Assembly: GCF_024223415.1 (NCBI RefSeq)
Contig: NZ_CP100500.1
Strand: one strand, 5' to 3'
Source of the DNA: Escherichia coli
GTDB taxonomy: Bacteria; Pseudomonadota; Gammaproteobacteria; Enterobacterales; Enterobacteriaceae
Length of the DNA: 64,000 bases
In this document: positions 1-64,000 of the stretch, piece after piece
Numbering within the stretch: position 1 is the stretch's first letter
Layout of the letters: the number at the start of each line of letters is the position of its first letter
Made by a program: the position numbers and the translations under genes
Notes under the pieces: model-generated
What the model was told of the DNA's origin: nothing
Database searches by the model: none
The model's input: the letters and a program-made list of their open reading frames with translations, nothing else

Positions 1-7808: not shown

Positions 7809-7985
7809 ATGTCAACCAATGACAACAAAAAAGAAAGATTTTCCGTACAACTACGCCTAGACGCAGATTTGTTCGAGCGTTTAAGTATTGCCATGAAAGA
7901 AGATGGCGACGATAACCGATCTGGATGGATCAAAAGGCTTTTACGACGCGAATTAGATAAACGCGGCATTGAGTCAAAAAGCTGA
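7809..7985 (+). CDS. Ribbon-helix-helix (CopG/Arc-like) DNA-binding protein (58 aa)
   Basis: Predicted beta strand then two helices (ERFSVQLRLDADLFERLSIAMKEDG...WIKRLLRREL) typical of RHH regulators; SD-like agagg upstream. Confidence 0.45.
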   Translation: MSTNDNKKERFSVQLRLDADLFERLSIAMKEDGDDNRSGWIKRLLRRELDKRGIESKS

Positions 7986-8202
7986 CAGCCAACCAGCAAG
8001 CCAGCACACTGATCACATTGCCCACCAGCCGCAAATGTGGCATTGTTGGTGATGCTTTTGTTTTCCCTTGTTCCCACTGGCGACCCTTTTGCGGTCGCCT
8101 TTGTTTTGCCTGTTATCCGGCAATTGTGGCGCTTCGCCACACGGTTTATATAACCCCACTGCTCAGATTCATTTTTTGCGCAGTAGGTTAATTGTTCGCA
8201 AG

Positions 8203-8231
8203 GGCGGCTCCTTATCGGGGCCGCTTTTTTC
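8203..8231 (+). terminator. Intrinsic terminator (+ strand) ending the small-ORF transcription unit
   Basis: Hairpin gcggctcc/ggggccgc at 8204..8223 followed by TTTTTT. Confidence 0.5.
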
Positions 8232-8256
8232 GTGTTTGTCATATCTGTGATACCCG

Positions 8257-8463
8257 TTAAGCAGCCGTTCCGCGTGCTTCCTGTTCGCGTTCTTTCTGCC
8301 AGGCCAACACATCATCCTCATACCATCCGCGACGGCGTAAACCAACGCGAAAACCCTGCGGAAATTCTCCGGCGTTGATCATGCTTTGCAGCGTGCTGTC
8401 TGCCTTGATGTGGATAATTTTTTTTACTTCCTGGCGAAAGATAATTTTTCTGATTGCTTCCAT
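8257..8463 (-). CDS. AlpA-family HTH regulator/excisionase-like (68 aa)
   Basis: Pattern R..V......T.....N....P......R..GW.E..V..W matches my recollection of CP4-57 AlpA; located next to the integrase. Confidence 0.6.
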   Translation of the reverse strand: MEAIRKIIFRQEVKKIIHIKADSTLQSMINAGEFPQGFRVGLRRRGWYEDDVLAWQKEREQEARGTAA

Positions 8464-8594
8464 CGTGATTTACCTTGTGAATCCGGTGTATTCCGGTGAC
8501 AAATACGGTAAATCATCGGATATGGGTAAAAACAGTTCCCACCGTTTTTAAACGGTATACACCGTTTTTTATATTGATGATTTGAAATGGAATT

Positions 8595-8620
8595 ATAAAA
8601 AAAGCGGCATTTCTGCCGCT
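8595..8620 (-). terminator. Intrinsic terminator after the 83-aa ORF
   Basis: Hairpin gcggcatttctgccgc at 8604..8619 followed on the minus strand by a 7-nt T run. Confidence 0.5.
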
Positions 8621-8630
8621 TCCAGGATTG

Positions 8631-8882
8631 TTACCGCCATTTTTTGGGCCTGCCTCCGATCTTCATAGATGCCGGACGTACGACCTTATCAATACTTACC
8701 GCCAGATTTCTGGAAGCGCCACGGGATACCAGAAAATCTACTACCTGTTTTTTTGATGGGGCCGTCGTCCTGTCCTCCGGATCGTAGGTTGACCAAAATT
8801 CATGCTGAACCATCAGGGCCAGTTGCAGCCCGTCGCAATTGCATCTGATATTTTTTTGCATCTTAACGGTTTCATGTTTCAC
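8631..8882 (-). CDS. Hypothetical protein (83 aa)
   Basis: ORF between int and alpA; basic C-terminus (GGRPKKWR); no family recognised. Confidence 0.3.
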   Translation of the reverse strand: MKHETVKMQKNIRCNCDGLQLALMVQHEFWSTYDPEDRTTAPSKKQVVDFLVSRGASRNLAVSIDKVVRPASMKIGGRPKKWR

Positions 8883-8959
8883 GGCCTTGTCGTTAAATTT
8901 GATGCAATTATACGACGGTTTTACATGGTTTTCGTAGTTTTTACTGGTTTTCTGTACAG

Positions 8960-10201
8960 CTACACGGCTCGGATACCCCTTTTACCACTGGCGAGGGTTA
9001 CGCCCGTCGCCGCAGCCTCGACAAATTCGCCCCACCAGCGCATCAGCACGATGCGTTTTTCTATGTAGTTGCTCCGGTTGTATGCCCGTCTAACTTCGTT
9101 GGTGTCGACGTGGGCAAGTGCCGCCTCTATTACGTCCGGCTCGAATCCTTCCTCGTTCGCTGCTGTGCTGAATATGGCGCGTAATCCATGAGACACCAGC
9201 ACGCCAGCGAATCCCATACGCCGCAATGCTGCGTTAGCTGTCTGGCTGTTCATCGGCTGCTGTGGGTCTTTCAGACTTGGGAAAACGTAATTGCGGTGGT
9301 GGCTGATTGGTTTCATGGCCTCCAGCACCGCCATAGCCTGACCGGAAAGCGGGATAACGTGATCCCTGCGCATCTTCATGCGTCCGGCAGGTATCGTCCA
9401 TTGCTTCGCGTCCAGGTTGATTTCATCCCACCGCGTTGATGACGCTTCGGCGGGACGGGTTACGGTCAGTAACTGCCATTCAATCAGTAATCTGGTCTGC
9501 CGTTCTGTTGCCGATACTGATAAAGCCTGCATAAGCTCGGGCAGCTGTTCGGGGCGGATTGTTGGCATATGTTTTTTTACAGGTGAGGGAAACGCCTTAC
9601 GCACATTCATAGCCGGATTGGCATCAATCAGCCCACTGTTGGCGGCGTAATCCATTACCTCATTAACGCGCTGTAAAACCCGCTTGAGTGTTTCCAGGTT
9701 GCCGCGCTCCTTGATGGGGGTAAGCACTTCAACGAACCTTCGGGCGGTGAGGGTATCTATTGGCGTGTTGCCGATGAACGGGAATACATATTTATCCAGC
9801 GAACGCCAGATGTCTTTAATCGTGTTGGGGGCCAGATTCTGGCTGATTTTCACCTGGTACCATGCCGCCGCCACATTTTCGAACGTGTTCCCTTGTCTTC
9901 GGGCCTCTGTCTCTCTTTTTTGCCTCTCGTGGTCCTGCGGGTCAGTTCCGGCACTGATTAACGTCCTGTACTCGCTACGGCGTTTTCTGGCATCAGCCAG
10001 GGAAACATCTTCAAGCGATCCAAAACTCAGCAATATTCTTTTTTTGTCCGATGGTCGGTAGTAGGAAAATCTCCAGAGTTTTGATCCAGACGGTTTGACC
10101 AGGAGAAAAAGCCCTCCGCCGTCCTGCAGGGTGTACTCCTTTTGCGCTGGTCTGGCTGCTTTGATCTGCACTGTGGTTAATGGGTGTGTTTTTCTCGCCA
10201 T
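8960..10201 (-). CDS. int: Tyrosine recombinase/integrase, P4-type with N-terminal arm-binding domain (about 413 aa)
   Basis: N-terminus (YxLxDGGGLxLxVxPSGSKxWRFxYR) typical of P4-family integrases; catalytic C-terminal domain; about 220 bp from the tRNA-Pro 3' end. Start trimmed to the second Met. Confidence 0.85.
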   Translation of the reverse strand: MARKTHPLTTVQIKAARPAQKEYTLQDGGGLFLLVKPSGSKLWRFSYYRPSDKKRILLSFGSLEDVSLADARKRRSEYRTLISAGTDPQDHERQKRETEARRQGNTFENVAAAWYQVKISQNLAPNTIKDIWRSLDKYVFPFIGNTPIDTLTARRFVEVLTPIKERGNLETLKRVLQRVNEVMDYAANSGLIDANPAMNVRKAFPSPVKKHMPTIRPEQLPELMQALSVSATERQTRLLIEWQLLTVTRPAEASSTRWDEINLDAKQWTIPAGRMKMRRDHVIPLSGQAMAVLEAMKPISHHRNYVFPSLKDPQQPMNSQTANAALRRMGFAGVLVSHGLRAIFSTAANEEGFEPDVIEAALAHVDTNEVRRAYNRSNYIEKRIVLMRWWGEFVEAAATGVTLASGKRGIRAV

Positions 10202-10234
10202 ATGTCTATGATTCCACACGAAAAAACAGGGTTT

Positions 10235-10286
10235 TAGTTATACGGCTTTAGTTATACGTCAGCCCGTATAACTAAACGTATAACTA
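10235..10286. repeat. Symmetric repeat array between int and tRNA-Pro
   Basis: TAGTTATACG at 10235 and 10249, inverted CGTATAACTA at 10265 and 10277, giving a 52-bp dyad. Confidence 0.4.
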
Positions 10287-10419
10287 AAAAATCCGGCTGA
10301 TAGCTTATAAATCCGGTGATGTTCGGTGACTAAAAAACATAAAAAAACCCGCCAATCAAGTGATTAGCGGGTTATCCCTGTCTTATCCGGTGCTTTCCGG
10401 TGATATCCGGTGGGCGATT

Positions 10420-10496
10420 TGGTCGGCACGAGAGGATTTGAACCTCCGACCCCCGACACCCCATGACGGTGCGCTACCAGGCTGCGCTACGTGCCG
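10420..10496 (-). tRNA. proL: tRNA-Pro (anticodon GGG)
   Basis: Reverse complement reads CGGCACGTAGCGCAGCCTGGTAGCGCACCGTCATGGGGTGTCGGGGGTCGGAGGTTCAAATCCTCTCGTGCCGACCA, which matches E. coli proL from memory. Confidence 0.9.
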
Positions 10497-10570
10497 ACTC
10501 GTGGCTGTTAATACTACCGTTTTCCACACCGATTGCAAGTAAGATATTTCGCTAACTGATTTATAATTAA

Positions 10571-12331
10571 TCAGTTAGCGATAAAACGCTTCTCGTCTGT
10601 CAGTACTTGCAATAACAAACTTAACTGTGGTTTTTCATCTTTCACTCTTTCACCACGTAAGTTGTAAGTGCGGTATTTACCGTTATTGTTCAGCACCAGC
10701 GTCTTTTTCGGGGTGGTAATTGCCAGCGTATCGTTATCCGCTGCGGTAACCCAGTAATGACGGCGTTGAGGGTTGAACAAATCCTGACCTTGCGAATATT
10801 CGCTGGCAGGTGTGCTGACATGTAGCAGGCGTTGCATCAGCGTCGTCATCAGATCGGTATGATCAGTCAGCGCATTAATACGCTGCGCCGGCGTGCCTGG
10901 CCAGTGAATCACTAATGGCACCTGCAGGTGACCGTGGGACCAGTCAAAGGTTTCTTCCTCTTCGCTCAGTGGAATACCCCGACCGGCAGTGATAATCACC
11001 ACCGTATTGCCCAGTTTGCCAGAATCACGCAGTGCATTGAGCACGCGGTTGATCTGGTCATCGACATTGCCTGCCGCCCGGCTATATTTCCGTGCAAATG
11101 CCTGCTGATTGCTGTCGTCAATGTTGGTGCCATTGAAAGAGACCCACGAGAACCAGCGGTTATCTTCTTGTGCGTAGCGTCCCAGCCAGTTGATCCACTG
11201 CGTGGCGGTCTGCTCGTCGGATTGGGTGCGTACGCTCGGCATCGAGAAATCTGACAACAATGCCTGACGATAAAGCGGACTGGTAAAGCCATCTGACGAG
11301 AATAGGCCCAACTGATAGCCTTGCTGGTTGAGAGCGGTAATTAACGCCGCAGGCGTACGGGTCGACAGAATGCCGTCCATATAGCTCGGTGAGATGCCAT
11401 AGAACAGGCCAAAGATGCCGTTGTCTGTAGTGTTGCCGGAGCTCATATGGCGCGTGAACGAAATATTTTGCTCAGCAAAACCTGCCAGCGCAGGCATCTG
11501 CTTCTCGAAGCGTGAGTAGTTCAGGCCATCGACAGTAATCAACAAGACATTCTGCCCGGTGCCCATATCGCGATAGCGCAGTTCGCTTAACGGATACTGA
11601 ACGGAAACGGCGTCTGGATTACCTTGCTCAATAAGACGGCGTTGATACTCCTGTGCATCAAGCAGGCCATGCTTTTCAAGAAAACGTCGCGCCGTCATCG
11701 GGTACGAAAGCGGCAGGTTAGCGCGCTGCATGGTGATCGGGCGATAGAAGTTGGCATCGGCCCAGATATACACCACATGCGAGGCGATAAAGGCGATAAA
11801 TAAGAATGCGGCCAGCGGACGCGCGAAGCGCCGACGACGCGTCAGGCTGCGCAGCTTTTGCCAGCTCCACGTCGCAAACACCAGTTCAAGCAATAAAATA
11901 ACCGGCACGCTGATGAACATCAGCTGCCAGTCGCGCGCCATCTCATTTTCGTCTGGGTTGATAACCAGTTGCCAGACGATGGGATTAAGATGGAGATGGA
12001 AACGAGTAAAGACTTCGCTATCGATCAGTAATAGCGTCATTCCCGCCGTTGCCAGAATGACGGACAAAAACCTCATCAGCCTCTGGGAGCCGACGATAAA
12101 GGTCAGCGGGAAGAGGATCAGCAAGTAGGTGGCGAACACCAGGAAGCTGAAATGGCCGATAATGCTTACGTAGGAATAAATGCGACCAGCAAGCGTGGTC
12201 GGCCAGTCGGCGATAAACAGGTAACGGCTGCCAATGACGAGCGAAAGCAGAATATTGAACAGTGCAAACCAGTGCCCCCAACTGACCATCTGGGAGACTT
12301 TTTCACGGTAGCGCTGACGATGAGTTACCAT
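10571..12331 (-). CDS. yejM: Inner-membrane protein YejM/PbgA (586 aa)
   Basis: Translated ORF recognised as E. coli YejM; conserved synteny with proL. Confidence 0.9.
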   Translation of the reverse strand: MVTHRQRYREKVSQMVSWGHWFALFNILLSLVIGSRYLFIADWPTTLAGRIYSYVSIIGHFSFLVFATYLLILFPLTFIVGSQRLMRFLSVILATAGMTLLLIDSEVFTRFHLHLNPIVWQLVINPDENEMARDWQLMFISVPVILLLELVFATWSWQKLRSLTRRRRFARPLAAFLFIAFIASHVVYIWADANFYRPITMQRANLPLSYPMTARRFLEKHGLLDAQEYQRRLIEQGNPDAVSVQYPLSELRYRDMGTGQNVLLITVDGLNYSRFEKQMPALAGFAEQNISFTRHMSSGNTTDNGIFGLFYGISPSYMDGILSTRTPAALITALNQQGYQLGLFSSDGFTSPLYRQALLSDFSMPSVRTQSDEQTATQWINWLGRYAQEDNRWFSWVSFNGTNIDDSNQQAFARKYSRAAGNVDDQINRVLNALRDSGKLGNTVVIITAGRGIPLSEEEETFDWSHGHLQVPLVIHWPGTPAQRINALTDHTDLMTTLMQRLLHVSTPASEYSQGQDLFNPQRRHYWVTAADNDTLAITTPKKTLVLNNNGKYRTYNLRGERVKDEKPQLSLLLQVLTDEKRFIAN

Positions 12332-12350
12332 AACCTGTTATCTGTTTCCC

Positions 12351-12578
12351 TTAGTGCGCTTTGTCTTCGTTGATAGAGGACTGTAAGGCGCGGGCAAAAG
12401 AGTTGGCAATTGCCTGGCGTTGGGCCGGGGCAATGCTGGTGTTGATAAGGTTAGTGACCATGTTGCCTAACACCATCAGGGAAAGGTCGGTCGGAGCCTT
12501 ATGTTTTTCCAGTACGTTGAGCAGCTCTGCGAGCAATTGTTCAACCTGTTCATCACTGTAGCGGGAAATTTGTGGCAT
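12351..12578 (-). CDS. yejL: UPF0352 protein YejL (75 aa)
   Basis: Translated ORF recognised as E. coli YejL; synteny. Confidence 0.85.
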
Positions 12579-12759
12579 AAATCGAAATCAGTTAGTTGAT
12601 GAAAGGGCAACATATTACCGTAGCAACGGTTTTTTTTCTGCTTTTTTATGCGTTAAATCATTCTCGTTACGCTGCCTTCTGTAAAATGACCGCCATCTTT
12701 TATTGCGTCGCTTAACCGGCGGTGGTTGAATACCGCCCGGTCTTAAAGGAGAGTTTATC

Positions 12760-13767
12760 ATGAGTCTGGATATCAACCAGATTGCTCTGCACCAGCTTAT
12801 CAAGCGTGATGAGCAGAACCTTGAGCTGGTGTTGCGCGATTCATTGCTGGAACCGACAGAAACCGTCGTTGAGATGGTGGCAGAACTGCATCGGGTCTAT
12901 AGCGCCAAAAATAAAGCTTACGGCTTGTTTAGCGAAGAGAGTGAACTGGCGCAGACGCTGCGCTTACAGCGTCAGGGCGAAGAGGACTTTCTGGCATTTA
13001 GCCGCGCGGCAACCGGTCGCCTGCGTGACGAATTAGCGAAATATCCTTTTGCTGACGGTGGATTCGTGCTGTTTTGCCACTACCGTTATCTGGCGGTGGA
13101 GTATCTGCTGGTGGCAGTTCTGAGCAACCTGAGCAGTATGCGCGTTAACGAAAATCTCGACATCAACCCAACCCATTATCTTGATATCAATCATGCGGAT
13201 ATTGTTGCGCGTATCGATTTAACCGAATGGGAAACCAATCCAGAGTCGACCCGCTATCTCACTTTCCTGAAAGGGCGAGTAGGGCGCAAAGTGGCGGATT
13301 TCTTTATGGATTTCCTCGGGGCCAGCGAAGGATTGAACGCGAAAGCGCAAAACCGTGGGCTGTTGCAAGCGGTTGATGATTTCACTGCCGAAGCACAACT
13401 GGATAAAGCAGAGCGACAGAACGTGCGCCAGCAGGTTTATAGCTACTGTAATGAGCAGCTGCAGGCAGGCGAAGAGATCGAACTGGAATCGCTGTCGAAA
13501 GAGCTGGCAGGCGTCAGCGAAGTGAGCTTCACGGAGTTTGCGGCTGAAAAAGGCTACGAACTGGAAGAGAGCTTCCCGGCAGACCGTAGCACACTGCGTC
13601 AGTTGACGAAGTTTGCCGGTAGCGGCGGTGGCTTGACTATTAATTTTGATGCGATGCTGTTGGGCGAACGGATTTTCTGGGATCCGGCGACCGATACCCT
13701 GACTATTAAAGGCACGCCGCCGAATTTGCGCGATCAATTGCAGCGCCGGACGTCCGGCGGCAATTAA
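12760..13767 (+). CDS. yejK: Nucleoid-associated protein NdpA/YejK (335 aa)
   Basis: Translated ORF recognised as E. coli YejK; synteny. Confidence 0.9.
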
Positions 13768-13860
13768 TCGGTTTTGTGTTATGAATGCCAGATGCGGCGT
13801 GAACGCCTTATCTGGCCTGCAAAAAATAGCAATATCGTAATCAGGCATAATCTGCAGATA

Positions 13861-13891
13861 CAAAAAACCCCGCCGGAGCGGGGTTTTTTAC
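13861..13891. terminator. Bidirectional intrinsic terminator between yejK and rplY
   Basis: Hairpin ccccgccggagcgggg flanked by an A run and a T run. Confidence 0.7.
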
Positions 13892-13905
13892 AACTTATTC
13901 AGCAA

Positions 13906-14298
<393 letters not shown>

Positions 14299-14314
14299 TC
14301 AATCAAAACTACCA

Positions 14315-16075
14315 TTAACCGCGTAATTCGTGTGCCCGACGAAAACGACCTTCGTAATCGAACACTTTTTCACGCACTTGCCAGTACTGACCTTTCATGC
14401 GGGCAACGACAAAATCCGGGTGTCGCAATAAGGCTTGCTGGGCGAGGATATCGGCGGCGGTGATCCAGCGCAGAGGGATGCCCGGTGTGCGCGTATGCGG
14501 GCGGATAAAAAGCTGCTCGAAGGCAGTTCGCTGGGCGGGCGTTTGCAGACGGAAACGCTCACTCACATCCGCGCCGTCTTCATCGTAATAGGTGATTTTC
14601 AACCATTCGCCTTTCTCGTCGTGCCCATGCTGCAAAGACATGCCGCTACAGCGTAATACCAGCGCATCTTTCAGTCGTAGCGCCGCTTTTAACATATCAT
14701 CCGGATCAACCAGTACCGTGTCACATTCGCGGCAGCGGCGAGCGGCAATATCATTTTCTGCGTTACATTGCGGGCAATTTTTAAAACGGAAACGGAAGTC
14801 ACACTGTTCGCGATGACCGTCGTCATCTTCAAACCATCCCTGACAGCGGCGACCAAAGTGTTCAATCAATGTCCCGTCGGCGGTCGTTTTCCCCCAAAAG
14901 GTGTTGGCAAAACCGCAGGCAGGGCAGAAAACCTGTACCGGAACGTTGTCACTTTTGCCTTTCGGTGTACCAACTTCCGGCGCGTAGAGATCGTGAGGAT
15001 TACCCGCATAATCAAGAATTAAGCAATCAGTCTTGCCAGGAGCGAGACGCAGACCGCGCCCGACAATTTGTTGGTAAAGACTCACTGATTCGGTAGGGCG
15101 CAGAATGGCGATAAGATCGACGTGCGGGGCGTCAAATCCGGTGGTCAGTACCGCGACGTTGACCAGATAGCGAAAACGCTGGGCTTTAAAATCTTCAATT
15201 AACACATCGCGCTCAGCGCCGGGGGTGTCGCCAGTAATCAGTGCAGCATCTTCGGCGGGTAGTAATCCCACAATCTCTTTTGCGTGTTCAACGGTGGCGG
15301 CGAAAATCATCACCCCTTTGCGCGTTGCAGCAAACTCCATAATCTGGCTGATGATGTGCGGGGTAATACGTTGTTGTTTTTTTAGCTCGCGGTTGAGATC
15401 GGCTTCGCTGAATAGCCCGTTACTCTGTGCCTGCAAGCGGCTGAAATCGTATTGCACTACTGGCATATCCAGTCGTTCTGGCGGCGTCAGATAGCCGTGT
15501 TTAATCATATAACGCAGCGGCAGTTCATAAATGCAGTCACGGAAAAGGGCTTTCTCATCGCCGCGTACCATGCCGTGATAATGGAACTGGTAGATCCAGC
15601 CTTTGCCCAGTCGAAAAGGCGTGGCAGTCAGCCCCAGCAGGCGTAAGTGGGGATTCACTTTTGTCAGGTGAGTGAGGATTTGCTGATACTGGCTCTCTTC
15701 ATCGTCACCAATACGGTGACATTCATCGACAATCAACAGCGAAAATTCACCCTGAAAGGCATCAAGATTACGGGCGACCGACTGCACGCTGCCAAATACC
15801 ACTTTACCGTGGCTCTCTTTGCGCTTTAGCCCGGCGGCAAAAATATCGGCTTCCAGCCCCAGCGCCTGATACTTTGCATGGTTTTGCGCCACCAGTTCTT
15901 TAACGTGTGCCAGCACCAGCACGCGACCACGAGCCAGCCGCGCAAGTTCCGCTATCACCAGGCTTTTACCTGCACCGGTGGGCAGCACGATAACGGCAGG
16001 GGTTTTATGATGACGAAAATGGTTGAGCGTGGCATCCACGGCTTCTTGCTGATATGGGCGAAGTGTAAAAATCAT
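14315..16075 (-). CDS. radD: Putative DNA repair helicase RadD/YejH (586 aa)
   Basis: Translated ORF recognised as E. coli RadD; superfamily-2 helicase motifs (GAGKS, DECH). Confidence 0.9.
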
Positions 16076-16224
16076 GGTCTCGCGTAGGTAGATTATTCTG
16101 CTAATAGTATGCCACGGATCTTTTTCCCTTGAGGGATGTTATTAGACCGCTATACTGGGCAGACAACAGTTCAGATTTTCGGGTCATTACCCGACCTCCG
16201 TTTTTTACAGGCAAAATCACACAC

Positions 16225-16920
16225 ATGCGACTTGATAAATTTATCGCACAGCAACTCGGCGTTAGCCGTGCTATTGCCGGGCGTGAAATCCGCGGCAATC
16301 GTGTCACCGTCGATGGCGAAATCGTCCGTAATGCAGCGTTCAAACTGCTTCCTGAACATGATGTCGCTTATGATGGCAACCCGCTGGCGCAGCAACACGG
16401 TCCACGTTACTTCATGCTCAATAAGCCTCAGGGCTATGTTTGCTCCACGGACGACCCTGATCACCCAACGGTGCTCTATTTTCTAGATGAACCAGTGGCG
16501 TGGAAACTGCACGCCGCAGGGCGGCTGGATATCGATACCACCGGTCTGGTGCTAATGACTGATGATGGTCAGTGGTCGCACCGCATTACTTCTCCGCGCC
16601 ATCATTGCGAGAAGACCTATCTGGTGACGCTGGAATCACCCGTAGCTGACGATACGGCAGAGCAATTTGCTAAAGGCGTGCAGCTGCATAACGAAAAAGA
16701 TCTCACTAAGCCGGCGGTGCTGGAAGTGATTACCCCAACGCAGGTTCGTCTGACCATCAGCGAAGGGCGTTATCATCAGGTGAAACGCATGTTCGCCGCT
16801 GTGGGTAACCATGTGGTTGAGCTGCATCGTGAACGTATTGGCGGCATTACGCTGGATGCTGATTTAGCCCCCGGTGAATATCGTCCGTTAACTGAAGAAG
16901 AAATTGCCAGCGTCGTCTAA
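16225..16920 (+). CDS. rsuA: 16S rRNA pseudouridine(516) synthase RsuA (231 aa)
   Basis: Translation from [15 protein letters not shown] matches E. coli RsuA; raw ORF extension trimmed. Confidence 0.9.
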
Positions 16921-16947
16921 CTTTTCAATGACTTTCAGGAGCCCGTT

Positions 16948-18138
16948 GTGACCACCCGACAGCATTCGTCGTTTGCTATTGTTTTTATCCTTGGCCTGCT
17001 GGCCATGTTGATGCCGCTGTCGATTGATATGTATCTGCCCGCGCTACCGGTAATTTCAGCGCAGTTTGGCGTACCGGCGGGCAGTACGCAGATGACCCTC
17101 AGTACTTATATTCTGGGCTTTGCGTTGGGGCAGTTAATCTACGGGCCGATGGCAGACAGCTTCGGGCGTAAGCCGGTGGTTCTTGGCGGTACGCTGGTGT
17201 TTGCCGCCGCCGCGGTGGCGTGTGCGTTGGCACAAACCATCGATCAGCTGATTGTGATGCGTTTCTTCCACGGGCTGGCGGCGGCTGCGGCCAGCGTGGT
17301 TATCAACGCCTTGATGCGTGATATCTACCCGAAAGAAGAGTTCTCGCGGATGATGTCGTTTGTCATGCTGGTGACAACCATTGCACCGCTGATGGCACCG
17401 ATAGTTGGCGGCTGGGTGCTGGTGTGGCTGAGCTGGCATTACATCTTCTGGATCCTCGCCGTGGCGGCGATTTTGGCTTCGGCAATGATCTTCTTTCTGA
17501 TCAAAGAAACCTTACCACCGGAGCGTCGCCAGCCTTTTCACATTCGTACCACTATTGGTAACTTTGCGGCGCTGTTCCGCCATAAACGTGTCCTGAGCTA
17601 CATGCTTGCCAGTGGTTTCAGCTTTGCCGGGATGTTCTCGTTCTTAAGCGCCGGACCGTTTGTCTACATTGAAATTAACCACGTCGCGCCGGAAAACTTT
17701 GGTTATTACTTTGCACTAAACATTGTTTTCCTGTTCGTGATGACCATCTTTAATAGCCGCTTCGTCCGCCGTATTGGCGCGTTAAATATGTTCCGCTCTG
17801 GGTTGTGGATACAATTTATTATGGCAGCGTGGATGGTCATCAGTGCGCTGCTGGGGCTGGGATTTTGGTCGCTGGTGGTTGGCGTTGCGGCGTTTGTGGG
17901 CTGCGTGTCGATGGTGTCATCCAATGCGATGGCGGTCATTCTTGATGAGTTTCCCCATATGGCGGGAACGGCATCTTCGCTGGCAGGAACCTTCCGTTTT
18001 GGCATAGGGGCAATTGTTGGCGCATTGCTTTCTCTTGCGACCTTTAACTCTGCATGGCCGATGATTTGGTCAATTGCATTCTGCGCAACCAGCTCCATTC
18101 TCTTCTGTCTGTACGCCAGTCGGCCGAAAAAACGGTGA
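16948..18138 (+). CDS. bcr: Bicyclomycin/multidrug efflux MFS transporter Bcr (396 aa)
   Basis: Translated ORF recognised as E. coli Bcr; multi-helix membrane protein. Confidence 0.9.
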
Positions 18139-18470
18139 TCTATTGCACAACGAGGAAGCTAAAAGGCTTCCTTTGTTGATGCATGTCAACCACAAATCTA
18201 TCATTCCCCCGATATATGTTTATTTTATGTAAAATCAATTTATGTAAAAAGTCACATCATTGTAGTTAAAAAGGTTGAGTTAGATCGCAGAAACGGGTAC
18301 ATATAGCCCCGCAAACGTGACCACGCCCGCAGATATTACTTAAATCAGAGCCATAGAGGCCACGCAGGCGAGGCATCAATCTTTACGATCTGTATAAAGA
18401 CGGATTGTTGATGATGTGTTAAAATTGATGTAAACAAATTGTGAAGTAAATGTGCTTCCGGGGAAAATAA

Positions 18471-18815
18471 GTGACTTCATTACAACTCTCAATCGTCCAT
18501 CGACTGCCGCAGAACTATCGCTGGTCTGCTGGTTTCGCAGGTTCGAAGGTTGAACCGATTCCGCAAAATGGACCGTGCGGTGACAACAGCCTGGTGGCGC
18601 TTAAATTGCTTAGCCCGGATGGTGATAATGCATGGTCGGTGATGTATAAACTAAGCCAGGCGTTAAGCGACATCGAAGTTCCATGTTCGGTGCTGGAGTG
18701 TGAAGGTGAGCCGTGCCTGTTTGTAAATCGCCAGGACGAGTTTGCTGCAACATGCCGATTGAAAAATTTTGGTGTGGCAATTGCCGAACCCTTTTCAAAC
18801 TACAATCCTTTTTAA
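18471..18815 (+). CDS. yejG: Uncharacterised protein YejG (114 aa)
   Basis: Translated ORF recognised as E. coli YejG; synteny. Confidence 0.85.
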
Positions 18816-18818
18816 GCG

Positions 18819-20408
18819 TCAGCTCAACGCCAGTAGCTGACGCGTATACTCCTGCTGCGGTGTGGCAAACACGCGCGCGCACGGTCCTTGTTCCACTACT
18901 TCCCCTTGTCGCAGTACGATAACCTGATGACATAACGCGCGGACAACGTGCAAATCATGGCTGATAAACAAATAGGCCAGTTGATGCTTTTGTTGCAATG
19001 ATTTCAATAGCGTTAATATTTGCGCCTGTACCGTTTTGTCGAGTGATGATGTCGGTTCATCAAGTATGATCAGCGAGGGCTTAAGAATTAATGCCCTGGC
19101 AATCGCAATACGTTGTCGCTGACCACCAGAGAACTCCGCCGGATAACGGTGGCGTGTTTCAGGATCTAATCCCACTTCATGCATCACGGCTATCACTTGT
19201 TGTTCGCGTTGTGCGGCAGAAAGCGTCGGCTGGTGAACCCGTAAGCCTTCCTCAATAATCTGCAAAACGTTGAGTCGTGGGTTGAGCGAGGAGTTTGGAT
19301 CCTGAAATACCACCTGAATGCGATGACGAATAGGTAACAGCTGGCGGCGATTTAAATTTTGCAGTGGCTGACCGTCAAAGATGATGCTGCCCTGAGAATT
19401 AATCAGTCGCAGCAGCGCCAGTCCCGTCGTGCTTTTCCCGGAACCGGACTCGCCCACTAAACCCAGTGTTTCACCCGCCCGTAACGTAAAACTGATGTTT
19501 TTCACCACCACATTATGATCCACAATGCGCTTCAAAATCCCTTTGCGAATGGGGAAGGCAACCTGAAGCTGTTCAACATCCAGCAACGTTGAGGCAGGTT
19601 CTGGCAATGGCACCGGGTCGCCTGACGGTTCACTGTTGAGTAGCTTTTGTGTGTAAGGATGAGTGGGTGAGGCAAATAGCGTAGCGGCGTTATTTTGCTC
19701 GACACAGCGACCGTTTTGCATTACCGCCACGCGGTGGGCCAGTTTTCTGACAATGCTGAGATTATGAGTAATAAACAGCATGCCCATATTCAGCTCGCCT
19801 TGCAGTTCGCGCAACAGCTGTAAAATCTGCGCCTGGACAGAGACGTCCAGTGCGGTGGTCGGTTCATCGGCAATTAATAATTCCGGTCGCGTTAACAGTG
19901 CCATCGCAATCATCACCCGCTGGCGTTCGCCGCCGGAGAGCTGATGCGGATAATCTGTCAGCCGTTTTGCCGCCTGGCGGATACCGACGCGATCAAGGCA
20001 GTTAAGAATTTCGCCACGAGCCGCTTCCCGACGCATCCCGCGGTGGAGTGAAAGCACTTCATAAAGCTGTTTTTCCAGGGTATGCAATGGATTTAACGAC
20101 ACCATCGGCTCCTGAAAAATCATGGCGATCTTATTACCGCGTACACCGCGCAACGTTTGATCGCTGGCATGAAGCAGCGATTCGCCATGAAAACGAATAT
20201 CGCCGGAGAGATATTCAACCGGCGGGGAAGGGAGCAGGCGTAAAATTGACAGCGCGGTAACGCTTTTGCCTGAACCTGACTCACCCACCAGCGCCAGCGT
20301 TTCGCCAGCCTCAATCTGTAGTGAAACATCATTTACTACTGTACGTACGGTTTGCTGATGGCGAAAACCCACCGACAAATCTTCAATCGCTAACAGAGTT
20401 TGCGTCAT
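18819..20408 (-). CDS. yejF: ABC transporter ATP-binding protein YejF, two ATPase domains (529 aa)
   Basis: Tandem Walker A motifs (GESGSGKS twice) and ABC signatures; start trimmed to [11 protein letters not shown]. Confidence 0.9.
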
Positions 20409-20409
20409 G

Positions 20410-21435
20410 CTACACCGCCTTATTAGGATCAAATGCGTCGCGGACGGCTTCACCAATAAAGATCAGCAAAGACAATAATATCGCCACCGACAAGAAGGCG
20501 GTGATCCCAAGCCACGGGGCCTGAAGGTTATTTTTCCCTTGTAACAGCAGTTCACCGAGTGACGGTGAACCGAGCGGCAGACCGAAGCCGAGGAAATCGA
20601 GTGAGGTCAGGGTGGTTATCGAACTACATAAAATAAACGGTAAAAAGGTGAGGGTCGCGACCATGGCATTAGGCAACATATGACGCAGGATGATACTGCG
20701 ATCGCTGACGCCAAGCGCCTGCGCCGCACGAATGTAGTCGAAATTACGGGTACGTAAAAACTCCGCCCGCACCACGCCGACCAGACTCATCCAGCCAAAC
20801 AAGACAGTAATTGCCAGCAGCCACCAGAAGTTAGGCTGTACGACGCTGGAAAGTAAAATAATCAAAAACAGCGTCGGCATCCCCGACCATACTTCAATAA
20901 AGCGCTGCCCCCAGAGATCGACCTTACCGCCGTAATAGCCTTGTAGCGCCCCCGCCAGCACGCCCATCACGCTGGAACAAAGAGTCAGCATCAGGCCAAA
21001 CAGAACCGAGATCCGCGTGCCATAGAGAATACGTGCCAGCACATCGCCGCCGTTGGCATCCGTTCCCAGCCAGTTTTGCCGGGAGGGGGGAGAAGGGAAG
21101 GGCTTATCGGTAGCAAAGTTGATACTGGTAGCACCAAAGCGAATCGGTGCCCACAGTACCCAGCCATTATTTTCCAGCCGTTGTTTCAGCCACGGGTCCT
21201 GATAATCAGCCTGACTTGCCAGAGGGCCGCCAAAATCGCTTTCACTGTAATTTTTCAACAACGGGAAATACCAACTGCCGTCATAACGCACCAGCAACGG
21301 TTTATCGTTGGCGATAAGTTCAGAACACAAACTCAAACCAAACAAAACGAGGAAAATCCATAACGACCAGTAGCCGCGACGGTTATGGCGAAAACGCGCC
21401 CAACGGGTCTGATTGACGGGGCTGAGTCGCGACAT
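20410..21435 (-). CDS. yejE: ABC transporter permease YejE (341 aa)
   Basis: Translated ORF recognised as E. coli YejE; synteny. Confidence 0.9.
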   Translation of the reverse strand: MSRLSPVNQTRWARFRHNRRGYWSLWIFLVLFGLSLCSELIANDKPLLVRYDGSWYFPLLKNYSESDFGGPLASQADYQDPWLKQRLENNGWVLWAPIRFGATSINFATDKPFPSPPSRQNWLGTDANGGDVLARILYGTRISVLFGLMLTLCSSVMGVLAGALQGYYGGKVDLWGQRFIEVWSGMPTLFLIILLSSVVQPNFWWLLAITVLFGWMSLVGVVRAEFLRTRNFDYIRAAQALGVSDRSIILRHMLPNAMVATLTFLPFILCSSITTLTSLDFLGFGLPLGSPSLGELLLQGKNNLQAPWLGITAFLSVAILLSLLIFIGEAVRDAFDPNKAV

Positions 21436-22529
21436 TAACGTCCCTCAAAATCTATACGCGGATCGACCAGCGTATAGCTGATATCACTGACAATATTCAG
21501 CAGCAGGCCAATCAGGGTGAAAATATACAAGGTACCAAACATTACAGGATAATCGCGCGAGACGGTCGCTTCGTAGCCCAGTAAGCCAAGACCATTGAGT
21601 GAAAACATCACCTCAATCAGCAGCGAGCCGGTAAAAAACATGCTGATAAACGTCGCCGGAAAACCGGCAATCACCAGCAGCATGGCGTTGCGGAACACAT
21701 GTTTCCAGAGAATATTTTTTTCACTTACCCCTTTCGCACGCGCGGTCACCACGTATTGCTTGCGCACTTCATCAAGGAATGAGTTTTTTGTCAGCATAGT
21801 CAGCGCCGCAAAGCCACCAATCACCGTCGCCAGCACCGGCAGCGTGATATGCCACAGATAATCGGTGATTTTCTGATACCACGGCAGCGAATCAAAGTTA
21901 GCGGAAACCAGGCCGCGTAGAGGGAACAGGTCGAAATAGCTGCCGCCTGCGAAGAAGACAATCAGCAGGATGGCAAACAAAAAGGCCGGAATGGCGTAGC
22001 CGATGATGATAAATGCGCTACTCCAGACGTCAAAGCGGCTCCCATTATAAACAGCTTTGCGAATGCCTAACGGAATCGACACCAGATAGATAATCAGCGT
22101 GCTCCACAATCCGAGGGTGATGGAAACCGGCAGACTGTCTTTAATCAGCGTCAGCACCGAGGCGCTGCGAAACAGGCTATCGCCAAAATCAAAGCGGATG
22201 TAGTCCCAGAGCATTTTGAAGTAACGTTCATGGATCGGCTTATCGAAACCGTAGCGATGAGTGATCTCGGCGATCACTTCTGGATCTAATCCGCGTCCGC
22301 CACGGTAATTACTGTCGCTGATATTGCCGACACCCGTTTGCGCATGGCTGGCACGAACACCTTCACCGCCTGCGCCGGGTAATACTCCGGCATTACCAAA
22401 CTCAATGGCGGCGATGGCCTGGTCGACCGGACCGCCAGGCGCAATTTGCACGATGAAAAAGTTGATAGTGATAATCGCCCATAACGTTGGGATCACCAGC
22501 AACAGACGGCGAATCAGATAAGCGCCCAT
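21435..22529 (-). CDS. yejB: ABC transporter permease YejB (364 aa)
   Basis: Translated ORF recognised as E. coli YejB; synteny. Confidence 0.9.
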
Positions 22530-24344
22530 CTACTCTCCCTGTTGTCTGGCTGACGGCAGTTTGGCCGCTTTATTAACGTCATACCACCAGGTATCGATAC
22601 CCAGGCTGTAAACAGGGCGTACAGCGGGTTGGGAGAATTTATCCCACCAGGCGAGACGGTCTTCCGCCATGTACCACATTGGCAGCATGTAATAATTCCA
22701 CGTTAATACGCGATCCAGTGCTCGCCCCAACGGCAGTAATTTTTCTTTATTTCCCTGCGCGGCAATAATTTGGTTGATCAGCGAGTCGATAACCGGGCTT
22801 TGCACGCCGGGGGCATTATAAGTGGAATTGATATATTCCGATGACCAGGAAATCTGTAAATCGGAACTGGGCCACGGCATCGCCCGCCATACGCGCGGCA
22901 TCATGTCATAGTCGCGATTGCGCATGCGGTTGGTGATTTGCGAGTTATCCACCTTGCGAATGTCCATGTTGATACCCAGCCGTTGCAGGCTGTACTGGAA
23001 CGGCAATACCCACTGACTATTGCTGCTTGCAGGAAGCAATAATTCAAAGCTGAGCGGCTGACCCGTAGTGGCATTAACGCGTTGCTGACCTTTCAGCACC
23101 CAGCCTGCTTCGTTAAGAAGTTTGTCGGCTTTTAACAGGTTGTCACGATCGTAGCCATCGCCTTTAGATACCGGCGGCTGGTAGATTTGTGTGAAGACTT
23201 CTGACGGTAGATCTTTTTTCATTGGTGCCAGAAGCACCAGCTCCGCGGCGTCGGGGTAATTTCTGGCCGCGTATTCGGTATTCTGAAAATAACTGTTCGT
23301 GCGACTCCAGGCATTGTAAAACAACGCCTTGTTCATCCATTCAAAGTCAAAGGCGAGGGTGATTGCTTCCCGGACCCGGCGATCGCTGAATACCAGACGT
23401 TGGATATTAAACGCCAGCCAGCGCGTATCCTGGGCTGATTCGTTCTTTTGCTCATCTTTGATGATGTATTTTTTATCGAAATTTTTACCGGTATAACGCG
23501 TGGCCCAGTTTTTAGCGTCGTTTTCCATACGCAAATCAAAAGCACCTGCTTTAAACGCTTCAAAGGCGACATTATCATCGAGGTAATAATCGTAGCGAAT
23601 GGTGTCGAAATTCCAGCGTCCACGGTTTACCGGTAAGTTTGCTGCCCAGTAATCTTTCACGCGGGAATAGACAATATTTTGCCCCATTTTCCAGGACGTA
23701 ATTCGGTACGGACCACTGGCAAGCGGAGGCGTGGCGAGCGGATCGCTAAGTTTGTGATCCTTCCAGTACTTTTCTGGAAATACCGGCAGCGAAAACAGAC
23801 TCAACATATCTTCTTTGCCGGGTTTAGCTAACTCAATGCGCACGGTTAACGGCGCAATGGCTTTGACGGTGGTGCCTTTGTAGACCAGACGAAATTGCGG
23901 CACGCCTTCGGTCATAAATTTTTGAAAAGTAAACTCTACATCGCGGGCAGTAATGGGCGAACCATCATGAAAACGGGCGCGCGGATTAATAGCGACCTCC
24001 ACCCAGGAATAATCGTCAGCATAGCGTGCACTTTCAGCAATCAGCGGGTAATAACTGCCTGGTTCGTCATCGGAAGTCGTAAATAGCGTGTCGTACAGCT
24101 GCTCGGTGCGTGCGCCCGGGTTGCCGCGCAGTGCATAGCGGTTGAAATTATCGAAGGTACCGAGGGCTGACAACGTTATCTGCCCACCTTTTGGCGCGGC
24201 GGGGTTCACATAATCAAAATGGTTGAAATTAAACGCGTACCGGGGTTCGCCCAGCACGGCAAAGACATAGCTTTCCTTGATAGCCTGCGCCTGCGCACCA
24301 AAGGTGAACAGAGCGATAAACAGCAGCAGTATGCGCACAATCAT
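22530..24344 (-). CDS. yejA: ABC transporter periplasmic substrate-binding protein YejA (about 604 aa)
   Basis: Translated ORF recognised as E. coli YejA; signal peptide; synteny. Confidence 0.9.
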
Positions 24345-24425
24345 CTGCAACGGATTTCCTTTTACTCATCATTAGCCGCAATCCGGCATGCTTTCACTAT
24401 GAATAATAAGGGACGTAAGCACACC

Positions 24426-25982
24426 TTACCACTGCGGCGTATACGGTTTCTTCAGCCAGCGGACAAAATCGTCCAGCGGTAACGGGCGACTAATCCAGTA
24501 GCCTTGCATGAAATTAACGCCGCGTTCGCTTAGCCATCGCGCCTGTTCCGGCGTTTCGACCCCTTCAGCAACCGTCAGCATATTGAGGCGTTTCGCCAGC
24601 GTCAGCACCGCGTCAAGTACGGGGGAAGTGATCGTTTCCGTACCGATGGCGTTGATAAATCCACGGTCAATTTTCAGATAATCGAGCGTAAAACGCTCAA
24701 GATAGATAAGCGCGCTGTGCCCGGTGCCGAAGTCATCAATAGCAATTTCTATGCCGACCGAGTGCAGCCAGGCGAAGAGTTGTGTGGCTTCTTGCTCTTT
24801 CAGCATATCGCGCTCGGTAATTTCCAGCACAATCTGGAAATGGTGTGCGGGTAGGGAAGTGAGCAGTTTCTGGATATCTGCTTTAAAGCTTTCGCTGTGC
24901 AGATGGTCCGGCGCAATGTTAATGCCAAATTTGACGCCTACCGGCAGAACTTTTTCTAATTCTGCGGCATCGCGGGCAATTAACTCAAACAGGTGCTGAG
25001 TCAGCGGCACAATCATCTTTTGCGATTCGGCAAAGTTAATGAAGGCATCCGGGGGAATTTCTCCCGCGACAGGATGCCGCCAGCGTAGCAGTACTTCCAG
25101 GCCCGTTACTCGCAAAGCTTGTGTATCCACCACCGGTTGATACGCCACGTAAAATTGTTCGCGCTTGATGGCGGTCATGATTTCTCTGCCGGGGCGCATA
25201 CGTACGCTCATCAGGTAATAGCAGAGCAGGCCAACGACAGTTCCACTCATGCCGCCCAGTAAAAATGCGTACCACACATCGTTCCATGTCCAGTCATCTG
25301 CATAAAGCCGAACGGTCAGAGGAATGCCCGCAATTTTAGTTTCACGGACTGGCATGTCGGTTAATTCGTTAACGTTCATCAAACGTGAAGAAAAGGTAGA
25401 TAGCGCAGTATTGCCAATAATGAGGGCGACGCCATCGTAATCTTCCTGCCGTGAACTATAAAAGAGTGAAGGCGTCAGGTTGAGATTCAGAGCGGCAAAG
25501 ACGCCGCTATTTTTCAGCAAAGGGTTGCGATACCAGATGACGATTGCGGGTTTGTTCGGCACCATCGGCGTGCCGGGTAAGATCGCCATATCGACATTTT
25601 TATTAATGTCGAGCGCCGGAATCAATTCATTGAGTGGAATGTCCATCTCACCGGTCGCAGATGAACAGAATGTTTTTTTATCTTTCACCAGCACAAACGT
25701 ACGGACATTCATGCTAAACGCCGCGCGGGCGGTCAGTTCGGGGTTAGCCTGCTGGCAGGTATCTAAGGTCAGCGGCTGAAGCCGGTCAGTAGTGGATTTC
25801 AGGTCGGCAAAATAGGTATCGAGATACTTTTGTACGTCGGTAATCAGTGTGTCGTATTTGACTTCGTGCTTATGCCAGGCCACCAAAAACTGAAGGCAGC
25901 TCACCAGTATCGCAATCATCACGCCTGCAACAATGCAGGTAAGCAGGAGCTTACGTCCAGAATTGGGAGCGCGTATGAACAT
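24426..25982 (-). CDS. pdeN: EAL-domain c-di-GMP phosphodiesterase Rtn/PdeN (518 aa)
   Basis: Translated ORF recognised as E. coli Rtn; membrane N-terminus and EAL domain. Confidence 0.85.
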   Translation of the reverse strand: MFIRAPNSGRKLLLTCIVAGVMIAILVSCLQFLVAWHKHEVKYDTLITDVQKYLDTYFADLKSTTDRLQPLTLDTCQQANPELTARAAFSMNVRTFVLVKDKKTFCSSATGEMDIPLNELIPALDINKNVDMAILPGTPMVPNKPAIVIWYRNPLLKNSGVFAALNLNLTPSLFYSSRQEDYDGVALIIGNTALSTFSSRLMNVNELTDMPVRETKIAGIPLTVRLYADDWTWNDVWYAFLLGGMSGTVVGLLCYYLMSVRMRPGREIMTAIKREQFYVAYQPVVDTQALRVTGLEVLLRWRHPVAGEIPPDAFINFAESQKMIVPLTQHLFELIARDAAELEKVLPVGVKFGINIAPDHLHSESFKADIQKLLTSLPAHHFQIVLEITERDMLKEQEATQLFAWLHSVGIEIAIDDFGTGHSALIYLERFTLDYLKIDRGFINAIGTETITSPVLDAVLTLAKRLNMLTVAEGVETPEQARWLSERGVNFMQGYWISRPLPLDDFVRWLKKPYTPQW

Positions 25983-26087
25983 GATTCCGTTAATTTCCTG
26001 AAATTACGACAACATTTAAAAGATAACAATGACCGGACTATAGCCTGGATCAAGACGCGGAAACATCATTTTCTCTGATGAATGAAA

Positions 26088-26116
26088 ACAAAAAAGCACT
26101 GCCTAAGCAGTGCTTT
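26088..26116 (-). terminator. Intrinsic terminator downstream of mepS
   Basis: Hairpin agcactgc/gcagtgct followed on the minus strand by a T-rich run. Confidence 0.55.
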
Positions 26117-26162
26117 CAGTTAACTCGTCAGGATAGCCAAGGGATTGCATCCAAACGGTTTA

Positions 26163-26729
26163 TTAGCTGCGGCTGAGAACCCGGCGTGCTTCGTTGTAAC
26201 GCTTCTTCCAGTACGGTTCATTCATGCTGGAAATAATAACACCACTGCTGGTGGAAGCATGGACAAACTGATTGTTGCCGATATAAATACCGACATGGCG
26301 TCCCGTTGAACCGGCACGGAACAGAACTAAATCACCCGTACGCAAATTACTGCGGGAAACAGATTTACCCATTTCCTGCTGTTCGTAAGTCGAACGCGGA
26401 AGTTCTAAGCCAAATTGCTCACGGAATGTACGCTGTACGAAACCAGAACAATCGATACCTTTTTTAGTGCTGCCGCCCAGACGATAACGTACGCCTTTCC
26501 AGTCAGCATACTGATCCATAATTCGCGATTTTACGTCGACATTACGAACCAGGTTTTCAAATTCATCCTGAGAAGCTTGCAGTGATGATGTTTCACTACC
26601 CACTGCACGTGTCTCAGGATGCATATTCTTTGCGGTGTTATTTGCACTACATGCAGAAAGCAGAACCGCTACTGCAATCGCGGGGATCCCGCGCAAGATA
26701 TATCTCAAAATCGGTTGAGATTTGACCAT
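26163..26729 (-). CDS. mepS: Peptidoglycan DD-endopeptidase MepS/Spr, NlpC/P60 lipoprotein (188 aa)
   Basis: Translated ORF recognised as E. coli Spr; lipobox LSAC; catalytic Cys (DCSGF) and His. Confidence 0.9.
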
Positions 26730-27140
26730 GTTGTTTGTTTTCCCTTGAAGTCCTTAACGACAAATATCGTTATAAAAAAATGCCAAGCGACACGAGACTA
26801 ATTACCTGGGCATGTTGAAACAATTCCTTAAGGCCAAATCTGTGGACTAACGCACAAAATTATATGCTGTGAGGATAATCTACCGCCGAGGCAAAACGAG
26901 TTCGAGATTACCCGATTGGTGCGGTCTTGGCGAGCGGTTTTACATGATTTTTTATAAGAAAAAGTGATACAGAAAGTTAATAAGCGGGATTGGTCAATTA
27001 AAGTACGATTGAGTGAAACGCATGCAATCCATTCATTTACTTAGAGAATGATTTTTGCTTTCGATGGATGAAAGCACGGTGCGCATCATCAGGATTATCC
27101 TCACTATAAAAATAAACCTGATGATGTTAATTACTGTGAG

Positions 27141-27854
27141 TTATTTGTTTTGGAAATGTTTGTTTTTTCCCGGTAGTGATTTGTCAAAAAAGGTGATTAA
27201 TCGATCACTTAATGGCGTCAGCAACACCCAGGGCAAACCGATCAATATCACGGTCATCGAACCGACAATGATGTCAGTAAACCAGTGTGCGCCAATCATT
27301 ACTCTGGGAAACGCAAAAACCACAAAAATAATAAGGGCGATAAGACCTGCAACTTTGCCGAAATAACGCCACATGAATGCCGAAAAAATAAGCAGCATCA
27401 TGCCGTGATCGCCGGGAAAGCTATCTCGTGAGGCATCTTTCGTGGGGACAGAGAGCAGTTCGCTGACGCAGTTAATATCGGTAAAAGTCAATGTTGGGCT
27501 GGCCCGTTTTACAGGAATTAATGCCTGACCCAGCTGGTTTAATACCACTGCAGTTAATAGCATGACCAGACCAATAATCACGATACGTCGTCTGCCTGGG
27601 GCGTTTTCTTTCAGCCAGAAACTCAGCATCAACATTCCCATCGCCAGCAGTGAACAACCGTCGAAAGCGCGATTGTTGGTCAATGCAACCAGCCACAAAA
27701 AGGCCTTACTTTCGACCAGTTTCTGATTAAAGAAATAAAAAATATCCGCATCAATCGGCAACCAGAATCCATGATTAACGGGAATATACCAGGAAAGAAA
27801 CAGCGCGAGGCCGACAATATTCAACAACACTATTTGCGGCAAATTTTTAATCAT
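27141..27854 (-). CDS. lpxT: Lipid A 1-diphosphate synthase LpxT/YeiU (237 aa)
   Basis: Translation from MIKNLPQIVLLN matches E. coli LpxT; raw ORF extension trimmed. Confidence 0.85.
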   Translation of the reverse strand: MIKNLPQIVLLNIVGLALFLSWYIPVNHGFWLPIDADIFYFFNQKLVESKAFLWLVALTNNRAFDGCSLLAMGMLMLSFWLKENAPGRRRIVIIGLVMLLTAVVLNQLGQALIPVKRASPTLTFTDINCVSELLSVPTKDASRDSFPGDHGMMLLIFSAFMWRYFGKVAGLIALIIFVVFAFPRVMIGAHWFTDIIVGSMTVILIGLPWVLLTPLSDRLITFFDKSLPGKNKHFQNK

Positions 27855-27892
27855 ATTTTCTCTAATTATCTTACTGAAAAACGCAGGCAACC

Positions 27893-28879
27893 TTACGCGG
27901 TAGTCGCTAAACGAAGCTTCAACAGCGCGCTCTGCAAGGCATTCCAGTCAGCTTCGCTGCTGGAAATCAGCTCAATACGGCTGTCCGGTGGCGCAACGTT
28001 TTGCGTTTCAATGTGCAGGTCATCGCCCTGACGGTTGATTCGCACCAGCCCTTCGGGAATACGCAGCACGCCTTTGACGCGTTCCACCGGTGCAAGTCGC
28101 GCCCATTCCAGAATGCCAATGGTGTCGAATACCGTATCAGCGTCGAATATCCAGCCGCAGGCCTGATGTCCTTGTCCACTGTTCAGACTGCGACGCCAGC
28201 GTTGATGCTCTGGCAGGCTTAACGCTGCTAACCCTTTTTTCACGACATGCTGATGAGAATGCGCGGCGCTGGCGGGCAACTCGGCTAAATTGCGACGCGG
28301 CAAATCCAGAAGATGACCGTCAACTTTCCCATGCTCACTGTGAATTAATTGCCGATCGCCACCATTTTGCTGCCACCAGCGCTGTAGCGCTTGCTCGCTT
28401 TCAGGTGTCGCACGGTCGGATTTATTGGCGACAATGATGTCTGCGGCAGCCAGCTGGTCACGGAAGTTTTCATTGCTGGCGCTTTTTTCGGCCAGCAGCA
28501 GGCGTGGATCGAGAATGCACAACGTGGCGCGTAGATCTATCCACGGTTCATAGACTGGTGCGGTTAACAGATCGAGGATCTGTTTCGGATGGCCCAGCCC
28601 AGTCGGCTCTATCAACAAGCGGTCTGGTTTTCCCTGACGCAGTAAGGTATTCAACCCTACCTGCATGGGTAAACCATTAACGCAGCACATGCAGCCGCCG
28701 GGGATCTCTTTCAGCAATGCGCCGCTATCGGCGAGCAAAGCACCATCAATTCCGACTTCCCCAAATTCATTAACCAGTACCGCCCATTTTTCGTTGGGAT
28801 CTTTATGGGCTAACAGATGAAGAATCGACGTGGTTTTCCCGCTGCCGAGAAAACCGGTGATGAGGTTGGTCCTGGTCAC
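27893..28879 (-). CDS. yeiR: Zinc-binding GTPase YeiR, CobW/COG0523 family (328 aa)
   Basis: GFLGSGKTT P-loop and CxCC motif; recognised as E. coli YeiR. Confidence 0.9.
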   Translation of the reverse strand: MTRTNLITGFLGSGKTTSILHLLAHKDPNEKWAVLVNEFGEVGIDGALLADSGALLKEIPGGCMCCVNGLPMQVGLNTLLRQGKPDRLLIEPTGLGHPKQILDLLTAPVYEPWIDLRATLCILDPRLLLAEKSASNENFRDQLAAADIIVANKSDRATPESEQALQRWWQQNGGDRQLIHSEHGKVDGHLLDLPRRNLAELPASAAHSHQHVVKKGLAALSLPEHQRWRRSLNSGQGHQACGWIFDADTVFDTIGILEWARLAPVERVKGVLRIPEGLVRINRQGDDLHIETQNVAPPDSRIELISSSEADWNALQSALLKLRLATTA

Positions 28880-28996
28880 AACGGCTCCGCAATACTCTGG
28901 TAAGTTAACTGAGCGTTAATCCTGGCTAAAAACGGCAGAAAAGAGAAGGGGAGAGCGGACGAAGGCGAGTTTCATCCGCTTTAACCGCAGAAATCG

Positions 28997-30463
28997 TTAA
29001 ATTTTGAGGGTGTTTAATAGCGCCTGATGTGCGCCGAATTGTACGATTTGTTGCCAGGCTTGTTCGATGGCCTGCACAAAATGCGGGTTATCTGGCAGAT
29101 CATCACCGAAAACTTCACGCAGGGAAAGCAGGGCGGTGACGCGTTGTTCACTGCTGCTGCCCGCAACAAGTTCGCGAATTTTATCGCTAAGCGGATCGCG
29201 AACATCAATGGCATTTCCGGCATCATCAACGCCGCTGACGTAACGCATCCAGCCTGCAACGCCTAATGCCAGCAACGACCAGTCCGTTTCGCGCCCCAGA
29301 TGTATGCGAATACCTGCCAGCATGCGTTGCGGTAATTTCTGGCTGCCATCCATCGCGATTTGCCAGGTCTTATGTTTCAGCGCCGGATTAGCAAAACGTG
29401 CAATTAACTTATCCGAATATTGTGTTAAATCGACATCTTTAATCCGCAGTGTCGGCGCTTGCTCATCCAGCATTAATGTTCTGGCAGCATGGCGAAATGC
29501 GCGATCCTGCATGCAATCACTGATATGGGCGAATCCTGAGAGGTAACCCAGATAAGCGAGAAAAGAGTGGCTGCCATTAAGCATACGCAGTTTCATCTCT
29601 TCCCATGGCAGGACATCATTCACCATTTGTACACCTGCGACTTCCCAGGCAGGACGCCCAGCGACGAAGTTATCTTCCACCACCCACTGGATAAACGGTT
29701 CGCAGCTAATCGCGCAGGGATCATTTACCCCCAGATGCTGGCTGATTTCTGCCAGTGATTCGTCGGTTGCAGCCGGAACAATGCGGTCGACCATGGTTCC
29801 CGGAAAACTGACGTGTTCTTTTATCCACCCGGCGAGTTCTGGCGAACGTTTTTCTGCCATTCCCAGCACCGCGTTTTTCACCACATGGCCATTGTCGGGA
29901 ATATTGTCGCAGGAGAGCACGGTAAACGGTGTAAGGCCGCGCTCACGGCGGCGTTTCAGTGCTTCGACGAGAATACCCGGTGCGGAGTGAGGTTCTTCAG
30001 GGGTTTGTAGATCGTGAATAATCCGCGGATTGCTGGTGTCGAGTGCACCGGTGGCCGGGTCAATACAATAGCCTTTTTCGGTAATCGTCAGGGAAACAAT
30101 TGCCACCTGTGGCTCGCAAAATTTCTCAATAATTGCCGCTAAGGAATCCAGTTTTGCATTCAGGCATTCGTGAACGGCACCGACAATTATCGCCTGATTG
30201 CCGTCCGCCCCTTTCTCCAGCACGGTATATAAATGGTTCTGTGCGCGGAGCTGGCTCATCAGTTGATCACCGCTGAACAAGCTGATTTCACAGATCCCCC
30301 AGTCGCCGCCCTGGGCATTCAGCACACGATCGGTCAGTAACGCCTGATGTGCGCGGTGAAAGGCTCCAAAGCCAAAATGAACGATACGTGATTGCAACTG
30401 CTGGCGATCGTAGCGTGGAGCGTGTACATGATGCGGGAGCGTAACGGAGGCGATTGTATTCAT
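28997..30463 (-). CDS. yeiQ: Mannitol-dehydrogenase-family oxidoreductase YeiQ (about 488 aa)
   Basis: Translated ORF recognised as E. coli YeiQ; synteny. Confidence 0.85.
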   Translation of the reverse strand: MNTIASVTLPHHVHAPRYDRQQLQSRIVHFGFGAFHRAHQALLTDRVLNAQGGDWGICEISLFSGDQLMSQLRAQNHLYTVLEKGADGNQAIIVGAVHECLNAKLDSLAAIIEKFCEPQVAIVSLTITEKGYCIDPATGALDTSNPRIIHDLQTPEEPHSAPGILVEALKRRRERGLTPFTVLSCDNIPDNGHVVKNAVLGMAEKRSPELAGWIKEHVSFPGTMVDRIVPAATDESLAEISQHLGVNDPCAISCEPFIQWVVEDNFVAGRPAWEVAGVQMVNDVLPWEEMKLRMLNGSHSFLAYLGYLSGFAHISDCMQDRAFRHAARTLMLDEQAPTLRIKDVDLTQYSDKLIARFANPALKHKTWQIAMDGSQKLPQRMLAGIRIHLGRETDWSLLALGVAGWMRYVSGVDDAGNAIDVRDPLSDKIRELVAGSSSEQRVTALLSLREVFGDDLPDNPHFVQAIEQAWQQIVQFGAHQALLNTLKI

Positions 30464-30685
30464 AGGAGTCACGTCTTAGTAACGATTAATTAACAATGAC
30501 AGTGTAAAGTTATATGACAGCAATTGAAATTGGTCTGGATTGTTAATGCGATGAAGTGTGAGGGCGATCAATCAACGAGTGAAAATTGAGGGCGTAAGGT
30601 GTTCAGGAAGCGCAAAATAGAAGATTGGTATAATAAATTAAAAAAGGGACAGCCTGAGCTATCCCTTTTCTGCATGCGGCTGAAG

Positions 30686-31258
30686 TTAGTCAGCACGCCC
30701 CATATAACGGCGTTCTTCGATATGGATACGAATTTTTTCGCCCGGGCTTAAATATTCTGGTACCTGAATCACCAGACCAGTGCTCAATGTCGCCGGTTTG
30801 TTACGGGCGCTTGCAGATGCCCCTTTGATGCCTGGTGCGGTTTCAACGATTTCCAGATCAACGGTCTGCGGCAGCTCAAGCGCCAGCAGTTGACCGTCCC
30901 AGGTCAGCACCTGCATGTCCGGCATGCCGCCCTCTGGCATAAACAGCAACTCTTCTTCAATCTGATCTTTGGTGAAGGTATACGGGGTATAGTCTTCTTT
31001 ATCCATAAAGACATATTCGTTGCCATCGACATAGGAGAAGTCAACGTAACGGCGGGTCAGCGTCACGGTGTCAACGATATCATCACCTTTGAAACGCTCT
31101 TCTACTTTCAGCCCGGTACGGACATCAGAAAAACGCATTTTGTACAGCGTAGCGGCACCGCGGGCAGTGGGCGACTGAATATCAATGTCCTTAACCAGCA
31201 GCAGTTTGCCGTTGTAATTCAGTACCATACCTTTTTTAATTTCGTTCGCTCTTGGCAT
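30686..31258 (-). CDS. yeiP: Elongation factor P-like protein YeiP (190 aa)
   Basis: Translation from [20 protein letters not shown] matches E. coli YeiP; raw ORF extension trimmed. Confidence 0.9.
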
Positions 31259-31412
31259 CGAAAAATTCCTGTAGTCGAAAATGTCAAAAATATCGCGACA
31301 AAGTACTCGCGACGGGCCTTTCGGGCAAGTGGTATTCGCACTTTTGCTGGTGCAAAAAAGGTGGTACTGTGCGCGCTCATCAATCCGGTGGTTAACCTTA
31401 AGAGAACAACGT

Positions 31413-31667
31413 ATGGAATGCCGTCCGGGTTGCGGGGCGTGTTGCACTGCCCCTTCAATTTCCAGCCCTATTCCCGGTATGCCTGATGGCAAGCCCGCCA
31501 ATACTCCCTGCATTCAGCTTGATGAACAGCAACGCTGTAAAATTTTCACCTCGCCACTGCGGCCGAAAGTCTGTGCAGGCTTACAAGCCAGCGCTGAAAT
31601 GTGCGGTAACTCGCGTCAGCAGGCAATGACCTGGCTTATCGATCTGGAAATGCTGACCGCGCCTTAA
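31413..31667 (+). CDS. yeiW: Cys-rich small protein YeiW (84 aa)
   Basis: Translation from [11 protein letters not shown] matches E. coli YeiW; raw ORF extension trimmed. Confidence 0.8.
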
Positions 31668-32845
31668 ACATCTTTAATCCGCAGTAAGCAAAACAGAGTG
31701 GCGATAATCATCACCATCGCAAACCAGAACACAGCGTGATAATTCCAGATCTCGGCGACGATGCCCGCCACTGATCCTGCGATGATCCAGCCCACGCGCG
31801 ACGTGTTGGTATAGAGCGTGGTGGCTGAACCCGCTTGACCGGGCATCAGATCCTGAAAATAGAGCATCCCGATGCCGCCCAGAATGCCAATAAAAATAGC
31901 ATTTAGCAGCTGCAAGCCCAACAGAATGGCAGGTGAATGCGCCATCAGCATTCCTGCGTAAAAACAGACGCCACCCACGGCAGCAACGCGCATTAAGAAA
32001 CGCTTACCCAGACGTTTGGCAAAATATCCGGCAATCAACATGGTCGGGATTTCCAGCCCGGCGGCGGTCCCCATCATCACACCGGCCAGTTTCTCAGGAA
32101 GATGCAGTTCGTTGATAATAAATAGCGGCATGTTGATGATGTACAGGCTGTTCGAGCCCCACATCAATGTACAAATGACAAACAGCAGCAGCGTATCGCG
32201 ACGGTTACGGCGCGGCGCTTCAACCGTGCCGGTCGCCAGCGGAAGCTCTTTTTGCATCGACGGTAAAAACAGCCACACCATCACGCCGCAAACAATAAAC
32301 GCTACCGCTGCGCTCAGATACATTACCGTAAAGCTGAAACCCATCGCTAAGGCATAAGCCAGCGGTGGGCCAATGACCCATGCCAGTGAAACCTGAGCGC
32401 GTAAAAAAGAGCTGAACATCACCGCCTCACGTCCGGTTTTGTCGGCATGTTCACGGGCAAGGGCAAACATTTGCGGGTTAGCGGTCGAGCCAAAGCTGCT
32501 AAGAAAGACGCCAACGAATAGCAAAACAAAGTAGTTGCGATTCCAGGCAAAAAGGGTGCAGGTCAGCACGCCTAACAGGCAGCAAAAGACAATCAGCGAT
32601 TTGCGATCGCCGCGCTTATCAGAGCGCCCGGCGAGAAACTGACTCACCAGAATCCCAATGACAGCGCTGCCGGTAAAGAAGAATCCCACCATCGCCGGAC
32701 GGGCATGTACTTCATCGGTAAGAAAAATACTGAGTGTCGGGGTTTGCAGAGCGCCCGCAATACCGGTGAGAAAGGCAACGATTAAAAACGCCGTCGAGGT
32801 CAGGTCAAACGATTTCGCGCTGGAGACTGCGGGGGAGTTATGCAT
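31664..32845 (-). CDS. setB: Sugar efflux transporter SetB (393 aa)
   Basis: Translated ORF recognised as E. coli SetB; MFS membrane protein. Confidence 0.9.
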
Positions 32846-33112
32846 GCTGGTCGATCATTGGAAGAGGAAGACGCGGAGTTTACGCTGCTTGTCAGAAAAT
32901 AAACAGACAGCGAAATCAAAAGCGCCACGAATAATCAAAATGCCATTTCACTGTTGCTGATTGGCTGCTGACGCTGCTGAAATGAAATTGCTGATAACGG
33001 ATTTTCCCATCAGCAATTAGGAAAAATGACAAAAAATTGTGCAGCACATCAAACTTTTGCTCATAACTTTACGGCTTTCCTTGCGTGCTGAAACAGAAGT
33101 ACTATGCTTTCT

Positions 33113-33198
33113 TGAAACGTTTCAGCGCGATCTTGTCTTTAACCCTAAGCCAGGTTGGCGCTTTTTTTCTCATAGAAGCTGAATCGTTTCAATTCAGC
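33113..33198. promoter_or_regulatory. fruB promoter region with two Cra (FruR) operator-like palindromes
   Basis: TGAAACGTTTCAGC at 33113..33126 and GCTGAATCGTTTCAATTCAGC at 33178..33198, just upstream of the fruB ATG at 33213. Confidence 0.65.
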
Positions 33199-33212
33199 AA
33201 GAGAGGAGAACT

Positions 33213-34343
33213 ATGTTCCAGTTATCCGTACAGGACATCCATCCGGGCGAAAAGGCCGGAGACAAAGAAGAGGCGATTCGCCAGGTCGCTGCGGCGCTGG
33301 TGCAGGCCGGTAATGTAGCAGAAGGCTACGTCAATGGCATGCTGGCGCGCGAACAGCAAACCTCAACGTTCCTCGGCAATGGTATTGCTATTCCACACGG
33401 CACTACCGACACCCGCGATCAGGTGCTGAAAACCGGCGTTCAGGTATTTCAGTTCCCGGAAGGCGTCACCTGGGGTGACGGTCAGGTAGCGTACGTAGCG
33501 ATCGGTATTGCTGCCAGCTCGGATGAGCATCTGGGCCTGCTACGCCAGCTGACCCACGTACTGAGCGATGATTCCGTTGCTGAACAACTGAAGTCAGCAA
33601 CAACAGCAGAAGAACTTCGCGCATTGCTGATGGGCGAAAAGCAGAGTGAGCAGCTGAAGCTCGACAACGAAATGCTGACGCTGGATATCGTCGCCAGCGA
33701 TCTGCTGACTCTTCAGGCGCTGAACGCTGCGCGTCTGAAAGAAGCGGGGGCAGTTGACGCCACTTTCGTCACCAAAGCCATCAATGAACAACCGCTGAAC
33801 CTCGGACAGGGCATCTGGCTGAGCGATAGCGCCGAAGGCAATTTGCGTAGCGCGATTGCTGTAAGCCGTGCGGCAAATGCTTTTGATGTGGACGGCGAAA
33901 CGGCAGCCATGCTGGTGAGTGTGGCGATGAATGACGATCAGCCCATTGCGGTTCTTAAGCGTCTCGCTGATTTGTTGCTCGACAATAAAGCTGACCGCTT
34001 GCTGAAAGCGGATGCGGCAACGTTGCTGGCGCTGCTGACCAGCGATGATGCGCCGACCGACGACGTGTTAAGCGCGGAGTTTGTGGTGCGCAATGAACAC
34101 GGCCTGCATGCTCGTCCAGGTACCATGCTGGTCAACACCATTAAACAATTTAACAGTGATATTACCGTGACAAACCTTGATGGCACCGGCAAACCGGCAA
34201 ACGGACGTAGTCTGATGAAAGTTGTGGCACTTGGCGTTAAGAAAGGTCATCGCCTACGCTTTACCGCCCAGGGTGCAGATGCTGAACAGGCGCTGAAAGC
34301 AATCGGCGACGCTATCGCTGCTGGTCTTGGGGAGGGCGCATAA
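33213..34343 (+). CDS. fruB: Fructose PTS multiphosphoryl transfer protein FruB (376 aa)
   Basis: Translated ORF recognised as E. coli FruB. Confidence 0.9.
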
Positions 34344-35281
34344 TGAGCAGACGTGTTGCTACTATCACCCTTAATCCGGCTTATGACCTTGTTGGTTTCT
34401 GCCCGGAAATTGAACGCGGCGAAGTGAACCTGGTGAAAACCACCGGTCTGCATGCGGCGGGTAAAGGCATCAACGTGGCCAAAGTATTAAAAGACCTGGG
34501 AATTGATGTCACCGTTGGCGGCTTCCTCGGTAAAGACAATCAGGATGGTTTTCAGCAACTGTTCAGCGAGCTGGGCATTGCCAACCGTTTCCAGGTTGTA
34601 CAGGGGCGCACCCGAATTAACGTTAAGCTGACGGAAAAAGACGGCGAAGTGACCGACTTCAACTTCTCGGGTTTTGAAGTCACTCCCGCCGACTGGGAAC
34701 GCTTTGTGACTGATTCTCTGAGCTGGCTCGGTCAGTTCGATATGGTCTGTGTCAGCGGAAGCTTACCGTCAGGCGTCAGCCCGGAAGCGTTCACCGACTG
34801 GATGACTCGCCTGCGTAGTCAGTGCCCTTGCATTATCTTTGATAGTAGCCGTGAAGCGTTAGTAGCAGGTTTGAAAGCGGCACCGTGGCTGGTGAAACCT
34901 AACCGCCGCGAGCTGGAAATCTGGGCAGGCCGTAAACTGCCTGAAATGAAAGATGTGATTGAAGCTGCGCATGCGCTGCGTGAACAAGGTATTGCGCATG
35001 TCGTTATTTCACTGGGTGCCGAAGGCGCGCTTTGGGTTAATGCCTCCGGCGAATGGATCGCCAAACCACCGTCAGTCGATGTCGTAAGCACCGTTGGCGC
35101 AGGGGATTCTATGGTTGGTGGCCTGATTTATGGCTTGCTAATGCGTGAATCCAGTGAACACACACTGCGTCTGGCGACTGCTGTTGCAGCCCTGGCGGTA
35201 AGTCAAAGCAATGTGGGTATTACCGATCGTCCGCAGTTGGCCGCAATGATGGCGCGCGTCGACTTACAACCTTTTAACTGA
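34343..35281 (+). CDS. fruK: 1-phosphofructokinase FruK (312 aa)
   Basis: Translated ORF recognised as E. coli FruK (PfkB family); ATGA overlap with fruB. Confidence 0.9.
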   Translation: MSRRVATITLNPAYDLVGFCPEIERGEVNLVKTTGLHAAGKGINVAKVLKDLGIDVTVGGFLGKDNQDGFQQLFSELGIANRFQVVQGRTRINVKLTEKDGEVTDFNFSGFEVTPADWERFVTDSLSWLGQFDMVCVSGSLPSGVSPEAFTDWMTRLRSQCPCIIFDSSREALVAGLKAAPWLVKPNRRELEIWAGRKLPEMKDVIEAAHALREQGIAHVVISLGAEGALWVNASGEWIAKPPSVDVVSTVGAGDSMVGGLIYGLLMRESSEHTLRLATAVAALAVSQSNVGITDRPQLAAMMARVDLQPFN

Positions 35282-35297
35282 CAGCAGGAGAGGCATA

Positions 35298-36989
35298 ATG
35301 AAAACGCTGCTGATTATTGACGCTAATCTCGGTCAGGCACGCGCCTATATGGCGAAGACCCTGCTGGGCGCGGCGGCGCGAAAAGCAAAACTGGAAATCA
35401 TCGACAATCCGAACGACGCAGAAATGGCGATTGTTCTCGGTGATTCCATCCCGAATGACAGCGCGCTGAACGGTAAAAATGTCTGGCTGGGCGATATTTC
35501 CCGGGCAGTTGCGCACCCTGAGCTGTTCCTGAGTGAAGCCAAAGGCCATGCGAAACCTTACACTGCGCCGGTCGCTGCGACAGCACCGGTTGCCGCCAGC
35601 GGTCCGAAACGCGTAGTTGCGGTGACTGCTTGCCCGACTGGCGTAGCACACACCTTTATGGCGGCTGAAGCCATTGAAACCGAAGCGAAAAAACGTGGCT
35701 GGTGGGTGAAAGTTGAAACCTGTGGTTCTGTTGGTGCGGGTAATGCAATCACCCCCGAAGAAGTAGCCGCAGCGGATCTGGTGATTGTGGCGGCAGATAT
35801 CGAAGTGGATCTGGCGAAATTTGCTGGTAAACCGATGTATCGTACCTCTACTGGTCTGGCGCTGAAGAAAACCGCGCAGGAACTGGATAAAGCGGTTGCT
35901 GAAGCAACGCCGTATGAACCGGCGGGCAAAGCTCAAACGGCGACCTCTGAAGGTAAGAAAGAGAGTGCAGGCGCATACCGTCACTTGCTGACGGGTGTCT
36001 CTTACATGCTGCCGATGGTCGTTGCAGGTGGTCTGTGTATCGCGCTTTCTTTTGCTTTTGGTATCGAAGCGTTTAAAGAGCCGGGTACGTTGGCAGCGGC
36101 GCTGATGCAGATTGGTGGTGGTTCAGCCTTTGCGCTGATGGTGCCGGTACTGGCAGGTTATATTGCCTTCTCCATTGCCGATCGTCCGGGTCTCACGCCG
36201 GGTCTGATTGGCGGTATGCTGGCGGTCAGCACCGGTTCTGGCTTCATTGGCGGTATTATTGCGGGCTTCCTGGCTGGTTACATTGCGAAGTTAATCAGTA
36301 CGCAACTGAAACTGCCACAGAGTATGGAGGCGCTGAAACCGATCCTGATCATTCCGCTAATTTCCAGTCTGGTGGTCGGTCTGGCGATGATCTACCTGAT
36401 CGGTAAACCGGTTGCTGGCATTCTCGAAGGGTTGACTCACTGGCTGCAGACCATGGGGACTGCGAATGCGGTTCTGCTGGGGGCGATCCTCGGTGGCATG
36501 ATGTGTACTGACATGGGCGGTCCGGTAAATAAAGCAGCGTACGCATTCGGTGTGGGTCTGCTGAGTACTCAAACCTATGGCCCGATGGCGGCGATTATGG
36601 CGGCAGGTATGGTGCCACCGCTGGCAATGGGTCTGGCAACAATGGTGGCGCGTCGCAAATTTGACAAAGCGCAGCAGGAAGGTGGCAAAGCCGCTCTGGT
36701 TCTTGGTCTGTGCTTTATTTCGGAAGGTGCAATTCCGTTTGCTGCTCGTGATCCGATGCGTGTGCTGCCGTGCTGTATCGTGGGTGGGGCGCTGACTGGC
36801 GCAATCTCAATGGCGATTGGTGCGAAACTGATGGCACCGCACGGTGGTCTGTTTGTTCTGCTGATCCCTGGCGCTATTACGCCGGTACTGGGTTACCTGG
36901 TAGCAATTATTGCCGGTACGCTGGTGGCGGGTTTGGCCTATGCCTTCCTGAAACGTCCGGAAGTGGACGCAGTAGCGAAAGCCGCGTAA
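35298..36989 (+). CDS. fruA: Fructose PTS EIIB'BC component FruA (563 aa)
   Basis: Translated ORF recognised as E. coli FruA. Confidence 0.9.
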   Translation: MKTLLIIDANLGQARAYMAKTLLGAAARKAKLEIIDNPNDAEMAIVLGDSIPNDSALNGKNVWLGDISRAVAHPELFLSEAKGHAKPYTAPVAATAPVAASGPKRVVAVTACPTGVAHTFMAAEAIETEAKKRGWWVKVETCGSVGAGNAITPEEVAAADLVIVAADIEVDLAKFAGKPMYRTSTGLALKKTAQELDKAVAEATPYEPAGKAQTATSEGKKESAGAYRHLLTGVSYMLPMVVAGGLCIALSFAFGIEAFKEPGTLAAALMQIGGGSAFALMVPVLAGYIAFSIADRPGLTPGLIGGMLAVSTGSGFIGGIIAGFLAGYIAKLISTQLKLPQSMEALKPILIIPLISSLVVGLAMIYLIGKPVAGILEGLTHWLQTMGTANAVLLGAILGGMMCTDMGGPVNKAAYAFGVGLLSTQTYGPMAAIMAAGMVPPLAMGLATMVARRKFDKAQQEGGKAALVLGLCFISEGAIPFAARDPMRVLPCCIVGGALTGAISMAIGAKLMAPHGGLFVLLIPGAITPVLGYLVAIIAGTLVAGLAYAFLKRPEVDAVAKAA

Positions 36990-36999
36990 TAAAAGGTGT

Positions 37000-37032
37000 G
37001 TTACAGGGCAGAAATTTACTGCCCTGTATCAT
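37000..37032 (+). terminator. Hairpin downstream of fruA (probable terminator)
   Basis: Stem cagggcag/ctgccctg directly after the fruA stop; weak T tract. Confidence 0.45.
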
Positions 37033-37412
37033 TGGATGAGCGCAAAGAGAATGACCGGTTTGTGAATGTAATTTTATGAATTTAAATGGTTTTATCTTTC
37101 AGTAGAAACCTGAAACGTTCATCAAACACTAAGGTTATTTCCTCAAGGGCAGATTCTTTTCTGCCCTTTTTTAGTGTTCATGTTCTGTGCATCCCGTCAC
37201 AAATTCCTCGCTTTTGTAATTCAGGCATTTAATCGCATTTTGTGAGCCTGCTCAAATCTGCCCGCTTTGCCTCTCTGGCGGCAATTTACTTTACGTAAAA
37301 CATGCATACTATGAGCACATGTTTAAATATGAACACATGTTTAAACCGTCTTTGCAGTATCTATATCCTTGTGGATTGACAGGGTTGGTAATTTTTTACC
37401 AGAGGACGTGCT

Positions 37413-38354
37413 ATGCGCGAAAAGGATTATGTCGTAATTATAGGTTCGGCGAATATTGATGTCGCCGGATATTCACATGAATCATTAAATTATGCGGATT
37501 CAAATCCAGGTAAAATAAAATTTACACCTGGTGGAGTAGGGCGAAATATTGCACAAAACCTGGCGTTGCTGGGTAACAAAGCCTGGCTACTGAGCGCAGT
37601 AGGTAGTGATTTTTATGGTCAATCGCTGCTAACGCAAACCAATCAATCTGGCGTTTATGTCGATAAATGCCTGATTGTGCTGGGAGAAAATACGTCGAGT
37701 TATTTATCATTACTCGATAATACCGGTGAAATGCTGGTTGCTATAAATGACATGAATATTAGCAACGCTATTACAGCTGAATATCTCGCACAACACCGTG
37801 AATTTATTCAGAGGGCAAAGGTCATTGTCGCGGACTGTAATATCAGTGAAGAGGCACTGGCATGGATTCTGGATAATGCCGCCAACGTACCCGTATTTGT
37901 CGATCCGGTTTCAGCGTGGAAATGTGTCAAAGTGCACGACCGTCTAAATCAGATCCACACTCTGAAGCCAAACCGCCTTGAAGCGGAAACCCTGAGTGGG
38001 ATAGCGCTGTCAGGGCGTGAAGATGTGGCAAAGGTTGCCGCCTGGTTCCATCAACATGGCCTGAACCGACTGGTATTGAGCATGGGCGGCGATGGCGTTT
38101 ATTACAGTGAAATCAGCGGTGAAAGTGGCTGGTCTGCCTCGATCAAAACCAATGTTATTAATGTTACCGGAGCGGGCGATGCCATGATGGCGGGACTTGC
38201 TTCGTGTTGGGTAGACGGAATGCCGTTTGCCGAATCTGTTCGTTTCGCACAGGGATGTTCGTCAATGGCGCTCTCCTGTGAATACACCAATAACCCCGAT
38301 TTATCGATTGCCAACGTTATATCGTTAGTGGAGAACGCAGAATGTCTGAATTAA
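37413..38354 (+). CDS. psuK: Pseudouridine kinase PsuK/YeiC (313 aa)
   Basis: Translated ORF recognised as E. coli YeiC; PfkB-family kinase motifs. Confidence 0.9.
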   Translation: MREKDYVVIIGSANIDVAGYSHESLNYADSNPGKIKFTPGGVGRNIAQNLALLGNKAWLLSAVGSDFYGQSLLTQTNQSGVYVDKCLIVLGENTSSYLSLLDNTGEMLVAINDMNISNAITAEYLAQHREFIQRAKVIVADCNISEEALAWILDNAANVPVFVDPVSAWKCVKVHDRLNQIHTLKPNRLEAETLSGIALSGREDVAKVAAWFHQHGLNRLVLSMGGDGVYYSEISGESGWSASIKTNVINVTGAGDAMMAGLASCWVDGMPFAESVRFAQGCSSMALSCEYTNNPDLSIANVISLVENAECLN

Positions 38355-39280
38355 AAATTTCCCCTGAATTATTACAAATTTCCCCGGAAGTGCAGGACGC
38401 TTTAAAAAACAAAAAACCGGTTGTGGCGCTGGAATCGACCATTATTTCTCACGGGATGCCGTTCCCACAAAATGCCCAGACCGCAATTGAAGTTGAAGAA
38501 ACTATTCGTAAACAGGGCGCAGTACCTGCCACTATCGCCATTATTGGTGGCGTGATGAAAGTGGGTTTAAGCAAAGATGAAATTGAATTACTGGGTCGTG
38601 AAGGGCATAACGTGACCAAAGTTAGTCGTCGCGATTTACCTTTTGTTGTTGCCGCCGGAAAAAATGGCGCAACCACTGTGGCTTCAACGATGATTATTGC
38701 GGCGCTTGCCGGAATTAAAGTATTTGCCACCGGGGGAATTGGTGGTGTTCATCGCGGGGCGGAACATACCTTCGATATTTCTGCCGATTTGCAAGAACTG
38801 GCAAATACTAATGTCACCGTTGTTTGTGCCGGGGCGAAATCTATTCTCGATTTAGGATTAACCACTGAGTATTTAGAAACCTTCGGTGTGCCGTTAATTG
38901 GCTATCAGACTAAAGCGCTGCCTGCGTTTTTCTGCCGCACCAGCCCATTTGAAGTCAGTATTCGCCTTGATAGTGCCACGGAAATCGCTCGTGCAATGGC
39001 AGTGAAATGGCAAACCGGTTTGAACGGTGGTCTGGTAGTGGCGAATCCGATCCCGGAACAGTTTGCGATGCCGGAGGAATCTATCAATGCAGCCATAGAT
39101 CAAGCCGTCGCCGAAGCCGAAGAGCAGGGCGTTATTGGTAAAGAAAGTACACCGTTCCTGCTGGCGCGTGTTGCTGAACTGACCGGCGGTGACAGCCTGA
39201 AATCCAACATCCAACTGGTGTTCAACAACGCCATTCTGGCGAGCGAAATTGCCAAAGAATACCAGCGTCTCGCGGGTTAA
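38342..39280 (+). CDS. psuG: Pseudouridine-5'-phosphate glycosidase PsuG/YeiN (312 aa)
   Basis: Translated ORF recognised as E. coli YeiN. Confidence 0.9.
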   Translation: MSELKISPELLQISPEVQDALKNKKPVVALESTIISHGMPFPQNAQTAIEVEETIRKQGAVPATIAIIGGVMKVGLSKDEIELLGREGHNVTKVSRRDLPFVVAAGKNGATTVASTMIIAALAGIKVFATGGIGGVHRGAEHTFDISADLQELANTNVTVVCAGAKSILDLGLTTEYLETFGVPLIGYQTKALPAFFCRTSPFEVSIRLDSATEIARAMAVKWQTGLNGGLVVANPIPEQFAMPEESINAAIDQAVAEAEEQGVIGKESTPFLLARVAELTGGDSLKSNIQLVFNNAILASEIAKEYQRLAG

Positions 39281-39373
39281 TTTCTGACGGGCAGAAAGCC
39301 GTCGCCCGTACTGATCATACATACCGAAACCTGGCGCTGACGCCGGGTTTACTGGCATGAAGGGAAAATCATT

Positions 39374-40624
39374 ATGGATATAATGAGAAGTGTTGTGGGG
39401 ATGGTGGTGTTACTGGCAATAGCATTTCTGTTGTCGGTAAATAAAAAGAGCATCAGTTTGCGCACGGTTGGAGCCGCACTGCTGCTGCAAATCGCTATTG
39501 GTGGCATCATGCTCTATTTTCCGCCGGGAAAATGGGCAGTAGAACAGGCGGCATTAGGCGTTCATAAAGTGATGTCTTACAGTGATGCCGGTAGCGCCTT
39601 CATTTTTGGTTCGCTGGTCGGGCCGAAAATGGATGTCTTGTTCGACGGTGCAGGCTTTATCTTCGCCTTTCGCGTACTTCCGGCGATTATCTTCGTCACT
39701 GCGCTTATCAGCCTGCTGTACTACATTGGCGTAATGGGACTGCTAATTCGTATTCTTGGCAGCATTTTCCAGAAAGCTCTTAACATCAGCAAAATCGAGT
39801 CTTTTGTTGCGGTTACCACTATTTTCCTCGGGCAGAACGAGATCCCGGCGATCGTTAAACCGTTTATCGATCGCATGAATCGCAACGAGCTGTTTACCGC
39901 AATTTGTAGCGGGATGGCATCCATTGCCGGTTCGATGATGATTGGTTACGCCGGAATGGGCGTGCCGATTGACTACCTGTTAGCGGCATCGCTGATGGCT
40001 ATCCCAGGCGGTATTTTGTTTGCACGTATTCTTAGCCCAGCAACCGAGCCTTCGCAGGTCACGTTTGAAAATCTGTCGTTCAGCGAAATGCCGCCAAAAA
40101 GCTTTATCGAAGCAGCGGCGAGCGGTGCGATGACCGGGCTGAAAATCGCCGCCGGTGTGGCGACGGTGGTCATGGCGTTTGTCGCAATTATTGCGCTGAT
40201 TAATGGCATTATTGGCGGAATTGGCGGCTGGTTTGGTTTTGCCAATGCCTCTCTGGAAAGTATTTTTGGCTATGTGCTGGCACCGCTGGCGTGGATCATG
40301 GGTGTGGACTGGAGTGATGCCAACCTTGCGGGTAGCCTGATTGGGCAGAAACTGGCGATTAACGAATTCGTCGCTTACCTGAGTTTCTCCCCATACCTGC
40401 AAACGGGCGGCACGCTGGAAGTGAAAACCATTGCGATTATCTCCTTTGCGCTTTGTGGTTTTGCTAACTTTGGTTCTATCGGTGTTGTCGTTGGGGCATT
40501 TTCGGCTATTTCGCCAAAACGTGCTCCGGAAATCGCCCAGCTTGGTTTACGGGCGCTGGCAGCAGCAACGCTTTCCAACCTGATGAGCGCGACCATTGCC
40601 GGGTTCTTTATTGGTTTAGCTTGA
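39374..40624 (+). CDS. psuT: NupC-family nucleoside transporter PsuT/YeiM (416 aa)
   Basis: Translated ORF recognised as E. coli YeiM; close paralog of nupX further right. Confidence 0.9.
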   Translation: MDIMRSVVGMVVLLAIAFLLSVNKKSISLRTVGAALLLQIAIGGIMLYFPPGKWAVEQAALGVHKVMSYSDAGSAFIFGSLVGPKMDVLFDGAGFIFAFRVLPAIIFVTALISLLYYIGVMGLLIRILGSIFQKALNISKIESFVAVTTIFLGQNEIPAIVKPFIDRMNRNELFTAICSGMASIAGSMMIGYAGMGVPIDYLLAASLMAIPGGILFARILSPATEPSQVTFENLSFSEMPPKSFIEAAASGAMTGLKIAAGVATVVMAFVAIIALINGIIGGIGGWFGFANASLESIFGYVLAPLAWIMGVDWSDANLAGSLIGQKLAINEFVAYLSFSPYLQTGGTLEVKTIAIISFALCGFANFGSIGVVVGAFSAISPKRAPEIAQLGLRALAAATLSNLMSATIAGFFIGLA

Positions 40625-40691
40625 GTTTCATTGCCGGATGTACTCGCTTATTAAGCGTTGCATCCGGCAATCGCGCTATTGCAAATAATTT

Positions 40692-41351
40692 TTACTGCAT
40701 CATCCCGGAGAATTTATTCTCCGGGTCCATCTCCAGCGCCAGTCCTGACAACTGCTTTCTGTTTTTAATGAGATATCCTTTCTTGCTTTTAATTAATAAA
40801 CCGTCGTGAATGAATTGCGCGAGAACATATAAAAGATGTCGATAAGAAACGCCTAAATACTCTGCCGCTTGCGTATGCTTTTCGTGATAAAGATCACCTT
40901 CTTGTGAGAGTAATATAAATGCTGCCAGGCGATTCACTAACGGAAATGATTGATTCTGAGTTAAAGAAACAATATTACGATAATTTTTATGACTTAAGGT
41001 GACGCAAAGTTTTCGTAAAAATAGGGTGTCGTTTAATAACAGCGGACGGTAATGTTTCATAGGGAGCGCAAGGCACCAACACTCTTCAATCGCCTGTACT
41101 GCACGTGGTTCATGGTCTTTATCGATTAACTCAATCTCGCCAATAAAACAGGGGGCGGCAAAGAAATCGATCAGCGACACGCAACCATTAGCTAGCGTGG
41201 CGTAAAGCCTGGCGCGGCCTCGCGTCAGGTAAAACAGCCAGGACGGCTGTTGCCCTTCCTGCACAATGTAGTCACGCGCTAAAAAATGAAACAGCCGCGT
41301 ATCGGCTGAAACATCCGTTAAAAAGCAATCCTTAAACGCGGATTCACTCAT
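40692..41351 (-). CDS. yeiL: Crp/Fnr-family regulator YeiL (about 219 aa)
   Basis: Translated ORF recognised as E. coli YeiL; C-terminal HTH. Confidence 0.85.
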
Positions 41352-41519
41352 CAATTGCTGCTTAAGATCATTATTGTGGATTTCTTTCACGATGTTTATC
41401 CGCTATGAGATTTCTCATATTTAGCATACGTACGCTGTTGTTAAGATTCAATCATCGGCCCGGTCGAATTTTCTTTGCTGTAGAAAAAATAACGCAACTG
41501 GAAACAGAGGAAATAAACA

Positions 41520-42461
41520 ATGGAAAAGAGAAAAATTATTCTGGATTGTGATCCGGGTCATGATGATGCTATTGCAATGATGATGGCAGCGAAACATCCG
41601 GCAATAGATTTATTAGGCATCACTATTGTAGCGGGTAATCAGACGCTTGATAAAACATTAATTAATGGCCTGAATGTTTGCCAGAAACTGGAGATTAATG
41701 TTCCGGTTTATGCGGGGATGCCGCAACCCATTATGCGTCAACAAATCGTTGCCGATAATATTCACGGTGAAACCGGACTGGATGGCCCGGTATTCGAGCC
41801 GCTGACCCGCCAGGCAGAAAGTACCCACGCGGTGAAATACATCATTGATACCCTGATGGCAAGCGATGGCGATATCACTCTGGTGCCGGTTGGTCCGTTG
41901 TCAAATATCGCGGTGGCAATGCGTATGCAACCCGCAATCCTGCCCAAAATCCGTGAAATTGTGCTAATGGGCGGCGCTTACGGTACAGGCAACTTCACGC
42001 CATCTGCCGAGTTCAACATCTTTGCTGACCCGGAAGCCGCACGCGTGGTGTTCACCTCCGGCGTTCCATTAGTGATGATGGGCCTCGATCTTACCAACCA
42101 GACCGTTTGCACCCCGGACGTAATTGCTCGGATGGAAAGGGCAGGCGGCCCTGCCGGAGAGCTATTCAGCGACATCATGAACTTCACTCTCAAAACGCAG
42201 TTCGAAAACTACGGCCTGGCTGGCGGCCCGGTGCACGACGCCACCTGCATCGGTTATCTGATTAACCCTGATGGCATTAAAACCCAGGAGATGTACGTCG
42301 AAGTGGACGTCAACAGTGGCCCTTGTTATGGGCGTACCGTCTGCGACGAGCTGGGCGTTCTTGGCAAGCCCGCTAATACCAAAGTCGGCATCACTATTGA
42401 TACCGACTGGTTCTGGGGCTTAGTCGAAGAGTGCGTGCGCGGCTACATCAAAACCCATTAA
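41520..42461 (+). CDS. rihB: Pyrimidine-specific ribonucleoside hydrolase RihB/YeiK (313 aa)
   Basis: N-terminal DCDPGHDDA nucleoside-hydrolase motif; recognised as E. coli RihB. Confidence 0.9.
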
Positions 42462-42560
42462 GTGTTGATAACAAGCCGGGCCGGTATCGCAAGATGCAGG
42501 CCTGGCTATTTCTGAGGGGCAGAAAGCCGTCGCCCAATATGACATGAAGAGATAATAACT

Positions 42561-43808
42561 ATGGATGTCATGAGAAGTGTTCTGGGAATGGTGGTATTGC
42601 TGACGATTGCGTTTTTACTGTCAGTAAACAAGAAGAAGATCAGCCTGCGTACCGTTGGCGCGGCGTTAGTGTTACAGGTCGTGATCGGCGGGATTATGCT
42701 TTGGTTACCGCCAGGGCGTTGGGTCGCTGAAAAAGTCGCTTTTGGCGTGCATAAAGTGATGGCGTACAGCGATGCAGGTAGCGCATTTATCTTCGGTTCG
42801 CTGGTCGGGCCGAAAATGGACACGCTGTTTGATGGCGCAGGATTTATCTTTGGTTTCAGGGTGTTACCGGCAATTATCTTCGTCACCGCGCTGGTGAGTA
42901 TTCTCTACTACATCGGTGTGATGGGGATCTTAATTCGCATTCTCGGCGGTATCTTCCAGAAAGCGTTAAATATCAGCAAGATCGAGTCATTCGTCGCGGT
43001 CACTACCATTTTCCTCGGGCAAAACGAAATTCCGGCAATCGTCAAACCCTTTATCGATCGGCTGAATCGCAATGAGTTATTTACAGCGATTTGTAGTGGC
43101 ATGGCCTCAATTGCCGGTTCGACAATGATTGGTTACGCCGCGCTGGGCGTGCCTGTGGAATATCTGCTGGCGGCATCATTAATGGCGATCCCCGGCGGGA
43201 TCTTGTTTGCCCGCCTGTTAAGCCCGGCTACGGAATCTTCGCAGGTTTCCTTTAATAACCTCTCTTTCACCGAAACACCGCCAAAAAGCATTATTGAAGC
43301 GGCAGCGACAGGGGCGATGACCGGGCTGAAAATCGCTGCGGGTGTGGCAACAGTGGTGATGGCATTTGTTGCCATCATTGCGTTAATTAACGGTATTATC
43401 GGCGGCGTTGGCGGCTGGTTTGGTTTTGAACATGCCTCGCTGGAGTCCATTTTAGGTTATCTGCTGGCCCCACTGGCGTGGGTAATGGGTGTTGACTGGA
43501 CTGATGCGAATCTTGCCGGGAGTTTGATTGGACAGAAACTGGCAATAAATGAATTTGTCGCTTATCTCAATTTCTCACCCTATCTGCAAACGGCTGGCAC
43601 TCTGGATGCTAAAACCGTGGCGATTATTTCCTTCGCGTTGTGCGGTTTCGCTAACTTTGGTTCTATCGGGGTGGTGGGGGCGTTTTCTGCGGTTGCGCCA
43701 CACCGTGCGCCGGAAATCGCCCAACTTGGTTTACGCGCGCTGGCGGCGGCGACACTTTCTAATCTGATGAGTGCCACCATTGCCGGGTTCTTTATTGGTT
43801 TAGCGTAG
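42561..43808 (+). CDS. nupX: NupC-family nucleoside permease NupX/YeiJ (415 aa)
   Basis: Translated ORF recognised as E. coli NupX. Confidence 0.9.
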   Translation: MDVMRSVLGMVVLLTIAFLLSVNKKKISLRTVGAALVLQVVIGGIMLWLPPGRWVAEKVAFGVHKVMAYSDAGSAFIFGSLVGPKMDTLFDGAGFIFGFRVLPAIIFVTALVSILYYIGVMGILIRILGGIFQKALNISKIESFVAVTTIFLGQNEIPAIVKPFIDRLNRNELFTAICSGMASIAGSTMIGYAALGVPVEYLLAASLMAIPGGILFARLLSPATESSQVSFNNLSFTETPPKSIIEAAATGAMTGLKIAAGVATVVMAFVAIIALINGIIGGVGGWFGFEHASLESILGYLLAPLAWVMGVDWTDANLAGSLIGQKLAINEFVAYLNFSPYLQTAGTLDAKTVAIISFALCGFANFGSIGVVGAFSAVAPHRAPEIAQLGLRALAAATLSNLMSATIAGFFIGLA

Positions 43809-43863
43809 TGTGCGATTTATGAGCCGGATTAGATGCGGTCAAGCGTCGAATCCGGCAACATTG

Positions 43864-44952
43864 TTACACCATTGGCACTAATGACAGCGCGTTATCGGCA
43901 GACAGGGTAGGGTTGTTTAAGCTGCCGCTGGCGCGTGAAATTGCCGCGCAGGCCATCGCAAAACGGGCGCTGTCACGGAAATTGTTTCCCTCCAGAAAGC
44001 TATATACCAGACCCGCCATAAAACCATCGTCAGCACCAAAACTGTCTACCGTCGTATGCGCTGGCACAGTCAGCAAAAATTGTTCACCATCCTTTTCGCT
44101 GCAATAAACTGACTCATCGGGCAAATAAACAAACAGTTGCTGAACACCTTGCTGATGCAATGCATTCACTGCGGCATTACGGTCAGCATCGCTGGTGATC
44201 GCCTGTCCCCATAAAATTTCCAGCTCCGGTAAAGTGGGTTTCAGGGTGTGAACATGCGCCAGCCAGTGTTTGATTTTGCCCGCTTTGAATTCTGAAACGG
44301 TATCGACAAACACCGGGATCTCACCAGCGAGGGTAAAGACCCATTCCAGCGCCTCGGCTGTCAGGTTGCAATCAGCCAGTACCACGCCCGCATGACGAAG
44401 TAAATCGCGCGACCCGTTCAATAATTGCGGCGATAACTGTTCCAGCAGATGGGTATCGTTAATCGCCAGCACGGTTTGATCGTCTCGATTGGCAATTGCC
44501 AGATACGTCGATGTGCTTTGACCATGTAAACGAACGCAGCCGGAGACATTCACGCCGGCGCGGCGCGTTTCTTCCAGGAGCATTTCGCCATAAAAGTCAT
44601 CGCCAATCACTGAAAGCAAATGGACGTCACGGCCTAACAGCGCCAGATTGTGGGCGATGTTGCGTCCCACGCCGCCCGCCGAGCAATGAATCGTACCGGG
44701 ATGAGAAGCCGCTTGCGGGTAACGGATATCCGCCATCCCGCGAATATCCATATTGATTGTCCCCACCACTACGCAGTATTCCTGCTCGGTGAGAATGTAA
44801 CCTTTGCCTTTAATCCGCCCTTTGCGCATTAAATCCATAATATGCGCCGCAACGCGCGAACGACTGATTTGCAGCATGTCCGCAATTTCGTTCTGCTGAA
44901 TCAGCGGGTTACGCCGTAAAATTGCAAGGATCTCCTTTTCCCGGTTATTCAT
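43864..44952 (-). CDS. yeiI: Putative sugar kinase with N-terminal HTH, YeiI (362 aa)
   Basis: Translated ORF recognised as E. coli YeiI; PfkB-like domain paralogous to psuK. Confidence 0.85.
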   Translation of the reverse strand: MNNREKEILAILRRNPLIQQNEIADMLQISRSRVAAHIMDLMRKGRIKGKGYILTEQEYCVVVGTINMDIRGMADIRYPQAASHPGTIHCSAGGVGRNIAHNLALLGRDVHLLSVIGDDFYGEMLLEETRRAGVNVSGCVRLHGQSTSTYLAIANRDDQTVLAINDTHLLEQLSPQLLNGSRDLLRHAGVVLADCNLTAEALEWVFTLAGEIPVFVDTVSEFKAGKIKHWLAHVHTLKPTLPELEILWGQAITSDADRNAAVNALHQQGVQQLFVYLPDESVYCSEKDGEQFLLTVPAHTTVDSFGADDGFMAGLVYSFLEGNNFRDSARFAMACAAISRASGSLNNPTLSADNALSLVPMV

Positions 44953-44954
44953 CT

Positions 44955-45812
44955 TCAGGCTACCGCTTTTTCAGTTTGTTGCGCTTTCAGCCAGGCGATC
45001 TCTTCTGCCCAGATATCCGGGTTGATGGTTTCGAGGATCAGCGGAATGCCGTCGAAACGGTCGTCCTGCATGATCCAGCGGAACGCATCATGACCGATAT
45101 TGCCTTCACCGAGGCTATGATGGCGGTCAACGCGGCTGCCAAAGGTGCTTTTCGCATCGTTAAGGTGCATCCCGCGCAGATACTTAAAGCCGACAATACG
45201 GGCAAAATCCGCGAACGTTTTCTCGCATTCGGCTGGAGTACGCAAATCATACCCGGCAGCGAAAGCATGGCAGGTATCAATGCAGACGCCTACACGGGAT
45301 TTATCTTCCACGCCGTCGATAATCGCCGCGAGATGTTCGAATTTAAACCCTAAGTTACTGCCCTGACCGGCGGTGTTTTCAATCACCGCGGTCACACCTT
45401 GAGTTTTATCCAGCGCAATGTTGATGGATTCGGCAATACGCGCAAGGCAATCCTCTTCTGAAATCTGCATCAGATGGCTGCCAGGGTGGAAATTGAGCAA
45501 AGAAAGCCCCAGTTGTTCGCAACGCTGCATTTCATCTATAAAGGCATCGCGCGATTTTTCCAGAGCTTCAGCGACCGGATGTCCGAGGTTAATCAGATAG
45601 CTGTCGTGGGGAAGAATTTGCGCCGATGTGTAGTGATATTTTTCACAGGCGGCTTTGAATTCATCGATGGTTTGCGTCGTGAGCGGTGCGGCACGCCACT
45701 GACGTTGGTTTTTGGTGAACAAGGCAAACGCGGTTGCGTCGATTTCGGCGGCGCGAATTGCGGCATTTGCCAGACCGCCAGCAGCACTAACGTGCGCTCC
45801 AATGTATTTCAT
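44955..45812 (-). CDS. nfo: Endonuclease IV (285 aa)
   Basis: Translated ORF recognised as E. coli Nfo. Confidence 0.9.
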
Positions 45813-45885
45813 GCGAGGACTCCTGTTAAACCCGCTGGAGGAAAACGGTAATGATAGCGGGTTAACAGGAGCAAGATGTAGTGGT

Positions 45886-46935
45886 TTATGCGATGACGCT
45901 TTGAATCACATAGTTAATCGCACCACCACCAACAATCAGCCAGGCAAACAGTACCAGTGCCATCAGCAGAGGTTTCGCCCCGGCTTTTTTCAGCGCGCTG
46001 ACGTGAGTGGTCAGACCCAGCGCCGCCATCGCCATTGCCAGCAGGAAGGTATCCAGCGTTACCAGCATGTTCACCACGCTCTGCGGTAACAGGTGGAACG
46101 AGTTAAAGATGGCAACTACGATGAACAAGATGGCAAACCACGGAATAGTGATTTTGCTTTTCTCGCCGCTGTTCGCCCCAGACAGCTGTTTAACACGCGC
46201 CGCCAGCAGGATGAGGAACGGAGCCAGCATCATCACGCGCAGCATTTTGGAAATAACTGCTGCGTTTTCCGCATCCGGGCTGATGGCATGACCTGCCGCC
46301 ACCACCTGCGCCACTTCGTGCACAGTAGAACCAATGTAGATACCGAAAGTTTCCGGACTAAACCATTGAGACATCAGCGGATATATCGCCGGGTAGAGGA
46401 AAATCGCGACGGTCCCGAAGATAACAACGGTTGCAACAGCCACGGTTACTTTACTGGCTTCCGCTTTCACTACCGGCTCAGTCGCCAGTACCGCGGCAGC
46501 ACCACAGATACTGCTACCGGCACCGATCAACCAGCTGGTGTGCTTATCCAGACCAAACACTTTCTGCCCCAGGAAGCAAGCCAGCAGGAAGGTACTGGAC
46601 AGCGTCAACACGTCAATGATGATCCCACTGATACCGACATCGGCAATTTGCGAGAACGTCAGACGGAAGCCATAAAGAATGATACCCAGACGTAATAAAT
46701 ATTGCTTGGCAAACAGCACACCACCGTCACAGCTTTTCCAGATGTGCGGATAGATGGTGTTGCCTAAAACCATCCCCAACAAGATTGCGAGGGTGAGGGC
46801 ACTAAACCCGGCACCCGCAACCGCGGGAATGGAACCACCCCACAGGGCGACCCCGGTGATAACTGCACTCAGGGCTAACCCCGGAATAAAATGCCACAGT
46901 GTACGATGTTGTTTCTGTAAGGTGATATTCGTCAT
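45886..46935 (-). CDS. yeiH: UPF0324 inner-membrane protein YeiH (349 aa)
   Basis: Translated ORF recognised as E. coli YeiH; polytopic membrane protein. Confidence 0.85.
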
Positions 46936-47033
46936 AACCCTCTCCTTTAACCGGGCATAAGGTTACGACTAACTGGTTTAAAAATAAAATTGATTATATA
47001 TTTATAATTAATCTTTATAAGTGGTAAGCGACT

Positions 47034-47915
47034 ATGCACATCACCCTCCGGCAGTTGGAAGTTTTTGCAGAAGTATTGAAAAGTGGATCAACCACCCAGG
47101 CGTCGGTGATGCTGGCGTTGTCGCAATCAGCAGTGAGCGCAGCCTTGACCGACCTGGAAGGGCAGCTTGGCGTGCAACTGTTTGATCGCGTGGGGAAAAG
47201 ACTGGTTGTTAATGAACACGGGCGGCTGCTCTATCCGCGTGCGTTGGCACTGCTTGAACAGGCGGTTGAAATCGAACAACTGTTTCGCGAAGACAACGGC
47301 GCGATTCGTATCTATGCCAGTAGTACCATCGGTAACTACATTCTGCCTGCAGTTATCGCCCGTTATCGCCATGATTATCCGCAGTTGCCGATTGAACTTA
47401 GCGTTGGGAACAGCCAGGACGTGATGCAAGCGGTGCTGGATTTCCGCGTTGATATTGGCTTTATTGAAGGACCGTGCCACAGCACTGAAATCATTTCTGA
47501 ACCGTGGCTGGAAGACGAGCTGGTGGTTTTCGCCGCGCCGACTTCGCCGTTGGCCCGTGGTCCGGTCACCTTAGAACAGCTGGCCGCTGCGCCGTGGATC
47601 CTGCGTGAACGCGGTTCCGGCACGCGGGAGATTGTCGATTATCTGTTGCTGTCACATTTACCGAAGTTTGAGATGGCGATGGAATTAGGTAACTCCGAGG
47701 CAATCAAACATGCGGTGCGTCATGGGTTGGGAATTAGTTGCCTGTCGCGACGGGTGATTGAAGATCAATTGCAGGCAGGCACATTAAGTGAAGTTGCGGT
47801 CCCTCTGCCGCGCCTGATGCGTACGTTGTGGCGTATACATCATCGGCAAAAACACCTTTCCAACGCGCTACGGCGCTTTCTGGACTATTGCGATCCCGCG
47901 AATGTACCGCGTTAA
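47034..47915 (+). CDS. yeiE: LysR-family transcriptional regulator YeiE (293 aa)
   Basis: Translated ORF recognised as E. coli YeiE; divergent from yeiH. Confidence 0.9.
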
Positions 47916-48119
47916 GTTGCTGTACAAGAACATGCTGGTGCTGTGTCGATTTCGTGACGCAGCGCCCTCAGCATGCATTCGCCAGAAAAGAGATTGGCTG
48001 CTTTACTTATAATCCCTGGGCGATCATGAAGGTGTCTTATAACCGTGTATTTCTGCCGGAAGGATTGCCAATCGTCTGCTACAATCGCGCCTCATTTTTT
48101 AGATGGATAGCATTTTTGT

Positions 48120-49589
48120 ATGGTTTCCGAAACTAAAACCACAGAAGCGCCGGGCTTACGCCGTGAATTAAAGGCGCGTCACCTGACGATGATTGCCATT
48201 GGTGGTTCCATCGGTACAGGTCTTTTTGTTGCCTCTGGCGCAACGATTTCTCAGGCAGGTCCGGGCGGGGCATTGCTCTCGTATATGCTGATTGGCCTGA
48301 TGGTTTACTTCCTGATGACCAGTCTCGGTGAACTGGCTGCATATATGCCGGTTTCCGGTTCGTTTGCCACTTACGGTCAGAACTATGTTGAAGAAGGCTT
48401 TGGCTTCGCGCTGGGCTGGAACTACTGGTACAACTGGGCGGTGACTATTGCCGTTGACCTGGTTGCAGCTCAGCTGGTCATGAGCTGGTGGTTCCCGGAT
48501 ACACCGGGCTGGATCTGGAGTGCGTTGTTCCTCGGCGTTATCTTCCTGCTGAACTACATCTCTGTTCGCGGCTTTGGTGAAGCGGAATACTGGTTCTCAC
48601 TGATCAAAGTCACGACAGTTATTGTCTTTATCATCGTTGGCGTGCTGATGATTATCGGTATCTTCAAAGGCGCGCAGCCTGCGGGCTGGAGCAACTGGAC
48701 AATCGGCGAAGCGCCGTTTGCTGGTGGTTTTGCGGCGATGATCGGCGTAGCTATGATTGTCGGCTTCTCTTTCCAGGGAACCGAGCTGATCGGTATTGCT
48801 GCAGGCGAGTCCGAAGATCCGGGGAAAAACATTCCACGCGCGGTACGTCAGGTGTTCTGGCGAATCCTGTTGTTCTATGTGTTCGCGATCCTGATTATCA
48901 GCCTGATTATTCCGTACACCGATCCGAGCCTGCTGCGTAACGATGTTAAAGACATCAGCGTTAGTCCGTTCACCCTGGTGTTCCAGCACGCGGGTCTGCT
49001 CTCTGCGGCGGCGGTGATGAACGCAGTTATTCTGACGGCGGTGCTGTCAGCCGGTAACTCCGGTATGTATGCGTCTACTCGTATGCTGTACACCCTGGCG
49101 TGTGACGGTAAAGCGCCGCGCATTTTCGCTAAACTGTCGCGTGGTGGCGTGCCGCGTAATGCGCTGTATGCGACGACGGTGATTGCCGGTCTGTGCTTCC
49201 TGACCTCCATGTTTGGCAACCAGACGGTATACCTGTGGCTGCTGAACACCTCCGGGATGACCGGTTTTATCGCCTGGCTGGGGATTGCCATTAGCCACTA
49301 CCGCTTCCGTCGCGGTTACGTATTGCAGGGACACGACATTAACGATCTGCCGTACCGTTCAGGTTTCTTCCCACTGGGTCCGATCTTCGCATTCATTCTG
49401 TGTCTGATTATCACTTTGGGCCAGAACTACGAAGCATTCCTGAAAGATACCATTGACTGGGGCGGCGTAGCGGCAACGTATATTGGTATCCCGCTGTTCC
49501 TGATTATTTGGTTCGGCTACAAGCTGATTAAAGGAACCCACTTCGTACGCTACAGCGAAATGAAGTTCCCGCAGAACGATAAGAAATAA
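48120..49589 (+). CDS. lysP: Lysine-specific permease LysP (489 aa)
   Basis: Translated ORF recognised as E. coli LysP; APC-family transporter. Confidence 0.9.
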   Translation: MVSETKTTEAPGLRRELKARHLTMIAIGGSIGTGLFVASGATISQAGPGGALLSYMLIGLMVYFLMTSLGELAAYMPVSGSFATYGQNYVEEGFGFALGWNYWYNWAVTIAVDLVAAQLVMSWWFPDTPGWIWSALFLGVIFLLNYISVRGFGEAEYWFSLIKVTTVIVFIIVGVLMIIGIFKGAQPAGWSNWTIGEAPFAGGFAAMIGVAMIVGFSFQGTELIGIAAGESEDPGKNIPRAVRQVFWRILLFYVFAILIISLIIPYTDPSLLRNDVKDISVSPFTLVFQHAGLLSAAAVMNAVILTAVLSAGNSGMYASTRMLYTLACDGKAPRIFAKLSRGGVPRNALYATTVIAGLCFLTSMFGNQTVYLWLLNTSGMTGFIAWLGIAISHYRFRRGYVLQGHDINDLPYRSGFFPLGPIFAFILCLIITLGQNYEAFLKDTIDWGGVAATYIGIPLFLIIWFGYKLIKGTHFVRYSEMKFPQNDKK

Positions 49590-49606
49590 GTTTCTCCCTT
49601 CCTTGC

Positions 49607-49637
49607 TAAGCCCTCTCAACCGAGAGGGCTTTTTCAA
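49607..49637 (+). terminator. Intrinsic terminator downstream of lysP
   Basis: Hairpin agccctctcaaccgagagggct followed by TTTTT. Confidence 0.75.
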
Positions 49638-49686
49638 TTCCATTTCCCTGACAAATCATGCGGATATAAAATTTAACATTTGGATT

Positions 49687-49714
49687 GATAATTGTTATCG
49701 TTTGCATTATCGTT
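49687..49714. promoter_or_regulatory. Fur-box-like sequence in cirA promoter
   Basis: GATAATTGTTATCGTTTGCATTATCGTT resembles overlapping Fur boxes (GATAATGATAATCATTATC consensus) upstream of cirA. Confidence 0.55.
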
Positions 49715-49880
49715 ACGCCGCAATCAAAAAAGGCTGACAAATCAGAGGCTGGTCCGGCTTGCTGGGATGATCACCTGCATACAAATAAGTCCACCGCGAT
49801 GCTGCCGTACGCAAGGGGACGTGAAGAAGATGTGAGCGATAACCCATTTTATTTTCGTAGTTACCTCATGGAGATATGGA

Positions 49881-51860
49881 ATGTTTAGGTTGAACCCTTT
49901 CGTACGGGTCGGGCTGTGTTTGTCCGCTATTTCTTGTGCATGGCCTGTGTTAGCGGTCGATGATGATGGCGAAACGATGGTTGTCACTGCATCTTCCGTT
50001 GAACAAAACCTTAAAGATGCACCCGCCAGTATCAGCGTCATTACCCAGGAAGACCTGCAGCGAAAACCGGTACAGAATCTGAAGGATGTCCTCAAAGAAG
50101 TGCCTGGCGTACAACTGACGAACGAAGGGGATAACCGTAAGGGCGTTAGTATTCGTGGTCTGGACAGCAGCTACACCCTGATTCTTGTCGACGGTAAACG
50201 CGTTAACTCCCGCAATGCCGTCTTCCGCCACAATGATTTCGATCTGAACTGGATCCCGGTCGATTCCATCGAACGTATTGAAGTGGTCCGTGGCCCGATG
50301 TCGTCGCTGTACGGTTCCGATGCGCTCGGCGGTGTAGTGAATATCATCACCAAAAAAATCGGTCAGAAATGGTCGGGTACCGTTACCGTCGATACCACCA
50401 TTCAGGAACATCGCGATCGCGGTGATACCTATAACGGTCAGTTCTTTACCAGTGGACCATTAATTGATGGTGTGCTGGGAATGAAAGCTTACGGCAGCCT
50501 GGCAAAACGTGAAAAGGATGACCCGCAAAACTCAACGACCACCGATACCGGAGAAACGCCGCGTATTGAAGGATTCTCCAGCCGCGACGGCAATGTCGAA
50601 TTTGCCTGGACACCGAATCAAAATCACGATTTTACTGCCGGATATGGTTTCGACCGTCAGGATCGTGATTCCGACTCGCTGGACAAAAACCGCCTGGAAC
50701 GCCAGAACTACTCCGTCAGCCATAATGGGCGTTGGGATTACGGCACCAGCGAACTGAAATACTACGGTGAGAAAGTCGAGAACAAAAACCCTGGCAACAG
50801 CAGCCCGATAACTTCCGAAAGCAATACGGTCGACGGCAAATACACGTTGCCGCTGACGGCGATTAATCAGTTTCTCACGGTTGGCGGTGAATGGCGTCAC
50901 GACAAACTTAGCGATGCGGTGAACCTGACCGGGGGAACCAGCTCCAAAACGTCTGCCAGCCAGTACGCGCTGTTTGTGGAAGATGAATAGCGAATCTTCG
51001 AGCCGCTGGCGCTGACGACCGGCGTACGTATGGACGATCATGAAACCTACGGTGAACACTGGAGTCCGCGTGCCTACCTGGTTTATAACGCCACCGACAC
51101 CGTAACGGTGAAAGGGGGCTGGGCGACGGCATTTAAAGCGCCTTCTCTGTTGCAACTTAGCCCTGACTGGACGAGCAATTCCTGCCGTGGCGCATGTAAG
51201 ATTGTGGGTAGCCCGGATCTGAAACCAGAAACCAGCGAAAGTTGGGAGCTGGGGCTTTACTACATGGGTGAAGAAGGCTGGCTGGAAGGGGTTGAATCCA
51301 GCGTTACCGTTTTCCGTAACGATGTGAAAGATCGTATCAGCATCAGCCGTACGTCTGACGTCAATGCTGCACCGGGCTACCAAAACTTTGTTGGTTTTAC
51401 AGCGAACGGTGTGCCGGTATTTAGCTACTACAACGTTAACAAAGCACGTATTCAGGGCGTGGAAACCGAACTGAAAATTCCGTTCAACGATGAATGGAAA
51501 CTGTCACTCAACTACACCTACAACGATGGTCGTGATGTCAGCAACGGCGAAAACAAACCGCTATCCGATCTGCCGTTCCATACCGCTAACGGTACGCTGG
51601 ACTGGAAACCGCTGGCACTGGAAGACTGGTCATTCTATGTTTCTGGTCACTATACCGGGCAGAAACGAGCCGACAGCGCGACGGCTAAAACACCGGGCGG
51701 TTATACCATCTGGAATACCGGCGCGGCCTGGCAGGTGACTAAAGACGTCAAACTGCGCGCAGGCGTGCTGAACCTTGGCGACAAGGATCTCAGTCGTGAC
51801 GACTACAGCTATAACGAAGACGGACGTCGTTACTTTATGGCAGTGGATTATCGCTTCTGA
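49881..51860 (+). pseudogene. cirA: TonB-dependent catecholate/colicin I receptor CirA interrupted by in-frame TAG at 50988..50990
   Basis: ORFs 49881..50990 and 51030..51860 are in the same frame and together read as CirA (...[12 protein letters not shown][TAG][21 protein letters not shown]...). I believe the wild type has TGG (Trp) at this codon. Confidence 0.8.
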
Positions 51861-51891
51861 TAAGAAGATGCCCGGCGAACCGGGCGGACTT

Positions 51892-52761
<870 letters not shown>

Positions 52762-52985
52762 TCATCATACCGTTTATTCAATGTGCTGTGAGTAACTTTC
52801 ACTTCCGTATTTGCATAACGATGTTTTAACATCTGCTGATGAAAGGCAGCGGCAATTACAATAATTATCGCTGTGAATACTGGATTATGTGCGCCGCCTC
52901 ACGCACAATAATCAGGCTGTAAATCAGCTTAATAACTTTGCCCCCACGCAGGGCGGAGGCGTCACACCTGCAGGAGAAATCATAA

Positions 52986-53654
52986 ATGCCATCACTCAGT
53001 AAAGAAGCGGCCCTGGTTCATGAAGCGTTAGTTGCGCGAGGACTGGAAACACCGCTGCGCCCGCCCGTGCATGAAATGGATAACGAAACGCGCAAAAGCC
53101 TTATTGCTGGTCATATGACCGAAATTATGCAGCTGCTGAATCTCGACCTGGCTGATGACAGTTTGATGGAAACGCCGCATCGCATCGCTAAAATGTATGT
53201 CGATGAAATTTTCTCCGGTCTGGATTACGCCAACTTCCCGAAAATCACCCTCATTGAAAACAAAATGAAGGTCGATGAAATGGTCACCGTGCGCGATATC
53301 ACTCTGACCAGTACCTGTGAACACCATTTTGTTACCATCGATGGCAAAGCGACGGTGGCTTATATCCCGAAAGATTCGGTGATCGGTCTGTCAAAAATTA
53401 ACCGTATCGTGCAGTTCTTTGCCCAGCGTCCGCAGGTGCAGGAACGTCTGACGCAGCAAATTCTCATTGCGCTACAAACGCTGCTGGGCACCAATAACGT
53501 GGCTGTCTCTATCGACGCGGTGCATTACTGCGTGAAGGCGCGTGGCATCCGCGATGCAACCAGTGCCACGACAACGACCTCTCTTGGTGGATTGTTCAAA
53601 TCCAGTCAGAATACGCGCCACGAGTTTCTGCGCGCTGTGCGTCATCACAACTGA
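52986..53654 (+). CDS. folE: GTP cyclohydrolase I (222 aa)
   Basis: Translated ORF recognised as E. coli FolE. Confidence 0.9.
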
Positions 53655-53670
53655 TTAAAAGGCAGGAACC

Positions 53671-54828
53671 ATGGAGCGCAACGTCACGCTCGATTTTGTT
53701 CGCGGCGTCGCCATTCTGGGGATCCTGCTATTAAACATCAGCGCCTTTGGGCTACCAAAGGCGGCTTATCTTAATCCCGCCTGGTACGGCGCTATTACGC
53801 CGCAGGATGCATGGACCTGGGCATTTCTCGATCTCATCGGCCAGGTGAAATTCCTCACGCTTTTTGCGCTGCTGTTTGGTGCTGGCCTGCAAATGTTGCT
53901 GCCCCGTGGCAGACGATGGATCCAGTCGCGGTTAACGCTGTTAGTCTTGTTGGGCTTTATTCACGGTTTATTGTTCTGGGACGGCGATATTCTGCTGGCT
54001 TACGGGCTGGTGGGCTTAATCTGCTGGCGGCTGGTGCGCGATGCGCCATCGGTAAAAAGCCTGTTTAATACAGGCGTCATGCTTTATCTGGTGGGGCTTG
54101 GCGTTTTGCTGTTATTGGGGTTGATTTCCGACAGCCAGACCAGCCGCGCTTGGACGCCGGATGCATCGGCTATTTTGTATGAAAAATACTGGAAGCTTCA
54201 CGGCGGCGTTGAAGCGATCAGTAATCGTGCCGATGGTGTTGGCAACAGTTTACTGGCACTGGGCGCACAGTATGGCTGGCAACTGGCAGGGATGATGCTC
54301 ATTGGTGCGGCGCTGATGCGCAGCGGCTGGCTGAAAGGGCAGTTCAGCTTACGTCACTATCGTCGTACTGGTTTTGTGCTGGTGGCGATTGGGGTGACCA
54401 TTAACCTTCCAGCCATCGCCCTGCAATGGCAGCTGGACTGGGCGTATCGCTGGTGTGCCTTCTTACTTCAAATGCCGCGGGAACTGAGTGCGCCGTTTCA
54501 GGCGATTGGCTATGCGTCGCTGTTTTATGGCTTCTGGCCGCAATTGAGCCGCTTTAAGCTGGTGCTTGCGATCGCCTGCGTCGGACGGATGGCGCTGACC
54601 AACTATCTATTGCAAACGCTGATTTGTACCACGCTTTTTTACCACCTCGGTTTGTTTATGCATTTTGACCGCCTGGAGCTGCTGGCGTTTGTTATTCCGG
54701 TATGGCTGGCGAATATCCTCTTCTCTGTTATCTGGCTGCGTTACTTCCGCCAGGGGCCGGTGGAATGGCTCTGGCGTCAGTTAACTTTGCGTGCTGCCGG
54801 ACCGGCAATATCTAAAACATCAAGATAA
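53671..54828 (+). CDS. yeiB: DUF418-family inner-membrane protein YeiB (385 aa)
   Basis: Translated ORF recognised as E. coli YeiB. Confidence 0.85.
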   Translation: MERNVTLDFVRGVAILGILLLNISAFGLPKAAYLNPAWYGAITPQDAWTWAFLDLIGQVKFLTLFALLFGAGLQMLLPRGRRWIQSRLTLLVLLGFIHGLLFWDGDILLAYGLVGLICWRLVRDAPSVKSLFNTGVMLYLVGLGVLLLLGLISDSQTSRAWTPDASAILYEKYWKLHGGVEAISNRADGVGNSLLALGAQYGWQLAGMMLIGAALMRSGWLKGQFSLRHYRRTGFVLVAIGVTINLPAIALQWQLDWAYRWCAFLLQMPRELSAPFQAIGYASLFYGFWPQLSRFKLVLAIACVGRMALTNYLLQTLICTTLFYHLGLFMHFDRLELLAFVIPVWLANILFSVIWLRYFRQGPVEWLWRQLTLRAAGPAISKTSR

Positions 54829-54969
54829 CGATCTGGATCACATTCGTTAACAAAACGGCTGTAACCGTTTCCATTGCTGTGACTCGATTCACGAAGTCCT
54901 GTATTCAGTGCTGACAAAATAGCCGCCAGCAAGCAGTCATTTACTGCAATCTCATAACAGGTAGTGAAT

Positions 54970-56010
54970 ATGATCACCATTCGTGATGTAGCGCGTCAGG
55001 CTGGCGTCTCTGTGGCAACGGTTTCCCGGGTGCTCAATAACAGCACGCTGGTCAGTGCCGACACGCGTGAAGCAGTAATGAAAGCCGTGAGTGAGCTGGA
55101 TTATCGGCCAAACGCCAATGCCCAGGCGCTGGCAACTCAGGTTAGCGATACCATTGGCGTGGTGGTGATGGACGTTTCTGATGCTTTTTTCGGCGCGCTG
55201 GTAAAAGCGGTGGATCTGGTCGCCCAGCAGCATCAGAAATACGTGCTAATCGGCAATAGCTATCATGAAGCGGAAAAAGAGCGTCACGCCATTGAGGTGT
55301 TAATTCGCCAGCGTTGTAATGCGTTGATTGTTCACTCAAAAGCATTGAGTGACGATGAACTGGCGCAATTTATGGATAACATTCCCGGTATGGTGTTAAT
55401 CAACCGCGTTGTGCCGGGGTACGCCCATCGTTGCGTTTGCCTGGATAATCTCAGCGGTGCCCGAATGGCGACGCGCATGTTGCTGAATAACGGTCATCAA
55501 CGTATTGGTTATCTTTCTTCCAGCCACGGCATTGAAGATGACGCCATGCGTAAAGCAGGCTGGATGAGTGCGTTGAAAGAGCAGGATATTATTCCGCCAG
55601 AAAGCTGGATTGGCACTGGTACGCCGGACATGCCGGGCGGTGAGGCGGCGATGGTTGAACTGCTGGGGCGCAATCTACAACTTACCGCTGTATTTGCTTA
55701 TAACGACAATATGGCCGCTGGCGCACTGACAGCATTAAAAGATAATGGCATTGCGATTCCGTTACATCTCTCAATCATCGGTTTCGATGATATTCCCATC
55801 GCCCGTTACACCGACCCGCAATTAACGACCGTGCGTTATCCCATTGCTTCAATGGCTAAATTAGCCACCGAACTGGCCTTGCAGGGGGCAGCAGGCAATA
55901 TTGATCCTCGTGCCAGCCACTGTTTTATGCCGACGTTAGTGCGTCGCCATTCTGTCGCAACGCGCCAGAATGCGGCGGCGATCACTAACTCAACAAATCA
56001 GGCGATGTAA
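54970..56010 (+). CDS. galS: LacI-family regulator GalS, mgl repressor/galactose isorepressor (346 aa)
   Basis: N-terminal HTH ([23 protein letters not shown]); recognised as E. coli GalS. Confidence 0.9.
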
Positions 56011-56289
56011 CCGCTTTCAATCTGTGAGTGATTTCACAGTATCTTAACAATGTGATGGCTATGATTGCACCGTTTTAACGTTGTAACCCGTATGTAACAG
56101 TGAATAATCACTTTCACCGAGGTAATAGCGTCATAACAACAATTAAAGCCGTTTTCTGGAGCGTTACCGGGCATGGAAGAACGAATTTTAAAAAGTGAGC
56201 TTCGGCGTTCAGTAACACTTCATTAACTCTACTGCCCCGCCGAGCATTTATCTCAAGCACTACCCTGCATAAGAAAAACCGGAGATACC

Positions 56290-57288
56290 ATGAATAAGAA
56301 GGTGTTAACCCTGTCTGCTGTGATGGCCAGCATGTTATTCGGTGCCGCTGCACACGCTGCTGATACTCGCATTGGTGTAACAATCTATAAGTACGACGAT
56401 AACTTTATGTCTGTAGTGCGCAAGGCTATTGAGCAAGATGCGAAAGCCGCGCCAGATGTTCAGCTGCTGATGAATGATTCTCAGAATGACCAGTCCAAGC
56501 AGAACGATCAGATCGACGTATTGCTGGCGAAAGGGGTGAAGGCACTGGCAATCAACCTGGTTGACCCGGCAGCTGCGGGTACGGTGATTGAGAAAGCGCG
56601 TGGGCAAAACGTGCCGGTGGTTTTCTTCAACAAAGAACCGTCTCGTAAGGCGCTGGATAGCTACGACAAAGCCTACTACGTTGGCACTGATTCCAAAGAG
56701 TCCGGCATTATTCAGGGCGATTTGATTGCTAAACACTGGGCGGCGAATCAGGGTTGGGATCTGAACAAAGACGGTCAGATTCAATTCGTATTGCTGAAAG
56801 GTGAACCGGGCCATCCGGATGCAGAAGCACGTACCACTTACGTGATTAAAGAGCTGAACGACAAAGGCATTAAAACTGAACAGTTACAGTTAGATACCGC
56901 TATGTGGGATACCGCTCAGGCGAAAGATAAGATGGACGCCTGGCTGTCTGGCCCGAACGCCAACAAAATCGAAGTGGTTATCGCCAACAACGATGCGATG
57001 GCAATGGGCGCGGTAGAAGCACTGAAAGCACACAACAAGTCCAGCATTCCGGTGTTTGGCGTCGATGCGCTGCCAGAAGCGCTGGCGCTGGTGAAATCCG
57101 GTGCACTGGCGGGCACCGTACTGAACGATGCTAACAACCAGGCGAAAGCGACCTTTGATCTGGCGAAAAACCTGGCCGATGGCAAAGGTGCGGCTGATGG
57201 CACCAACTGGAAAATCGACAACAAAGTGGTCCGCGTACCTTATGTTGGCGTAGATAAAGACAACCTGGCTGAATTCAGCAAGAAATAA
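56290..57288 (+). CDS. mglB: Galactose/glucose periplasmic binding protein MglB (332 aa)
   Basis: Translated ORF recognised as E. coli MglB; signal peptide. Confidence 0.9.
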
Positions 57289-57348
57289 GACTGATTGGGC
57301 GCAGTCTATTACTGCGCCCTTATTGTATGACCAACAAGGTAAAATTAT

Positions 57349-58869
57349 ATGGTCAGCTCAACGACTCCGTCCTCCGGGGAATACTTGTTGGAAATGAGCG
57401 GTATCAACAAGTCCTTTCCTGGTGTTAAGGCACTTGATAACGTTAATTTAAAAGTCCGGCCACATTCTATCCATGCATTAATGGGGGAAAACGGTGCAGG
57501 AAAATCGACATTATTAAAATGCCTGTTTGGTATTTATCAAAAAGACTCCGGCACCATTTTATTCCAGGGTAAAGAGATCGATTTCCATTCTGCAAAAGAA
57601 GCCCTGGAAAATGGTATTTCGATGGTACACCAGGAGTTAAACCTGGTATTACAACGTTCGGTGATGGATAACATGTGGCTGGGGCGATACCCCACCAAAG
57701 GCATGTTTGTCGATCAGGACAAAATGTACCGCGAAACCAAAGCGATTTTTGATGAACTGGATATTGATATCGATCCGCGTGCGCGCGTCGGCACATTATC
57801 TGTTTCGCAAATGCAGATGATCGAAATCGCCAAAGCGTTTTCCTATAACGCGAAAATTGTGATTATGGATGAACCGACTTCTTCGTTAACCGAAAAAGAG
57901 GTCAATCATCTGTTCACTATTATTCGTAAATTAAAAGAGCGCGGCTGCGGTATTGTTTATATCTCGCATAAAATGGAAGAAATCTTCCAGTTATGTGATG
58001 AAGTTACCGTATTGCGCGACGGTCAGTGGATCGCCACTGAACCGCTGGCAGGACTGACGATGGACAAGATCATCGCCATGATGGTTGGGCGTTCTCTTAA
58101 CCAGCGTTTCCCTGACAAAGAAAACAAGCCGGGCGAAGTCATCCTCGAGGTGCGTAACCTGACGTCACTGCGCCAGCCGTCGATTCGCGATGTCTCGTTT
58201 GATCTGCATAAAGGGGAGATCCTCGGTATTGCCGGTCTGGTGGGGGCGAAACGTACCGATATTGTTGAGACGTTATTTGGTATTCGCGAGAAATCGGCTG
58301 GCACCATAACGTTGCACGGCAAACAGATCAATAACCATAATGCCAACGAAGCCATAAACCACGGATTTGCACTGGTAACTGAGGAGCGCCGCTCAACGGG
58401 AATTTATGCCTATCTGGATATCGGTTTTAACTCGTTAATTTCCAATATTCGCAACTACAAAAATAAAGTTGGTTTACTGGATAACTCGCGGATGAAAAGC
58501 GATACCCAGTGGGTGATTGATTCGATGCGGGTGAAAACGCCGGGTCATCGGACGCAAATTGGTTCGCTCTCAGGTGGTAATCAGCAAAAGGTGATTATTG
58601 GTCGCTGGCTGTTAACGCAACCAGAAATATTAATGCTCGATGAACCGACGCGCGGTATTGATGTCGGGGCGAAGTTTGAAATTTATCAGTTAATTGCCGA
58701 ACTGGCGAAGAAAGGCAAGGGGATTATTATTATCTCCTCTGAAATGCCTGAGTTGTTAGGGATAACAGACCGTATTCTGGTCATGAGCAATGGTCTCGTT
58801 TCCGGAATTGTCGACACAAAAACAACAACGCAAAACGAAATTCTGCGTCTTGCGTCTTTGCACCTTTAA
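57349..58869 (+). CDS. mglA: Galactose ABC transporter ATP-binding protein MglA (506 aa)
   Basis: Translated ORF recognised as E. coli MglA; two ABC domains. Confidence 0.9.
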
Positions 58870-58884
58870 GATTAGGGGCTTCCC

Positions 58885-59895
58885 ATGAGTGCGTTAAATA
58901 AGAAAAGTTTTCTTACTTACCTGAAAGAGGGCGGTATTTACGTCGTTCTTTTAGTTTTGCTGGCGATTATTATTTTCCAGGACCCAACATTTTTAAGTCT
59001 GTTGAACTTAAGTAATATTCTCACCCAGTCATCGGTGCGTATTATTATCGCGCTCGGTGTGGCAGGGTTAATTGTCACCCAGGGGACCGATCTTTCTGCT
59101 GGTCGTCAGGTAGGGCTGGCGGCAGTGGTGGCTGCGACATTATTGCAGTCCATGGATAACGCCAACAAAGTGTTCCCGGAAATGGCGACGATGCCGATTG
59201 CGCTGGTTATTCTGATTGTCTGTGCCATTGGTGCGGTGATCGGTTTGATCAACGGTCTGATTATCGCTTATCTCAACGTGACGCCGTTCATTACCACGCT
59301 CGGCACGATGATCATCGTCTATGGCATCAACTCGCTCTATTACGACTTTGTCGGGGCGTCGCCAATTTCTGGTTTTGACAGTGGCTTCTCTACCTTTGCT
59401 CAGGGCTTTGTCGCGCTGGGGAGTTTCCGTCTCTCTTACATCACCTTCTACGCGTTGATTGCGGTGGCGTTCGTCTGGGTGTTGTGGAACAAAACCCGCT
59501 TCGGTAAGAACATTTTTGCCATTGGCGGTAACCCGGAAGCGGCAAAAGTATCTGGTGTCAACGTCGGCCTGAACCTGCTGATGATCTACGCGTTGTCTGG
59601 TGTGTTCTATGCCTTCGGCGGGATGTTAGAAGCCGGACGTATCGGCTCTGCCACCAACAACCTCGGCTTTATGTATGAGCTGGATGCTATCGCGGCGTGC
59701 GTGGTAGGCGGTGTATCGTTCAGCGGCGGTGTGGGGACGGTGATTGGCGTGGTGACCGGGGTAATTATTTTTACCGTCATCAACTATGGCCTGACGTATA
59801 TCGGCGTAAACCCATACTGGCAGTACATCATCAAAGGGGCGATTATTATCTTCGCCGTAGCGCTGGATTCACTGAAATACGCGCGTAAGAAATGA
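58885..59895 (+). CDS. mglC: Galactose ABC transporter permease MglC (336 aa)
   Basis: Translated ORF recognised as E. coli MglC. Confidence 0.9.
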   Translation: MSALNKKSFLTYLKEGGIYVVLLVLLAIIIFQDPTFLSLLNLSNILTQSSVRIIIALGVAGLIVTQGTDLSAGRQVGLAAVVAATLLQSMDNANKVFPEMATMPIALVILIVCAIGAVIGLINGLIIAYLNVTPFITTLGTMIIVYGINSLYYDFVGASPISGFDSGFSTFAQGFVALGSFRLSYITFYALIAVAFVWVLWNKTRFGKNIFAIGGNPEAAKVSGVNVGLNLLMIYALSGVFYAFGGMLEAGRIGSATNNLGFMYELDAIAACVVGGVSFSGGVGTVIGVVTGVIIFTVINYGLTYIGVNPYWQYIIKGAIIIFAVALDSLKYARKK

Positions 59896-59954
59896 TGTGA
59901 ATGTGGTCCGCATTCGGTCATAAACGCACATAACATCATGATCTGTGTGGTTTT

Positions 59955-60130
59955 GTAGGCCGGATAAGGCGTTCACGCCGCATCCGGCAACAGGAGCCAA
60001 ATGCCGGATGCAACGCTGGCGCGTTTTATCCGGCCTACAATAAGCTCAACATACTGATTTGTATGGTTTTGTAGGCCGGATAAGGCGTTCAAGCCGCATC
60101 CGGCGACAGGAACCAAATGCCGGATGCGTC
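59955..60130. repeat. REP/BIME cluster between mglC and preA
   Basis: Repeated palindromic units GCCGGATAAGGCGTTCACGCCGCATCCGGC and inverted copies ATGCCGGATGC..., typical E. coli REP elements. Confidence 0.8.
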
Positions 60131-60137
60131 TCTGGTT

Positions 60138-61373
60138 TTACAACGTTACCGGGTGTTCTTTCTCGCCTTTCTTAAACTTCACTTCCCCGAGCTCAATACA
60201 ACCCACCGGGCAGACGTGACCACAAAGCAGACAACCCACACATTTCTCGGTATTACAATGCGGTGTGCGGGTTTTCTCGCTCCATTCCATCGCCTGGTGA
60301 CCGCCGTCGTAACAGGAAATATAACAGCGTCCACAGCCAACACATTTATCAAGATTGATACGGGGATAGACAATATAACTGCGGTCTAAATCTTCCGCCG
60401 GGACAATATTGTTATTCGCCAGACCTACCATCTCCTGCAACGAATCAAACCCTTGATCGGCGAGATAATGCGACAACCCGCTCGCCATATCTTCCACTAT
60501 CCGATAGCCGTACTGCATAATGCCGGTGGTGACCTGTAACGTTGCTGCGCCGAGCAATAAAAACTCCGCCGCATCTTCCCAGGTTTCAATGCCGCCGATA
60601 CCGCTGATCGGGAAATCGCGCAGTTCTGGATGGGTGCGCATTTGCTGAATAAAGCGCAGGGCGATCGGTTTTACCGCTTTACCGGAATATCCGGAAATAC
60701 TCGATTTACCGTTCACGATCGGCATACCGATTTTCTGATTAAGATCGATATTGGTGATGGATTTAACGGTGTTAATTGCCGCAATGCCATCTGCGCCGCC
60801 GCGCTTCGCCGCCAGCGCCACTTCGCACATATCACCGATATTCGGCGTCATCTTCGCCAGCATTGGCAGCGTGGAACCCCGTTTCACTGCCCGACAATAT
60901 TTTTCTACCAGCTCCGGGCTTTGCCCGACATCGCTACCCATCGCATGAGAAGTCATTTGCGGACAGGAGAAGTTACACTCGATCATATCCGCGCCAGCTT
61001 CTTGCACCAGGCGCGCCAGCTCCTCCCATTGCTGCTCATTTTCCCCCATGATCGAAGCGATCAATACTTTGTCCGGGTAATCTTCCTTCAGCCGACGCAG
61101 GGCGGCCAGATTCTCTTCCAACGGATGTTCAGCAATCTGCTCCATATTTTTGAAGCCGATAAAACCGGTATCTTCTTTCACCAGATGATCAAAACGCGGC
61201 GAGACTTCGTTGGCGATAAAAAAGCCGATCGTTTTAAACACCACACCGCCCCAACCTGTGTCGTAGGCTTTGGCACACATCTCATAGCAGTTGCCTACCG
61301 GCGAAGAAGAGAGGCAGAACGGGTTGGGAAACTTCACGCCGCAAAAAGTAATCGAAAGATCTTTCGTTAACAT
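60138..61373 (-). CDS. preA: NAD-dependent dihydropyrimidine dehydrogenase subunit PreA/YeiA (about 411 aa)
   Basis: Translated ORF recognised as E. coli PreA; C-terminal 4Fe-4S ferredoxin Cys clusters. Confidence 0.9.
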
Positions 61374-62605
61374 GAGCAAGCTCCCTCTAAATAGTGATGA
61401 ATCGCCTCGGCGGCTTCTTTCCCGGTTTTCACGGCATAGACCACGGTTTTGTCACCCTCAACAATATCGCCAGCAGCAAAGACTTGCGGGTCGCGGGTCT
61501 GATAATTTTGTGTTTTGATGGTGTTACGCTGCGGCTCTAACTCCGCAAAGGCATCTAGTCTGGCATGCTGACCGACGGCGAGAATAATTTTATCTGCCGC
61601 CATCGTCAGTTCGCCCGATAACCGTACATGCTTAAACGTGACTTTATTGCCTTCCACGGCTACTGGCGTGAATCCATCGATGATCGAAACGCCCAGCTCC
61701 CGGGCGCTGGTAAACTCTTTTTCGCTTGCCGGAAACTCATCTAACTCTTCACGCGCTACGCAAGTTACCGCCTGACAGCCGAGAACTTTCAGCGTGCTGG
61801 CTACGTCCATCGCGACATCACCGCCGCCGATAATTAATGCGCTTTGTGGAATGCTGATATCGCCTTGCGCCTGTCGTGCACGTTGCAAGAAGTCGACGGC
61901 AATCTCAACGTCACTATGCTCAAACAGCGGTAGCCCGGAACCGCTTGATAACCCCACGGTGACCAGTACCGCGCGGTTTTCTGCTTTCAGCTGCTCAAGG
62001 GTGAGTGTGTTACCGACTTCGTTGTTGCACTTAATGGTCACGCCCATTTTTTCAATACGGGCGATCTCTGCATCCAGCACTGATTGCGGTAACCGGAATT
62101 GCGGAATACCGTTACGCAACCAGCCACCGGGGTGCGCTTCTTTCTCATAAATCGTGACGTCATAACCCTGGTTTGTCAGTGTCACACTGGCCTGCAATCC
62201 GGCAGGACCTGCGCCAATAATCGCGACTTTGCCGAGCGTTTTAGTACCGGGCTGATAAATTTCCATTCCGGTTTGTTGTTCAAAATCAGTAACAAAACGC
62301 TGTAAGCGGCTGATATCAATGGGAGCATCAACACCGGCACGGGTACAACCGCTTTGGCATAATTTCTCCGTCGGGCACACTCTGGCACAAACAGCACCGA
62401 GGGCATTATTTTCGCGAATTGTCTCGGCAGCGCCTTTAAAATTACGAAAGTAGATTGAGCGAATAAATTTCCCCGGATCGGTCTGTGCCGGGCAAGCCTG
62501 ACTACAGGGAGCGTCGTGACATAATAAACAGCGAGAGGCTTCTTTAATCGCCAGTAAAGACGTAAAAGCCGGAGTGAGTTCATCCAGATAATTTTGTTGC
62601 GGCAT
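61367..62605 (-). CDS. preT: NAD-dependent dihydropyrimidine dehydrogenase subunit PreT/YeiT (412 aa)
   Basis: Translated ORF recognised as E. coli PreT; FAD/NAD-binding GxGxxG motifs. Confidence 0.9.
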
Positions 62606-62798
62606 GTGATCTTCCTTAATGCTATAGGTAATTAAGGCGAGCGTTTAGTAAATAATAATGTACTGATATTAAGGCTAAGCGTGCGGGGGAATTTAAACTG
62701 TGAAAAGATTCACAAATAGCTGCGGTTAGGAATGTGATATCCGCAGCTTATCAGGTGAAGTAATAATTATTCTCAATAATTAACTGGAGAGGGGAATA

Positions 62799-64000
<1,202 letters not shown>

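Follow-up and report, generated by a model that had tools for sequence, protein, structure and literature searches.

Terminator-closed RNA modules antisense to a long alpA-to-Icd reading frame in a PICI-type satellite of Escherichia coli: a candidate regulatory locus

Introduction

In the immI region (c4, icd, ant) of phages P1 and P7, a frame of the Icd type stands at the head of the downstream genes, with an antisense RNA positioned for its control, an arrangement that recurs at the locus described here. Biere, Citron and Schuster reportedly found in 1992 that C4 blocks the translation of icd and thereby leads to Rho-dependent termination. In P1, C4, an antisense RNA, together with Icd controls the expression of ant, for which icd is apparently required (PMC8201110). 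C4 shares both strand and transcript with the frame that it controls, matures through RNase P and works in trans at short sites, whereas the RNAs of our locus lie on the opposite strand, are cis-encoded and have their own terminators. Also unlike C4, the present stretch is without an Rfam match, and the Icd-like domain is preceded by a long, unconserved leader, which measures 187 codons in the window (the whole piece of 64,000 nucleotides of E. coli DNA that was analysed).

CopA/CopT-tap of R1 and FinP/traJ of F, the latter with FinO, resemble our locus in having a cis-antisense RNA, built of stem-loops and a terminator, that lies across the 5' part of a leader frame. In systems of this type, the downstream gene depends on the leader being translated. 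The likeness to FinP/FinO extends to a ProQ/FinO-family protein that is encoded by the island. In contrast to CopA and FinP, the antisense RNAs here come from a convergent repressor-like gene or lie behind it, and the predicted leader spans hundreds of codons, among them the full length of this gene. The CI RNA immunity of P4 is comparable in that silencing of a satellite's replication genes is proposed for a small structured RNA, but our locus shows no sequence or Rfam relation to it and no seqA/seqB/seqC repeats, and its family is that of the PICIs with AlpA control (PMC6092414). In the pR/pL region of coliphage 186, a repressor-type unit likewise stands face to face with an activating or lytic unit and terminators are found on one strand only; there the spacing is 62 bp, whereas the two units here are about 700 nt apart. 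The PLE of Vibrio cholerae encodes a regulatory sRNA that acts in trans on phage and satellite transcripts (bioRxiv 10.1101/2022.04.08.487710). What it shares with our case is the satellite-encoded small RNA, element and host being unrelated to those studied here. The Pas sRNAs, which stem from Stx-type prophages, were rejected as relatives.

PICIs and cf-PICIs are widespread satellites that mobilise virulence and defence genes. The role of AlpA in PICIs has been treated in the literature, where it is described as unclear whether the Gram-negative members possess a global repressor (both PMC6092414). Term searches of PMC11773190 and bioRxiv 10.1101/2022.09.08.507074 turned up neither a PICI repressor nor an RNA at the locus considered here.

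Results

Genomic setting of the locus

The satellite is integrated at tRNA-Pro and is of the PICI/cf-PICI type. The annotation of an identical record, which adjoins tRNA-Pro and yejM, includes int, an AlpA-type HTH protein, RepA helicase, ssb, PerC, ProQ/FinO, a major capsid protein and a head decoration protein. Int, alpA and the replication gene are co-oriented beside the attachment site, as is typical of PICIs, and the capsid genes that mark cf-PICIs are present. Sp7 of strain Sakai is a homologous element and occupies the position of EcCIEDL933. Annotation, homology to Sp7 and the PICI literature thus all speak against the label of P4-like satellite, which the first-pass annotation had used.

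The stretch under study (7,986 to 8,231) is the 3' region of a gene on the plus strand (7809..7985, from the list of open reading frames) for a small ribbon-helix-helix (RHH) protein of 58 aa that resembles YlcI/YnfO. The matches of its product to NikR-RHH and YlcI_YnfO_N are weak and both under the cut-off, and its syntenic counterparts carry the annotation 'YlcI/YnfO family protein'. The PICI activator gene alpA (8257..8463, minus strand; stop codon at 8257-8259) was assigned from its reading frame and annotation, with a weak match of the product to Pfam Phage_AlpA, and is convergent with the RHH unit, just as had been stated before. On the other side of the RHH unit lies an Icd-like domain (7480..7681, minus strand; NCBIfam phage_ICD_like, E = 4e-16), which is in frame with the leader and also has its own SD and an ATG at 7681; PGAP labels the entire 595-aa ORF as 'Icd-like'. 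The Icd-like gene heads the replication operon, and the studied locus sits between alpA and the replication operon. A promoter scan found a near-consensus sigma-70 promoter (TTGACA-17-GATAAT, 11/12; 7787..7815, minus strand) that points at the Icd-like gene. The -35 of this promoter overlaps with the start codon of the RHH gene, an inverted repeat (7748-7771/7809-7832) flanks the promoter, and promoter-like sites exist at the equivalent place in the related loci L002 and L005.

Two modules, each closed by an intrinsic terminator

Between positions 7000 and 9000 the window contains 8 terminator-like sites, compared with 2.5 +/- 1.9 in shuffled sequences, and the stretch itself (folded as 255 nt) reaches z = -4.06 on the plus and z = -3.56 on the minus strand. 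It had been described as a single structured tail of about 245 nt ending in a terminator. The structure and the final terminator are real, but the tail consists of two modules with two terminators. Both terminators, T1 and T2, combine a GC-rich stem, a short loop and a T run, with stems that are kept among relatives and strand-specific.

Module A (8008..8107, plus strand) is made up of the conserved TTGCCCACCAG (8018-8028), a variable hairpin (approximately 8016-8054), a U-rich linker and T1. Its copy in the related locus L004 is 100% identical within different flanks, and viral contigs hold 71 distinct variants. Module A always lies 4-32 nt past the stop of a plus-strand ORF, and its lengths of 87, 90, 93, 96 and 102 nt are each a multiple of 3, which speaks for the minus-strand frame described below. 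T1 (8079..8107, plus strand) is formed by GGCGACC (8079-8085), a loop, GGTCGCC (8093-8099) and the tract TTTGTTTT (8100-8107), and is identical with the repeat and T tract singled out in the first-pass annotation. The repeat reported upstream of it reads CACATT/AATGTG (8014-8019/8034-8039), its 5' arm being TCACATT and not CCACATT.

T1 folds with -15.1 kcal/mol (z = -4.2), and among relatives its stem is broken in 0 of 154 cells, with 3 compensatory and 6 wobble changes. Pairing is kept in 370 of 371 cells on the plus and in 354 of 371 on the minus strand, so that T1 alone discriminates poorly between strands. The search pattern for the modules fixed CCACCAG and, within T1, both the 3' arm and the T tract, and because of this the invariance of CCACCAG is partly a matter of ascertainment. 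The 5' arm of T1 was left free, yet the two arms match each other in those 370 of 371 cells, including a double change from G-C to C-G. According to RNAalifold, T1 is the sole structure common to all variants of the whole module A; the hairpin upstream of T1 is present in single-sequence folds, with differing registers.

Module A also includes a possible sigma-70 promoter (8018..8046, plus strand), which is proposed from its sequence, TTGCCC-17-CATTGT, and scores 7/12 in the window. In the related locus L005, the scan flags TTGCCC-17-TATGAT (9/12) directly 5' of T1. When variants from viral contigs were compared by eye, A2, T3 and T6 of the second hexamer were identical in five variable-region classes. 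Direct reading of the minus strand furthermore reveals a Chi octamer, 5'-GCTGGTGG-3' (8022..8029), inside the conserved 11-mer, and in many relatives the 10-mer GCCCACCAGC repeats 30 or 75 nt upstream and past T2.

Module B (8108-8231, plus strand) is conserved and closed by T2. Between T1 and the -10 element of the module lies the palindrome TGTGGCG-CTT-CGCCACA (8125..8141, plus strand). It contains the GTGGCG/CGCCAC repeat noticed earlier, which is found at 8126-8131/8135-8140 and not at 8135-8150. A variant, TGGTC-ATTTC-GACCA, retains the symmetry, and several C-to-T changes result in G.U pairs on the plus strand. No operator words were found in common between this palindrome and the RHH/Icd promoter region. 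The -10 element (8146..8154, plus strand) reads TTATATAAC in the window, and relatives carry the perfect extended -10 TGATATAAT, which is invariant in 21 of 23 unique module-B relatives although variation affects 40 of 97 columns. The element has degenerated in the window, where the copy is TATAAC without the TG, and in locus L095. In most relatives, module B is a candidate small-RNA gene in its own right, served by an extended -10 promoter, as judged from sequence. In the window, both candidate plus-strand promoters are weak.

The body of module B would correspond to a small RNA of about 72 nt (8158..8231, plus strand) with a 5' stem-loop, the single-stranded AGGUUAAUUGUUC (8185-8197) and T2. 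Folded as 75 nt, the module-B RNA reaches -28.5 kcal/mol (z = -4.06). The 13-mer AGGUUAAUUGUUC is invariant in relatives and remains single-stranded in the fold. T2 (8200..8230, plus strand) has a 12-bp stem (8200-8228) with a 5-nt loop and six T (T run 8225-8230); it is the terminator that had been placed at 8203..8231. Its energy is -19.5 kcal/mol on the plus and -13.2 on the minus strand (z about -4). Two alternative stem sequences occur, both of which pair, and pairing holds in 208 of 209 cells on the plus strand (62 with G.U) versus 147 of 209 on the minus strand. RNAalifold gave no usable result for module B because the ungapped alignment misaligned the two T2 types. Similarity among module-B relatives stops past T2. 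The view of the stretch as a conserved, structured RNA region of the plus strand is supported by the pairing in T1 and T2.

A long frame on the opposite strand

The first-pass annotation called the stretch untranslated, which is misleading for the minus strand, as its whole length lies inside a long ORF that begins at an ATG (8242-8240) 14 nt past the alpA stop. In antisense, the leader of this ORF (7682..8242, minus strand) crosses T2, module B, T1, module A and finally the RHH gene. The DNA of the studied stretch makes up approximately the first 78 codons of the ORF. The leader contains 0 stops in 187 codons, compared with 12 and 15 in the other two minus-strand frames. Of 91 unique related loci, 83 have the frame open as far as the Icd-like C-terminus, and in an independent sample anchored on Icd it is open in 58 of 68 unique loci, where the other frames close after 6-72 nt. 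In most of the loci with a closed frame, a different frame bridges the gap.

The peptide sequence of the long frame is not conserved among related loci, and the missing third-position excess in module B indicates that the peptide is unconstrained. That the frame stays open and in phase in many mosaic variants, with a peptide that is not conserved, suggests that translation itself is under selection. When the small plus-strand genes by themselves are shuffled synonymously, the frame opposite them remains open in 20-100% of the shuffles; the case for selection rests on the full span of 600-1,200 nt.

The frame starts with a strong SD and an ATG directly past the alpA stop, and the T tract of the terminator forms its codons 3-6. 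About 30 unique loci share the arrangement TAA-aGGGGAGcat-ATG, with T1 complementary to the frame from about nt +8. In the window, T2 is complementary to about nt +11 to +43 and the plus-strand RNAs cover the frame from about nt +11; here the translation start region on the minus strand is unstructured (z = -0.8). The DNA of the RNAs lies opposite the 5' part of the frame, and the frame brings along a ribosome-binding site of its own. Since the frame opens at ATG 8242 and runs antisense through both modules, the plus-strand RNAs would be built-in cis-antisense RNAs to its 5' end. Some architectures place the plus-strand terminator at least 25 nt inside the frame or the frame start hundreds of nt upstream, and blocking of the start site can therefore not be universal.

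Distribution and database searches

The modules are present in 1,282 of 5,426 complete E. coli genomes, or about a quarter, with up to 6 copies per genome. In the syntenic loci examined, which belong to PICI and cf-PICI satellites, their place is always 3' of either the RHH gene or a second small plus-strand ORF, facing alpA or BRO-N, and their flanks are mosaic. A locus holds one or two of the terminator-closed modules, and many loci also hold a candidate small RNA gene with a promoter. A pattern scan of species-representative genomes retrieved E. albertii and Buttiauxella, the latter with the same placement, together with an alphaproteobacterial MAG, Shinella and an acidobacterial MAG. We take these last three as chance matches and regard the module, as defined by the pattern, as essentially restricted to Escherichia. 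The overlapping frame, recent mosaic exchange or the search pattern could account for a share of the sequence conservation.

A search of positions 5500-11000 against Rfam (E <= 1) returned nothing beyond a tRNA and two chance matches, and at E <= 10 both strands of 7680-8260 gave nothing relevant, including the phage antisense RNAs C4 and IsrK. In a phage collection of 50,697 records, blastn with 11-nt words yielded zero matches to the stretch. No recurrent direct or inverted copies of the kind that a complementary target would require were found in the window. An ungapped scan of 91 loci yielded none that recur either; the only find in these loci was a 21-nt inverted copy in one subgroup, located in a small gene upstream of alpA and encoding RPTSLKCGG. 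No target for the module-B seed was found within the island.

Discussion

We posit, with a probability of roughly 0.45, that the stretch represents the 3' end of the RHH-unit plus-strand transcript and contains two terminator-closed RNA modules that are antisense to the alpA-to-Icd frame and regulatory. The observation made in the first-pass annotation is partly confirmed and its interpretation partly supported. A regulatory role of the stretch remains plausible. A relation to the immunity RNA of P4, to which the first-pass annotation had pointed, or to the C4 RNA of P1 is not supported, given that Rfam, the phage collection and the search of the island for complementary repeats of the seqA/seqC type all came back empty. 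With the 5' end of a conserved long ORF on the opposite strand, the likeliest mechanism shifts from a trans-acting immunity RNA to cis-antisense control.

The same hairpins could be plain tandem terminators or insulators that end the RHH unit before it enters alpA in antisense, with no regulatory RNA involved and with conservation owed to terminator function, the minus-strand frame and recent recombination. We consider this rather less likely than not. Both hairpins are canonical and follow plus-strand genes directly, T1 is all that the module-A variants share in RNAalifold, the island lacks a trans target, and the window's own plus-strand promoters are weak. Against it stands the perfect extended -10 that 21 of 23 module-B relatives keep between T1 and T2; downstream of it lies a fold like that of an sRNA, whose 13-mer is invariant and single-stranded. 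By its geometry, any RNA with its end at T1 or T2 would also match, as a complement, the opening codons of the frame behind alpA. The architecture with terminator and U tail, the ProQ/FinO-family protein of the island, the presence of as many as 6 copies per genome and the satellite sRNA precedent in Vibrio PLE would also suit sRNAs that act in trans, with Hfq or a ProQ/FinO-type protein, on mRNAs of the host or helper phage or on related co-resident satellites by way of AGGUUAAUUGUUC or the variable region of module A. We hold this to be unlikely, as a complementary site of at least 11/13 recurs in 0 of the 44 satellite loci to which the scan was directed. Nor is there a Hfq-CRAC peak in Sp7 of O157 Sakai or at 1,596-1,597 kb, or an EcOnc Hfq peak within Sakai Sp7, which weighs against the antisense reading as well, although the Sakai copy is a hybrid without T1 or module B.

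A role of the conserved parts as DNA sites, be it as a Chi cluster, a recombination linker between mosaic modules or operators of the RHH protein or AlpA, appears more improbable still. The minus-strand Chi within the conserved 11-mer, the mosaic flanks and the 2-3 copies of GCCCACCAGC in one orientation at module borders of many loci would fit such a role, which, however, explains neither the hairpin covariation nor the T tracts nor the plus-strand-specific G.U pairs of T2; operator words shared with the RHH promoter region were not found, and CCACCAG was fixed by the search pattern. The statement that the plus strand has no ORF is correct for credible genes, although mechanical ORFs exist at 8018-8191 (TTG start) and 8037-8153 (GTG start). 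The frame from TTG 8018 stays open in 50 of 55 variants and yields hydrophobic translations, but a U-rich composition is sufficient for hydrophobic residues, there is no SD before the TTG or GTG, the frame crosses T1 and meets stops in the 93- and 96-nt classes, and the commonest variant, which is that of the window, reads the 5' arm of T1 in another frame than the rest. A small hydrophobic protein was therefore rejected as very improbable. Homology to the CI RNA of P4 or the C4 RNA of P1/P7 is suggested by context alone, namely a satellite with a neighbouring Icd-like gene. The stretch is without an Rfam match at E <= 10 on either strand and without DNA similarity in the phage collection, it lies on the strand opposite icd, and seqA/seqC-like repeats are absent; we regard such homology as effectively refuted.

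Returning to the antisense modules, we infer the accumulation of the plus-strand RNAs, the translation of the long frame and a regulatory pairing between the two, and from the analogous systems a regulation that follows the logic of P1 c4/icd or R1 CopA/tap. T1 and T2 would halt transcription of the RHH unit ahead of alpA, and the terminated RNAs would base-pair with the mRNA of the alpA operon close to where its translation begins. Such pairing would block translation or trigger cleavage and polarity, leaving the replication operon silent until AlpA transcription, induced by the helper, would override the silencing. Translation of the long frame might, for example, shield the transcript that reads through from alpA against Rho-dependent polarity.

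More tentatively, and as an idea that we ourselves find rather doubtful, Gram-negative PICIs and cf-PICIs may be silenced by a previously unrecognised switch. A long translated leader of unconstrained sequence would take transcription driven by alpA through the RHH repressor gene, in antisense to it, and on into the Icd/replication operon. Short antisense RNAs, owed to the tandem terminators and the small RNA gene of the convergent repressor unit, would gate the start of this leader, and the stem types of T1 and T2 would define immunity groups among co-resident satellites. If the antisense RNAs and the leader frame act as posited, the silencing and induction of PICI/cf-PICI satellites would be open to simple experiments, and the locus would be an example of selection for translation and not for a protein product. 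It would also explain the very long 'Icd-like' proteins of annotation pipelines and the loss of the RHH gene from the annotation at this locus.

The host element and its gene order

The phage satellite spans window positions 1 to ~10,420 and is integrated beside tRNA-Pro(GGG) (10420-10496, - strand) and yejM. E. coli strain 135 has an identical stretch, annotated on a single strand with an integrase, a small hypothetical protein, an AlpA-type HTH regulator, an 'Icd-like' protein, DUF4222 and a RepA helicase, followed on the same strand by ssb, PerC, a ProQ/FinO-family protein, the major capsid and a head decoration protein. It is the gene set of Gram-negative phage-inducible chromosomal islands (PICIs; PMC6092414) and of capsid-forming PICI relatives (bioRxiv 10.1101/2022.09.08.507074). 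Because the gene set matches these islands and the O157 Sakai homologue is the prophage-like element Sp7, beside roxA/pepT, the element is by its gene content a PICI-type satellite and not P4-like.

Gene order was the same in all eight annotated E. coli loci opened (L002-L008 and L129) and in Buttiauxella. It starts with alpA on the - strand, at times followed by BRO-N or another gene, and continues with one or two conserved modules, a + strand 'YlcI/YnfO family' gene, and the - strand Icd-like gene, DUF4222 and a primase or RepA. The 'YlcI/YnfO family' gene is annotated in 7/8 E. coli loci and readable as a ribbon-helix-helix (RHH)-like ORF in Buttiauxella; the L007 annotation has a long 'Icd-like' ORF over this stretch instead. 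The ProQ/FinO-family protein is encoded at window ~2684-3268 on the - strand (3985-4569 in the related locus L001) and is without annotation in the O157 relative L129. Chaperones of this family bind terminator hairpins and aid antisense pairing in F-like plasmids.

Two conserved modules with terminators

The stretch 7986-8231 had been read as one untranslated tail of ~245 nt. Matches among relatives instead break near 8107, giving module A (8008-8107) and module B (8108-8231), closed by the intrinsic terminators T1 and T2, respectively. The inverted repeats and terminator reported for the tail do exist, with two corrections: the first repeat reads CACATT/AATGTG, not CCACATT/AATGTGG, and the position of the GTGGCG/CGCCAC hairpin is 8126-8140 rather than 8135-8150. 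Of 5,426 complete E. coli genomes, 1,282 contain similar DNA, with up to six copies each and mostly without annotation. Module A is the commoner one and is 100% identical in a locus with different flanks, while module B joins it in about one third of unique variants. A pattern scan of viral contigs, fixing the T1 3' arm and T tract and leaving the 5' arm free, yielded 71 distinct module-A variants; much of the sampling used such a pattern, which fixes part of module A, and descent and recombination link the loci. The whole stretch folds better than 200/200 shuffles on both strands (z = -4.06 and -3.56), and in 7000-9000 a consensus scan counted 8 sites resembling terminators, where shuffles gave 2.5 +/- 1.9.

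On the + strand, T1 pairs GGCGACC (8079-8085) with GGTCGCC (8093-8099), followed by TTTGTTTT, and T2 has a 12-bp stem at 8200-8228 followed by six T. The 5' arm of T1, free in the pattern, pairs in all 22 diverse variants, with 0/154 stem cells broken, a G-C to C-G double change in three sequences and six G.U cells. Over 53 unique sequences, 370/371 T1 cells pair on the + strand versus 354/371 on the - strand, and T1 is compatible with either. Two different T2 stem sequences exist among relatives; 208/209 cells pair on the + strand (62 as G.U) versus only 147/209 on the - strand, with window energies of -19.5 and -13.2 kcal/mol, respectively. Since both pairing and energy favour the + strand, T2 is by this comparison a + strand RNA element. 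On the - strand no U run comes after either hairpin, so that transcription arriving from alpA would not be expected to halt there.

Module B resembles a small RNA gene. Although 40/97 columns vary across 23 unique relatives, 21 of these have a perfect extended -10 (TGATATAAT), with the invariant AGGTTAATTGTTC ~30 nt past it and then T2, directly after which similarity ends. The predicted RNA (window 8158-8232; -28.5 kcal/mol, z = -4.06) folds into a 5' stem-loop, a 15-nt single strand with the invariant 13-mer, and the terminator. The window -10 reads TTATATAAC, so that this copy may rely on read-through. A promoter may also be present in module A (TTGNCC, 17 nt, YATNNT); it scores 9/12 and is scan-flagged in the related locus L005 and scores only 7/12 in the window. 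Single-sequence folds of module A give a hairpin with the conserved 5' arm in differing registers, and alignment folding kept no common structure except T1.

The Sakai copy (L130; NC_002695, ~1,596.7-1,597.5 kb, Sp7) is a hybrid in which a T2-type terminator immediately follows the module-A 5' part, and both T1 and the module-B promoter are missing; in its original annotation the alpA strand carries a 247-aa hypothetical protein (ECs_1576), and an RHH gene is absent. A subgroup (L002, L021, L026, L060 and relatives) carries an inverted near-copy of the module-A 5' part (GCCCACCAGCC..AAATG.GG) ~680 nt from module A on the alpA/int side, in the small gene upstream of alpA, where the near-copy encodes RPTSLKCGG; it is absent from the window. 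Relatives have further copies of the 10-mer GCCCACCAGC, 30 or 75 nt upstream and just past T2, always in one orientation, and the window has a near-copy, GCCAACCAGC, at 7988-7997.

A long frame antisense to the modules

While the tail had been described as untranslated, with the opposite strand unmentioned, its - strand lies within a 595-aa ORF (6455-8242) that PGAP names 'Icd-like'. The ORF comprises a 187-codon leader, an Icd-like domain (7681-7480), ~220 codons, and a last 120 residues matching phrog_2512 (E = 2e-49, unknown function); the leader found no family match in PHROG, nor did the ~220 codons match a family. Across 596 codons the whole frame contains only its own stop, compared with 32 and 40 stops in the other - frames, and from 8242 to 7682 there are 0 stops in 187 codons versus 12 and 15.

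The frame recurs among relatives. Module-A length classes (87, 90, 93, 96 and 102 nt) are all multiples of three, with differing indel positions. In the sample anchored on the modules, 83/91 unique loci keep the - frame that is in phase with module A open for at least 600 nt, and in the translations listed this frame usually finishes in the Icd-like C-terminus. An independent set was gathered using only the Icd-like protein; there, 58/68 unique loci have the Icd frame open for at least 500 nt upstream, and stops end the other two frames after 6-72 nt. In six of nine exceptions examined, another frame bridges the gap, ending 52-206 nt before the Icd match. Buttiauxella has the same pattern.

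Judging from its context, the frame has a proper start. After the alpA stop, ~30 unique loci read aGGGGAGcat-ATG ACA CAT AAA ACA AAG GCG ACC, so that the T1 T tract and 3' arm form codons 3-8. In the window and 13 other loci the ATG lies ~10 nt past the T2 T run; the window ATG (8242) comes 14 nt past the alpA stop (8257-8259), in a - strand region that is unstructured (z = -0.8). The leader peptide does not look to be under selection: module-B variable columns fall 9, 18 and 13 times on codon positions 1, 2 and 3, and module-A classes read homologous nucleotides in differing frames. Every recognisable RHH-like + ORF, or ORF like the second small one described below, is phased such that both strands share their third codon positions, and in synonymous shuffles of single genes the antisense frame stays open in 20-100% of trials. 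The case for selection on the long frame lies in its whole span and in its recurrence over mosaic variants.

The RHH gene and a candidate second promoter

The 58-aa gene at 7809-7985 matches NikR-RHH and YlcI_YnfO_N weakly, which makes its earlier naming as an RHH gene reasonable. In the module-A variants of viral contigs, the nearest + ORF stops 4, 5, 29 or 32 nt upstream of a conserved TTGCCCACCAG. Two kinds of ORF occur there, the RHH gene or a second, small and basic ORF whose motif is RFAPCAFALExFLKE. Overlapping the RHH start is a near-consensus - strand promoter (7815-7787, 11/12, TTGACA-17-GATAAT), which suggests a second, RHH-protein-controlled way into the Icd operon. It is flanked by a 24-nt inverted repeat (7748-7771/7809-7832, 83% complementary), a candidate operator or hairpin hiding the start codon; the right arm starts at that codon.

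Two more small + ORFs (7311-7505 and 6897-7067) are found within the long frame, on the downstream side of the Icd-like domain. Both contain FPLE(R/D)FI, and as this resembles the FALExFL of the second small ORF, which other islands have ahead of module A, the antisense gene-within-frame layout may be repeated in this island.

Possible functions

The evidence throughout is comparative, and the anatomy is much more certain than what it does. T1 and T2 might be plain terminators without RNA function, which most of the data fit; we consider this unlikely, though the most serious competitor, as it leaves module B, with its conserved promoter and sRNA-like body, unaccounted for. A role as a trans-acting sRNA seems improbable. 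No targets were found among the satellite loci scanned, and the Hfq-CRAC list for Sakai shows no peak in Sp7, where, however, the copy is a hybrid. A role of the conserved parts as DNA is less probable again: a - strand Chi octamer (GCTGGTGG, 8022-8029) falls within the most conserved 11-mer and GCCCACCAGC is repeated at module borders, but hairpin covariation would be left unexplained.

A small + strand protein was rejected on tests and is very improbable. Least credible is homology to P4 CI RNA, the comparison drawn by the first-pass annotation, or to P1 C4 RNA: no Rfam family matched the stretch on either strand, even at E <= 10, and no record in the phage collection had similar DNA. Neither these RNAs nor the leader frame turned up in the literature searched, and the long ORF is already in annotations as a hypothetical or 'Icd-like' protein. 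The kinds of element (terminators, cis-antisense RNA, translated leader) are known; it is their arrangement, as read from these loci, that is new.

We favour, with a probability of about 0.45, a model in which the long frame is translated, + strand RNAs damp it and protect alpA, and the RHH protein controls a second route. With only 5-14 nt between them, alpA and the long frame are too close for anything except co-transcription. The + unit is closed by one or two terminators, and this layout makes its predicted RNAs complementary to the long frame over its first codons and the next 80-240 nt. Pairing with this 5' end, they would damp the frame in the uninduced state, and their termination would shield alpA from convergent transcription. 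The proposed logic would be the same as in R1 CopA/tap and in P1 immI, where ant is under the control of C4 antisense RNA and Icd (PMC8201110); in this island, though, the antisense RNA would be cis-encoded behind a repressor-like gene. The alpA promoter is activated by AlpA, which the helper phage induces (PMC6092414). Adjacent 20-nt repeats upstream of alpA (8528-8569; AAACAGTTCCCACCGTTTTT/AAACGGTATACACCGTTTTT, direct and inverted, kept in L002) are possibly an AlpA or inducer-responsive site. Translation of the long frame would let transcription from the alpA promoter cross 600-1,200 nt of antisense sequence without Rho-dependent polarity, and transcription so protected would reach the Icd and replication genes.

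What the first reader, a model, noticed from the sequence alone, without database searches (positions are those of the whole stretch)
10235..10286. Symmetric repeat array between int and the tRNA
Two direct TAGTTATACG copies are followed by two inverted CGTATAACTA copies, forming a 52-bp dyad about 20 to 70 bp upstream of the integrase start. It looks like a multi-site protein-binding module, for example an int promoter operator or core-type recombination sites.
Basis: seen in the sequence. Interest (0 to 1): 0.45.

Follow-up and report, generated by a model that had tools for sequence, protein, structure and literature searches.

The report
Integrase arm-binding repeats of a satellite island
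The four-copy repeat next to the integrase gene is real and is most likely the set of accessory ("arm-type") docking sites that this mobile island's integrase uses to fold its attachment site and probably to throttle its own gene, an ordinary and well-known design first described for phage P4.

Summary
Four exact copies of a 12-mer, TTTAGTTATACG, lie at 10233-10288: two direct and two inverted, 32-87 bp upstream of the int ATG at 10201.

They are not core-type sites. A copy of the island inserted in adeP places strand exchange in CACGA (10427-10431), inside the 3' end of tRNA-Pro and about 140-195 bp from the array.

The array belongs to the int-side arm of the attP of an ~11 kb PICI/P4-like satellite integrated at proL. 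Two more copies, with the same 12-bp spacing and orientation, sit 61 bp from the core at the far end of the island.

The motif changes in concert in all copies on both arms in related islands. In a natural mosaic it follows the integrase N-terminal arm-binding domain, not the AlpA-like protein.

Phage P4 (Int 34% identical) has the same layout, annotated in GenBank as "attP arm sequence repeat".

Most likely function: arm-type Int binding sites for intasome assembly. They also occupy most of the only space available for the int promoter, so negative autoregulation is likely, as shown for P4, KplE1 and PAI I536.

This is a new member of a known kind and of low interest.

The parts
10277..10288 (-). 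Arm repeat 1. It reads TTTAGTTATACG on the int-coding (-) strand and is the copy closest to the core. Together with repeat 2 it forms a tandem pair with 12-bp spacing, in the same orientation as the pair on the far arm.
10265..10276 (-). Arm repeat 2 (TTTAGTTATACG on the - strand).
10259..10264 (.). Central 6-bp spacer of the dyad (TCAGCC on +). It varies among otherwise identical arrays (GGCTGA, GGCTGG, GACTCG, GTCCAG in int orientation), so it is not part of the recognised sequence.
10247..10258 (+). Arm repeat 3, inverted relative to repeats 1 and 2 (TTTAGTTATACG on the + strand).
10233..10244 (+). Arm repeat 4, inverted, and the copy closest to int (31 bp before the ATG).
10291..10328 (-). 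Second repeat family: three co-oriented CCGG-type 8-mers (ATCCGGCT 10291-10298, ATCCGGTG 10311-10318, GTTCGGTG 10321-10328 on +). They are candidate sites for the AlpA-like RDF/regulator. The copy abutting the array (AACCGGATTTTT) is the most conserved flank.
   Evidence: assignment is inferred
10346..10373 (-). Intrinsic terminator carried by the island, downstream of tRNA-Pro. It insulates int from tRNA read-through. Its hairpin contains an exact IHF consensus, AATCAAGTGATTA, at 10354-10366.
   Evidence: a GC-rich hairpin plus T-run is present at this position in L003, L005-L007, L009, L073, L075 and L076 but not in L004
10385..10412 (-). Three more CCGG-type 8-mers at 10-bp phasing (10385, 10395, 10405), adjacent to the core.
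10420..10434 (.). att core: TGGTCGGCACGAGAG, the last 15 nt of tRNA-Pro, supplied by the island after integration. Strand exchange is mapped to CACGA at 10427-10431.
10420..10496 (-). tRNA-Pro(GGG), proL, the integration target.
8960..10201 (-). P4-family tyrosine integrase with an N-terminal Arm-DNA-bind_3 domain (residues 8-95), a central domain and a catalytic domain.
8257..8463 (-). 68-aa AlpA-like HTH protein, the candidate excisionase/regulator.

Best explanation
The array is the int-proximal cluster of arm-type integrase-binding sites in the attachment site of a PICI/P4-like phage satellite integrated at proL. Reading in the direction of int, the reconstructed attP is as follows. First comes a far-arm tandem pair (TTTAGTTATACG TTTGGTTATACG). 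Then come 61 bp, the 15-bp core CTCTCGTGCCGACCA (the tRNA-Pro 3' end), and 131 bp. That 131-bp stretch holds two triplets of CCGG-type repeats and a terminator with an IHF consensus. Then come a tandem pair, 6 bp, an inverted tandem pair, 31 bp and the int ATG. The integrase is heterobivalent. Its C-terminal domains act at the core, and its N-terminal Arm-DNA-bind_3 domains bind these 12-mers, so the arms are bridged to the core and an intasome forms for integration and excision (inferred by analogy with lambda, P4 and KplE1). In the integrated state the four-site cluster stays next to int. It occupies most of the 140 bp between the island's terminator and the ATG, where the int promoter must be, so bound Int probably also represses its own transcription (inferred). 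Shown here: the repeats exist, they lie inside the mobile unit and far from the crossover, they occur on both arms, and they co-vary with the integrase. Inferred: physical binding, use in recombination, and autoregulation.
For: (1) Int carries PF13356 Arm-DNA-bind_3 (E 4.6e-23), PF22022 and PF00589. (2) The ends of the island are fixed by a copy inserted in adeP. Intact adeP reads ...GTCACCACGATAGAAACC.... The junctions read ...GTCACCACGA|GAGTAGTTTAATTG... and ...GATTTGGTCGGCACGA|TAGAAACC.... So the whole int-tRNA spacer is island DNA and exchange occurs in CACGA. (3) Two further copies, CGTATAACCAAA CGTATAACTAAA, lie 61 bp inside the far end of the island in every E. coli island examined (L001, L002, L015, L016). 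In a tandem-satellite junction equivalent to attP they face the core as predicted. (4) The motif changes in concert. Islands whose Int is 82% identical (L073; L076, same type, int interrupted by IS21) carry TAGCTAYACG in all proximal copies (2 direct plus 3 inverted) and in both far-arm copies. In Rosenbergiella (Int 68% identical) the motif is TAGGACTAG, arranged 2+2. In a Klebsiella ssrA element (54%) it is TTTAGGCACCT, arranged 1+1. In Trabulsiella (44%) it is AATGAGTGTA, arranged 2+1. (5) A natural mosaic discriminates between candidate binding proteins. L015 has an AlpA-like protein 93-97% identical to the L073/L076 type (78% to the window's) and the L073-type 76-aa protein. Its Int N-domain, however, is 90.5% identical to the window's, and its array and far-arm pair are the window type. 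(6) The P4 GenBank record X51522 annotates 12-nt 'attP arm sequence repeat' features with the same layout: a tandem pair, 53 bp, the core, 112 bp, a tandem pair, 15 bp, then an inverted copy over the int start. Int is 34% identical to P4 Int. (7) tRNA and int are co-oriented with the tRNA first (the 'STI' shape) and the spacer is 218 bp. Panis et al. 2010 (PMC2951348) predicted and verified autoregulation for this class and reported it for P4 Int. Chitto et al. 2020 (PMC7286903) showed it for PAI I536 IntI.
Against: No binding or recombination data exist for this integrase. No sigma-70 promoter passes a consensus scan in the spacer. The best positionally conserved candidate in relatives (-35 TTTACA, -10 TACGKT at the junction of repeats 1 and 2) is weak in the window's island (CTATCA / TACGTT), so overlap between promoter and sites is not established. 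The mosaic test rests on one recombinant lineage. The role of the inverted pair is unknown: it could serve recombination, autoregulation only, or both.
Confidence: 0.8

Rival explanations
1. The array is an operator for a dedicated island regulator, either the AlpA-like HTH protein or the 76-aa protein encoded between int and alpA. That regulator would switch int transcription on or off, as AlpA activates intA (slpA) of CP4-57 (recalled from Kirby, Trempy and Gottesman 1994, not checked here).
For: The array lies immediately upstream of int. An AlpA-like excisionase/regulator is encoded 500 bp downstream of int. Symmetric multi-site operators are typical of HTH regulators.
Against: Two further copies lie at the far end of the island, about 10 kb from int when integrated but 61 bp from the core in attP. 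An int operator would not need them. In the mosaic island L015 the AlpA-like and 76-aa proteins are of the L073 type, yet the array is the window type and follows Int. No copy of the motif lies in front of any other island gene. A separate CCGG-type repeat family is available for the HTH protein.
Confidence: 0.08
2. The palindrome acts as nucleic-acid structure: an RNA hairpin in the int leader (attenuator, stability or translation control) or a DNA cruciform.
For: The - strand RNA folds into a long hairpin of -32.5 kcal/mol with z = -5.2. A T-run follows 8 nt after the stem. P4 int is reported to show short 5' transcripts (recalled from Piazzolla 2006, not checked here).
Against: The fold is a trivial consequence of 2+2 inverted repeats. 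The far-arm pair has no inverted partner. Relatives have unequal numbers of direct and inverted copies (2+3 in L073, 1+1 in L075) and unequal spacings that would bulge a stem. The T-run is not conserved. Substitutions are the same base change in every copy, which preserves a binding motif whether or not pairing matters. It is unknown whether transcription starts upstream of the array.
Confidence: 0.05
3. The repeats are core-type recombination sites where strand exchange occurs.
For: Inverted symmetry superficially resembles core-site pairs.
Against: Exchange maps to CACGA at 10427-10431 within the tRNA 3' end, 139-194 bp from the array, both at proL and at the secondary site in adeP. The array is carried intact inside the element in every insertion.
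Confidence: 0.01

Closest known systems
Phage P4 'attP arm sequence repeats' (GenBank X51522 features; Pierson and Kahn 1987, cited in PMC7286903)
   Same: The units are 12 nt. A tandem pair with 12-bp register sits on each side of the core, both pairs in the same orientation. The far-arm pair is about 55-60 bp from the core and the int-side pair about 110-130 bp. There are additional inverted copies next to the int start, and int is transcribed away from the core. 10-bp-phased (T)CCG-type repeats fill the stretch between the int-side pair and the core. The integrase family is the same (34% identity).
   Different: The motif is unrelated (TTTAGTTATACG versus WTGGGGGCATM). Here there are two inverted copies, all four copies are identical, and the result is a near-perfect 56-bp dyad; P4 has one inverted copy overlapping the start codon and degenerate copies. 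The target is tRNA-Pro rather than tRNA-Leu. The core is 15 bp rather than 20 bp. The island carries a terminator within the arm.
KplE1 (CPS-53) attL: IntS arm-type P' sites and TorI sites overlapping the intS promoter (Panis et al. 2010, PMC2951348)
   Same: tRNA and int are co-oriented ('STI' shape). The int promoter lies inside the att arm. Arm-type sites and RDF sites are interleaved there. The consequence is negative autoregulation of int with RDF input.
   Different: IntS is not a close relative. The number and orientation of sites differ. In KplE1, binding and repression were measured; here they are only inferred.
Lambda attP arm-type sites P1, P2 and P'1-P'3
   Same: A heterobivalent integrase binds arm sites on both arms, with IHF and RDF sites between the arm sites and the core. 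This rests on established knowledge; PMC2951348 introduction.
   Different: Lambda int is not transcribed from within the arm. Lambda has no head-to-head four-site cluster. The N-domain family is different.
PAI I536 IntI (P4-like integrase) autoregulation and IHF control (PMC7286903)
   Same: It is a P4-family integrase of an E. coli island that represses its own promoter, and IHF acts in the same region.
   Different: No arm-site array is described in the passages read. The island and target are different.

Membership tests
Arm-type binding sites of a heterobivalent tyrosine integrase (attP arms) | The cognate integrase has an N-terminal arm-DNA-binding domain | tested here: met
   PF13356 Arm-DNA-bind_3, residues 8-95, E 4.6e-23
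Arm-type binding sites of a heterobivalent tyrosine integrase (attP arms) | The sites lie inside the mobile element, in the att arms, away from the crossover | tested here: met
   The adeP insertion and the proL junctions place exchange at 10427-10431, and the array is 139-194 bp away inside island DNA
Arm-type binding sites of a heterobivalent tyrosine integrase (attP arms) | Copies are present on both arms of attP | tested here: met
   A far-arm pair lies 61 bp from the core in L001, L002, L015, L016, L073 and L076 and in the attP-like junction of L026
Arm-type binding sites of a heterobivalent tyrosine integrase (attP arms) | The site sequence tracks the integrase rather than other element proteins | tested here: met
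   The motif changes in concert with Int divergence. In mosaic L015 the array follows the Int N-domain, not AlpA or the 76-aa protein
Arm-type binding sites of a heterobivalent tyrosine integrase (attP arms) | The Int N-domain physically binds the sites and they are required for recombination | not testable with these tools
   Needs EMSA or footprinting and att-mutant recombination assays
Autoregulated int promoter overlapping attL (Panis 'STI' class) | tRNA and int are co-oriented with the tRNA first, and the spacer is long enough to hold an att arm | tested here: met
   Both genes are on the - strand and the spacer is 218 bp (10202-10419), within the 208-228 bp mean interval reported
Autoregulated int promoter overlapping attL (Panis 'STI' class) | The RNA polymerase site overlaps the Int binding sites | tested here: inconclusive
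   The consensus scan finds no promoter. A PWM candidate with its -10 at the junction of repeats 1 and 2 is conserved in position in relatives but weak here. The terminator at 10346-10373 confines the promoter to 140 bp, 56 of which are the array
Autoregulated int promoter overlapping attL (Panis 'STI' class) | Int represses its own promoter | not testable with these tools
   Needs a Pint reporter with and without Int
Core-type recombination sites | The sites flank the point of strand exchange and are shared with attB | tested here: not met
   Exchange occurs in CACGA at 10427-10431. The motif is absent from the adeP target site (L077) and from the chromosomal flank sequences at the proL and adeP junctions

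The most novel reading that the evidence does not exclude
The head-to-head 2+2 cluster is more than a recombination arm. It could be a self-contained docking platform that satisfies all four N-domains of one Int tetramer on a single arm. That closed complex would repress int and compete with arm-to-core bridging. The AlpA-like protein, bound to the adjacent 10-bp-phased CCGG repeats, would then have to remodel it to license excision. This would be a switch between autorepression and recombination built into the att arm of P4-family satellites. The extra inverted copies (1 in P4, 2 here, 3 in L073 and relatives) would tune this switch.
Probability: 0.12. Interest if true: 0.45.

Novelty: new member of a known kind. 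Interest (0 to 1): 0.2.

Why it matters
The result gives a complete, testable attP map for a satellite integrase found in 283 of 5,426 complete E. coli genomes, including Nissle 1917 and ATCC 25922. The map contains the core, six arm sites, candidate RDF sites, an IHF site and an insulating terminator. It could be used to engineer proL-targeted integration vectors or to study satellite excision control. The concerted motif changes, set against changes in the N-domain, provide a small natural data set on the arm-site specificity of Arm-DNA-bind_3 domains. Conceptually it adds nothing new to site-specific recombination.

Tried and rejected
(1) The consensus promoter scan of 9900-10700 found nothing. 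A PWM scan gave only weak, ambiguous candidates in the window's island, so I do not claim a mapped promoter.

(2) A literature search for the 10- and 12-mer strings found only unrelated hits. I found no prior description of this specific array in the held library.

(3) Most IMG/VR relatives start exactly at the int ATG, so they gave no upstream sequence. Only L020, L026 and L028 were usable, and L072 has an IS element inserted upstream.

Covariation on both arms could therefore be tested only within E. coli (the L073/L076 type versus the window type).

(5) Pfam and NCBIfam did not reach threshold for the 68-aa protein (Pfam AlpA E 0.0035, below cut-off). PHROGs 66 and 2790, 'excisionase and transcriptional regulator', did.

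(6) The IHF consensus inside the terminator is exact here and in L073 but absent in the Pantoea/Rosenbergiella-type terminators, so it is only suggestive.

(7) The RNA-hairpin reading was considered and set aside; see the rival explanations.

Full report
OBSERVATION. Reading 9700-10700 and running repeat detection shows four exact copies of TTTAGTTATACG. On the + strand they lie at 10233-10244 and 10247-10258. As reverse complements they lie at 10265-10276 and 10277-10288. The 10-mer has no other exact copy in the 64 kb window. The unit is therefore 12 nt, not 10. The array spans 56 bp. The spacings are 14 bp, then a 6-bp centre, then 12 bp.

CONTEXT. tRNA-Pro(GGG) lies at 10420-10496 on the - strand. 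To its right are yejM, yejL, yejK, rplY and radD, so this is the E. coli proL locus. To its left is an integrase gene (8960-10201, - strand) with three domains: Arm-DNA-bind_3, Phage_int_M and Phage_integrase.

- After int come a 76-aa ORF and a 68-aa AlpA-like protein. The latter matches PHROGs 66 and 2790, 'excisionase and transcriptional regulator'.
- Further genes are Icd-like, RepA helicase, SSB, PerC, ProQ, major capsid and head decoration.
- This is an ~11 kb PICI/P4-like phage satellite. The window begins inside it.
- E. coli GF4 (locus L002, offset +4000) carries the same island with 2 mismatches in 10,420 bp.
- The 221-bp int-tRNA spacer occurs in 283 of 5,426 complete E. coli genomes, including Nissle 1917 and ATCC 25922.

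WHERE RECOMBINATION HAPPENS.
- In strain S19-651 a copy of the island is inserted in adeP.
- Intact adeP reads GTCGTCACCACGATAGAAACC.
- The two junctions read GTCGTCACCACGA-GAGTAGTTTAATTG and GATTTGGTCGGCACGA-TAGAAACC.
- Exchange therefore occurs within CACGA, which is window 10427-10431.
- The attP core is TGGTCGGCACGAGAG (10420-10434), identical to the tRNA-Pro 3' end.
- The whole spacer 10202-10419 is island DNA.
- At proL the far junction carries a decayed copy of the same core.
- The array is thus 139-194 bp from the crossover, so the core-type reading is excluded.

COPIES ON THE OTHER ARM. Sixty-one bp inside the far end of the island, L002 3258-3281 reads CGTATAACCAAA CGTATAACTAAA. These are two more copies with 12-bp spacing, in the same orientation as the core-proximal pair 10265-10288. 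The same pair is present in Nissle (L001), JNEC-KY177 (L015) and the adeP insertion (L016). In L026 two satellites lie in tandem. Their junction, which is equivalent to attP, reads: far-arm pair, about 60 bp, CTCTCGTGCCGACCA, the 131-bp arm, then the array. An operator that served only int would have no reason to be duplicated at the far end of the element. Arm-type sites are expected on both arms.

COVARIATION.
- Islands at proL whose Int is 82% identical (L073; L076, same type, int interrupted by IS21) carry TAGCTACACG / TAGCTATACG in two direct and three inverted proximal copies. They carry the same variant in both far-arm copies.
- The alignment of spacers shows that the same T-to-C change is present in every copy, while the central spacer is free to vary.
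- More distant relatives keep the architecture but have other motifs. Edwardsiella, Pantoea and a MAG (Int 75-78% identical) have TAGYTATAC, with a further inverted copy over codons 2-5.
- Rosenbergiella (68%) has TAGGACTAG arranged 2+2, plus an exact intragenic copy.
- A Klebsiella ssrA element (54%) has TTTAGGCACCT arranged 1+1, and Trabulsiella (44%) has AATGAGTGTA arranged 2+1.
- N-domain beta-strand residues differ in step with the motif classes.

WHICH PROTEIN BINDS THE ARRAY. L015 is a natural mosaic. Its AlpA-like protein is 93-97% identical to the L073/L076 type and only 78% identical to the window's. Its 76-aa protein is also of the L073 type. Its Int N-domain, however, is 90.5% identical to the window's, and its array and far-arm pair are the window type. 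The motif follows Int and not the other two proteins. This rests on a single recombinant lineage.

COMPARISON WITH P4. GenBank X51522 annotates 12-nt 'attP arm sequence repeat' features. In int orientation they are:
- a pair at 4174-4151;
- the core at 4097-4078, 53 bp further on;
- a pair at 3965-3942, 112 bp further on;
- an inverted copy at 3926-3915 over the int start;
- an intragenic copy at 3632-3621.

The layout matches the present element, which runs: pair, 61 bp, core, 131 bp, pair, 6 bp, inverted pair. The two integrases are 34% identical. P4 also has 10-bp-phased (T)CCG repeats between its int-side pair and the core. These parallel the six co-oriented CCGG-type 8-mers here (10291-10328 and 10385-10412). 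In L015 the core-proximal part of this second family resembles the L073 type, as its AlpA does. This weakly suggests that these repeats are the sites of the AlpA-like protein.

REGULATION.
- A strong intrinsic terminator on the int strand (10373-10346) follows the tRNA. Most relatives examined (not L004) carry a GC-rich hairpin plus T-run at the same position. The int promoter must therefore lie within the 140 bp from 10345 to 10204, and the array fills 56 of those.
- The terminator hairpin contains an exact IHF consensus at 10354-10366.
- No consensus promoter is found in the spacer.
- A PWM scan finds a positionally conserved candidate in relatives, with -35 TTTACA just upstream of the array and -10 TACGKT at the junction of repeats 1 and 2. 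It is weak in this island.
- Panis et al. 2010 showed that integrases whose promoter lies in the att arm (tRNA first, same orientation) are negatively autoregulated. They noted the same for P4 Int, citing Piazzolla 2006. PAI I536 IntI behaves likewise.
- Autoregulation through this array is therefore likely but remains inferred.

ALTERNATIVES. The RNA hairpin (-32.5 kcal/mol) follows trivially from the inverted repeats. It is not supported by the unpaired far-arm copies or by the unequal copy numbers in relatives. An AlpA operator is disfavoured by the mosaic island and by the far-arm copies.

VERDICT. The array is a real, non-random and conserved protein-binding array. It is best explained as the arm-type Int sites of the satellite's attP (confidence about 0.8), probably doubling as the int autoregulatory operator (about 0.6). 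It is a new member of a well-known kind, and interest is low.

Noticed in passing
window 10291-10328 and 10385-10412: There is a second repeat family: six co-oriented CCGG-type 8-mers (ATCCGGTG-like on +), in two triplets with 10-bp phasing, between the array and the core. Its position is conserved in relatives, and P4 attP has (T)CCG repeats in the equivalent place. They are candidate sites for the AlpA-like excisionase/regulator.
   Followed up: partly
window 10346-10373 (- strand): The island carries its own intrinsic terminator just downstream of the tRNA it rebuilds. The native terminator stays at the far junction (L002 about 3147-3180). The hairpin contains an exact IHF consensus, AATCAAGTGATTA, at 10354-10366.
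   Followed up: partly
window 4335-4548 (L002 8335-8548): Iteron-like repeats (TTTTRCTMCCCACTTTTT, three copies about 84 bp apart, plus CCCCAC runs) lie just downstream of the RepA-helicase gene (- strand; window 4546-5961). This is probably the satellite's replication origin.
   Followed up: no
L002 3763-3835 and 4288-4360 (right arm = window 288-360; left arm lies before the window start): A 73-nt inverted repeat (84% complementary) flanks a 452-bp AT-rich, gene-free segment that contains ATGTCCGGTT / TTTTTGCACA..TCCGGTT repeats. It sits where the Nissle 1917 version of the island has a small-terminase gene. It could be an invertible or inserted element, or a packaging site.
   Followed up: no
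window 6455-8242 (- strand): A 595-aa ORF is annotated in RefSeq as 'Icd-like'. It has an odd, low-complexity-looking translation and overlaps a YlcI/YnfO-like gene on the opposite strand (7572-7985). In Nissle the same region holds several small genes. The call is probably over-extended.
   Followed up: no
L016 (E. coli S19-651, NZ_CP075852) 5502-14221: A copy of the satellite is inserted in the adeP coding sequence at a secondary site (CACCACGATAGAAACC) that shares 10 of the first 13 core positions with attP (alignment by eye). This genome has three places matching the int-tRNA spacer.
   Followed up: partly
L026 (IMG/VR UViG_2695420855_000011) 1-8050: This is a tandem satellite array. An internally deleted copy (the first 423 bp of int fused to the helicase region) is followed by a full copy. 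The junction reproduces attP.
   Followed up: partly
L020, L028 and L006, upstream of the island: Only the 3' half of tRNA-Pro (from the anticodon loop, CATGGGG...) precedes the satellite, with unrelated DNA before it. This suggests that a second element, one that targets the anticodon loop, is integrated in tandem.
   Followed up: no
L005/L006 3091-3099; L074 (P4) 3621-3632: An exact extra copy of the arm motif lies inside the int coding region in Rosenbergiella (codons about 31-33, GLVLL). This parallels the intragenic 'attP arm sequence repeat' annotated in P4. The E. coli island has none.
   Followed up: no
L075 about 850-872 (Klebsiella 'phage' Kp4865-2): Two direct copies of TGGCGACAGA lie just upstream of a partial tmRNA gene. 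They probably belong to the att arm of a different, neighbouring element.
   Followed up: no

Follow-up and report, generated by a model that had tools for sequence, protein, structure and literature searches.

Phased TCCGGTG repeats in the attachment arm and alpA leader of a PICI-like satellite of Escherichia coli are candidate sites for an AlpA-family excisionase and regulator

Introduction

Sites for excisionases (RDFs) are one-sided, and those of λ Xis are restricted to the P arm. P4 Vis is said, in work from Calì 2004 and Polo 1996, to bind two boxes in the interval from int to the core and, in addition, its own promoter, PLL, which it is said to repress; the box positions used here follow phased repeats that we read in the P4 sequence. 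In KplE1 (CPS-53), Panis et al. in 2010 reportedly found that the TorI and IntS sites at the int-proximal junction overlap the int promoter, so that the recombination proteins control int transcription. Both the proteins and the motifs of KplE1 differ from those described below.

Vis is required for excision and bends att DNA, according to the statement in PMC7498355 that cites Calì 2004. Repression of Pint by both P4 Int and Vis is noted in the passage of PMC7286903 that cites Piazzolla 2006. In phage 186, Apl recognizes direct repeats with a spacing of one helical turn, both at att and at pR-pL; features common to Apl, Cox, Xis and Vis have been listed (PMC7498355). In Gram-negative bacteria, the life cycle of PICI satellites has been described as being switched on by AlpA (PMC6092414). 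The AlpA protein of the PICI EcCICFT073 autoactivates and is required for transfer, and its overexpression led to int-dependent excision and replication with no effect on int expression (PMC6092414). In the AlpA and PICI literature that we searched, no description of AlpA binding sites or DNA targets was found for PICIs.

The element and its insertion site

The 64-kb stretch of DNA analysed here (the window) comes from an E. coli chromosome in which proL adjoins yejM/lapC. A mobile element of approximately 11.2 kb, with all of its genes on the negative strand, lies to the left of proL. It encodes a tyrosine integrase, a 76-amino-acid open reading frame (ORF), a 68-amino-acid AlpA-like protein and an Icd-like or primase-type gene, together with genes for a RepA helicase, SSB, PerC, ProQ, a major capsid protein and a head decoration protein. 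Inserted at proL, it is an E. coli phage satellite of the PICI-like kind. The original prediction had described the context correctly: tRNA-Pro(GGG) (proL) occupies positions 10420-10496, the integrase gene 8960-10201 and the alpA-like gene 8257-8463, all on the negative strand.

The order of int, a small winged helix-turn-helix (wHTH) gene and a primase gene is comparable in P4 and in the element. However, the element is PICI-like, with its capsid, decoration, RepA helicase, PerC and ProQ genes, and not of the P4 type, and its attB lies at proL, whereas that of P4 lies at leuX. EcCICFT073 and CP4-57 resemble the element in encoding a small AlpA-family protein next to a P4-like integrase. EcCIMP1 was considered as the identity of the element and rejected, since it is a different element inserted at tRNA-Thr.

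About 800 bp beyond the window, the element reaches its far end, which was read from an identical copy in strain GF4 (locus L001), where the window coordinate equals the L001 coordinate minus 3801. The att core, GGTCGGCACGAGAG, was placed at 10421-10434, overlapping the last 14 nt of proL, on the basis of the empty K-12 site, the distal junctions and an attP-like tandem junction (L025). The full 14-bp core was found at the int-proximal junction and at the attP-like tandem junction, whereas at the distal junction GGTCGGCACGAGAG is shortened to GGCACGAGAG or GGTCCACGAGAG (L001 2988-2997; L011 and L012).

The int-to-alpA stretch was present at a coverage of at least 80% in 370 of 5,426 complete E. 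coli genomes, and the alpA region in the records of Nissle 1917 was 100% identical. Two copies of the int-alpA module were found away from proL, in L007 (NZ_AP027256) and L009 (NZ_CP122588). One of them adjoins lpf fimbrial genes and the other rclB, and the junctions keep GATTTGGTCGGCACGAGA(G). These copies are either secondary-site insertions or rearrangements. Within the element, three to four copies of the repeat TTTT(G/A)CTCCCCACTTTTT, spaced by about 84 bp, were observed at approximately 4335-4548 of the window (L001 8136-8349), directly downstream of the RepA-family helicase gene. The repeats are iteron-like, and this region is probably the replication origin of the satellite.

Phased TCCGGTG repeats

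Exact copies of TCCGGTG start on the positive strand at 10312, 10386, 10396 and 10406 in the attachment arm and at 8482 and 8492 near alpA. Each of them is preceded by A or T, giving WTCCGGTG at 10311-10318, 10385-10392, 10395-10402, 10405-10412, 8481-8488 and 8491-8498. The repeats at the int-tRNA junction reported in the original prediction are therefore real, but the exact copies in the arm number four, and the "five or more" given there is reached only when the degenerate copies ATCCGGCT (10291-10298) and GTTCGGTG (10321-10328) are counted. The degenerate copies are on the same strand and in register with the exact ones, at distances of 20 and 10 bp. The two copies reported at 8481..8498 proved exact. 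They do lie upstream of alpA, but the term "alpA promoter region" is loose, as the copies are located 18 to 35 nt before the ATG, in the leader or at the transcription start.

The repeats form three groups, all on the positive strand. The core-proximal array (10385-10412) consists of three tandem 10-bp units, ATCCGGTGct, TTCCGGTGat and ATCCGGTG, and ends 8 bp short of the att core; the O111-type variant retains this triple as ATTCGGTG/TTCCGGTG/ATCCGGTG. The core-distal array (10291-10328) comprises the degenerate ATCCGGCT, ATCCGGTG and the degenerate GTTCGGTG at spacings of 20 and 10 bp, and sits between the replacement proL terminator and the integrase arm-type repeats. The alpA leader pair (8481-8498) reads ATCCGGTGt aTTCCGGTG, or CACCGGAatACACCGGAT on the coding strand. 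From int to the tRNA, the arm contains 12-bp repeats, the core-distal array, a terminator hairpin, the core-proximal triple, an 8-bp spacer and the core. In three variant types, the distal arm was found to contain the 12-bp repeats but no TCCGGTG array.

A terminator scan placed an intrinsic terminator, a hairpin followed by a T-run, at 10346-10373 on the negative strand, between the two TCCGGTG arrays. This element-supplied terminator replaces the native terminator of proL, which has the corresponding position in the empty K-12 site. Its stem is retained in variants with compensatory changes. The core-distal array lies in the sole stretch with room for a dedicated int promoter, which must be sited there.

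The window contains 14 copies of TCCGGTG versus approximately 7 expected; 4 same-strand copies fall within 130 bp, and 3 pairs are exactly 10 bp apart. Out of 2,000 first-order Markov simulations, none produced three or more copies within 130 bp, and 1 produced a single 10-bp pair. TCCGGTG was also the sole 7-mer in the window that recurred at +10 more than once. The arrangement is not due to chance. The remaining copies in the window look incidental; those at 57048 and 57097, for example, fall within a 332-amino-acid ORF.

A σ70 promoter scan of the negative strand revealed no convincing promoter for alpA or int. The alpA leader copies lie downstream of every promoter-like sequence visible, which places them in the leader or across the transcription start. 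Upstream of these copies, at 8530-8569, two 20-bp imperfect palindromes adjoin each other, AAACGGT-N4-ACCGTTT and AAACGGTGGGAACTGTTT. Both the O111 and the EC-107 types conserve these palindromes, which may be an operator for another regulator, for example, a helper-phage cue or a repressor.

The layout has close counterparts. P4 contains two 10-bp-phased YGGA runs, at 3970-4009 and 4040-4069, between its arm repeats and its core, and the second run, made of three YGGA units, stops 8 bp short of the annotated core, just as the core-proximal array of the element does. The motif is sharper in the element, where it is a 7- to 8-mer, than the loose YGGA of P4, and only the element has the proL terminator between its arrays. 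In CP4-57 of K-12, the order is a dyad, a phased TCGGA run, a hairpin and a phased run that stops some 8 bp short of the core, with the hairpin between the runs and two phased repeats just upstream of alpA, as in the element; the motif is CACCGGA in the element versus AACCAA in CP4-57. The repeat layout is also alike for 186 Apl and P2 Cox, whose operators are found at att as well as in a promoter region and which bind cooperatively, bend DNA and are flexible in sequence recognition (PMC7498355). However, Apl and Cox belong to another sequence family and operate in a lysis-lysogeny switch with face-to-face promoters, whereas the promoter-side target in the element is the regulator's own leader.

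Integrase arm-type sites

The integrase belongs to the P4/CP4-57 IntA clade. It contains the Pfam domains Arm-DNA-bind_3, Phage_int_M and Phage_integrase, matches PRK09692 in NCBIfam with 552 bits, and is 55% identical to K-12 IntA and 34% identical to P4 Int. Next to the int start, four 12-bp repeats, referred to as the dyad, span 10233-10288: two copies of TTTAGTTATACG (10233-10244 and 10247-10258) and two inverted copies, CGTATAACTAAA (10265-10276 and 10277-10288). The distal arm, outside the window, has two further copies of CGTATAAC(C/T)AAA (L001 3059-3082), located 61 to 85 bp from the core. This set matches the "attP arm sequence repeats" annotated in P4, where the int start has an inverted copy together with a tandem pair and a second tandem pair lies on the far side of the core.

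In the EC-107 type, all 12-bp copies in both arms have changed alike, from TATAaCT to TATAgCT. A more extensive change distinguishes L173 from L175 and L176 (IMG/VR), whose integrases are 97.2% identical after residue 100 but 68% identical over the first 100 residues. Between these loci, TAGTTATAC is replaced by GGGACTA in all four dyad repeats; the CCGG sites and the remainder of the arm are essentially unchanged, and the AlpA proteins are nearly identical. This is a natural swap of the arm-binding N-terminal domain of the integrase and a clear instance of modular evolution of arm specificity. In L067, which is inserted at tRNA-Met and encodes an integrase with 52% identity and a Vis-like 90-amino-acid regulator, TAGTTATACG repeats are kept, and no CCGG motif was found in the arm.

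The presence of the 12-bp repeats in both arms, their P4 layout, their joint change in the EC-107 type and their change together with the N-terminal domain identify them as the predicted arm-type sites of the integrase. TCCGGTG does not behave in this way. It is confined to one attP arm in the three variant types whose distal arms were inspected, and it does not covary with the integrase N-terminal domain between L173 and L175/L176.

The AlpA-like protein and ORF77

The proposed binder of the repeats is the 68-amino-acid wHTH protein encoded at 8257-8463. It matches PHROG 66/2790, "excisionase and transcriptional regulator," with an E value of 5.5e-7. Its scores were below the cutoff for the Pfam family PF05930, Phage_AlpA (17.6 bits; cutoff, 21), and for HTH_17 (16.5 bits; cutoff, 27), and it had no match in NCBIfam; some RefSeq records name the protein "AlpA family transcriptional regulator." A PDB chain, 8c3t, described as an "AlpA family phage regulatory protein," was matched weakly (E value, 0.48). 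In alignments, the protein is 31% identical to P4 Vis and 23% identical to K-12 AlpA, from which it differs as a separate allele. Its AlphaFold model (pLDDT, 84.6) has the β-α-α-β-β-α topology of a winged helix, and the closest solved folds are the MerR-type wHTH proteins RacA and BldC and the Xis of mycobacteriophage Pukovnik.

BldC binds direct repeats in cooperative head-to-tail multimers (PMC5859096). The likeness of this 68-residue MerR-like Streptomyces protein to the AlpA of the element is one of fold only, with about 19% identity, and BldC is a developmental regulator with no link to site-specific recombination. The antiterminator model of Pseudomonas aeruginosa AlpA was considered and rejected, as that protein has eight helices with an N-terminal ring, as opposed to the single wHTH domain of 68 amino acids found here (PMC9371919); its DNA-contact residues are 128-142 (PMC9371919).

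Between int and alpA lies ORF77 (76 amino acids; 8631-8861, negative strand), the C terminus of which reads GGRPKKWR. No family match for ORF77 was found in Pfam, PHROGs or NCBIfam. Among the variant types, only the three closest ones contain it, and no homologue of ORF77 was detected in 15 loci, representing nine AlpA helix groups, that keep the CCGG pair.

Comparison of related loci

We compared 117 related loci comprising 19 variants of the putative AlpA recognition helix; many of these loci share ancestry, and their counts do not represent independent events. A homologue search with the AlpA protein returned close E. coli and Shigella relatives only, and a profile search of genome contigs with the AlpA alignment yielded 4 loci, including L013 from E. 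albertii. A pair of CCGG sites spaced by 10±1 bp was found just upstream of alpA in 104 of the 117 loci (for example, CACCGGAattGACCGGA, CGCCGGAatcCTCCGGT, TGCCGGAataCGCCGGA and GACCGGAcaaCGCCGGT). The pair persisted at AlpA identities of 48% to 100% in leaders that could not otherwise be aligned, and one variant (L021/L061) has three tandem leader units.

Among the 117 loci, the CCGG pair was missing where the AlpA helix reads TLTKM or TLTEM (the 38I23, E. albertii and L168 types; TLTKMVNKG in the 38I23 type) and in L166, the helix of which reads FYEMIKRG. For the 38I23/E. albertii type, a k-mer comparison of arm and leader revealed no clear common motif. In L166, seven AAAACTTCCA repeats were observed at 3227-3413 (IMG/VR), upstream of the divergent alpA and in place of the CCGG pairs. 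Judging from its helix and leader, L166 may have a changed operator specificity. No clear CCGG pair was found in L163 or in L165/L057 despite an almost unaltered helix (FQEMINAGE), and these two variants, comprising three loci, are unexplained exceptions to the association between CCGG and AlpA.

CCGG sites occur in both the leader and the arm of L059, L060 and L173 to L176. In the arms of these loci, two sites lie between the core and the hairpin and one lies beside the arm repeats, and the site directly beside the arm-type repeats is kept as GCCGGA/TCCGG. The EC-107 type keeps the leader pair, while its core-proximal units have drifted to ACCGATG and TCCGATA, which indicates that arm sites are less constrained than leader sites. 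Looser arm sites resemble RDF operators in general (PMC7498355). Within this set of loci, the CCGG motif followed the AlpA subfamily, not the arm-binding domain of the integrase and not ORF77. As to conservation in related elements, which the original prediction had proposed for examination, the motif survives as the leader pair in 104 of the 117 loci and is lost with four altered helices and in the three loci with nearly unaltered ones.

A scan of IMG/VR for the triple repeat retrieved four copies of the element family and four unrelated contig groups. No AlpA homologue was detected in the four unrelated groups, and they were discarded as evidence: two of the three inspected have TCCGGTG 10-bp arrays inside replication-protein-like ORFs, in an iteron-like manner. 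In the third, the arrays are intergenic and follow a 156-amino-acid ORF. Replication-origin iterons were also rejected as a class for the repeats of the element, which lie at att and in the alpA leader.

Discussion

The comparative data make it likely that the TCCGGTG repeats are binding sites for AlpA, as predicted here. Features of RDF arrays are found at the locus. The direct repeats follow each other at roughly one helical turn (with a spacing of exactly 10 bp at 10386/10396/10406 and 8482/8492; 20 and 10 bp in the distal group), the sites are confined to one arm, between the core and the integrase arm-type sites, and a small basic winged-helix protein of 68 amino acids is encoded near int. 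As expected of a dual-function RDF and regulator, an identical 7- to 8-mer is present at att and in the alpA leader. We assign a probability of roughly two in three to the main reading, that AlpA acts through the TCCGGTG repeats both as an excisionase (RDF) and as a regulator of its own operon. The system is best read as an unusually clean example of a known design, that of P4 Vis, 186 Apl and P2 Cox.

In such a scheme, a helper phage would switch on alpA, and AlpA monomers would fill both arm arrays cooperatively. The AlpA-coated arrays would bend the attachment arm, so that integrase bound at the 12-bp repeats (10233-10288) could extend to the core (10421-10434) and become paired with the distal junction, and the element would excise. 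Given its place at the int promoter position, the core-distal array, when bound by AlpA, would also modulate int transcription, while the leader pair would mediate autoregulation of either sign. Since the AlpA of EcCICFT073 was without effect on int expression, the step of int regulation may not apply here.

The original prediction attributed both motif locations to one protein, either the arm-binding domain of the integrase or the AlpA-like protein. The latter candidate agrees with the comparative evidence, whereas the former does not. It is very unlikely that the repeats are arm-type sites for the N-terminal domain of the integrase, even though they lie in the attachment arm, the integrase has an Arm-DNA-bind_3 domain, and the three tandem units about 10 bp apart recall λ P'1-P'3. 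TCCGGTG is absent from the distal arm, while the CGTATAACTAAA repeats occupy both arms with a P4-like spacing. The N-terminal domain swap (68% versus 97% identity) altered the 12-bp repeats and left the CCGG sites unaffected, L067 has arm repeats without the CCGG motif, and integrase sites in the alpA leader would be unaccounted for. Binding by a different protein, ORF77 or a host factor, is improbable. ORF77 does hold the classical position of xis, is conserved in the three variant types with the clearest TCCGGTG and is missing from the motif-less 38I23 type. However, the CCGG pair occurs without a detectable ORF77 homologue in the 15 loci of nine helix groups, arm sites are kept without one in at least L059, L060 and L173 to L176, and the protein matched no family in Pfam, PHROGs or NCBIfam. 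Even harder to credit is an origin of the repeats as functionless products of replication slippage or tandem duplication. Copy numbers do vary, with two or three units in the alpA leader and three or two by the core, but the 7-mers are kept while the 3-nt spacers differ, the same motif occurs at two loci 1.9 kb apart, and the CCGG pair survives in unalignable leaders down to 48% AlpA identity.

AlpA might instead bind the repeats purely as a transcription factor, at the int promoter and its own operon, with directionality set by the integrase level or another protein. We consider this unlikely, but it has points in its favor: the core-distal array lies at the sole possible place for an int promoter, flanked by the proL terminator and int; K-12 AlpA carries the annotation of a DNA-binding transcriptional activator and was reported to activate intA; and PICI AlpA has been credited with activating the island cycle (PMC6092414). 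On the other hand, the core-proximal triple, upstream of the terminator and 8 bp from the core, is poorly positioned for promoter control but P4-like, and the AlpA of EcCICFT073 left int expression unchanged yet triggered int-dependent excision (PMC6092414). With AlpA as both excisionase and regulator, recombination and transcription would be coordinated by one protein, as we infer from the shared motif. Helper-phage induction, excision and int control would then run through one small protein, as in P4.

This analysis offers a candidate AlpA operator, made of two or three CRCCGGW units with a 10-bp spacing, and a map of the attachment site that sets the predicted integrase arm sites apart from the regulator sites. 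Current concepts are unchanged by it; the design was already known from P4, and the case is ordinary but well resolved.

A broader role can be imagined, in which CRCCGGW pairs are the operator of AlpA as the PICI master regulator and define a small regulon made of the leader, the int-proximal arm and a third, helically phased cluster at 166-277. AlpA on the core-proximal array, which lies between the 3' end of proL and the element-supplied terminator, might then serve as a roadblock or a switch for the tRNA-Pro(GGG) transcription unit. This extension is rather improbable; if true, the roadblock would tie satellite induction to host tRNA expression or to read-through into int. Of the 18 TCCGGT hexamers in the element, 16 lie on the positive strand, and 10 of the 18 are intergenic. 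In the putative third target, TCCGGTT occurs on the positive strand at 166, 186 and 216, at distances of 20 and 30 bp, together with an inverted AACCGGA at 271-277. This cluster occupies the distal intergenic region, downstream of the capsid genes, and two of its copies lie within a longer repeat, TTTTTGCACAnnTCCGGTT.

Follow-up and report, generated by a model that had tools for sequence, protein, structure and literature searches.

A conserved pair of dyads at the psuK promoter of Escherichia coli as candidate operators for the kinase-like protein YeiI

A short tandem repeat lies between fruA and psuK in the 64-kb stretch of E. coli DNA that we analysed as a whole (the window), and comparison across strains, genera and orders indicates that it is a genuine conserved regulatory element. 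We consider it probable that the repeat is a tandem pair of operators for YeiI, a protein with a winged helix fused to a PfkB domain, which would repress psuKGT until pseudouridine relieves the repression. Conservation of the sites exceeded neutral expectation in the comparison of E. coli strains, the enteric alignment, the count of paired sites and the scores of a position weight matrix (PWM).

Results

The repeat upstream of psuK contains two dyads

The genes in this part of the window are ordered fruB-fruK-fruA, psuK, psuG, psuT, yeiL (minus strand), rihB, nupX, yeiI (minus strand) and nfo. The pseudouridine kinase gene psuK (37413-38354, plus strand; NCBIfam PRK09850, 703.9 bits) is followed on the same strand by psuG (38342-39280) and psuT (39374-40624), annotated as a pseudouridine-5'-phosphate glycosidase and a nucleoside transporter. 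Gene annotation and NCBIfam matches agreed with the names fruA and psuK that an earlier note on this DNA had used for the flanks of the intergenic region.

Tandem Repeats Finder reported a single array at 37310-37345 with a period of 18, 2.0 copies, 94% matches and a score of 65. Together with a repeat search, it resolved two plus-strand units, TATGAGCACATGTTTAAA (37310-37327) and TATGAACACATGTTTAAA (37328-37345), which stand head to tail, are identical at 17 of 18 positions and start 18 nt apart. The 18-bp unit can be written as TATGA[G/A] followed by CACATGTTTAAA, an exact 12-mer that occurred only at 37316 and 37334 when the whole window was searched. From the end of the array to the psuK ATG (37413) there are 67 nt. 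The earlier note had placed a tandem repeat at 37302-37338; the repeat exists, but that range starts about 8 nt early and truncates the second copy. Its spacing of 19 bp has to be corrected to 18 by both programs, and its unit of 14 nt to one of 18.

Each unit holds a dyad, an element without strand. We call them O1, GAGC-ACAT-GTTT (37313-37324), and O2, GAAC-ACAT-GTTT (37331-37342); they would span about -6 to +6 and about +13 to +24 relative to the predicted transcription start. Their centres are 18 bp apart, about 1.7 helical turns, and since this is not a whole number of turns, cooperative binding on the same face is not obvious.

Within E. coli the dyads are kept while the repeat varies

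In a sequence search, the intergenic region was 100% identical to that of strain 104 and 99.8% identical to those of O157:H7 strains. Across five diverse E. coli, a block of about 79 bp (37283-37361) had no substitution, and the rest of the 423-bp intergenic region diverged by about 5%. The near-perfect repeat marks a K-12/O157-type allele found in about 4,210 of 5,426 complete E. coli genomes. A second, E. albertii-like allele, present in 1,200 of the 5,426 (for example JML285, locus 4930-5135), keeps both dyads, and its units, TATGAACATGTGTTTAAA and TATGAACACGTGCTCTAA, are only 14/18 identical. We read the near-perfect direct repeat as a lineage-specific homogenisation of O2 towards O1.

Head-to-tail units in one, two or three copies make the array a copy-number polymorphism across E. 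coli genomes. Three units were seen in about 28 genomes and in two forms, G-G-A (KD0845) and G-A-A (strain 210205630), and one unit in strain EA7; two copies were retained in about 99% of the genomes with the K-12/O157-type allele. Larger rearrangements were also seen at this locus. In L1_E925 (locus 4053-5303) an IS1 has taken the place of the promoter and 5' half of psuK. In ER1709 the match was limited to the last 63 bp before psuK, and both psuK and fruB are annotated there, an arrangement suggestive of a deletion that joined the two genes. Plasmids accounted for six of the matches to the promoter query.

A RAAC-N4-GTTY dyad is conserved in pairs before pseudouridine operons

We compared the psuK upstream regions of Escherichia species, Citrobacter (four genomes), Buttiauxella (two), a MAG labelled Raoultella, Enterobacter and Affinibrenneria. 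All of the enteric regions compared contained, in the same order and without indels, TGTGA-N6-TCA[TA]A, ATTTAC[TA]TT, then after 16-17 nt a hexamer resembling TACTAT, and two dyads; the paired elements, RA[AG]CA-YR-TG[TC]T[TC], lie 18 bp apart directly after the -10-like hexamer. In the enteric alignment (12 sequences from four genera), O1 had the form RA[AG]CAYRTGTTY, and GAACA..TG.T of O2 was invariant. The promoter elements and both dyads were kept even where the upstream gene differs: in Citrobacter the neighbour is a LysR/racemase pair instead of fruA, which indicates that a region of about 170 bp travels with psuKGT.

Dyad pairs 18-19 bp apart were found before pseudouridine operons in ten genera from four orders. 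The spacing was 18 bp in Yersinia, Serratia and Pasteurella and 19 bp in Shewanella and Aliivibrio, in each case before the first psu gene. In Yersinia and Serratia the pair overlaps the annotated start of a fusion gene (described below), which has probably been placed 9 codons upstream of the true one. Dyad symmetry is present: O2 of E. albertii is a perfect palindrome, GAACATATGTTC, and symmetric sites occur in Shewanella (GCAAACATATGTTTGC) and Yersinia (CCAAACACTTGTTTGG). Because GAAC and GTTY are fixed while the spacer between the elements and the central YR vary, the conserved unit is the RAAC-N4-GTTY dyad, present twice. The direct repeat that had been taken as the recognised unit therefore gives way to the dyad, the near-perfect repeat being confined to one E. 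coli allele.

Further conserved sequence was seen around these pairs. In Yersinia, Serratia and Xenorhabdus an extra single palindromic site (e.g. CCAAACACTTGTTTGG) lies 250-290 nt upstream of the operon, at locus positions 6753-6764, about 6743-6760 and about 4715-4730, respectively, and the three share conserved leader blocks, CTTACGATC and CTTTACT. In E. coli, AAAACA[TC]GC at 37297-37305, in the spacer between the -35 and -10 hexamers, is near-invariant across genera and may belong to the promoter or supply a third half-site.

Site scans covered the window and the fetched loci. A PWM was trained on the sites of Yersinia, Serratia, Pasteurella, Shewanella and Aliivibrio only. In the 64-kb window it ranked O2 first (17.1 bits, against 11.8 for the next site) and O1 fourth (11.6 bits), and the O1+O2 pair, at 28.7 bits, stood well clear of both the next pair (13.6 bits) and the highest-scoring of 200 shuffles (19.6 bits); the test is partly circular, since the pattern used to locate the training sites came from the enteric sequences themselves. 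Single sites with the dyad motif occurred in the window at chance-level frequency, and the dyad-motif search also returned an identical 12-mer at 21693, within the coding ORF 21435-22529 (minus strand). RAAC-N4-GTTY pairs at 18-19 bp were almost confined to psu promoters, which accounted for 21 of the 22 pairs in about 260 kb of window and fetched loci, the sole other pair lying at 47256 within yeiE. The motifs that we take to be those of DeoR, RutR, KdgR, PurR/GalR/Cra and the Gram-positive LexA box differ from the dyad in spacing or bases.

The dyads overlap or follow the predicted start of a weak promoter

A -35 hexamer, TTTACT (37285-37290, plus strand), is followed after a 16-nt spacer by a -10 hexamer, TACTAT (37307-37312, plus strand), which would place the transcription start at about 37319. 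The string TTTAC.TT was invariant in the enteric alignment, and the -10 hexamer was TACTAT, TATTAT or TATCAT in all genera. Together the hexamers match 8 of 12 consensus positions, and because this falls below the threshold of the tool, a promoter scan of the wild-type sequence reported no plus-strand promoter above it. O1 begins one base after the conserved TACTAT, and its overlap with the start rests on the predicted start. Affinibrenneria has the same layout (-35 TTTACT, -10 TATATA, then AAAC); the hexamers in Aliivibrio, TTGACT-18-AATACT, are an unscored reading by eye.

Upstream, we read from the sequence a CRP-like site, TGTGAGCCTGCTCAAA (37241-37256, plus strand). It has 9 of the 10 core bases of TGTGA-N6-TCACA, and its centre lies at about -70.5, a position that hangs on the predicted start. 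TTGTGA and TCA.ATCT were invariant, and the stretch from the site to the -35 was free of indels (12 sequences, four genera). The combination of a weak -35 with a TGTGA-N6-TCAAA site whose centre falls about 70.5 bp ahead of the predicted start resembles CRP class I promoters, although both the CRP site and the start of psuK are predictions from sequence.

The promoter assignment finds independent support in a mutation reported elsewhere, which coincides with the -35 hexamer. A recurrent adaptive SNP in the psuK/fruA intergenic region, NC_000913.2 2257444 A>C, arose in 5/7 mouse-gut lineages and also in old mice. Its authors placed it in the psuK promoter region and noted that expression of psuK can be altered by intergenic changes of this kind; the expression table of that study is Supplementary Data 16 of PMC9509342. 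The same SNP is recorded in three long-term stationary-phase populations under the label 'psuKp'. Using the offset of 1,978 between NC_000913.2 and NC_000913.3, calibrated on srlR L25S from the same mutation tables, we mapped it to window position 37287, the third base of the -35, where it is T>G on the psuK strand and changes TTTACT to TTGACT. The SNP would thus improve the -35 hexamer, an assignment that is ours and not that of the authors. In an RpoD genomic SELEX data set, no constitutive promoter was given at fruA/psuK and one was given at nfo>yeiI.

YeiI is a PsuK-like protein with a winged helix and an altered catalytic motif

Comparisons of domains, structure and synteny led us to propose yeiI (43864-44952, minus strand) as the gene of the repressor; its product is a winged-helix protein with a PfkB, pseudokinase-like domain. 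Residues 1-48 matched Pfam HTH_24 at 41.2 bits (cut-off 21.9) and the PfkB domain scored 231 bits, and the family label, NCBIfam PRK09954, says 'sugar kinase' only. In the AlphaFold2 model (pLDDT 89.9), helices 3-14, 20-27 and 31-43 and a beta wing precede the PfkB domain. Residues 55-359 matched E. coli PsuK structures with E = 2.8e-66 and 38% identity, and the model superposed on PsuK with a TM score of 0.96 and an rmsd of 1.7 Å. The winged helix is near-invariant across orders (pattern ISRSxVAxHIMxL), which fits a conserved DNA motif.

For PsuK, PMC9061257 links Asn143 and Lys170 to pseudouridine affinity and Ser30 to a substrate-induced conformational change. These three residues (PsuK numbering) were invariant in all the fusions, YeiI included. 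In YeiI the catalytic GAGD is replaced by GADD; GADD or GADE was found in all 59 YeiI-clade proteins with a readable motif, and GAGD was intact in all 41 distant operon-first fusions with a readable motif. The GAD[DE] motif argues against kinase activity of YeiI but not against ligand sensing. YeiI thus shares with E. coli PsuK (PDB 7vkp, 7vtd) the fold of residues 55-359 and the pseudouridine-linked residues; it differs in its altered catalytic motif and in its 54 extra N-terminal residues, the winged helix, PsuK having no DNA-binding domain. A separate PsuK was present in five of the six YeiI-clade genera whose loci were examined (Escherichia, Citrobacter, Buttiauxella, Enterobacter and Affinibrenneria), and this, together with the altered motif, is consistent with a gene duplication in which one copy serves as the enzyme and the other as the sensor.

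HTH-PfkB genes accompany pseudouridine operons

In Citrobacter, Buttiauxella and Enterobacter a convergent yeiI comes directly after psuT and is followed by nfo, yeiH and yeiE; in E. coli only yeiL-rihB-nupX stand between psuT and yeiI. Relative to these three genera, yeiL-rihB-nupX (40692-43808) appear to have been inserted. In Yersinia, Serratia, Xenorhabdus, Pasteurella, Shewanella and Aliivibrio, an HTH-PfkB homologue (40-54% identity) heads an operon of the form [HTH-PfkB]-psuG(-psuT), and this operon-first fusion replaces PsuK in their genomes. Of the 11 other genera examined, 10 have the HTH-PfkB gene beside psuG, where it either converges on psuT or heads the operon. The exception is Phytobacter, in which yeiI (6001-7104) follows nfo, psuKGT is absent at the locus and fruA abuts yeiI; the Phytobacter YeiI may be an orphan or have a further role. 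Among the loci examined, the winged-helix and PfkB fusion was the sole DNA-binding protein that travels with psu operons.

Recent papers describe YeiI as uncharacterised or as a hypothetical transcription factor. The literature searched, with RegulonDB, EcoCyc and RegPrecise outside its scope, held no account of psuK regulation or of YeiI as a regulator, and no HTH-PfkB regulator was found in that literature or among the solved structures matched.

The leader and the fruA 3' region contain further hairpins

A hairpin, TGGTAA-TTTT-TTACCA (37386-37401, plus strand), lies directly 5' of the psuK Shine-Dalgarno sequence GAGGA (37402-37406). Its fourth pair is T:A, C:G or T:G according to lineage, and this compensatory change points to a structure in the RNA. 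With C:G, the sequence looks like a sigma-54 -24/-12 element; we rejected this look-alike (TGGCAAGTTAATTGCC in Citrobacter), as the K-12-type allele changes both key elements and keeps the hairpin. The fold of the psuK leader, which includes a hairpin of the two repeat units, had z = -2.5. An Rfam 15 scan of 36500-38000 reached 24.8 bits at best, well short of the threshold of 56, and that hit was on the opposite strand and did not include the repeat.

The fruA 3' region (36999-37175) contains two hairpins, one that lacks a T run (36999-37031) and a strong, terminator-like one that has it (37145-37168 plus tail). Between them, at 37110-37121, lies a sequence similar to a Cra box, CTGAAACGTTCA. 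These elements are well conserved in E. coli and without an Rfam match, and they could belong to a 3'UTR-derived RNA.

Discussion

The conservation of the paired dyads across genera and orders, in every case where an HTH-PfkB gene accompanies a psu operon, supports the suggestion of the earlier note that a dedicated regulator of the pseudouridine operon would bind here. The sites lie on and just downstream of the predicted start and not upstream of the promoter, a position that points to a repressor. The most likely candidate for this regulator is YeiI. From the arrangement of these elements we infer a start site, a role for CRP, binding by YeiI, repression and an inducer, which would act together as follows. 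O1 and O2 would cover the predicted start and the first 25 or so transcribed bases of a weak sigma-70 promoter for psuK-psuG-psuT, itself probably assisted by CRP; one YeiI dimer would sit on each dyad and block RNA polymerase; and pseudouridine, or its 5'-phosphate, would bind the kinase-like domain and cause release of the DNA.

The dyads might instead be operators of another protein, either YeiL (gene at 40692-41390, minus strand) or an unlinked regulator, which we regard as unlikely. The CRP/FNR family, to which YeiL belongs, binds 5-N4-5 dyads. YeiL combines a cNMP-binding domain with a Crp-type HTH, its gene is the next one after psuT in E. coli, and TGAAC-N4-GTTCA, as read from the sequence, has an FNR-like geometry. 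Yet the operators are kept in Citrobacter, Buttiauxella and Enterobacter, whose loci lack yeiL-rihB-nupX and have yeiI directly after psuT, and a search of the yeiL-rihB intergenic region found no dyad. Against other regulators in general, the HTH-PfkB gene is the only one common to the loci of Yersinia, Serratia, Pasteurella, Shewanella and Aliivibrio. That the repeat acts as RNA, through an 11-bp leader hairpin (GUUUAAAUAUG / CAUGUUUAAAC) that affects mRNA stability, translation or pairing with a small RNA, seems to us very unlikely. The z score of the leader, with the hairpin of the repeat units included, speaks for such a role, as does the listing of psuK mRNA among the targets of RprA by both TRIC-seq and RIL-seq (bioRxiv 10.1101/2025.09.11.675593). 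The hairpin, however, needs the near-identical units of the K-12/O157-type allele, and its arms are unpaired in the second allele (1200 genomes) and in other genera; GAAC and GTTY are fixed regardless, so that conservation is by base identity and not by covariation, Rfam gave no match, and in a simple duplex prediction the energy of the RprA-leader duplex was no better than that of shuffles.

Two further explanations take the same stretch differently. If a second promoter lay downstream (-35 TTTAAA at 37340-37345, -10 TATATC at 37362-37367, TATATT in K-12), the dyads would be activator sites upstream of it, and O2 would then be centred at about -37. The K-12 form, TTTAAA-16-TATATT, is a fair sigma-70 match, but the stretch from O2 to the hairpin is the least conserved and has a 14-bp deletion in one E. 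coli strain, and the conserved hexamers and the adaptive -35 SNP lie upstream of the repeat; we give this arrangement a very low probability. It is more doubtful still, to the point of being extremely improbable, that the repeat is a neutral, slippage-prone minisatellite, a tandem duplication without function. Copy number does vary, from one in EA7 to three in about 28 genomes, but about 99% of the genomes with the K-12/O157-type allele have two copies, the layout of two dyads is older than the genus, and the block is invariant where its flanks vary.

Several observations count against the proposed model: the Phytobacter yeiI without psuKGT at its locus, the 18-bp spacing, the sub-threshold hexamers, and the lack of yeiI mutations among those listed in the tables of the gut-evolution study, in which repressor knock-outs are common. 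A simple repressor is a large mutational target, so the absence of yeiI from the mutations listed is unexpected, unless the gut already supplies the inducer and the limit is set by promoter strength.

As a repressor, YeiI would have relatives in design. ROK-family repressors such as NagC and Mlc combine an N-terminal winged helix with a sugar-kinase-like domain that senses a substrate of the pathway, and they repress catabolic operons at dyad operators, often paired, together with activation by CRP. YeiI shares with them the winged helix and the kinase-like domain, here a putative sensor, and differs in that this domain adopts the ribokinase fold of PfkB proteins: YeiI matched no families other than PfkB and HTH, and its structural neighbours were all ribokinase-fold, with no ROK (ASKHA) domain. 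In the enzyme-repressors BirA, NadR and archaeal RbkR, an HTH is joined to an enzyme that is active in the very pathway under their control. The fusions of Yersinia, Serratia, Pasteurella, Shewanella and Aliivibrio, which keep GAGD and replace PsuK, look like this type, whereas YeiI, which coexists with PsuK and has GADD, looks like a sensor copy.

More tentatively, and with less confidence than we place in the operators themselves, we suggest that the HTH-PfkB proteins form a hitherto undescribed family of one-component regulators, which autoregulate pseudouridine catabolism at tandem RAAC-N4-GTTY dyads. In the Escherichia-Citrobacter-Enterobacter lineage, and in Affinibrenneria, the fusion gene may have been duplicated into a plain enzyme, PsuK, and a catalytically disabled sensor-repressor, YeiI, and one to three operators and the -35 mutation may tune the scavenging of pseudouridine, of host or microbial origin, in the gut. 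If true, this would give a function and a DNA motif to YeiI, one of the predicted transcription factors of E. coli K-12 that are still uncharacterised, and would explain the control of the pseudouridine operon. The gain of TTGACT from TTTACT at the -35 would offer a mechanistic reading of a mutation that sweeps repeatedly in the mouse gut and in long-term stationary phase, and the pair of PsuK and YeiI would point to the duplication of a kinase into a sensor.

Follow-up and report, generated by a model that had tools for sequence, protein, structure and literature searches.

The region between fruA and nfo in Escherichia coli raises the question of whether its two neighbouring nucleoside gene sets are copies of one module. 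The window, the whole 64-kb stretch of E. coli DNA that was analysed, matches several RefSeq E. coli genomes at 100% identity and carries the gene order fruA-psuK-psuG-psuT-yeiL-rihB-nupX-yeiI-nfo. Genes, order and orientation are the same as in E. coli K-12 psuKGT/yeiL/rihB-nupX/yeiI (b2160-b2166). Gene names were taken from NCBIfam profiles, Pfam domains and RefSeq annotation, as follows.

37413..38354, + strand: psuK, pseudouridine kinase; PfkB without HTH (NF007355, 703.9 bits, cutoff 540; Pfam PfkB at residues 5-295)
38342..39280, + strand: psuG, pseudouridine-5'-phosphate glycosidase (Pfam Indigoidine_A, E = 1e-132; RefSeq annotation)
39374..40624, + strand: psuT, CNT/NupC-family putative pseudouridine transporter (TIGR00804, 516 bits, cutoff 442)
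40692..41390, - strand: yeiL, CRP/FNR-type regulator (NF007707, 415 bits; Pfam cNMP_binding and HTH_Crp_2)
41520..42461, + strand: rihB, pyrimidine ribonucleoside hydrolase (NF007417, 727.8 bits; Pfam IU_nuc_hydro)
42561..43808, + strand: nupX, CNT/NupC-family transporter (TIGR00804, 492 bits; 88% identity to PsuT)
43864..44952, - strand: yeiI, winged-HTH and PfkB protein (NF007416, 807 bits)

PsuT contains the Pfam domains Nucleos_tra2_N, Gate and Nucleos_tra2_C, and NupX is 415 residues long in this strain versus 416 in K-12. YeiI combines HTH_24 (residues 1-48) with PfkB (58-348) and reaches only 256 bits against the pseudouridine-kinase model (cutoff 540). The yeiL gene is divergent from rihB. 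Profiles and RefSeq annotation agree with the gene names psuK-psuG-psuT and rihB-nupX-yeiI given by an earlier sequence-only reading of this DNA, but rihB-nupX-yeiI, which it called a module, does not make up one transcription unit, since yeiI is encoded on the other strand and converges with nupX.

That reading described psuT and nupX as highly similar NupC-family transporters and both kinases as PfkB proteins, and both descriptions are correct: the transporters share 88% protein and 78% DNA identity, and PsuK and YeiI align over 306 residues at 38% identity. Published work already describes PsuT and NupX as paralogues and PsuK and YeiI as related (PMC11241209, PMC9061257). With dS of ~0.9-1.4, dN/dS of ~0.06-0.09 and 47% identity at 4-fold sites, psuT and nupX are true, fairly old paralogues. 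Across genera each of the two has its own orthologous group, and the Hafnia/Serratia transporter falls outside the two clades. Pairwise alignment of the two halves by sensitive blastn confined DNA homology to a 1.39-kb unit of 28-nt leader, transporter CDS and 3' hairpin, and found none outside the transporter block, the leader and a short 3' flank (40653-40670 versus 43841-43858). The edges of the unit are the following.

39280..39307, + strand: shared 28-nt stretch, psuT side; 27/28 identical to the nupX leader, 5' edge of the duplicated unit, holds the 19-mer GGGCAGAAAGCCGTCGCCC
42508..42535, + strand: shared 28-nt stretch, nupX side; 27/28 identical to the psuT leader, holds the 19-mer at 42517-42535
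40631..40670, + strand: 3' hairpin after psuT, TTGCCGGATG...CATCCGGCAA; 3' edge of the duplicated unit
43823..43856, + strand: 3' hairpin after nupX, GCCGGATT...AATCCGGC; homologous to the psuT 3' flank

The best psuK/yeiI DNA match is background (25 nt, E = 0.047), and PsuG (Indigoidine_A fold) and RihB (IU_nuc_hydro) are unrelated. The old segmental duplication claimed earlier holds for psuT and nupX with their common leader, but not for the whole three-gene module; as judged from these alignments, the transporter gene alone was duplicated.

It is improbable that a whole kinase-glycosidase-transporter operon was copied, after which rihB took the place of the glycosidase in one copy and the kinase there became yeiI by inversion and divergence. 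Homologues do fill two of the three functional slots, and among the PfkB proteins of E. coli none is closer to PsuK than YeiI, or to YeiI than PsuK (profile cross-scores; PMC9061257). However, the absence of DNA homology outside the transporter unit, the unrelated PsuG and RihB, and the discordance between 88% protein identity for transporters and 38% for kinases all speak against such an event, as does synteny. In ~60 loci compared, yeiI is linked to psuKGT in other genera, not to rihB-nupX. The order fruA-psuKGT-yeiI-nfo without rihB-nupX occurs in E. albertii, several Citrobacter, Leclercia, Klebsiella and Enterobacter asburiae, and yeiI is absent where psuKGT is absent and only rihB-nupX occurs; Buttiauxella has fruA-yeiL-rihB-nupX-nfo. 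The yeiL/rihB-nupX cassette is variably placed (3' of psuT, 5' of psuK, alone or elsewhere), and yeiL constantly adjoins rihB-nupX in other genera; by this synteny, yeiL/rihB-nupX is the movable cassette. In a neighbour-joining tree of kinase domains, PsuK groups with the HTH-kinase heading the Hafnia/Serratia psu operon and YeiI branches outside, whereas the transporters PsuT and NupX are sisters within the Hafnia/Serratia split, so the kinases appear to have separated before the transporters did. This placement of YeiI could be a long-branch effect, which would favour whole-operon copying, because YeiI evolves somewhat faster (mean identity to outgroup representatives 0.33, versus 0.37 for PsuK).

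We favour a joint explanation, to which we assign a probability of roughly 0.6: duplication of the transporter unit, a cassette inside a pseudouridine unit, a leader hairpin (H1) acting as sense-strand RNA, and homogenisation of ~28 nt. The region would be a pseudouridine unit with a separate yeiL/rihB-nupX cassette inserted, not two copies of one module. The pseudouridine unit would comprise psuK, psuG and psuT behind a promoter and operator, together with yeiI, the HTH-kinase paralogue adjoining nfo, and the sole segment common by duplication would be the 1.39-kb transporter unit of H1-initiated leader, CNT CDS and 3' hairpin. The literature searched gave no report of the duplication limits, the yeiI-psuKGT linkage or the leader hairpin.

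Two candidate control elements precede psuK.

37285..37312, + strand: predicted psuK promoter; -35 TTTACT at 37285-37290, 16-nt spacer, -10 TACTAT at 37307-37312
37316..37346, no strand assigned: operator-like repeat CACATGTTTAAATATGAACACATGTTTAAAC, directly 3' of the predicted -10, with inverted and direct repeats

We infer the promoter from conservation: both TTTACT and the A/T hexamer after it are kept 5' of psuK from E. coli to Klebsiella, and also 5' of the Hafnia/Serratia HTH-kinase gene. In a consensus scan it scores 8/12, below the 9/12 threshold. The operator-like core, AACACATGTT-N6-7-AACATGTG(C/T)T, is kept in all psuK upstream regions examined, appears as AACGCATGTTTAAAAACAAACAAGTGT in Hafnia/Serratia, and is the sole such site near these operons in the 64-kb window. 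YeiI, which has an extra N-terminal winged HTH (residues 1-48) relative to PsuK, is predicted to be a regulator of psu and to belong with psuKGT. A psuK mutant is unable to use pseudouridine, and therefore YeiI is not a redundant kinase (PMC12506659). The bifunctional HTH-enzyme regulators BirA and NadR offer an analogy for YeiI and the Hafnia-type kinase, in which an N-terminal winged HTH is likewise fused to a small-molecule kinase fold and the gene lies at or beside the operon carrying the conserved operator. Unlike in BirA and NadR, DNA binding and kinase activity of YeiI are putative.

The leader common to psuT and nupX, also proposed earlier, is borne out: GGGCAGAAAGCCGTCGCCC occurs exactly twice in the 64-kb window, once 5' of each gene (39289-39307 and 42517-42535, both +), ending 66 nt (psuT) and 25 nt (nupX) before the start codons. 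No further site was found in the window at up to three mismatches, where 0.03 would be expected by chance. The locus had been dismissed as backbone biology, which is fair for the genes, but the leader is an unannotated conserved structured element that was overlooked; annotation of the K-12-type locus leaves both spacers, psuG-psuT and rihB-nupX, without any regulatory or RNA feature. The predicted RNA elements are as follows.

39287..39309, + strand: H1 of psuT; stem 39287-39292/39304-39309, 11-nt loop AGAAAGCCGUC at 39293-39303
42515..42537, + strand: H1 of nupX (CM E = 3.1e-7)
39310..39326, + strand: conserved single-stranded G-poor tail, consensus AUAUCA-R-ACAUACC-R-AAA from alignments
39327..39350, + strand: hairpin H2, AAACCUGGCG-CUGA-CGCCGGGUUU; weak terminator-like, with 3 U only
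42474..42507, + strand: strong hairpin after rihB, AGCCGGGCC...GGCCUGGCU followed by UAUUUCU; terminator-like by fold

H1 is a hairpin of a 6-bp stem and an 11-nt loop, and begins 6-12 nt 3' of the psuG stop codon in all psuT leaders. The psuT copy has a CM E-value of 2.8e-9 and folds alone at -10 kcal/mol; in the nupX copy the second pair from the stem base is G.A in this strain and U-A in K-12. RNAalifold predicts the H1 stem by itself, while the E. coli single-sequence MFE fold prefers another local pairing, GACGG/CCGUC, over H1. H2 is predicted in the consensus fold of 11 leaders, where it is almost invariant, and in the single-sequence fold; it was not called in a terminator scan. A mutual-information scan found no pairing partner for the tail, and no covariation-supported pseudoknot or alternative pairing of H1 with the tail, H2 or the ribosome-binding site was found.

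Across the aligned leaders, H1 is conserved and covaries. Covariation was counted first on 23 distinct sequences and later on 37, the larger set covering at least eight genera. Over the two counts 94-95% of stem cells are paired (95% in the 37 sequences; slid controls, 33-54%) and three or four pairs covary, and 0/500 shuffles reached the observed values in a test that is inflated by related sequences. Because the inner four pairs hardly vary (their 148 cells include a single U.G), the covariation rests on three outer pairs (37 sequences: AU/GC 17/11; CG/UA/UG 26/4/4; GC/AU 32/5). G.U pairs are tolerated on the sense strand in six cells. The core is invariant in eight genera, and the loop is conserved asymmetrically, not with two-fold symmetry, with G13, G17, C18, G20 and U21 nearly invariant. 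Between genera, leader identity is 65-83%, with 4-fold sites at saturation (44-48%) in the same genera. Recent horizontal transfer of one allele, considered as a source of H1 conservation, is excluded by this 44-48% 4-fold identity. H1 accompanies the transporter whether psuG or rihB lies upstream, and with or without adjacent yeiI or yeiL. CM matches in 485 kb fall at leader sites only, E. coli genomes have a median of two H1 places and at most three, and H1 matches no Rfam family even at E<=5.

It is very improbable that the shared 19/28-mer is a functionless relic, whether a part of the old duplication that has yet to diverge or the trace of a recent gene conversion. At 8/8 upstream and 4/4 free loop positions, which differ in other nupX leaders, the two E. 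coli copies are identical, and recent homogenisation is suggested because these positions are free to vary between genera; exact runs of 20-29 nt also occur in the psuT/nupX CDS, of whose windows only 8/1218 reach 27/28 identity. Against a relic stand the retention of the hairpin in at least eight genera and both paralogues despite saturated 4-fold sites, the preservation of its stem by compensatory changes, and the lack of conservation between psuT and nupX in the flanks 5' of H1. In the favoured explanation, the 27/28 identity of the E. coli leaders would reflect purifying selection on H1 together with short, Escherichia-specific gene conversion of ~28 nt.

H1 is probably a cis-acting RNA element that sets the amount of transporter made. 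It would act as sense-strand RNA within an intercistronic leader or the transporter 5' UTR, with a 6-bp stem maintained by compensatory changes and an asymmetrically conserved loop (G13, G17, C18, G20, U21) that a trans-acting factor or small ligand recognises. Such binding would determine transporter output separately from that of the enzyme genes upstream. This may occur via read-through of H2, or via mRNA stability or processing, in the long, ancestral leader, and via stability or translation in short nupX leaders without H2. H2 is missing from most nupX leaders (K. spallanzanii nupX has it), so one expression platform cannot account for every case. Transcription through the H1 site is argued from operon context and an RpoS-holoenzyme SELEX peak that lies within psuG, 5' of psuT (PMC5493296). 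No 3' ends are reported in the psuG-psuT and rihB-nupX spacers, and the operons were probably silent under the conditions tested.

H1 could instead act as DNA, its GGC-N11-GCC inverted repeat forming an operator or promoter spacer through which a transcription factor controls an internal transporter promoter, but this is unlikely. The strong rihB 3' hairpin, replaced in other genera by one of different sequence at the same place, implies that nupX might need its own promoter within the ~50-95 nt before the ATG, where H1 sits; the SELEX peak within psuG (PMC5493296) and weak -10-like A/T hexamers 3' of H1 in many leaders are also consistent with it. However, these hexamers mostly lack the conserved final T, a promoter scan called none at H1, and neither the psuK nor the rihB promoter has the motif. 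The asymmetric loop conservation does not suit a two-fold site, G.U-type changes are tolerated, and H1 is kept without adjacent yeiI or yeiL. Somewhat less likely again is a passive hairpin with no specific ligand, which would stabilise the psuG/rihB mRNA at its 3' end, stabilise a 5' end or serve as an RNase processing site. Transporter operons often have hairpins between cistrons that give parts of the mRNA different stabilities, which a passive H1 would fit, and its start 6-12 nt after the psuG stop is typical of a 3' stabilising hairpin. Yet a passive hairpin would not need the five nearly invariant loop bases, and nupX leaders retain H1 although rihB has its own hairpin.

Among known RNA elements, preQ1-I (RF00522; a lead only) resembles H1 in its 5-6 bp stem, ~11-nt loop with conserved bases, conserved A/C-rich single-stranded tail and position 5' of a transporter gene, with a terminator-like hairpin next in long leaders. 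Unlike preQ1-I, H1 has no Rfam match at E<=5 and no covariation-supported loop-tail pseudoknot, and its tail is shortened or deleted in several nupX leaders; a ligand is hypothetical. The REP hairpins of malEFG and hisJQMP, which uncouple expression, share with H1 a GC-rich stem and a position between enzyme or binding-protein genes and membrane transporter genes. Unlike these dispersed repeats, H1 occurs at two loci per genome only and its loop is conserved in sequence.

The locus from fruA to nfo contains two transporter genes, psuT and nupX, each preceded by a leader that carries the same hairpin (H1). The following gene map is supported alike by ORFs, NCBIfam, Pfam, and the K-12 annotation:

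fruA, 5' end of the map, before psuK
37413-38354, psuK, PfkB-type kinase
38342-39280, psuG
39374-40624, psuT, transporter
40692-41390, minus strand, yeiL
41520-42461, rihB
42561-43808, nupX, transporter
43864-44952, minus strand, yeiI, winged-HTH and PfkB protein
nfo, last gene of the map, after yeiI

The window is chromosomal E. coli DNA. Its region 37000-45200 is 100% identical to several RefSeq genomes and is found in 5371 of 5426 complete E. coli genomes. The sequence-only reading placed two modules side by side here, psuK-psuG-psuT and rihB-nupX-yeiI; its gene content holds, but rihB-nupX-yeiI is not one operon, as yeiI lies on the opposite strand. The high similarity claimed for the two transporters is confirmed, with proteins 88% identical. 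PsuT and NupX score 516 and 492 bits against TIGR00804 (CNT/NupC family, cutoff 442), and each contains all three of the domains PF01773, PF07670, and PF07662. NupX is 415 aa long in the window and 416 aa in K-12, one codon being deleted within the GSIGVVVGAF segment.

PsuK and YeiI were also correctly read as PfkB-type proteins. They score 232 and 231 bits against PF00294 (PfkB, cutoff 25.8), are 38% identical over the kinase domain, and both retain the GGVGRNIA motif, with a later motif that reads GAGD in PsuK and GADD in YeiI; YeiI has an additional N-terminal winged HTH. Against the pseudouridine kinase equivalog NF007355 (cutoff 540 bits), PsuK scores 703.9 bits and YeiI 256.2 bits, while YeiI scores 807.5 bits against its own equivalog NF007416 (cutoff 561). 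YeiI is therefore not to be filed as a pseudouridine kinase. Its start codon lies 2 nt past the nfo stop codon on the minus strand (44950-44957), so it is probably co-transcribed and translationally coupled with nfo.

Comparison of the two halves by local alignment and sensitive blastn yields three homologous blocks:

39280-39307 and 42508-42535, stretch common to both leaders (28-mer), 27/28 identical
39353-40620 and 42540-43804, 78.4% identical
40653-40670 and 43841-43858, short, within similar hairpins 3' of the stop codons

No homology was found elsewhere between the halves, and DNA similarity between psuK and yeiI is only background. This gives a duplicated unit of ~1.39 kb that consists of the leader, the transporter coding sequence, and the 3' hairpin. 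Its 5' edge is exactly the last base of the psuG stop codon, and the psuT leader is ~41 nt longer than that of nupX, the extra sequence including a second hairpin (H2). An old segmental duplication of whole modules had been proposed, with pairwise alignment as its check. The alignment bears out the transporter block and leader but not the kinases, the modules are not collinear, and PsuG and RihB have unrelated folds. The observation of paralogous transporters thus stands, while its interpretation is partly supported, and the corrected duplication unit is new. The locus is a clean case of a transporter gene that was copied along with its putative cis-regulatory leader and terminator and joined a different catabolic cassette.

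The psuT and nupX coding sequences are 89%, 95%, and 52% identical at codon positions 1, 2, and 3 and 47% identical at four-fold sites, with dN ~0.08 and dS 0.9-1.4. In a protein tree, PsuT and NupX fall into two distinct groups, each spanning several genera, and the Hafnia/Serratia transporter (73-74% identical) falls outside both, which places the transporter duplication before the Escherichia/Citrobacter/Enterobacter/Klebsiella radiation and after the split from Hafnia/Serratia. A duplication of modules would have left both pairs comparably diverged and of the same relative age; the transporters are 88% identical and the kinases 38%. In NJ trees, the source for both datings, the transporter split lies inside the Hafnia/Serratia split and the kinase split outside it. 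That the two splits differ in age, the kinase split being the older, is moderately secure on these trees, and a single segmental duplication therefore does not account for the two pairs together. Homologous REP-like hairpins, GCCGGAT(G/T)...(C/A)ATCCGGC, lie 3' of both transporters between convergent gene pairs (40631-40670 and 43823-43856); K-12 has no REP annotation at these hairpins, and they are probably bidirectional terminators.

Loci were collected from species genomes, contigs encoding selected homologues, and metagenomes (by a start-region pattern) and annotated by tblastn. They fall into five arrangements:

A, fruA-psuK-psuG-psuT-yeiI-nfo-yeiH, rihB-nupX absent: E. albertii, Citrobacter youngae, C. 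werkmanii, Citrobacter sp. FP75, Leclercia, Enterobacter asburiae, Klebsiella michiganensis, many metagenome contigs
B, yeiL/rihB-nupX between psuT and yeiI: E. coli, also Kluyvera, C. freundii, Entomohabitans
C, fruA-yeiL-rihB-nupX-psuK-psuG-psuT: E. hormaechei
D, fruA-yeiL-rihB-nupX-nfo, without psuKGT and without yeiI: Buttiauxella
E, yeiL-rihB-nupX at another site: Superficieibacter, K. spallanzanii

The proposed modules are not co-inherited: yeiI occurs with psuKGT in loci without rihB-nupX, and rihB-nupX occurs with yeiL in loci without yeiI. These arrangements link yeiI to psuKGT and identify yeiL/rihB-nupX as the mobile cassette, which contradicts a rihB-nupX-yeiI module.

In Hafnia, Serratia, and Klebsiella sp. 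BIGb0407, the kinase-psuG-transporter operon opens with a 363-aa HTH+PfkB gene (L008:842-1930, L009:791-, and L010:844- in the fetched loci). Full-length identity of its product is 59% with E. coli PsuK and 51% with YeiI; the HTH parts of this product and YeiI are ~72% identical by our own count. Among 1.84 billion cluster representatives searched, HTH+PfkB, at roughly 360 aa, is the common architecture of the subfamily. In the kinase-domain NJ tree, PsuK clusters with the Hafnia-type HTH-kinase and YeiI branches outside, and YeiI has evolved somewhat faster than PsuK. On the simplest reading of these sequences, PsuK would be an HTH-less derivative of the operon HTH-kinase and YeiI an older paralogue that retained the HTH. 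YeiI is uncharacterised and groups with pseudouridine kinases (PMC9061257). Since a psuK mutant is unable to use pseudouridine (PMC12506659), YeiI is no redundant kinase, which fits a regulatory role.

The fruA-psuK spacer (37285-37346) contains a conserved promoter-like pair, TTTACT and TACTAT separated by 16 nt, followed by an operator-like repeat, CACATGTTTAAATATGAACACATGTTTAAAC. The operator core, AACACATGTT-N6-7-AACATGTGYT, is conserved 5' of psuK from E. coli to Klebsiella, and a similar form precedes the Hafnia/Serratia HTH-kinase gene. The repeat is likely the binding site of the local HTH-PfkB regulator, which in E. coli would be YeiI. Assignment of YeiI and the conserved operator to the pseudouridine unit is new, and together with the psuK promoter/operator and the loss of the PsuK HTH it makes the regulation of pseudouridine catabolism testable.

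The 19-mer GGGCAGAAAGCCGTCGCCC, reported upstream of both transporters and contained in the 28-mer, has exactly two sites, 39289-39307 and 42517-42535; the 64-kb window has no third site at up to 3 mismatches, with 0.03 expected by chance. Both leaders carry H1, which has a 6-bp stem and an 11-nt loop:

39287-39292 / 39304-39309, H1 stem of psuT
42515-42520 / 42532-42537, H1 stem of nupX
39327-39350, H2 of psuT, AAACCUGGCG...CGCCGGGUUU, almost invariant, a weak terminator-like hairpin followed by only three U

H1 recurs in every psuT and nupX leader from Escherichia, Citrobacter, Leclercia, Enterobacter, Klebsiella, Kluyvera, Buttiauxella, Superficieibacter, and Entomohabitans. Standard pairs occupy 94-95% of stem cells (23, then 37 distinct sequences), slid controls pair at only 33-54%, and 0 of 500 shuffles match the observed pairing or covariation. 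Covariation involves the three outer pairs (AU/GC 17/11, CG/UA/UG 26/4/4, GC/AU 32/5), which are the only ones that vary. RNAalifold recovers the stem unaided, and G13-C22, a seventh pair beyond a bulged base, is mostly retained. The loop is nearly invariant at G13, G17, C18, G20, and U21 and free at positions 14-16 and 19. H1 thus shows what is expected of a structured cis-regulatory RNA: compensatory stem changes, conservation beyond the neutral rate, and a fixed position beside one gene family. In the nupX H1, the second pair from the stem base is G.A in the window strain and U-A in K-12.

A covariance model of H1 matches only the leader sites in 485 kb of related loci plus the 64-kb window, with no match in distant CNT loci of Vibrio, Pasteurellaceae, Burkholderia, Hafnia, or Serratia. 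Short-query BLAST, run to look for the further copies that a regulon would show, finds a median of 2 motif places per E. coli genome. Even at E<=5, Rfam 15 matches neither 39280-39373 nor 42508-42560, and across 36500-46000 at the same threshold it gives chance-level matches only, away from the leaders. The hairpin is also absent from the K-12 annotation, and no description was found in the searchable literature on nupX, psuT, yeiL, yeiI, rihB, or riboswitch candidates. The locus had been called backbone rather than novel; this is right for the genes, which belong to known backbone metabolism, but not for the leader hairpin, which is new as a candidate cis-regulatory RNA.

The long leader consists of H1, a G-poor tail (AUAUCA-R-ACAUACC-R-AAA), H2, and the Shine-Dalgarno region, and is 65-83% identical between genera whose four-fold sites are saturated (44-48% identical). 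The complete long form is present at K. spallanzanii nupX and is therefore ancestral to both paralogues. H2 has been lost from most nupX leaders by deletion between two CCTGG repeats, and the K-12/window allele has lost a further 12 nt of the tail. Hafnia and Serratia have a different long hairpin at this position. At least two nupX leader alleles exist in E. coli: the window/K-12 form, GCCCAAUAUGACAUG (window 42536-42560), is 12 nt shorter than the SCPM-O-B-8794 form, GCCCAUAACGGGAUCAGACCUGACAUG, which resembles that of other genera (compared at L094 1647-1700, minus strand, and L001 6164-6201).

Selection on H1 explains the conserved positions of the 27/28 identity, a level reached by only 8 of 1218 28-nt windows of the coding sequence; neutral DNA of this age is expected to be near saturation. 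The E. coli psuT and nupX copies also agree at 8 positions upstream of the stem and 4 free loop positions, where nupX leaders of other genera differ, and synonymous identity is not raised in the first 40 codons. This pattern points to a short tract of ~28 nt that was homogenised between the psuT and nupX leaders within the Escherichia lineage. The transporter start codons lie within predicted local hairpins, psuT UCAUUAUggauAUAAUGA (39369-39386), conserved in many genera, and E. coli nupX AUGACAU...AUGUCAU (42537-42573), which could restrict translation initiation.

H1 is conserved and covarying and accompanies the transporter gene in two operon contexts, whether or not yeiI or yeiL is adjacent. 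In mRNA, it probably serves as a site recognised by a factor or ligand and sets transporter expression apart from that of the upstream enzyme genes, through H2 read-through, mRNA stability or processing, or translation. A farther-reaching reading, to which we give roughly one chance in four, is that the ~90-nt leader (H1, G-poor tail, and H2) is an undescribed Enterobacteriaceae RNA that would switch nucleoside or pseudouridine transporter synthesis via a pyrimidine-salvage metabolite or a dedicated RNA-binding protein, with YeiI as a kinase-derived, pseudouridine-sensing repressor of psuKGT at the operator. If this is right, E. coli itself would harbour a new class of riboswitch-like or protein-dependent attenuator.

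A role of H1 at the DNA level, as an operator or promoter, is the main rival. It is plausible for nupX, where a terminator-like hairpin lies 3' of rihB. The loop pattern lacks two-fold symmetry and G.U pairs are tolerated, which favours a sense-strand RNA over a palindromic DNA operator. A scan for consensus promoters and terminators called nothing at H1 or H2; by eye, a sigma-54 promoter is rejected on GG/GC spacing, and an RfaH ops-like element lacks the downstream GTG pause element. An RpoS-holoenzyme SELEX peak within psuG (PMC5493296) raises the possibility of an internal promoter that also feeds psuT.

As to a switching RNA, the loop and tail are conserved, and H2 is absent from many nupX leaders. 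H2 is followed only by UUU(A/C/U), short of the at least 5 U within 8 nt that accompany the GC-rich stem of an intrinsic terminator. No covarying long-range pair, conserved alternative pairing, or pseudoknot was found in the leader. A mutual-information scan of 31 long leaders gave no convincing pair between the H1 loop and the tail, H2, or ribosome-binding region, and clade structure dominated the signal. GGU:ACC and GUC:GAC pairings, examined manually, failed on covariation. An antiterminator between the H1 3' arm and the H2 5' arm would be just 4 bp long in E. coli and is not kept in Leclercia, and an E. coli-specific alternative fold, GACGG/CCGUC with psuG codons, has no conserved counterpart in other genera. 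An upstream leader peptide is unlikely, as conservation of ATGAAG is limited to its overlap with the Shine-Dalgarno region and Leclercia and Klebsiella lack it.

The psuT and nupX operons are poorly expressed, and the one 3' end that the Term-seq supplement lists here is antisense and lies within nupX. NupX is an inefficient transporter of uridine and cytidine; for PsuT, transport of uridine, cytidine, or xanthosine was not seen (PMC11241209). Deletion of psuT raises pseudouridine titres (PMC13090712). PsuT is a target in industrial pseudouridine production. The leader hairpin belongs to two poorly understood nucleoside transporters, may account for the difficult laboratory expression of rihB-nupX and psuT, and is directly testable by reporter fusions and binding assays.

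Two hairpins 3' of fruA (36999-37031 and 37145-37168) contain GGGCAGA, as does H1, and the second is a textbook terminator. The H1 covariance model gives no match to either, so the likeness is probably due to chance. Across the 5,426 E. coli genomes, psuK-psuG (37413-39280) shows unusually deep within-species allele divergence: 1193 records are 80-90% identical to the window (about 85%), 4059 are 95-99% identical, and only 38 reach at least 99%, which suggests old or introgressed haplotypes at the locus.

Follow-up and report, generated by a model that had tools for sequence, protein, structure and literature searches.

Does the Escherichia coli strain studied here retain a working colicin I receptor, or has a single stop codon cost it the gene, and is such a loss peculiar to this strain? 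The window (the whole stretch analysed, 64 kb of contig NZ_CP100500.1) contains a 369-codon open reading frame (49881..50990, plus strand) that is ended by an amber TAG, followed in the same frame by a second ORF from an ATG at 51030 to 51860 (276 aa). An initial annotation made from the sequence had taken the two for one cirA gene, split by a TAG where the wild type should have TGG. We put the probability at roughly 0.88 that the assembly consensus records a real G:C>A:T nonsense transition, that it inactivated an otherwise common 659-codon cirA allele, and that it is one of many independent losses of this gene.

The cirA locus and its wild-type codon

Translation of 49881-51863 in a single frame yields 659 codons with a sole internal stop, at codon 370, and an ordinary double TAA terminus, which bears out the reading of two ORFs in one frame. 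The stop occupies 50988-50990 (context GAA GAT GAA TAG CGA ATC TTC from 50979). The features of the locus are as follows.

49673..49713, + strand: two promoter-like sites (hexamers) overlapped by a Fur-box-like site, by sequence match
49881..51860, + strand: cirA (catecholate siderophore / colicin I receptor), 659-codon allele, a pseudogene via one internal stop; by translation, NCBIfam, PDB match and annotation
49881..50987, + strand: retained ORF of 369 aa, with signal peptide (residues 1-25), TonB box, plug and approximately the first 10 barrel strands
50645, + strand: C>T at the third position of codon 255, synonymous and private to the window (C in every comparator)
50988..50990, + strand: amber codon replacing Trp370 (TGG), mutated base 50989, G>A; by comparison with intact alleles
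50991..51860, + strand: untranslated remnant, with strands ~11-22, loops 6-11 (including R436/R490) and the C-terminal ...AVDYRF

The N-terminal 369 residues score 804.8 bits against the NCBIfam CirA equivalog NF007478.2 (cut-off 745 bits) over profile positions 1-369 of 663, and the downstream 276-aa ORF scores 587.4 bits over positions 384-663. The intact allele of strain SCU-316, our proxy for a repaired window gene, reaches 1445.3 bits. Its product matches the colicin I receptor structure 2HDF_A with 1438 bits and is near-identical to it over residues 26-659; 2HDI and 9NN6 are also matched. The gene order lysP-cirA-yeiG is kept in the window, and an annotated cirA stands at the corresponding place in 5,425 of 5,426 complete E. 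coli genomes. Equivalog score, position between lysP and yeiG and near-identity to a solved structure thus identify the gene as cirA, as had been claimed. In precomputed Pfam results, Plug (PF07715) is the only match on the 369-aa piece and TonB_dep_Rec_b-barrel lies on the downstream piece. The window encodes no uninterrupted frame for a plug and a complete 22-strand barrel; it has a single in-frame stop, with co-framed flanks, at a codon that is sense in close relatives. Because of this stop at codon 370, we file the gene as a cirA pseudogene and not as a functional receptor.

The wild-type codon is TGG, as the initial annotation had supposed. It is found at codon 370 in the closest intact allele (WP_000489254.1, carried by SCU-316 and KV7), in MDR_56 and in all ten of the loci L009-L018, and every comparator without TAG has G at 50989. 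Across 2401 bp that include the whole upstream region, the window and the SCU-316 allele differ only at 50989 and 50645, and downstream of the stop there are zero further differences. A chance stop in a poor ORF is ruled out, as one transition alone separates the window's codon from TGG and the gene is highly conserved.

The putative promoter region is also unchanged, with 49600-49880 identical in the window and in SCU-316, whose cirA is intact. The Fur-box-like site at 49687-49705 matches GATAATGATAATCATTATC at 14 of 19 positions, and matches at least this good occurred in 3 of 257 stretches of equal size. Since the region is the same as in intact alleles, cirA is presumably still transcribed under iron limitation.

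The window and MDR_56 show approximately 7 differences over the ~18 kb at 32000-50000, compared with 16-54 differences per 2 kb in the interval 24-32 kb and 8-19 per 2 kb at 54-62 kb. This uneven divergence is the mosaic pattern that recombination would be expected to produce. The window's best matches among complete genomes reach just 99.1-99.7% identity over 24-25 kb, and its yeiB allele is a common one. The first part of the window holds a phage-satellite-like island (1-10201) that is integrated beside tRNA-Pro(GGG) and yejM and resembles a capsid-forming PICI. Its genes are all intact (integrase, AlpA, Icd-like/primase, RepA helicase, SSB, PerC, ProQ/FinO, major capsid and head decoration). 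Coverage of positions 1-25000 reaches 80% or more in only 77 of 5,426 complete genomes. The window also encodes two paralogous transporters of the NupC family, psuT and nupX (39353-40620 and 42540-43804), with ~78.6% DNA identity; both are on one strand, at a distance of 3 kb, and the pair could be a substrate for recombination.

Recurrent loss of cirA

The W370* product is not rare. An exact-sequence look-up placed the 369-aa product on 633 public contigs; it was found in 868 blocks of a public assembly index, and all the returned loci have TAG at codon 370. A 47-bp probe for TAG followed by CGG matched exactly in 8 of 5,426 complete E. coli genomes: 64.1 (from turkey), MS1679, GPEC1258, GPEC673 and E7 (poultry), EA7 (pig), CU37RT-2 (human) and WP7-S18-ESBL-09 (wastewater), so that five are from turkey or chicken. 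RefSeq annotates an internal stop in the catecholate siderophore receptor CirA in all five of the TAG+CGG genome records that were examined. An earlier reading of the change as a private mutation came from a 61-bp probe around TAG that had no exact match; this probe also spans a CGA/CGG polymorphism at codon 371, such that TAG+CGG scores like TGG+CGA, and the reading was overturned by the protein look-up and the 47-bp probes.

The base change, the codon and the 369-aa product of these RefSeq pseudogenes are identical to those of the window. In contrast, codon 371 is CGG in these eight genomes but CGA in the window, and their cirA genes are 25-43 differences away from that of the window. A 47-bp probe for the window's own TAG+CGA haplotype matched none of the 5,426 complete genomes. 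Ten TAG-370 carriers represent at least 6 full-gene haplotypes that are 10-56 differences apart, and the 150 bp on each side of the stop show at least 5 local haplotypes, the nearest polymorphisms being only 4 bp and 11 bp from it. Recurrent mutation is a far more parsimonious source of this distribution than repeated, very short conversion tracts. The window's cirA is separated from an intact allele by 2 differences, but from each of the other TAG carriers by 25 or more; W370* therefore has a separate origin here, and the window's TAG is an independent event.

The cirA genes of 64.1, MS1679 and GPEC1258 are identical and that of locus L005 is one base away, and a poultry-associated clone is probably responsible for much of the high W370* count. 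A literature search for W370 in cirA returned no relevant paper. The allele type is public and annotated already, and the window's copy is an ordinary loss-of-function allele. The initial annotation was right that cirA is interrupted, but the allele is commonplace (633 contigs, 8 complete genomes); its novelty is local only, an independent origin on a haplotype unseen with TAG among complete genomes. In another TAG-370 carrier (L006, ERZ28585222), codon 490, beyond the stop, encodes Cys in place of Arg (R490C). R490 is reported to matter most for MccV binding and to vary among isolates (PMC12511343); the substitution may have drifted in after inactivation or have been there as a polymorphism before it.

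Other lesions are frequent in this gene. NCTC10444, which belongs to the window's allele family, has R371* (CGA>TGA) at the codon directly after 370, and MDR_56 has an 8-bp insertion (GTACCGTT) after the equivalent of window position 50376. Two draft genomes have different 1-bp deletions, at 50009 (L010) and at 50170 (L016). A 7-bp deletion in 14EC020 removes one copy of a tandem 7-mer (GAAACCA x2, window 51221-51234), both copies of which are intact in the window. Judging by identical match length (2394 bp) and bit score, the same deletion is present in 13 more of the best 30 complete genomes (H17-H30). In Salmonella Reading the corresponding repeat has expanded to three copies (PMC10830755), and this 7-mer looks like a slippage hotspot. 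Altogether, the window's own family of cirA alleles has at least 6 different lesions. NCTC10444, MDR_56 and 14EC020 share the allele background and the pseudogene outcome with the window but not the mutational event, and thus the losses are independent.

A stop can be reached in cirA by 211 single-base routes over 161 codons, and 56 of these are transitions. Ten hypothetical products of transition nonsense mutations were looked up, and all ten are on record:

W164*: 195 contigs
W243*: at least 1000 contigs (includes Shigella flexneri)
W285*: 50 contigs
Q330*: 44 contigs
W338*: 74 contigs
Q361*: 49 contigs
W370*: 633 contigs
R371*: 38 contigs
W394*: 29 contigs
W414*: 55 contigs

W370* is thus a frequent, not a singular, member of a saturated nonsense spectrum. 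In control look-ups, none of five hypothetical nonsense products of lysP was on record, compared with five of five for mglA (22-93 contigs each). The control test separates constrained from dispensable genes; by this measure cirA behaves as dispensable and is not shown to be exceptional. The mglA result implies that public assemblies are numerous enough to hold any given nonsense allele of a dispensable gene. For the two control genes themselves (lysP, 48120-49589; mglA, 57349-58869), the counts suggest that lysP is under strong constraint and that mglA has often been lost among public assemblies of E. coli and Shigella.

Most likely, many independent cirA losses are tolerated in E. coli populations and the window has one more. 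As to their cause, the strongest alternative to selection by bacteriocins is neutral decay, in which inactivation is fixed by drift where CirA is dispensable, without selection by colicins, microcins, phage or cefiderocol. As the nonsense products of mglA are all on record, the presence of cirA nonsense alleles alone is no proof of positive selection, and six of the ten cirA products, at 29-74 contigs, resemble those of mglA in number. In the uptake of catecholate iron, moreover, Fiu and FepA make CirA redundant (PMC10830755). Drift accounts less readily for the three nonsense products with 195, 633 and at least 1000 contigs, for the variety of lesions on the window's allele family, or for the finding that, of the eight complete genomes with W370*, five come from poultry, a niche in which colicin Ib and ColV plasmids are frequent. 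Further, cirA truncation rose from 5% to 74% of isolates in an outbreak clade of Salmonella Reading in turkeys, with loss of colicin Ib sensitivity (PMC10830755). The Reading alleles (a frameshift, 7-mer slippage and an in-frame deletion) are indels in another species, whereas the window has a nonsense transition. Both nonetheless represent independent, recurrent inactivation of cirA, and in Reading colicin Ib insensitivity and smaller cefiderocol zones were measured (PMC10830755). We infer that bacteriocin pressure probably favours cirA losses and is a likelier cause than neutral loss, which we regard as a serious alternative of distinctly lower probability.

Error, mutational hotspot and read-through

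A sequencing or assembly error, with A at 50989 a consensus mistake in a strain that truly has TGG, is improbable. The absence of the exact TAG+CGA haplotype from the complete genomes is what might be expected of such an error. Against it, the change is a substitution and not a homopolymer indel of the kind typical of long-read errors, and the identical change is present in hundreds of independent assemblies, 8 finished genomes among them, which argues that W370* is a biologically common state. We also scanned the assembly for damaged genes, using annotated genes mapped from MDR_56 (33 genes, 26-64 kb) and GF4 (27 genes and pdeN, 1-26 kb). Apart from cirA, the 61 genes checked across the window are intact, and none of them has an internal stop or a length that is not a multiple of three; a noisy assembly is therefore unlikely.

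It is less probable still that codon 370 is a special mutational hotspot, or that the fragment of plug and half barrel has a selected function of its own. Under the former, G>A should be far commoner here than at the other 16 Trp codons, and the window would be one more independent hit; under the latter, a piece consisting of the plug and ten strands might titrate TonB or bacteriocins in the periplasm. In favour are the identical G>A on at least 5 local haplotypes and the rank of W370*, second in contig number among the ten nonsense products looked up. However, every one of those ten products exists, W338* (as TAG and as TGA, on 4 divergent haplotypes) and Q361* (on 6) likewise have several haplotypes, and frameshifts at many other cirA positions give an equal outcome. 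No Dcm motif is present at codon 370, and no nearby direct or inverted repeat was found that could template TAG. The sole match of the template search was an 11-mer reverse complement 6 kb away, at 44946, which we consider a chance match.

Read-through, in which a suppressor tRNA encoded elsewhere or near-cognate decoding would let some full-length CirA be made from a leaky gene, seems equally remote. Downstream of the stop, 290 codons remain open and match the intact allele exactly, but a recent mutation would account for this absence of decay equally well. The stop is followed by a C, a comparatively weak termination context in E. coli. The only tRNA gene in the 64-kb window is tRNA-Pro(GGG) (10420-10496, minus strand), and none there has the anticodon CUA; known suppressor loci lie outside the window, and amber suppressors are rare outside laboratory strains. 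A draft genome (L028, GCA_902828935.1) combines Q361* with W370* on the cirA haplotype of the poultry clone, and the accumulation of a second nonsense codon fits a dead gene better than a maintained one.

The truncated product and its expected phenotype

With a real nonsense mutation as the preferred reading, the consequences for the protein can be predicted from published structures. In the MccV-Cir cryo-EM structure, Cir has an N-terminal plug and a barrel of 22 strands, with 11 loops; loop 2 comprises residues 210-231, and R116, R436 and R490 form a pocket at the base of loops 7/8 that binds both colicin Ia and MccV (PMC12511343). R116, C435-R436 and R490 match the positions in the translated gene exactly, and so the published numbers follow precursor numbering; the contact residues R436 and R490 are encoded downstream of codon 370. 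Strand positions were estimated by laying alternating strand-like segments between the landmarks of loop 2 and R436/R490, and by this estimate W370 would be near the periplasmic end of strand 10. A single-sequence AlphaFold2 model of intact CirA made for strand counting was discarded (pLDDT 29.6).

The product ends after Glu369, where the initial annotation had put the truncation (at about residue 369), and it keeps the Plug domain and profile positions 1-369, a plug and partial barrel as was then proposed; NF007478.2 positions 370-663 are absent. Termination at this point would leave the signal peptide, TonB box, plug and strands 1 to ~10. The predicted losses are strands ~11-22, loops 6-11 with the colicin Ia/microcin V contacts R436/R490, and the C-terminal aromatic end. 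Assembly of outer-membrane barrels by BAM requires all strands and the C-terminal aromatic signal. The fragment would thus be unable to close a barrel and would be degraded in the periplasm, leaving a cell without CirA; from this general biogenesis of outer-membrane proteins, CirA is expected to be absent from the outer membrane. The downstream ORF from the ATG at 51030 has no signal peptide, and it should be silent, as inspection of the sequence ahead of that ATG revealed no obvious ribosome-binding site. A polar effect is not expected because cirA is monocistronic and yeiG converges on it.

We predict that the strain is insensitive to colicins Ia/Ib as well as to microcins that use Cir for entry, that it has lost uptake of dihydroxybenzoylserine-type catecholates via CirA, and that it has one fewer entry route for cefiderocol, with an effect on MIC only in permissive backgrounds. 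The predictions for colicins, MccV and cefiderocol draw on published cirA truncations and on the loss of R436/R490. The same consequences of CirA loss (colicin Ia/Ib and microcin resistance, reduced cefiderocol uptake) had been proposed in the initial annotation, and they agree with those truncations (PMC9241927, PMC10830755, PMC12511343); further cirA truncation phenotypes are published in PMC8579844. For cefiderocol the proposed mechanism is right, whereas any effect on MIC depends on strain background (PMC9241927).

A premature stop in cirA was found in 22 of 26 cefiderocol-resistant E. coli, and complementation with wild-type cirA cut the cefiderocol MIC 8-16-fold (PMC9241927). Deletion of cirA raised the MIC from 1 to 64 ug/mL (64-fold) in an NDM-5 strain, but in ATCC 25922 the MIC was 0.125 before and after (PMC9241927). 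As the MIC rose only in the NDM-5 strain, no resistance phenotype can be read from the window. NDM-5 E. coli of ST167/ST405 with high-level cefiderocol resistance have, like the window, lost CirA through a premature stop. Their truncations are at 109 or 621 aa, compared with 369 aa in the window, and act together with NDM-5 and a YRIN/YRIK insertion in PBP3 (PMC9241927). The loss would have clinical relevance for the window's strain only if a metallo-beta-lactamase or a PBP3 insertion were also present. Recurrent loss of cirA is not new in kind. The gene has been lost repeatedly in E. coli, by many lesions and in many backgrounds, and this is relevant to CirA as a gateway for drugs or bacteriocins.
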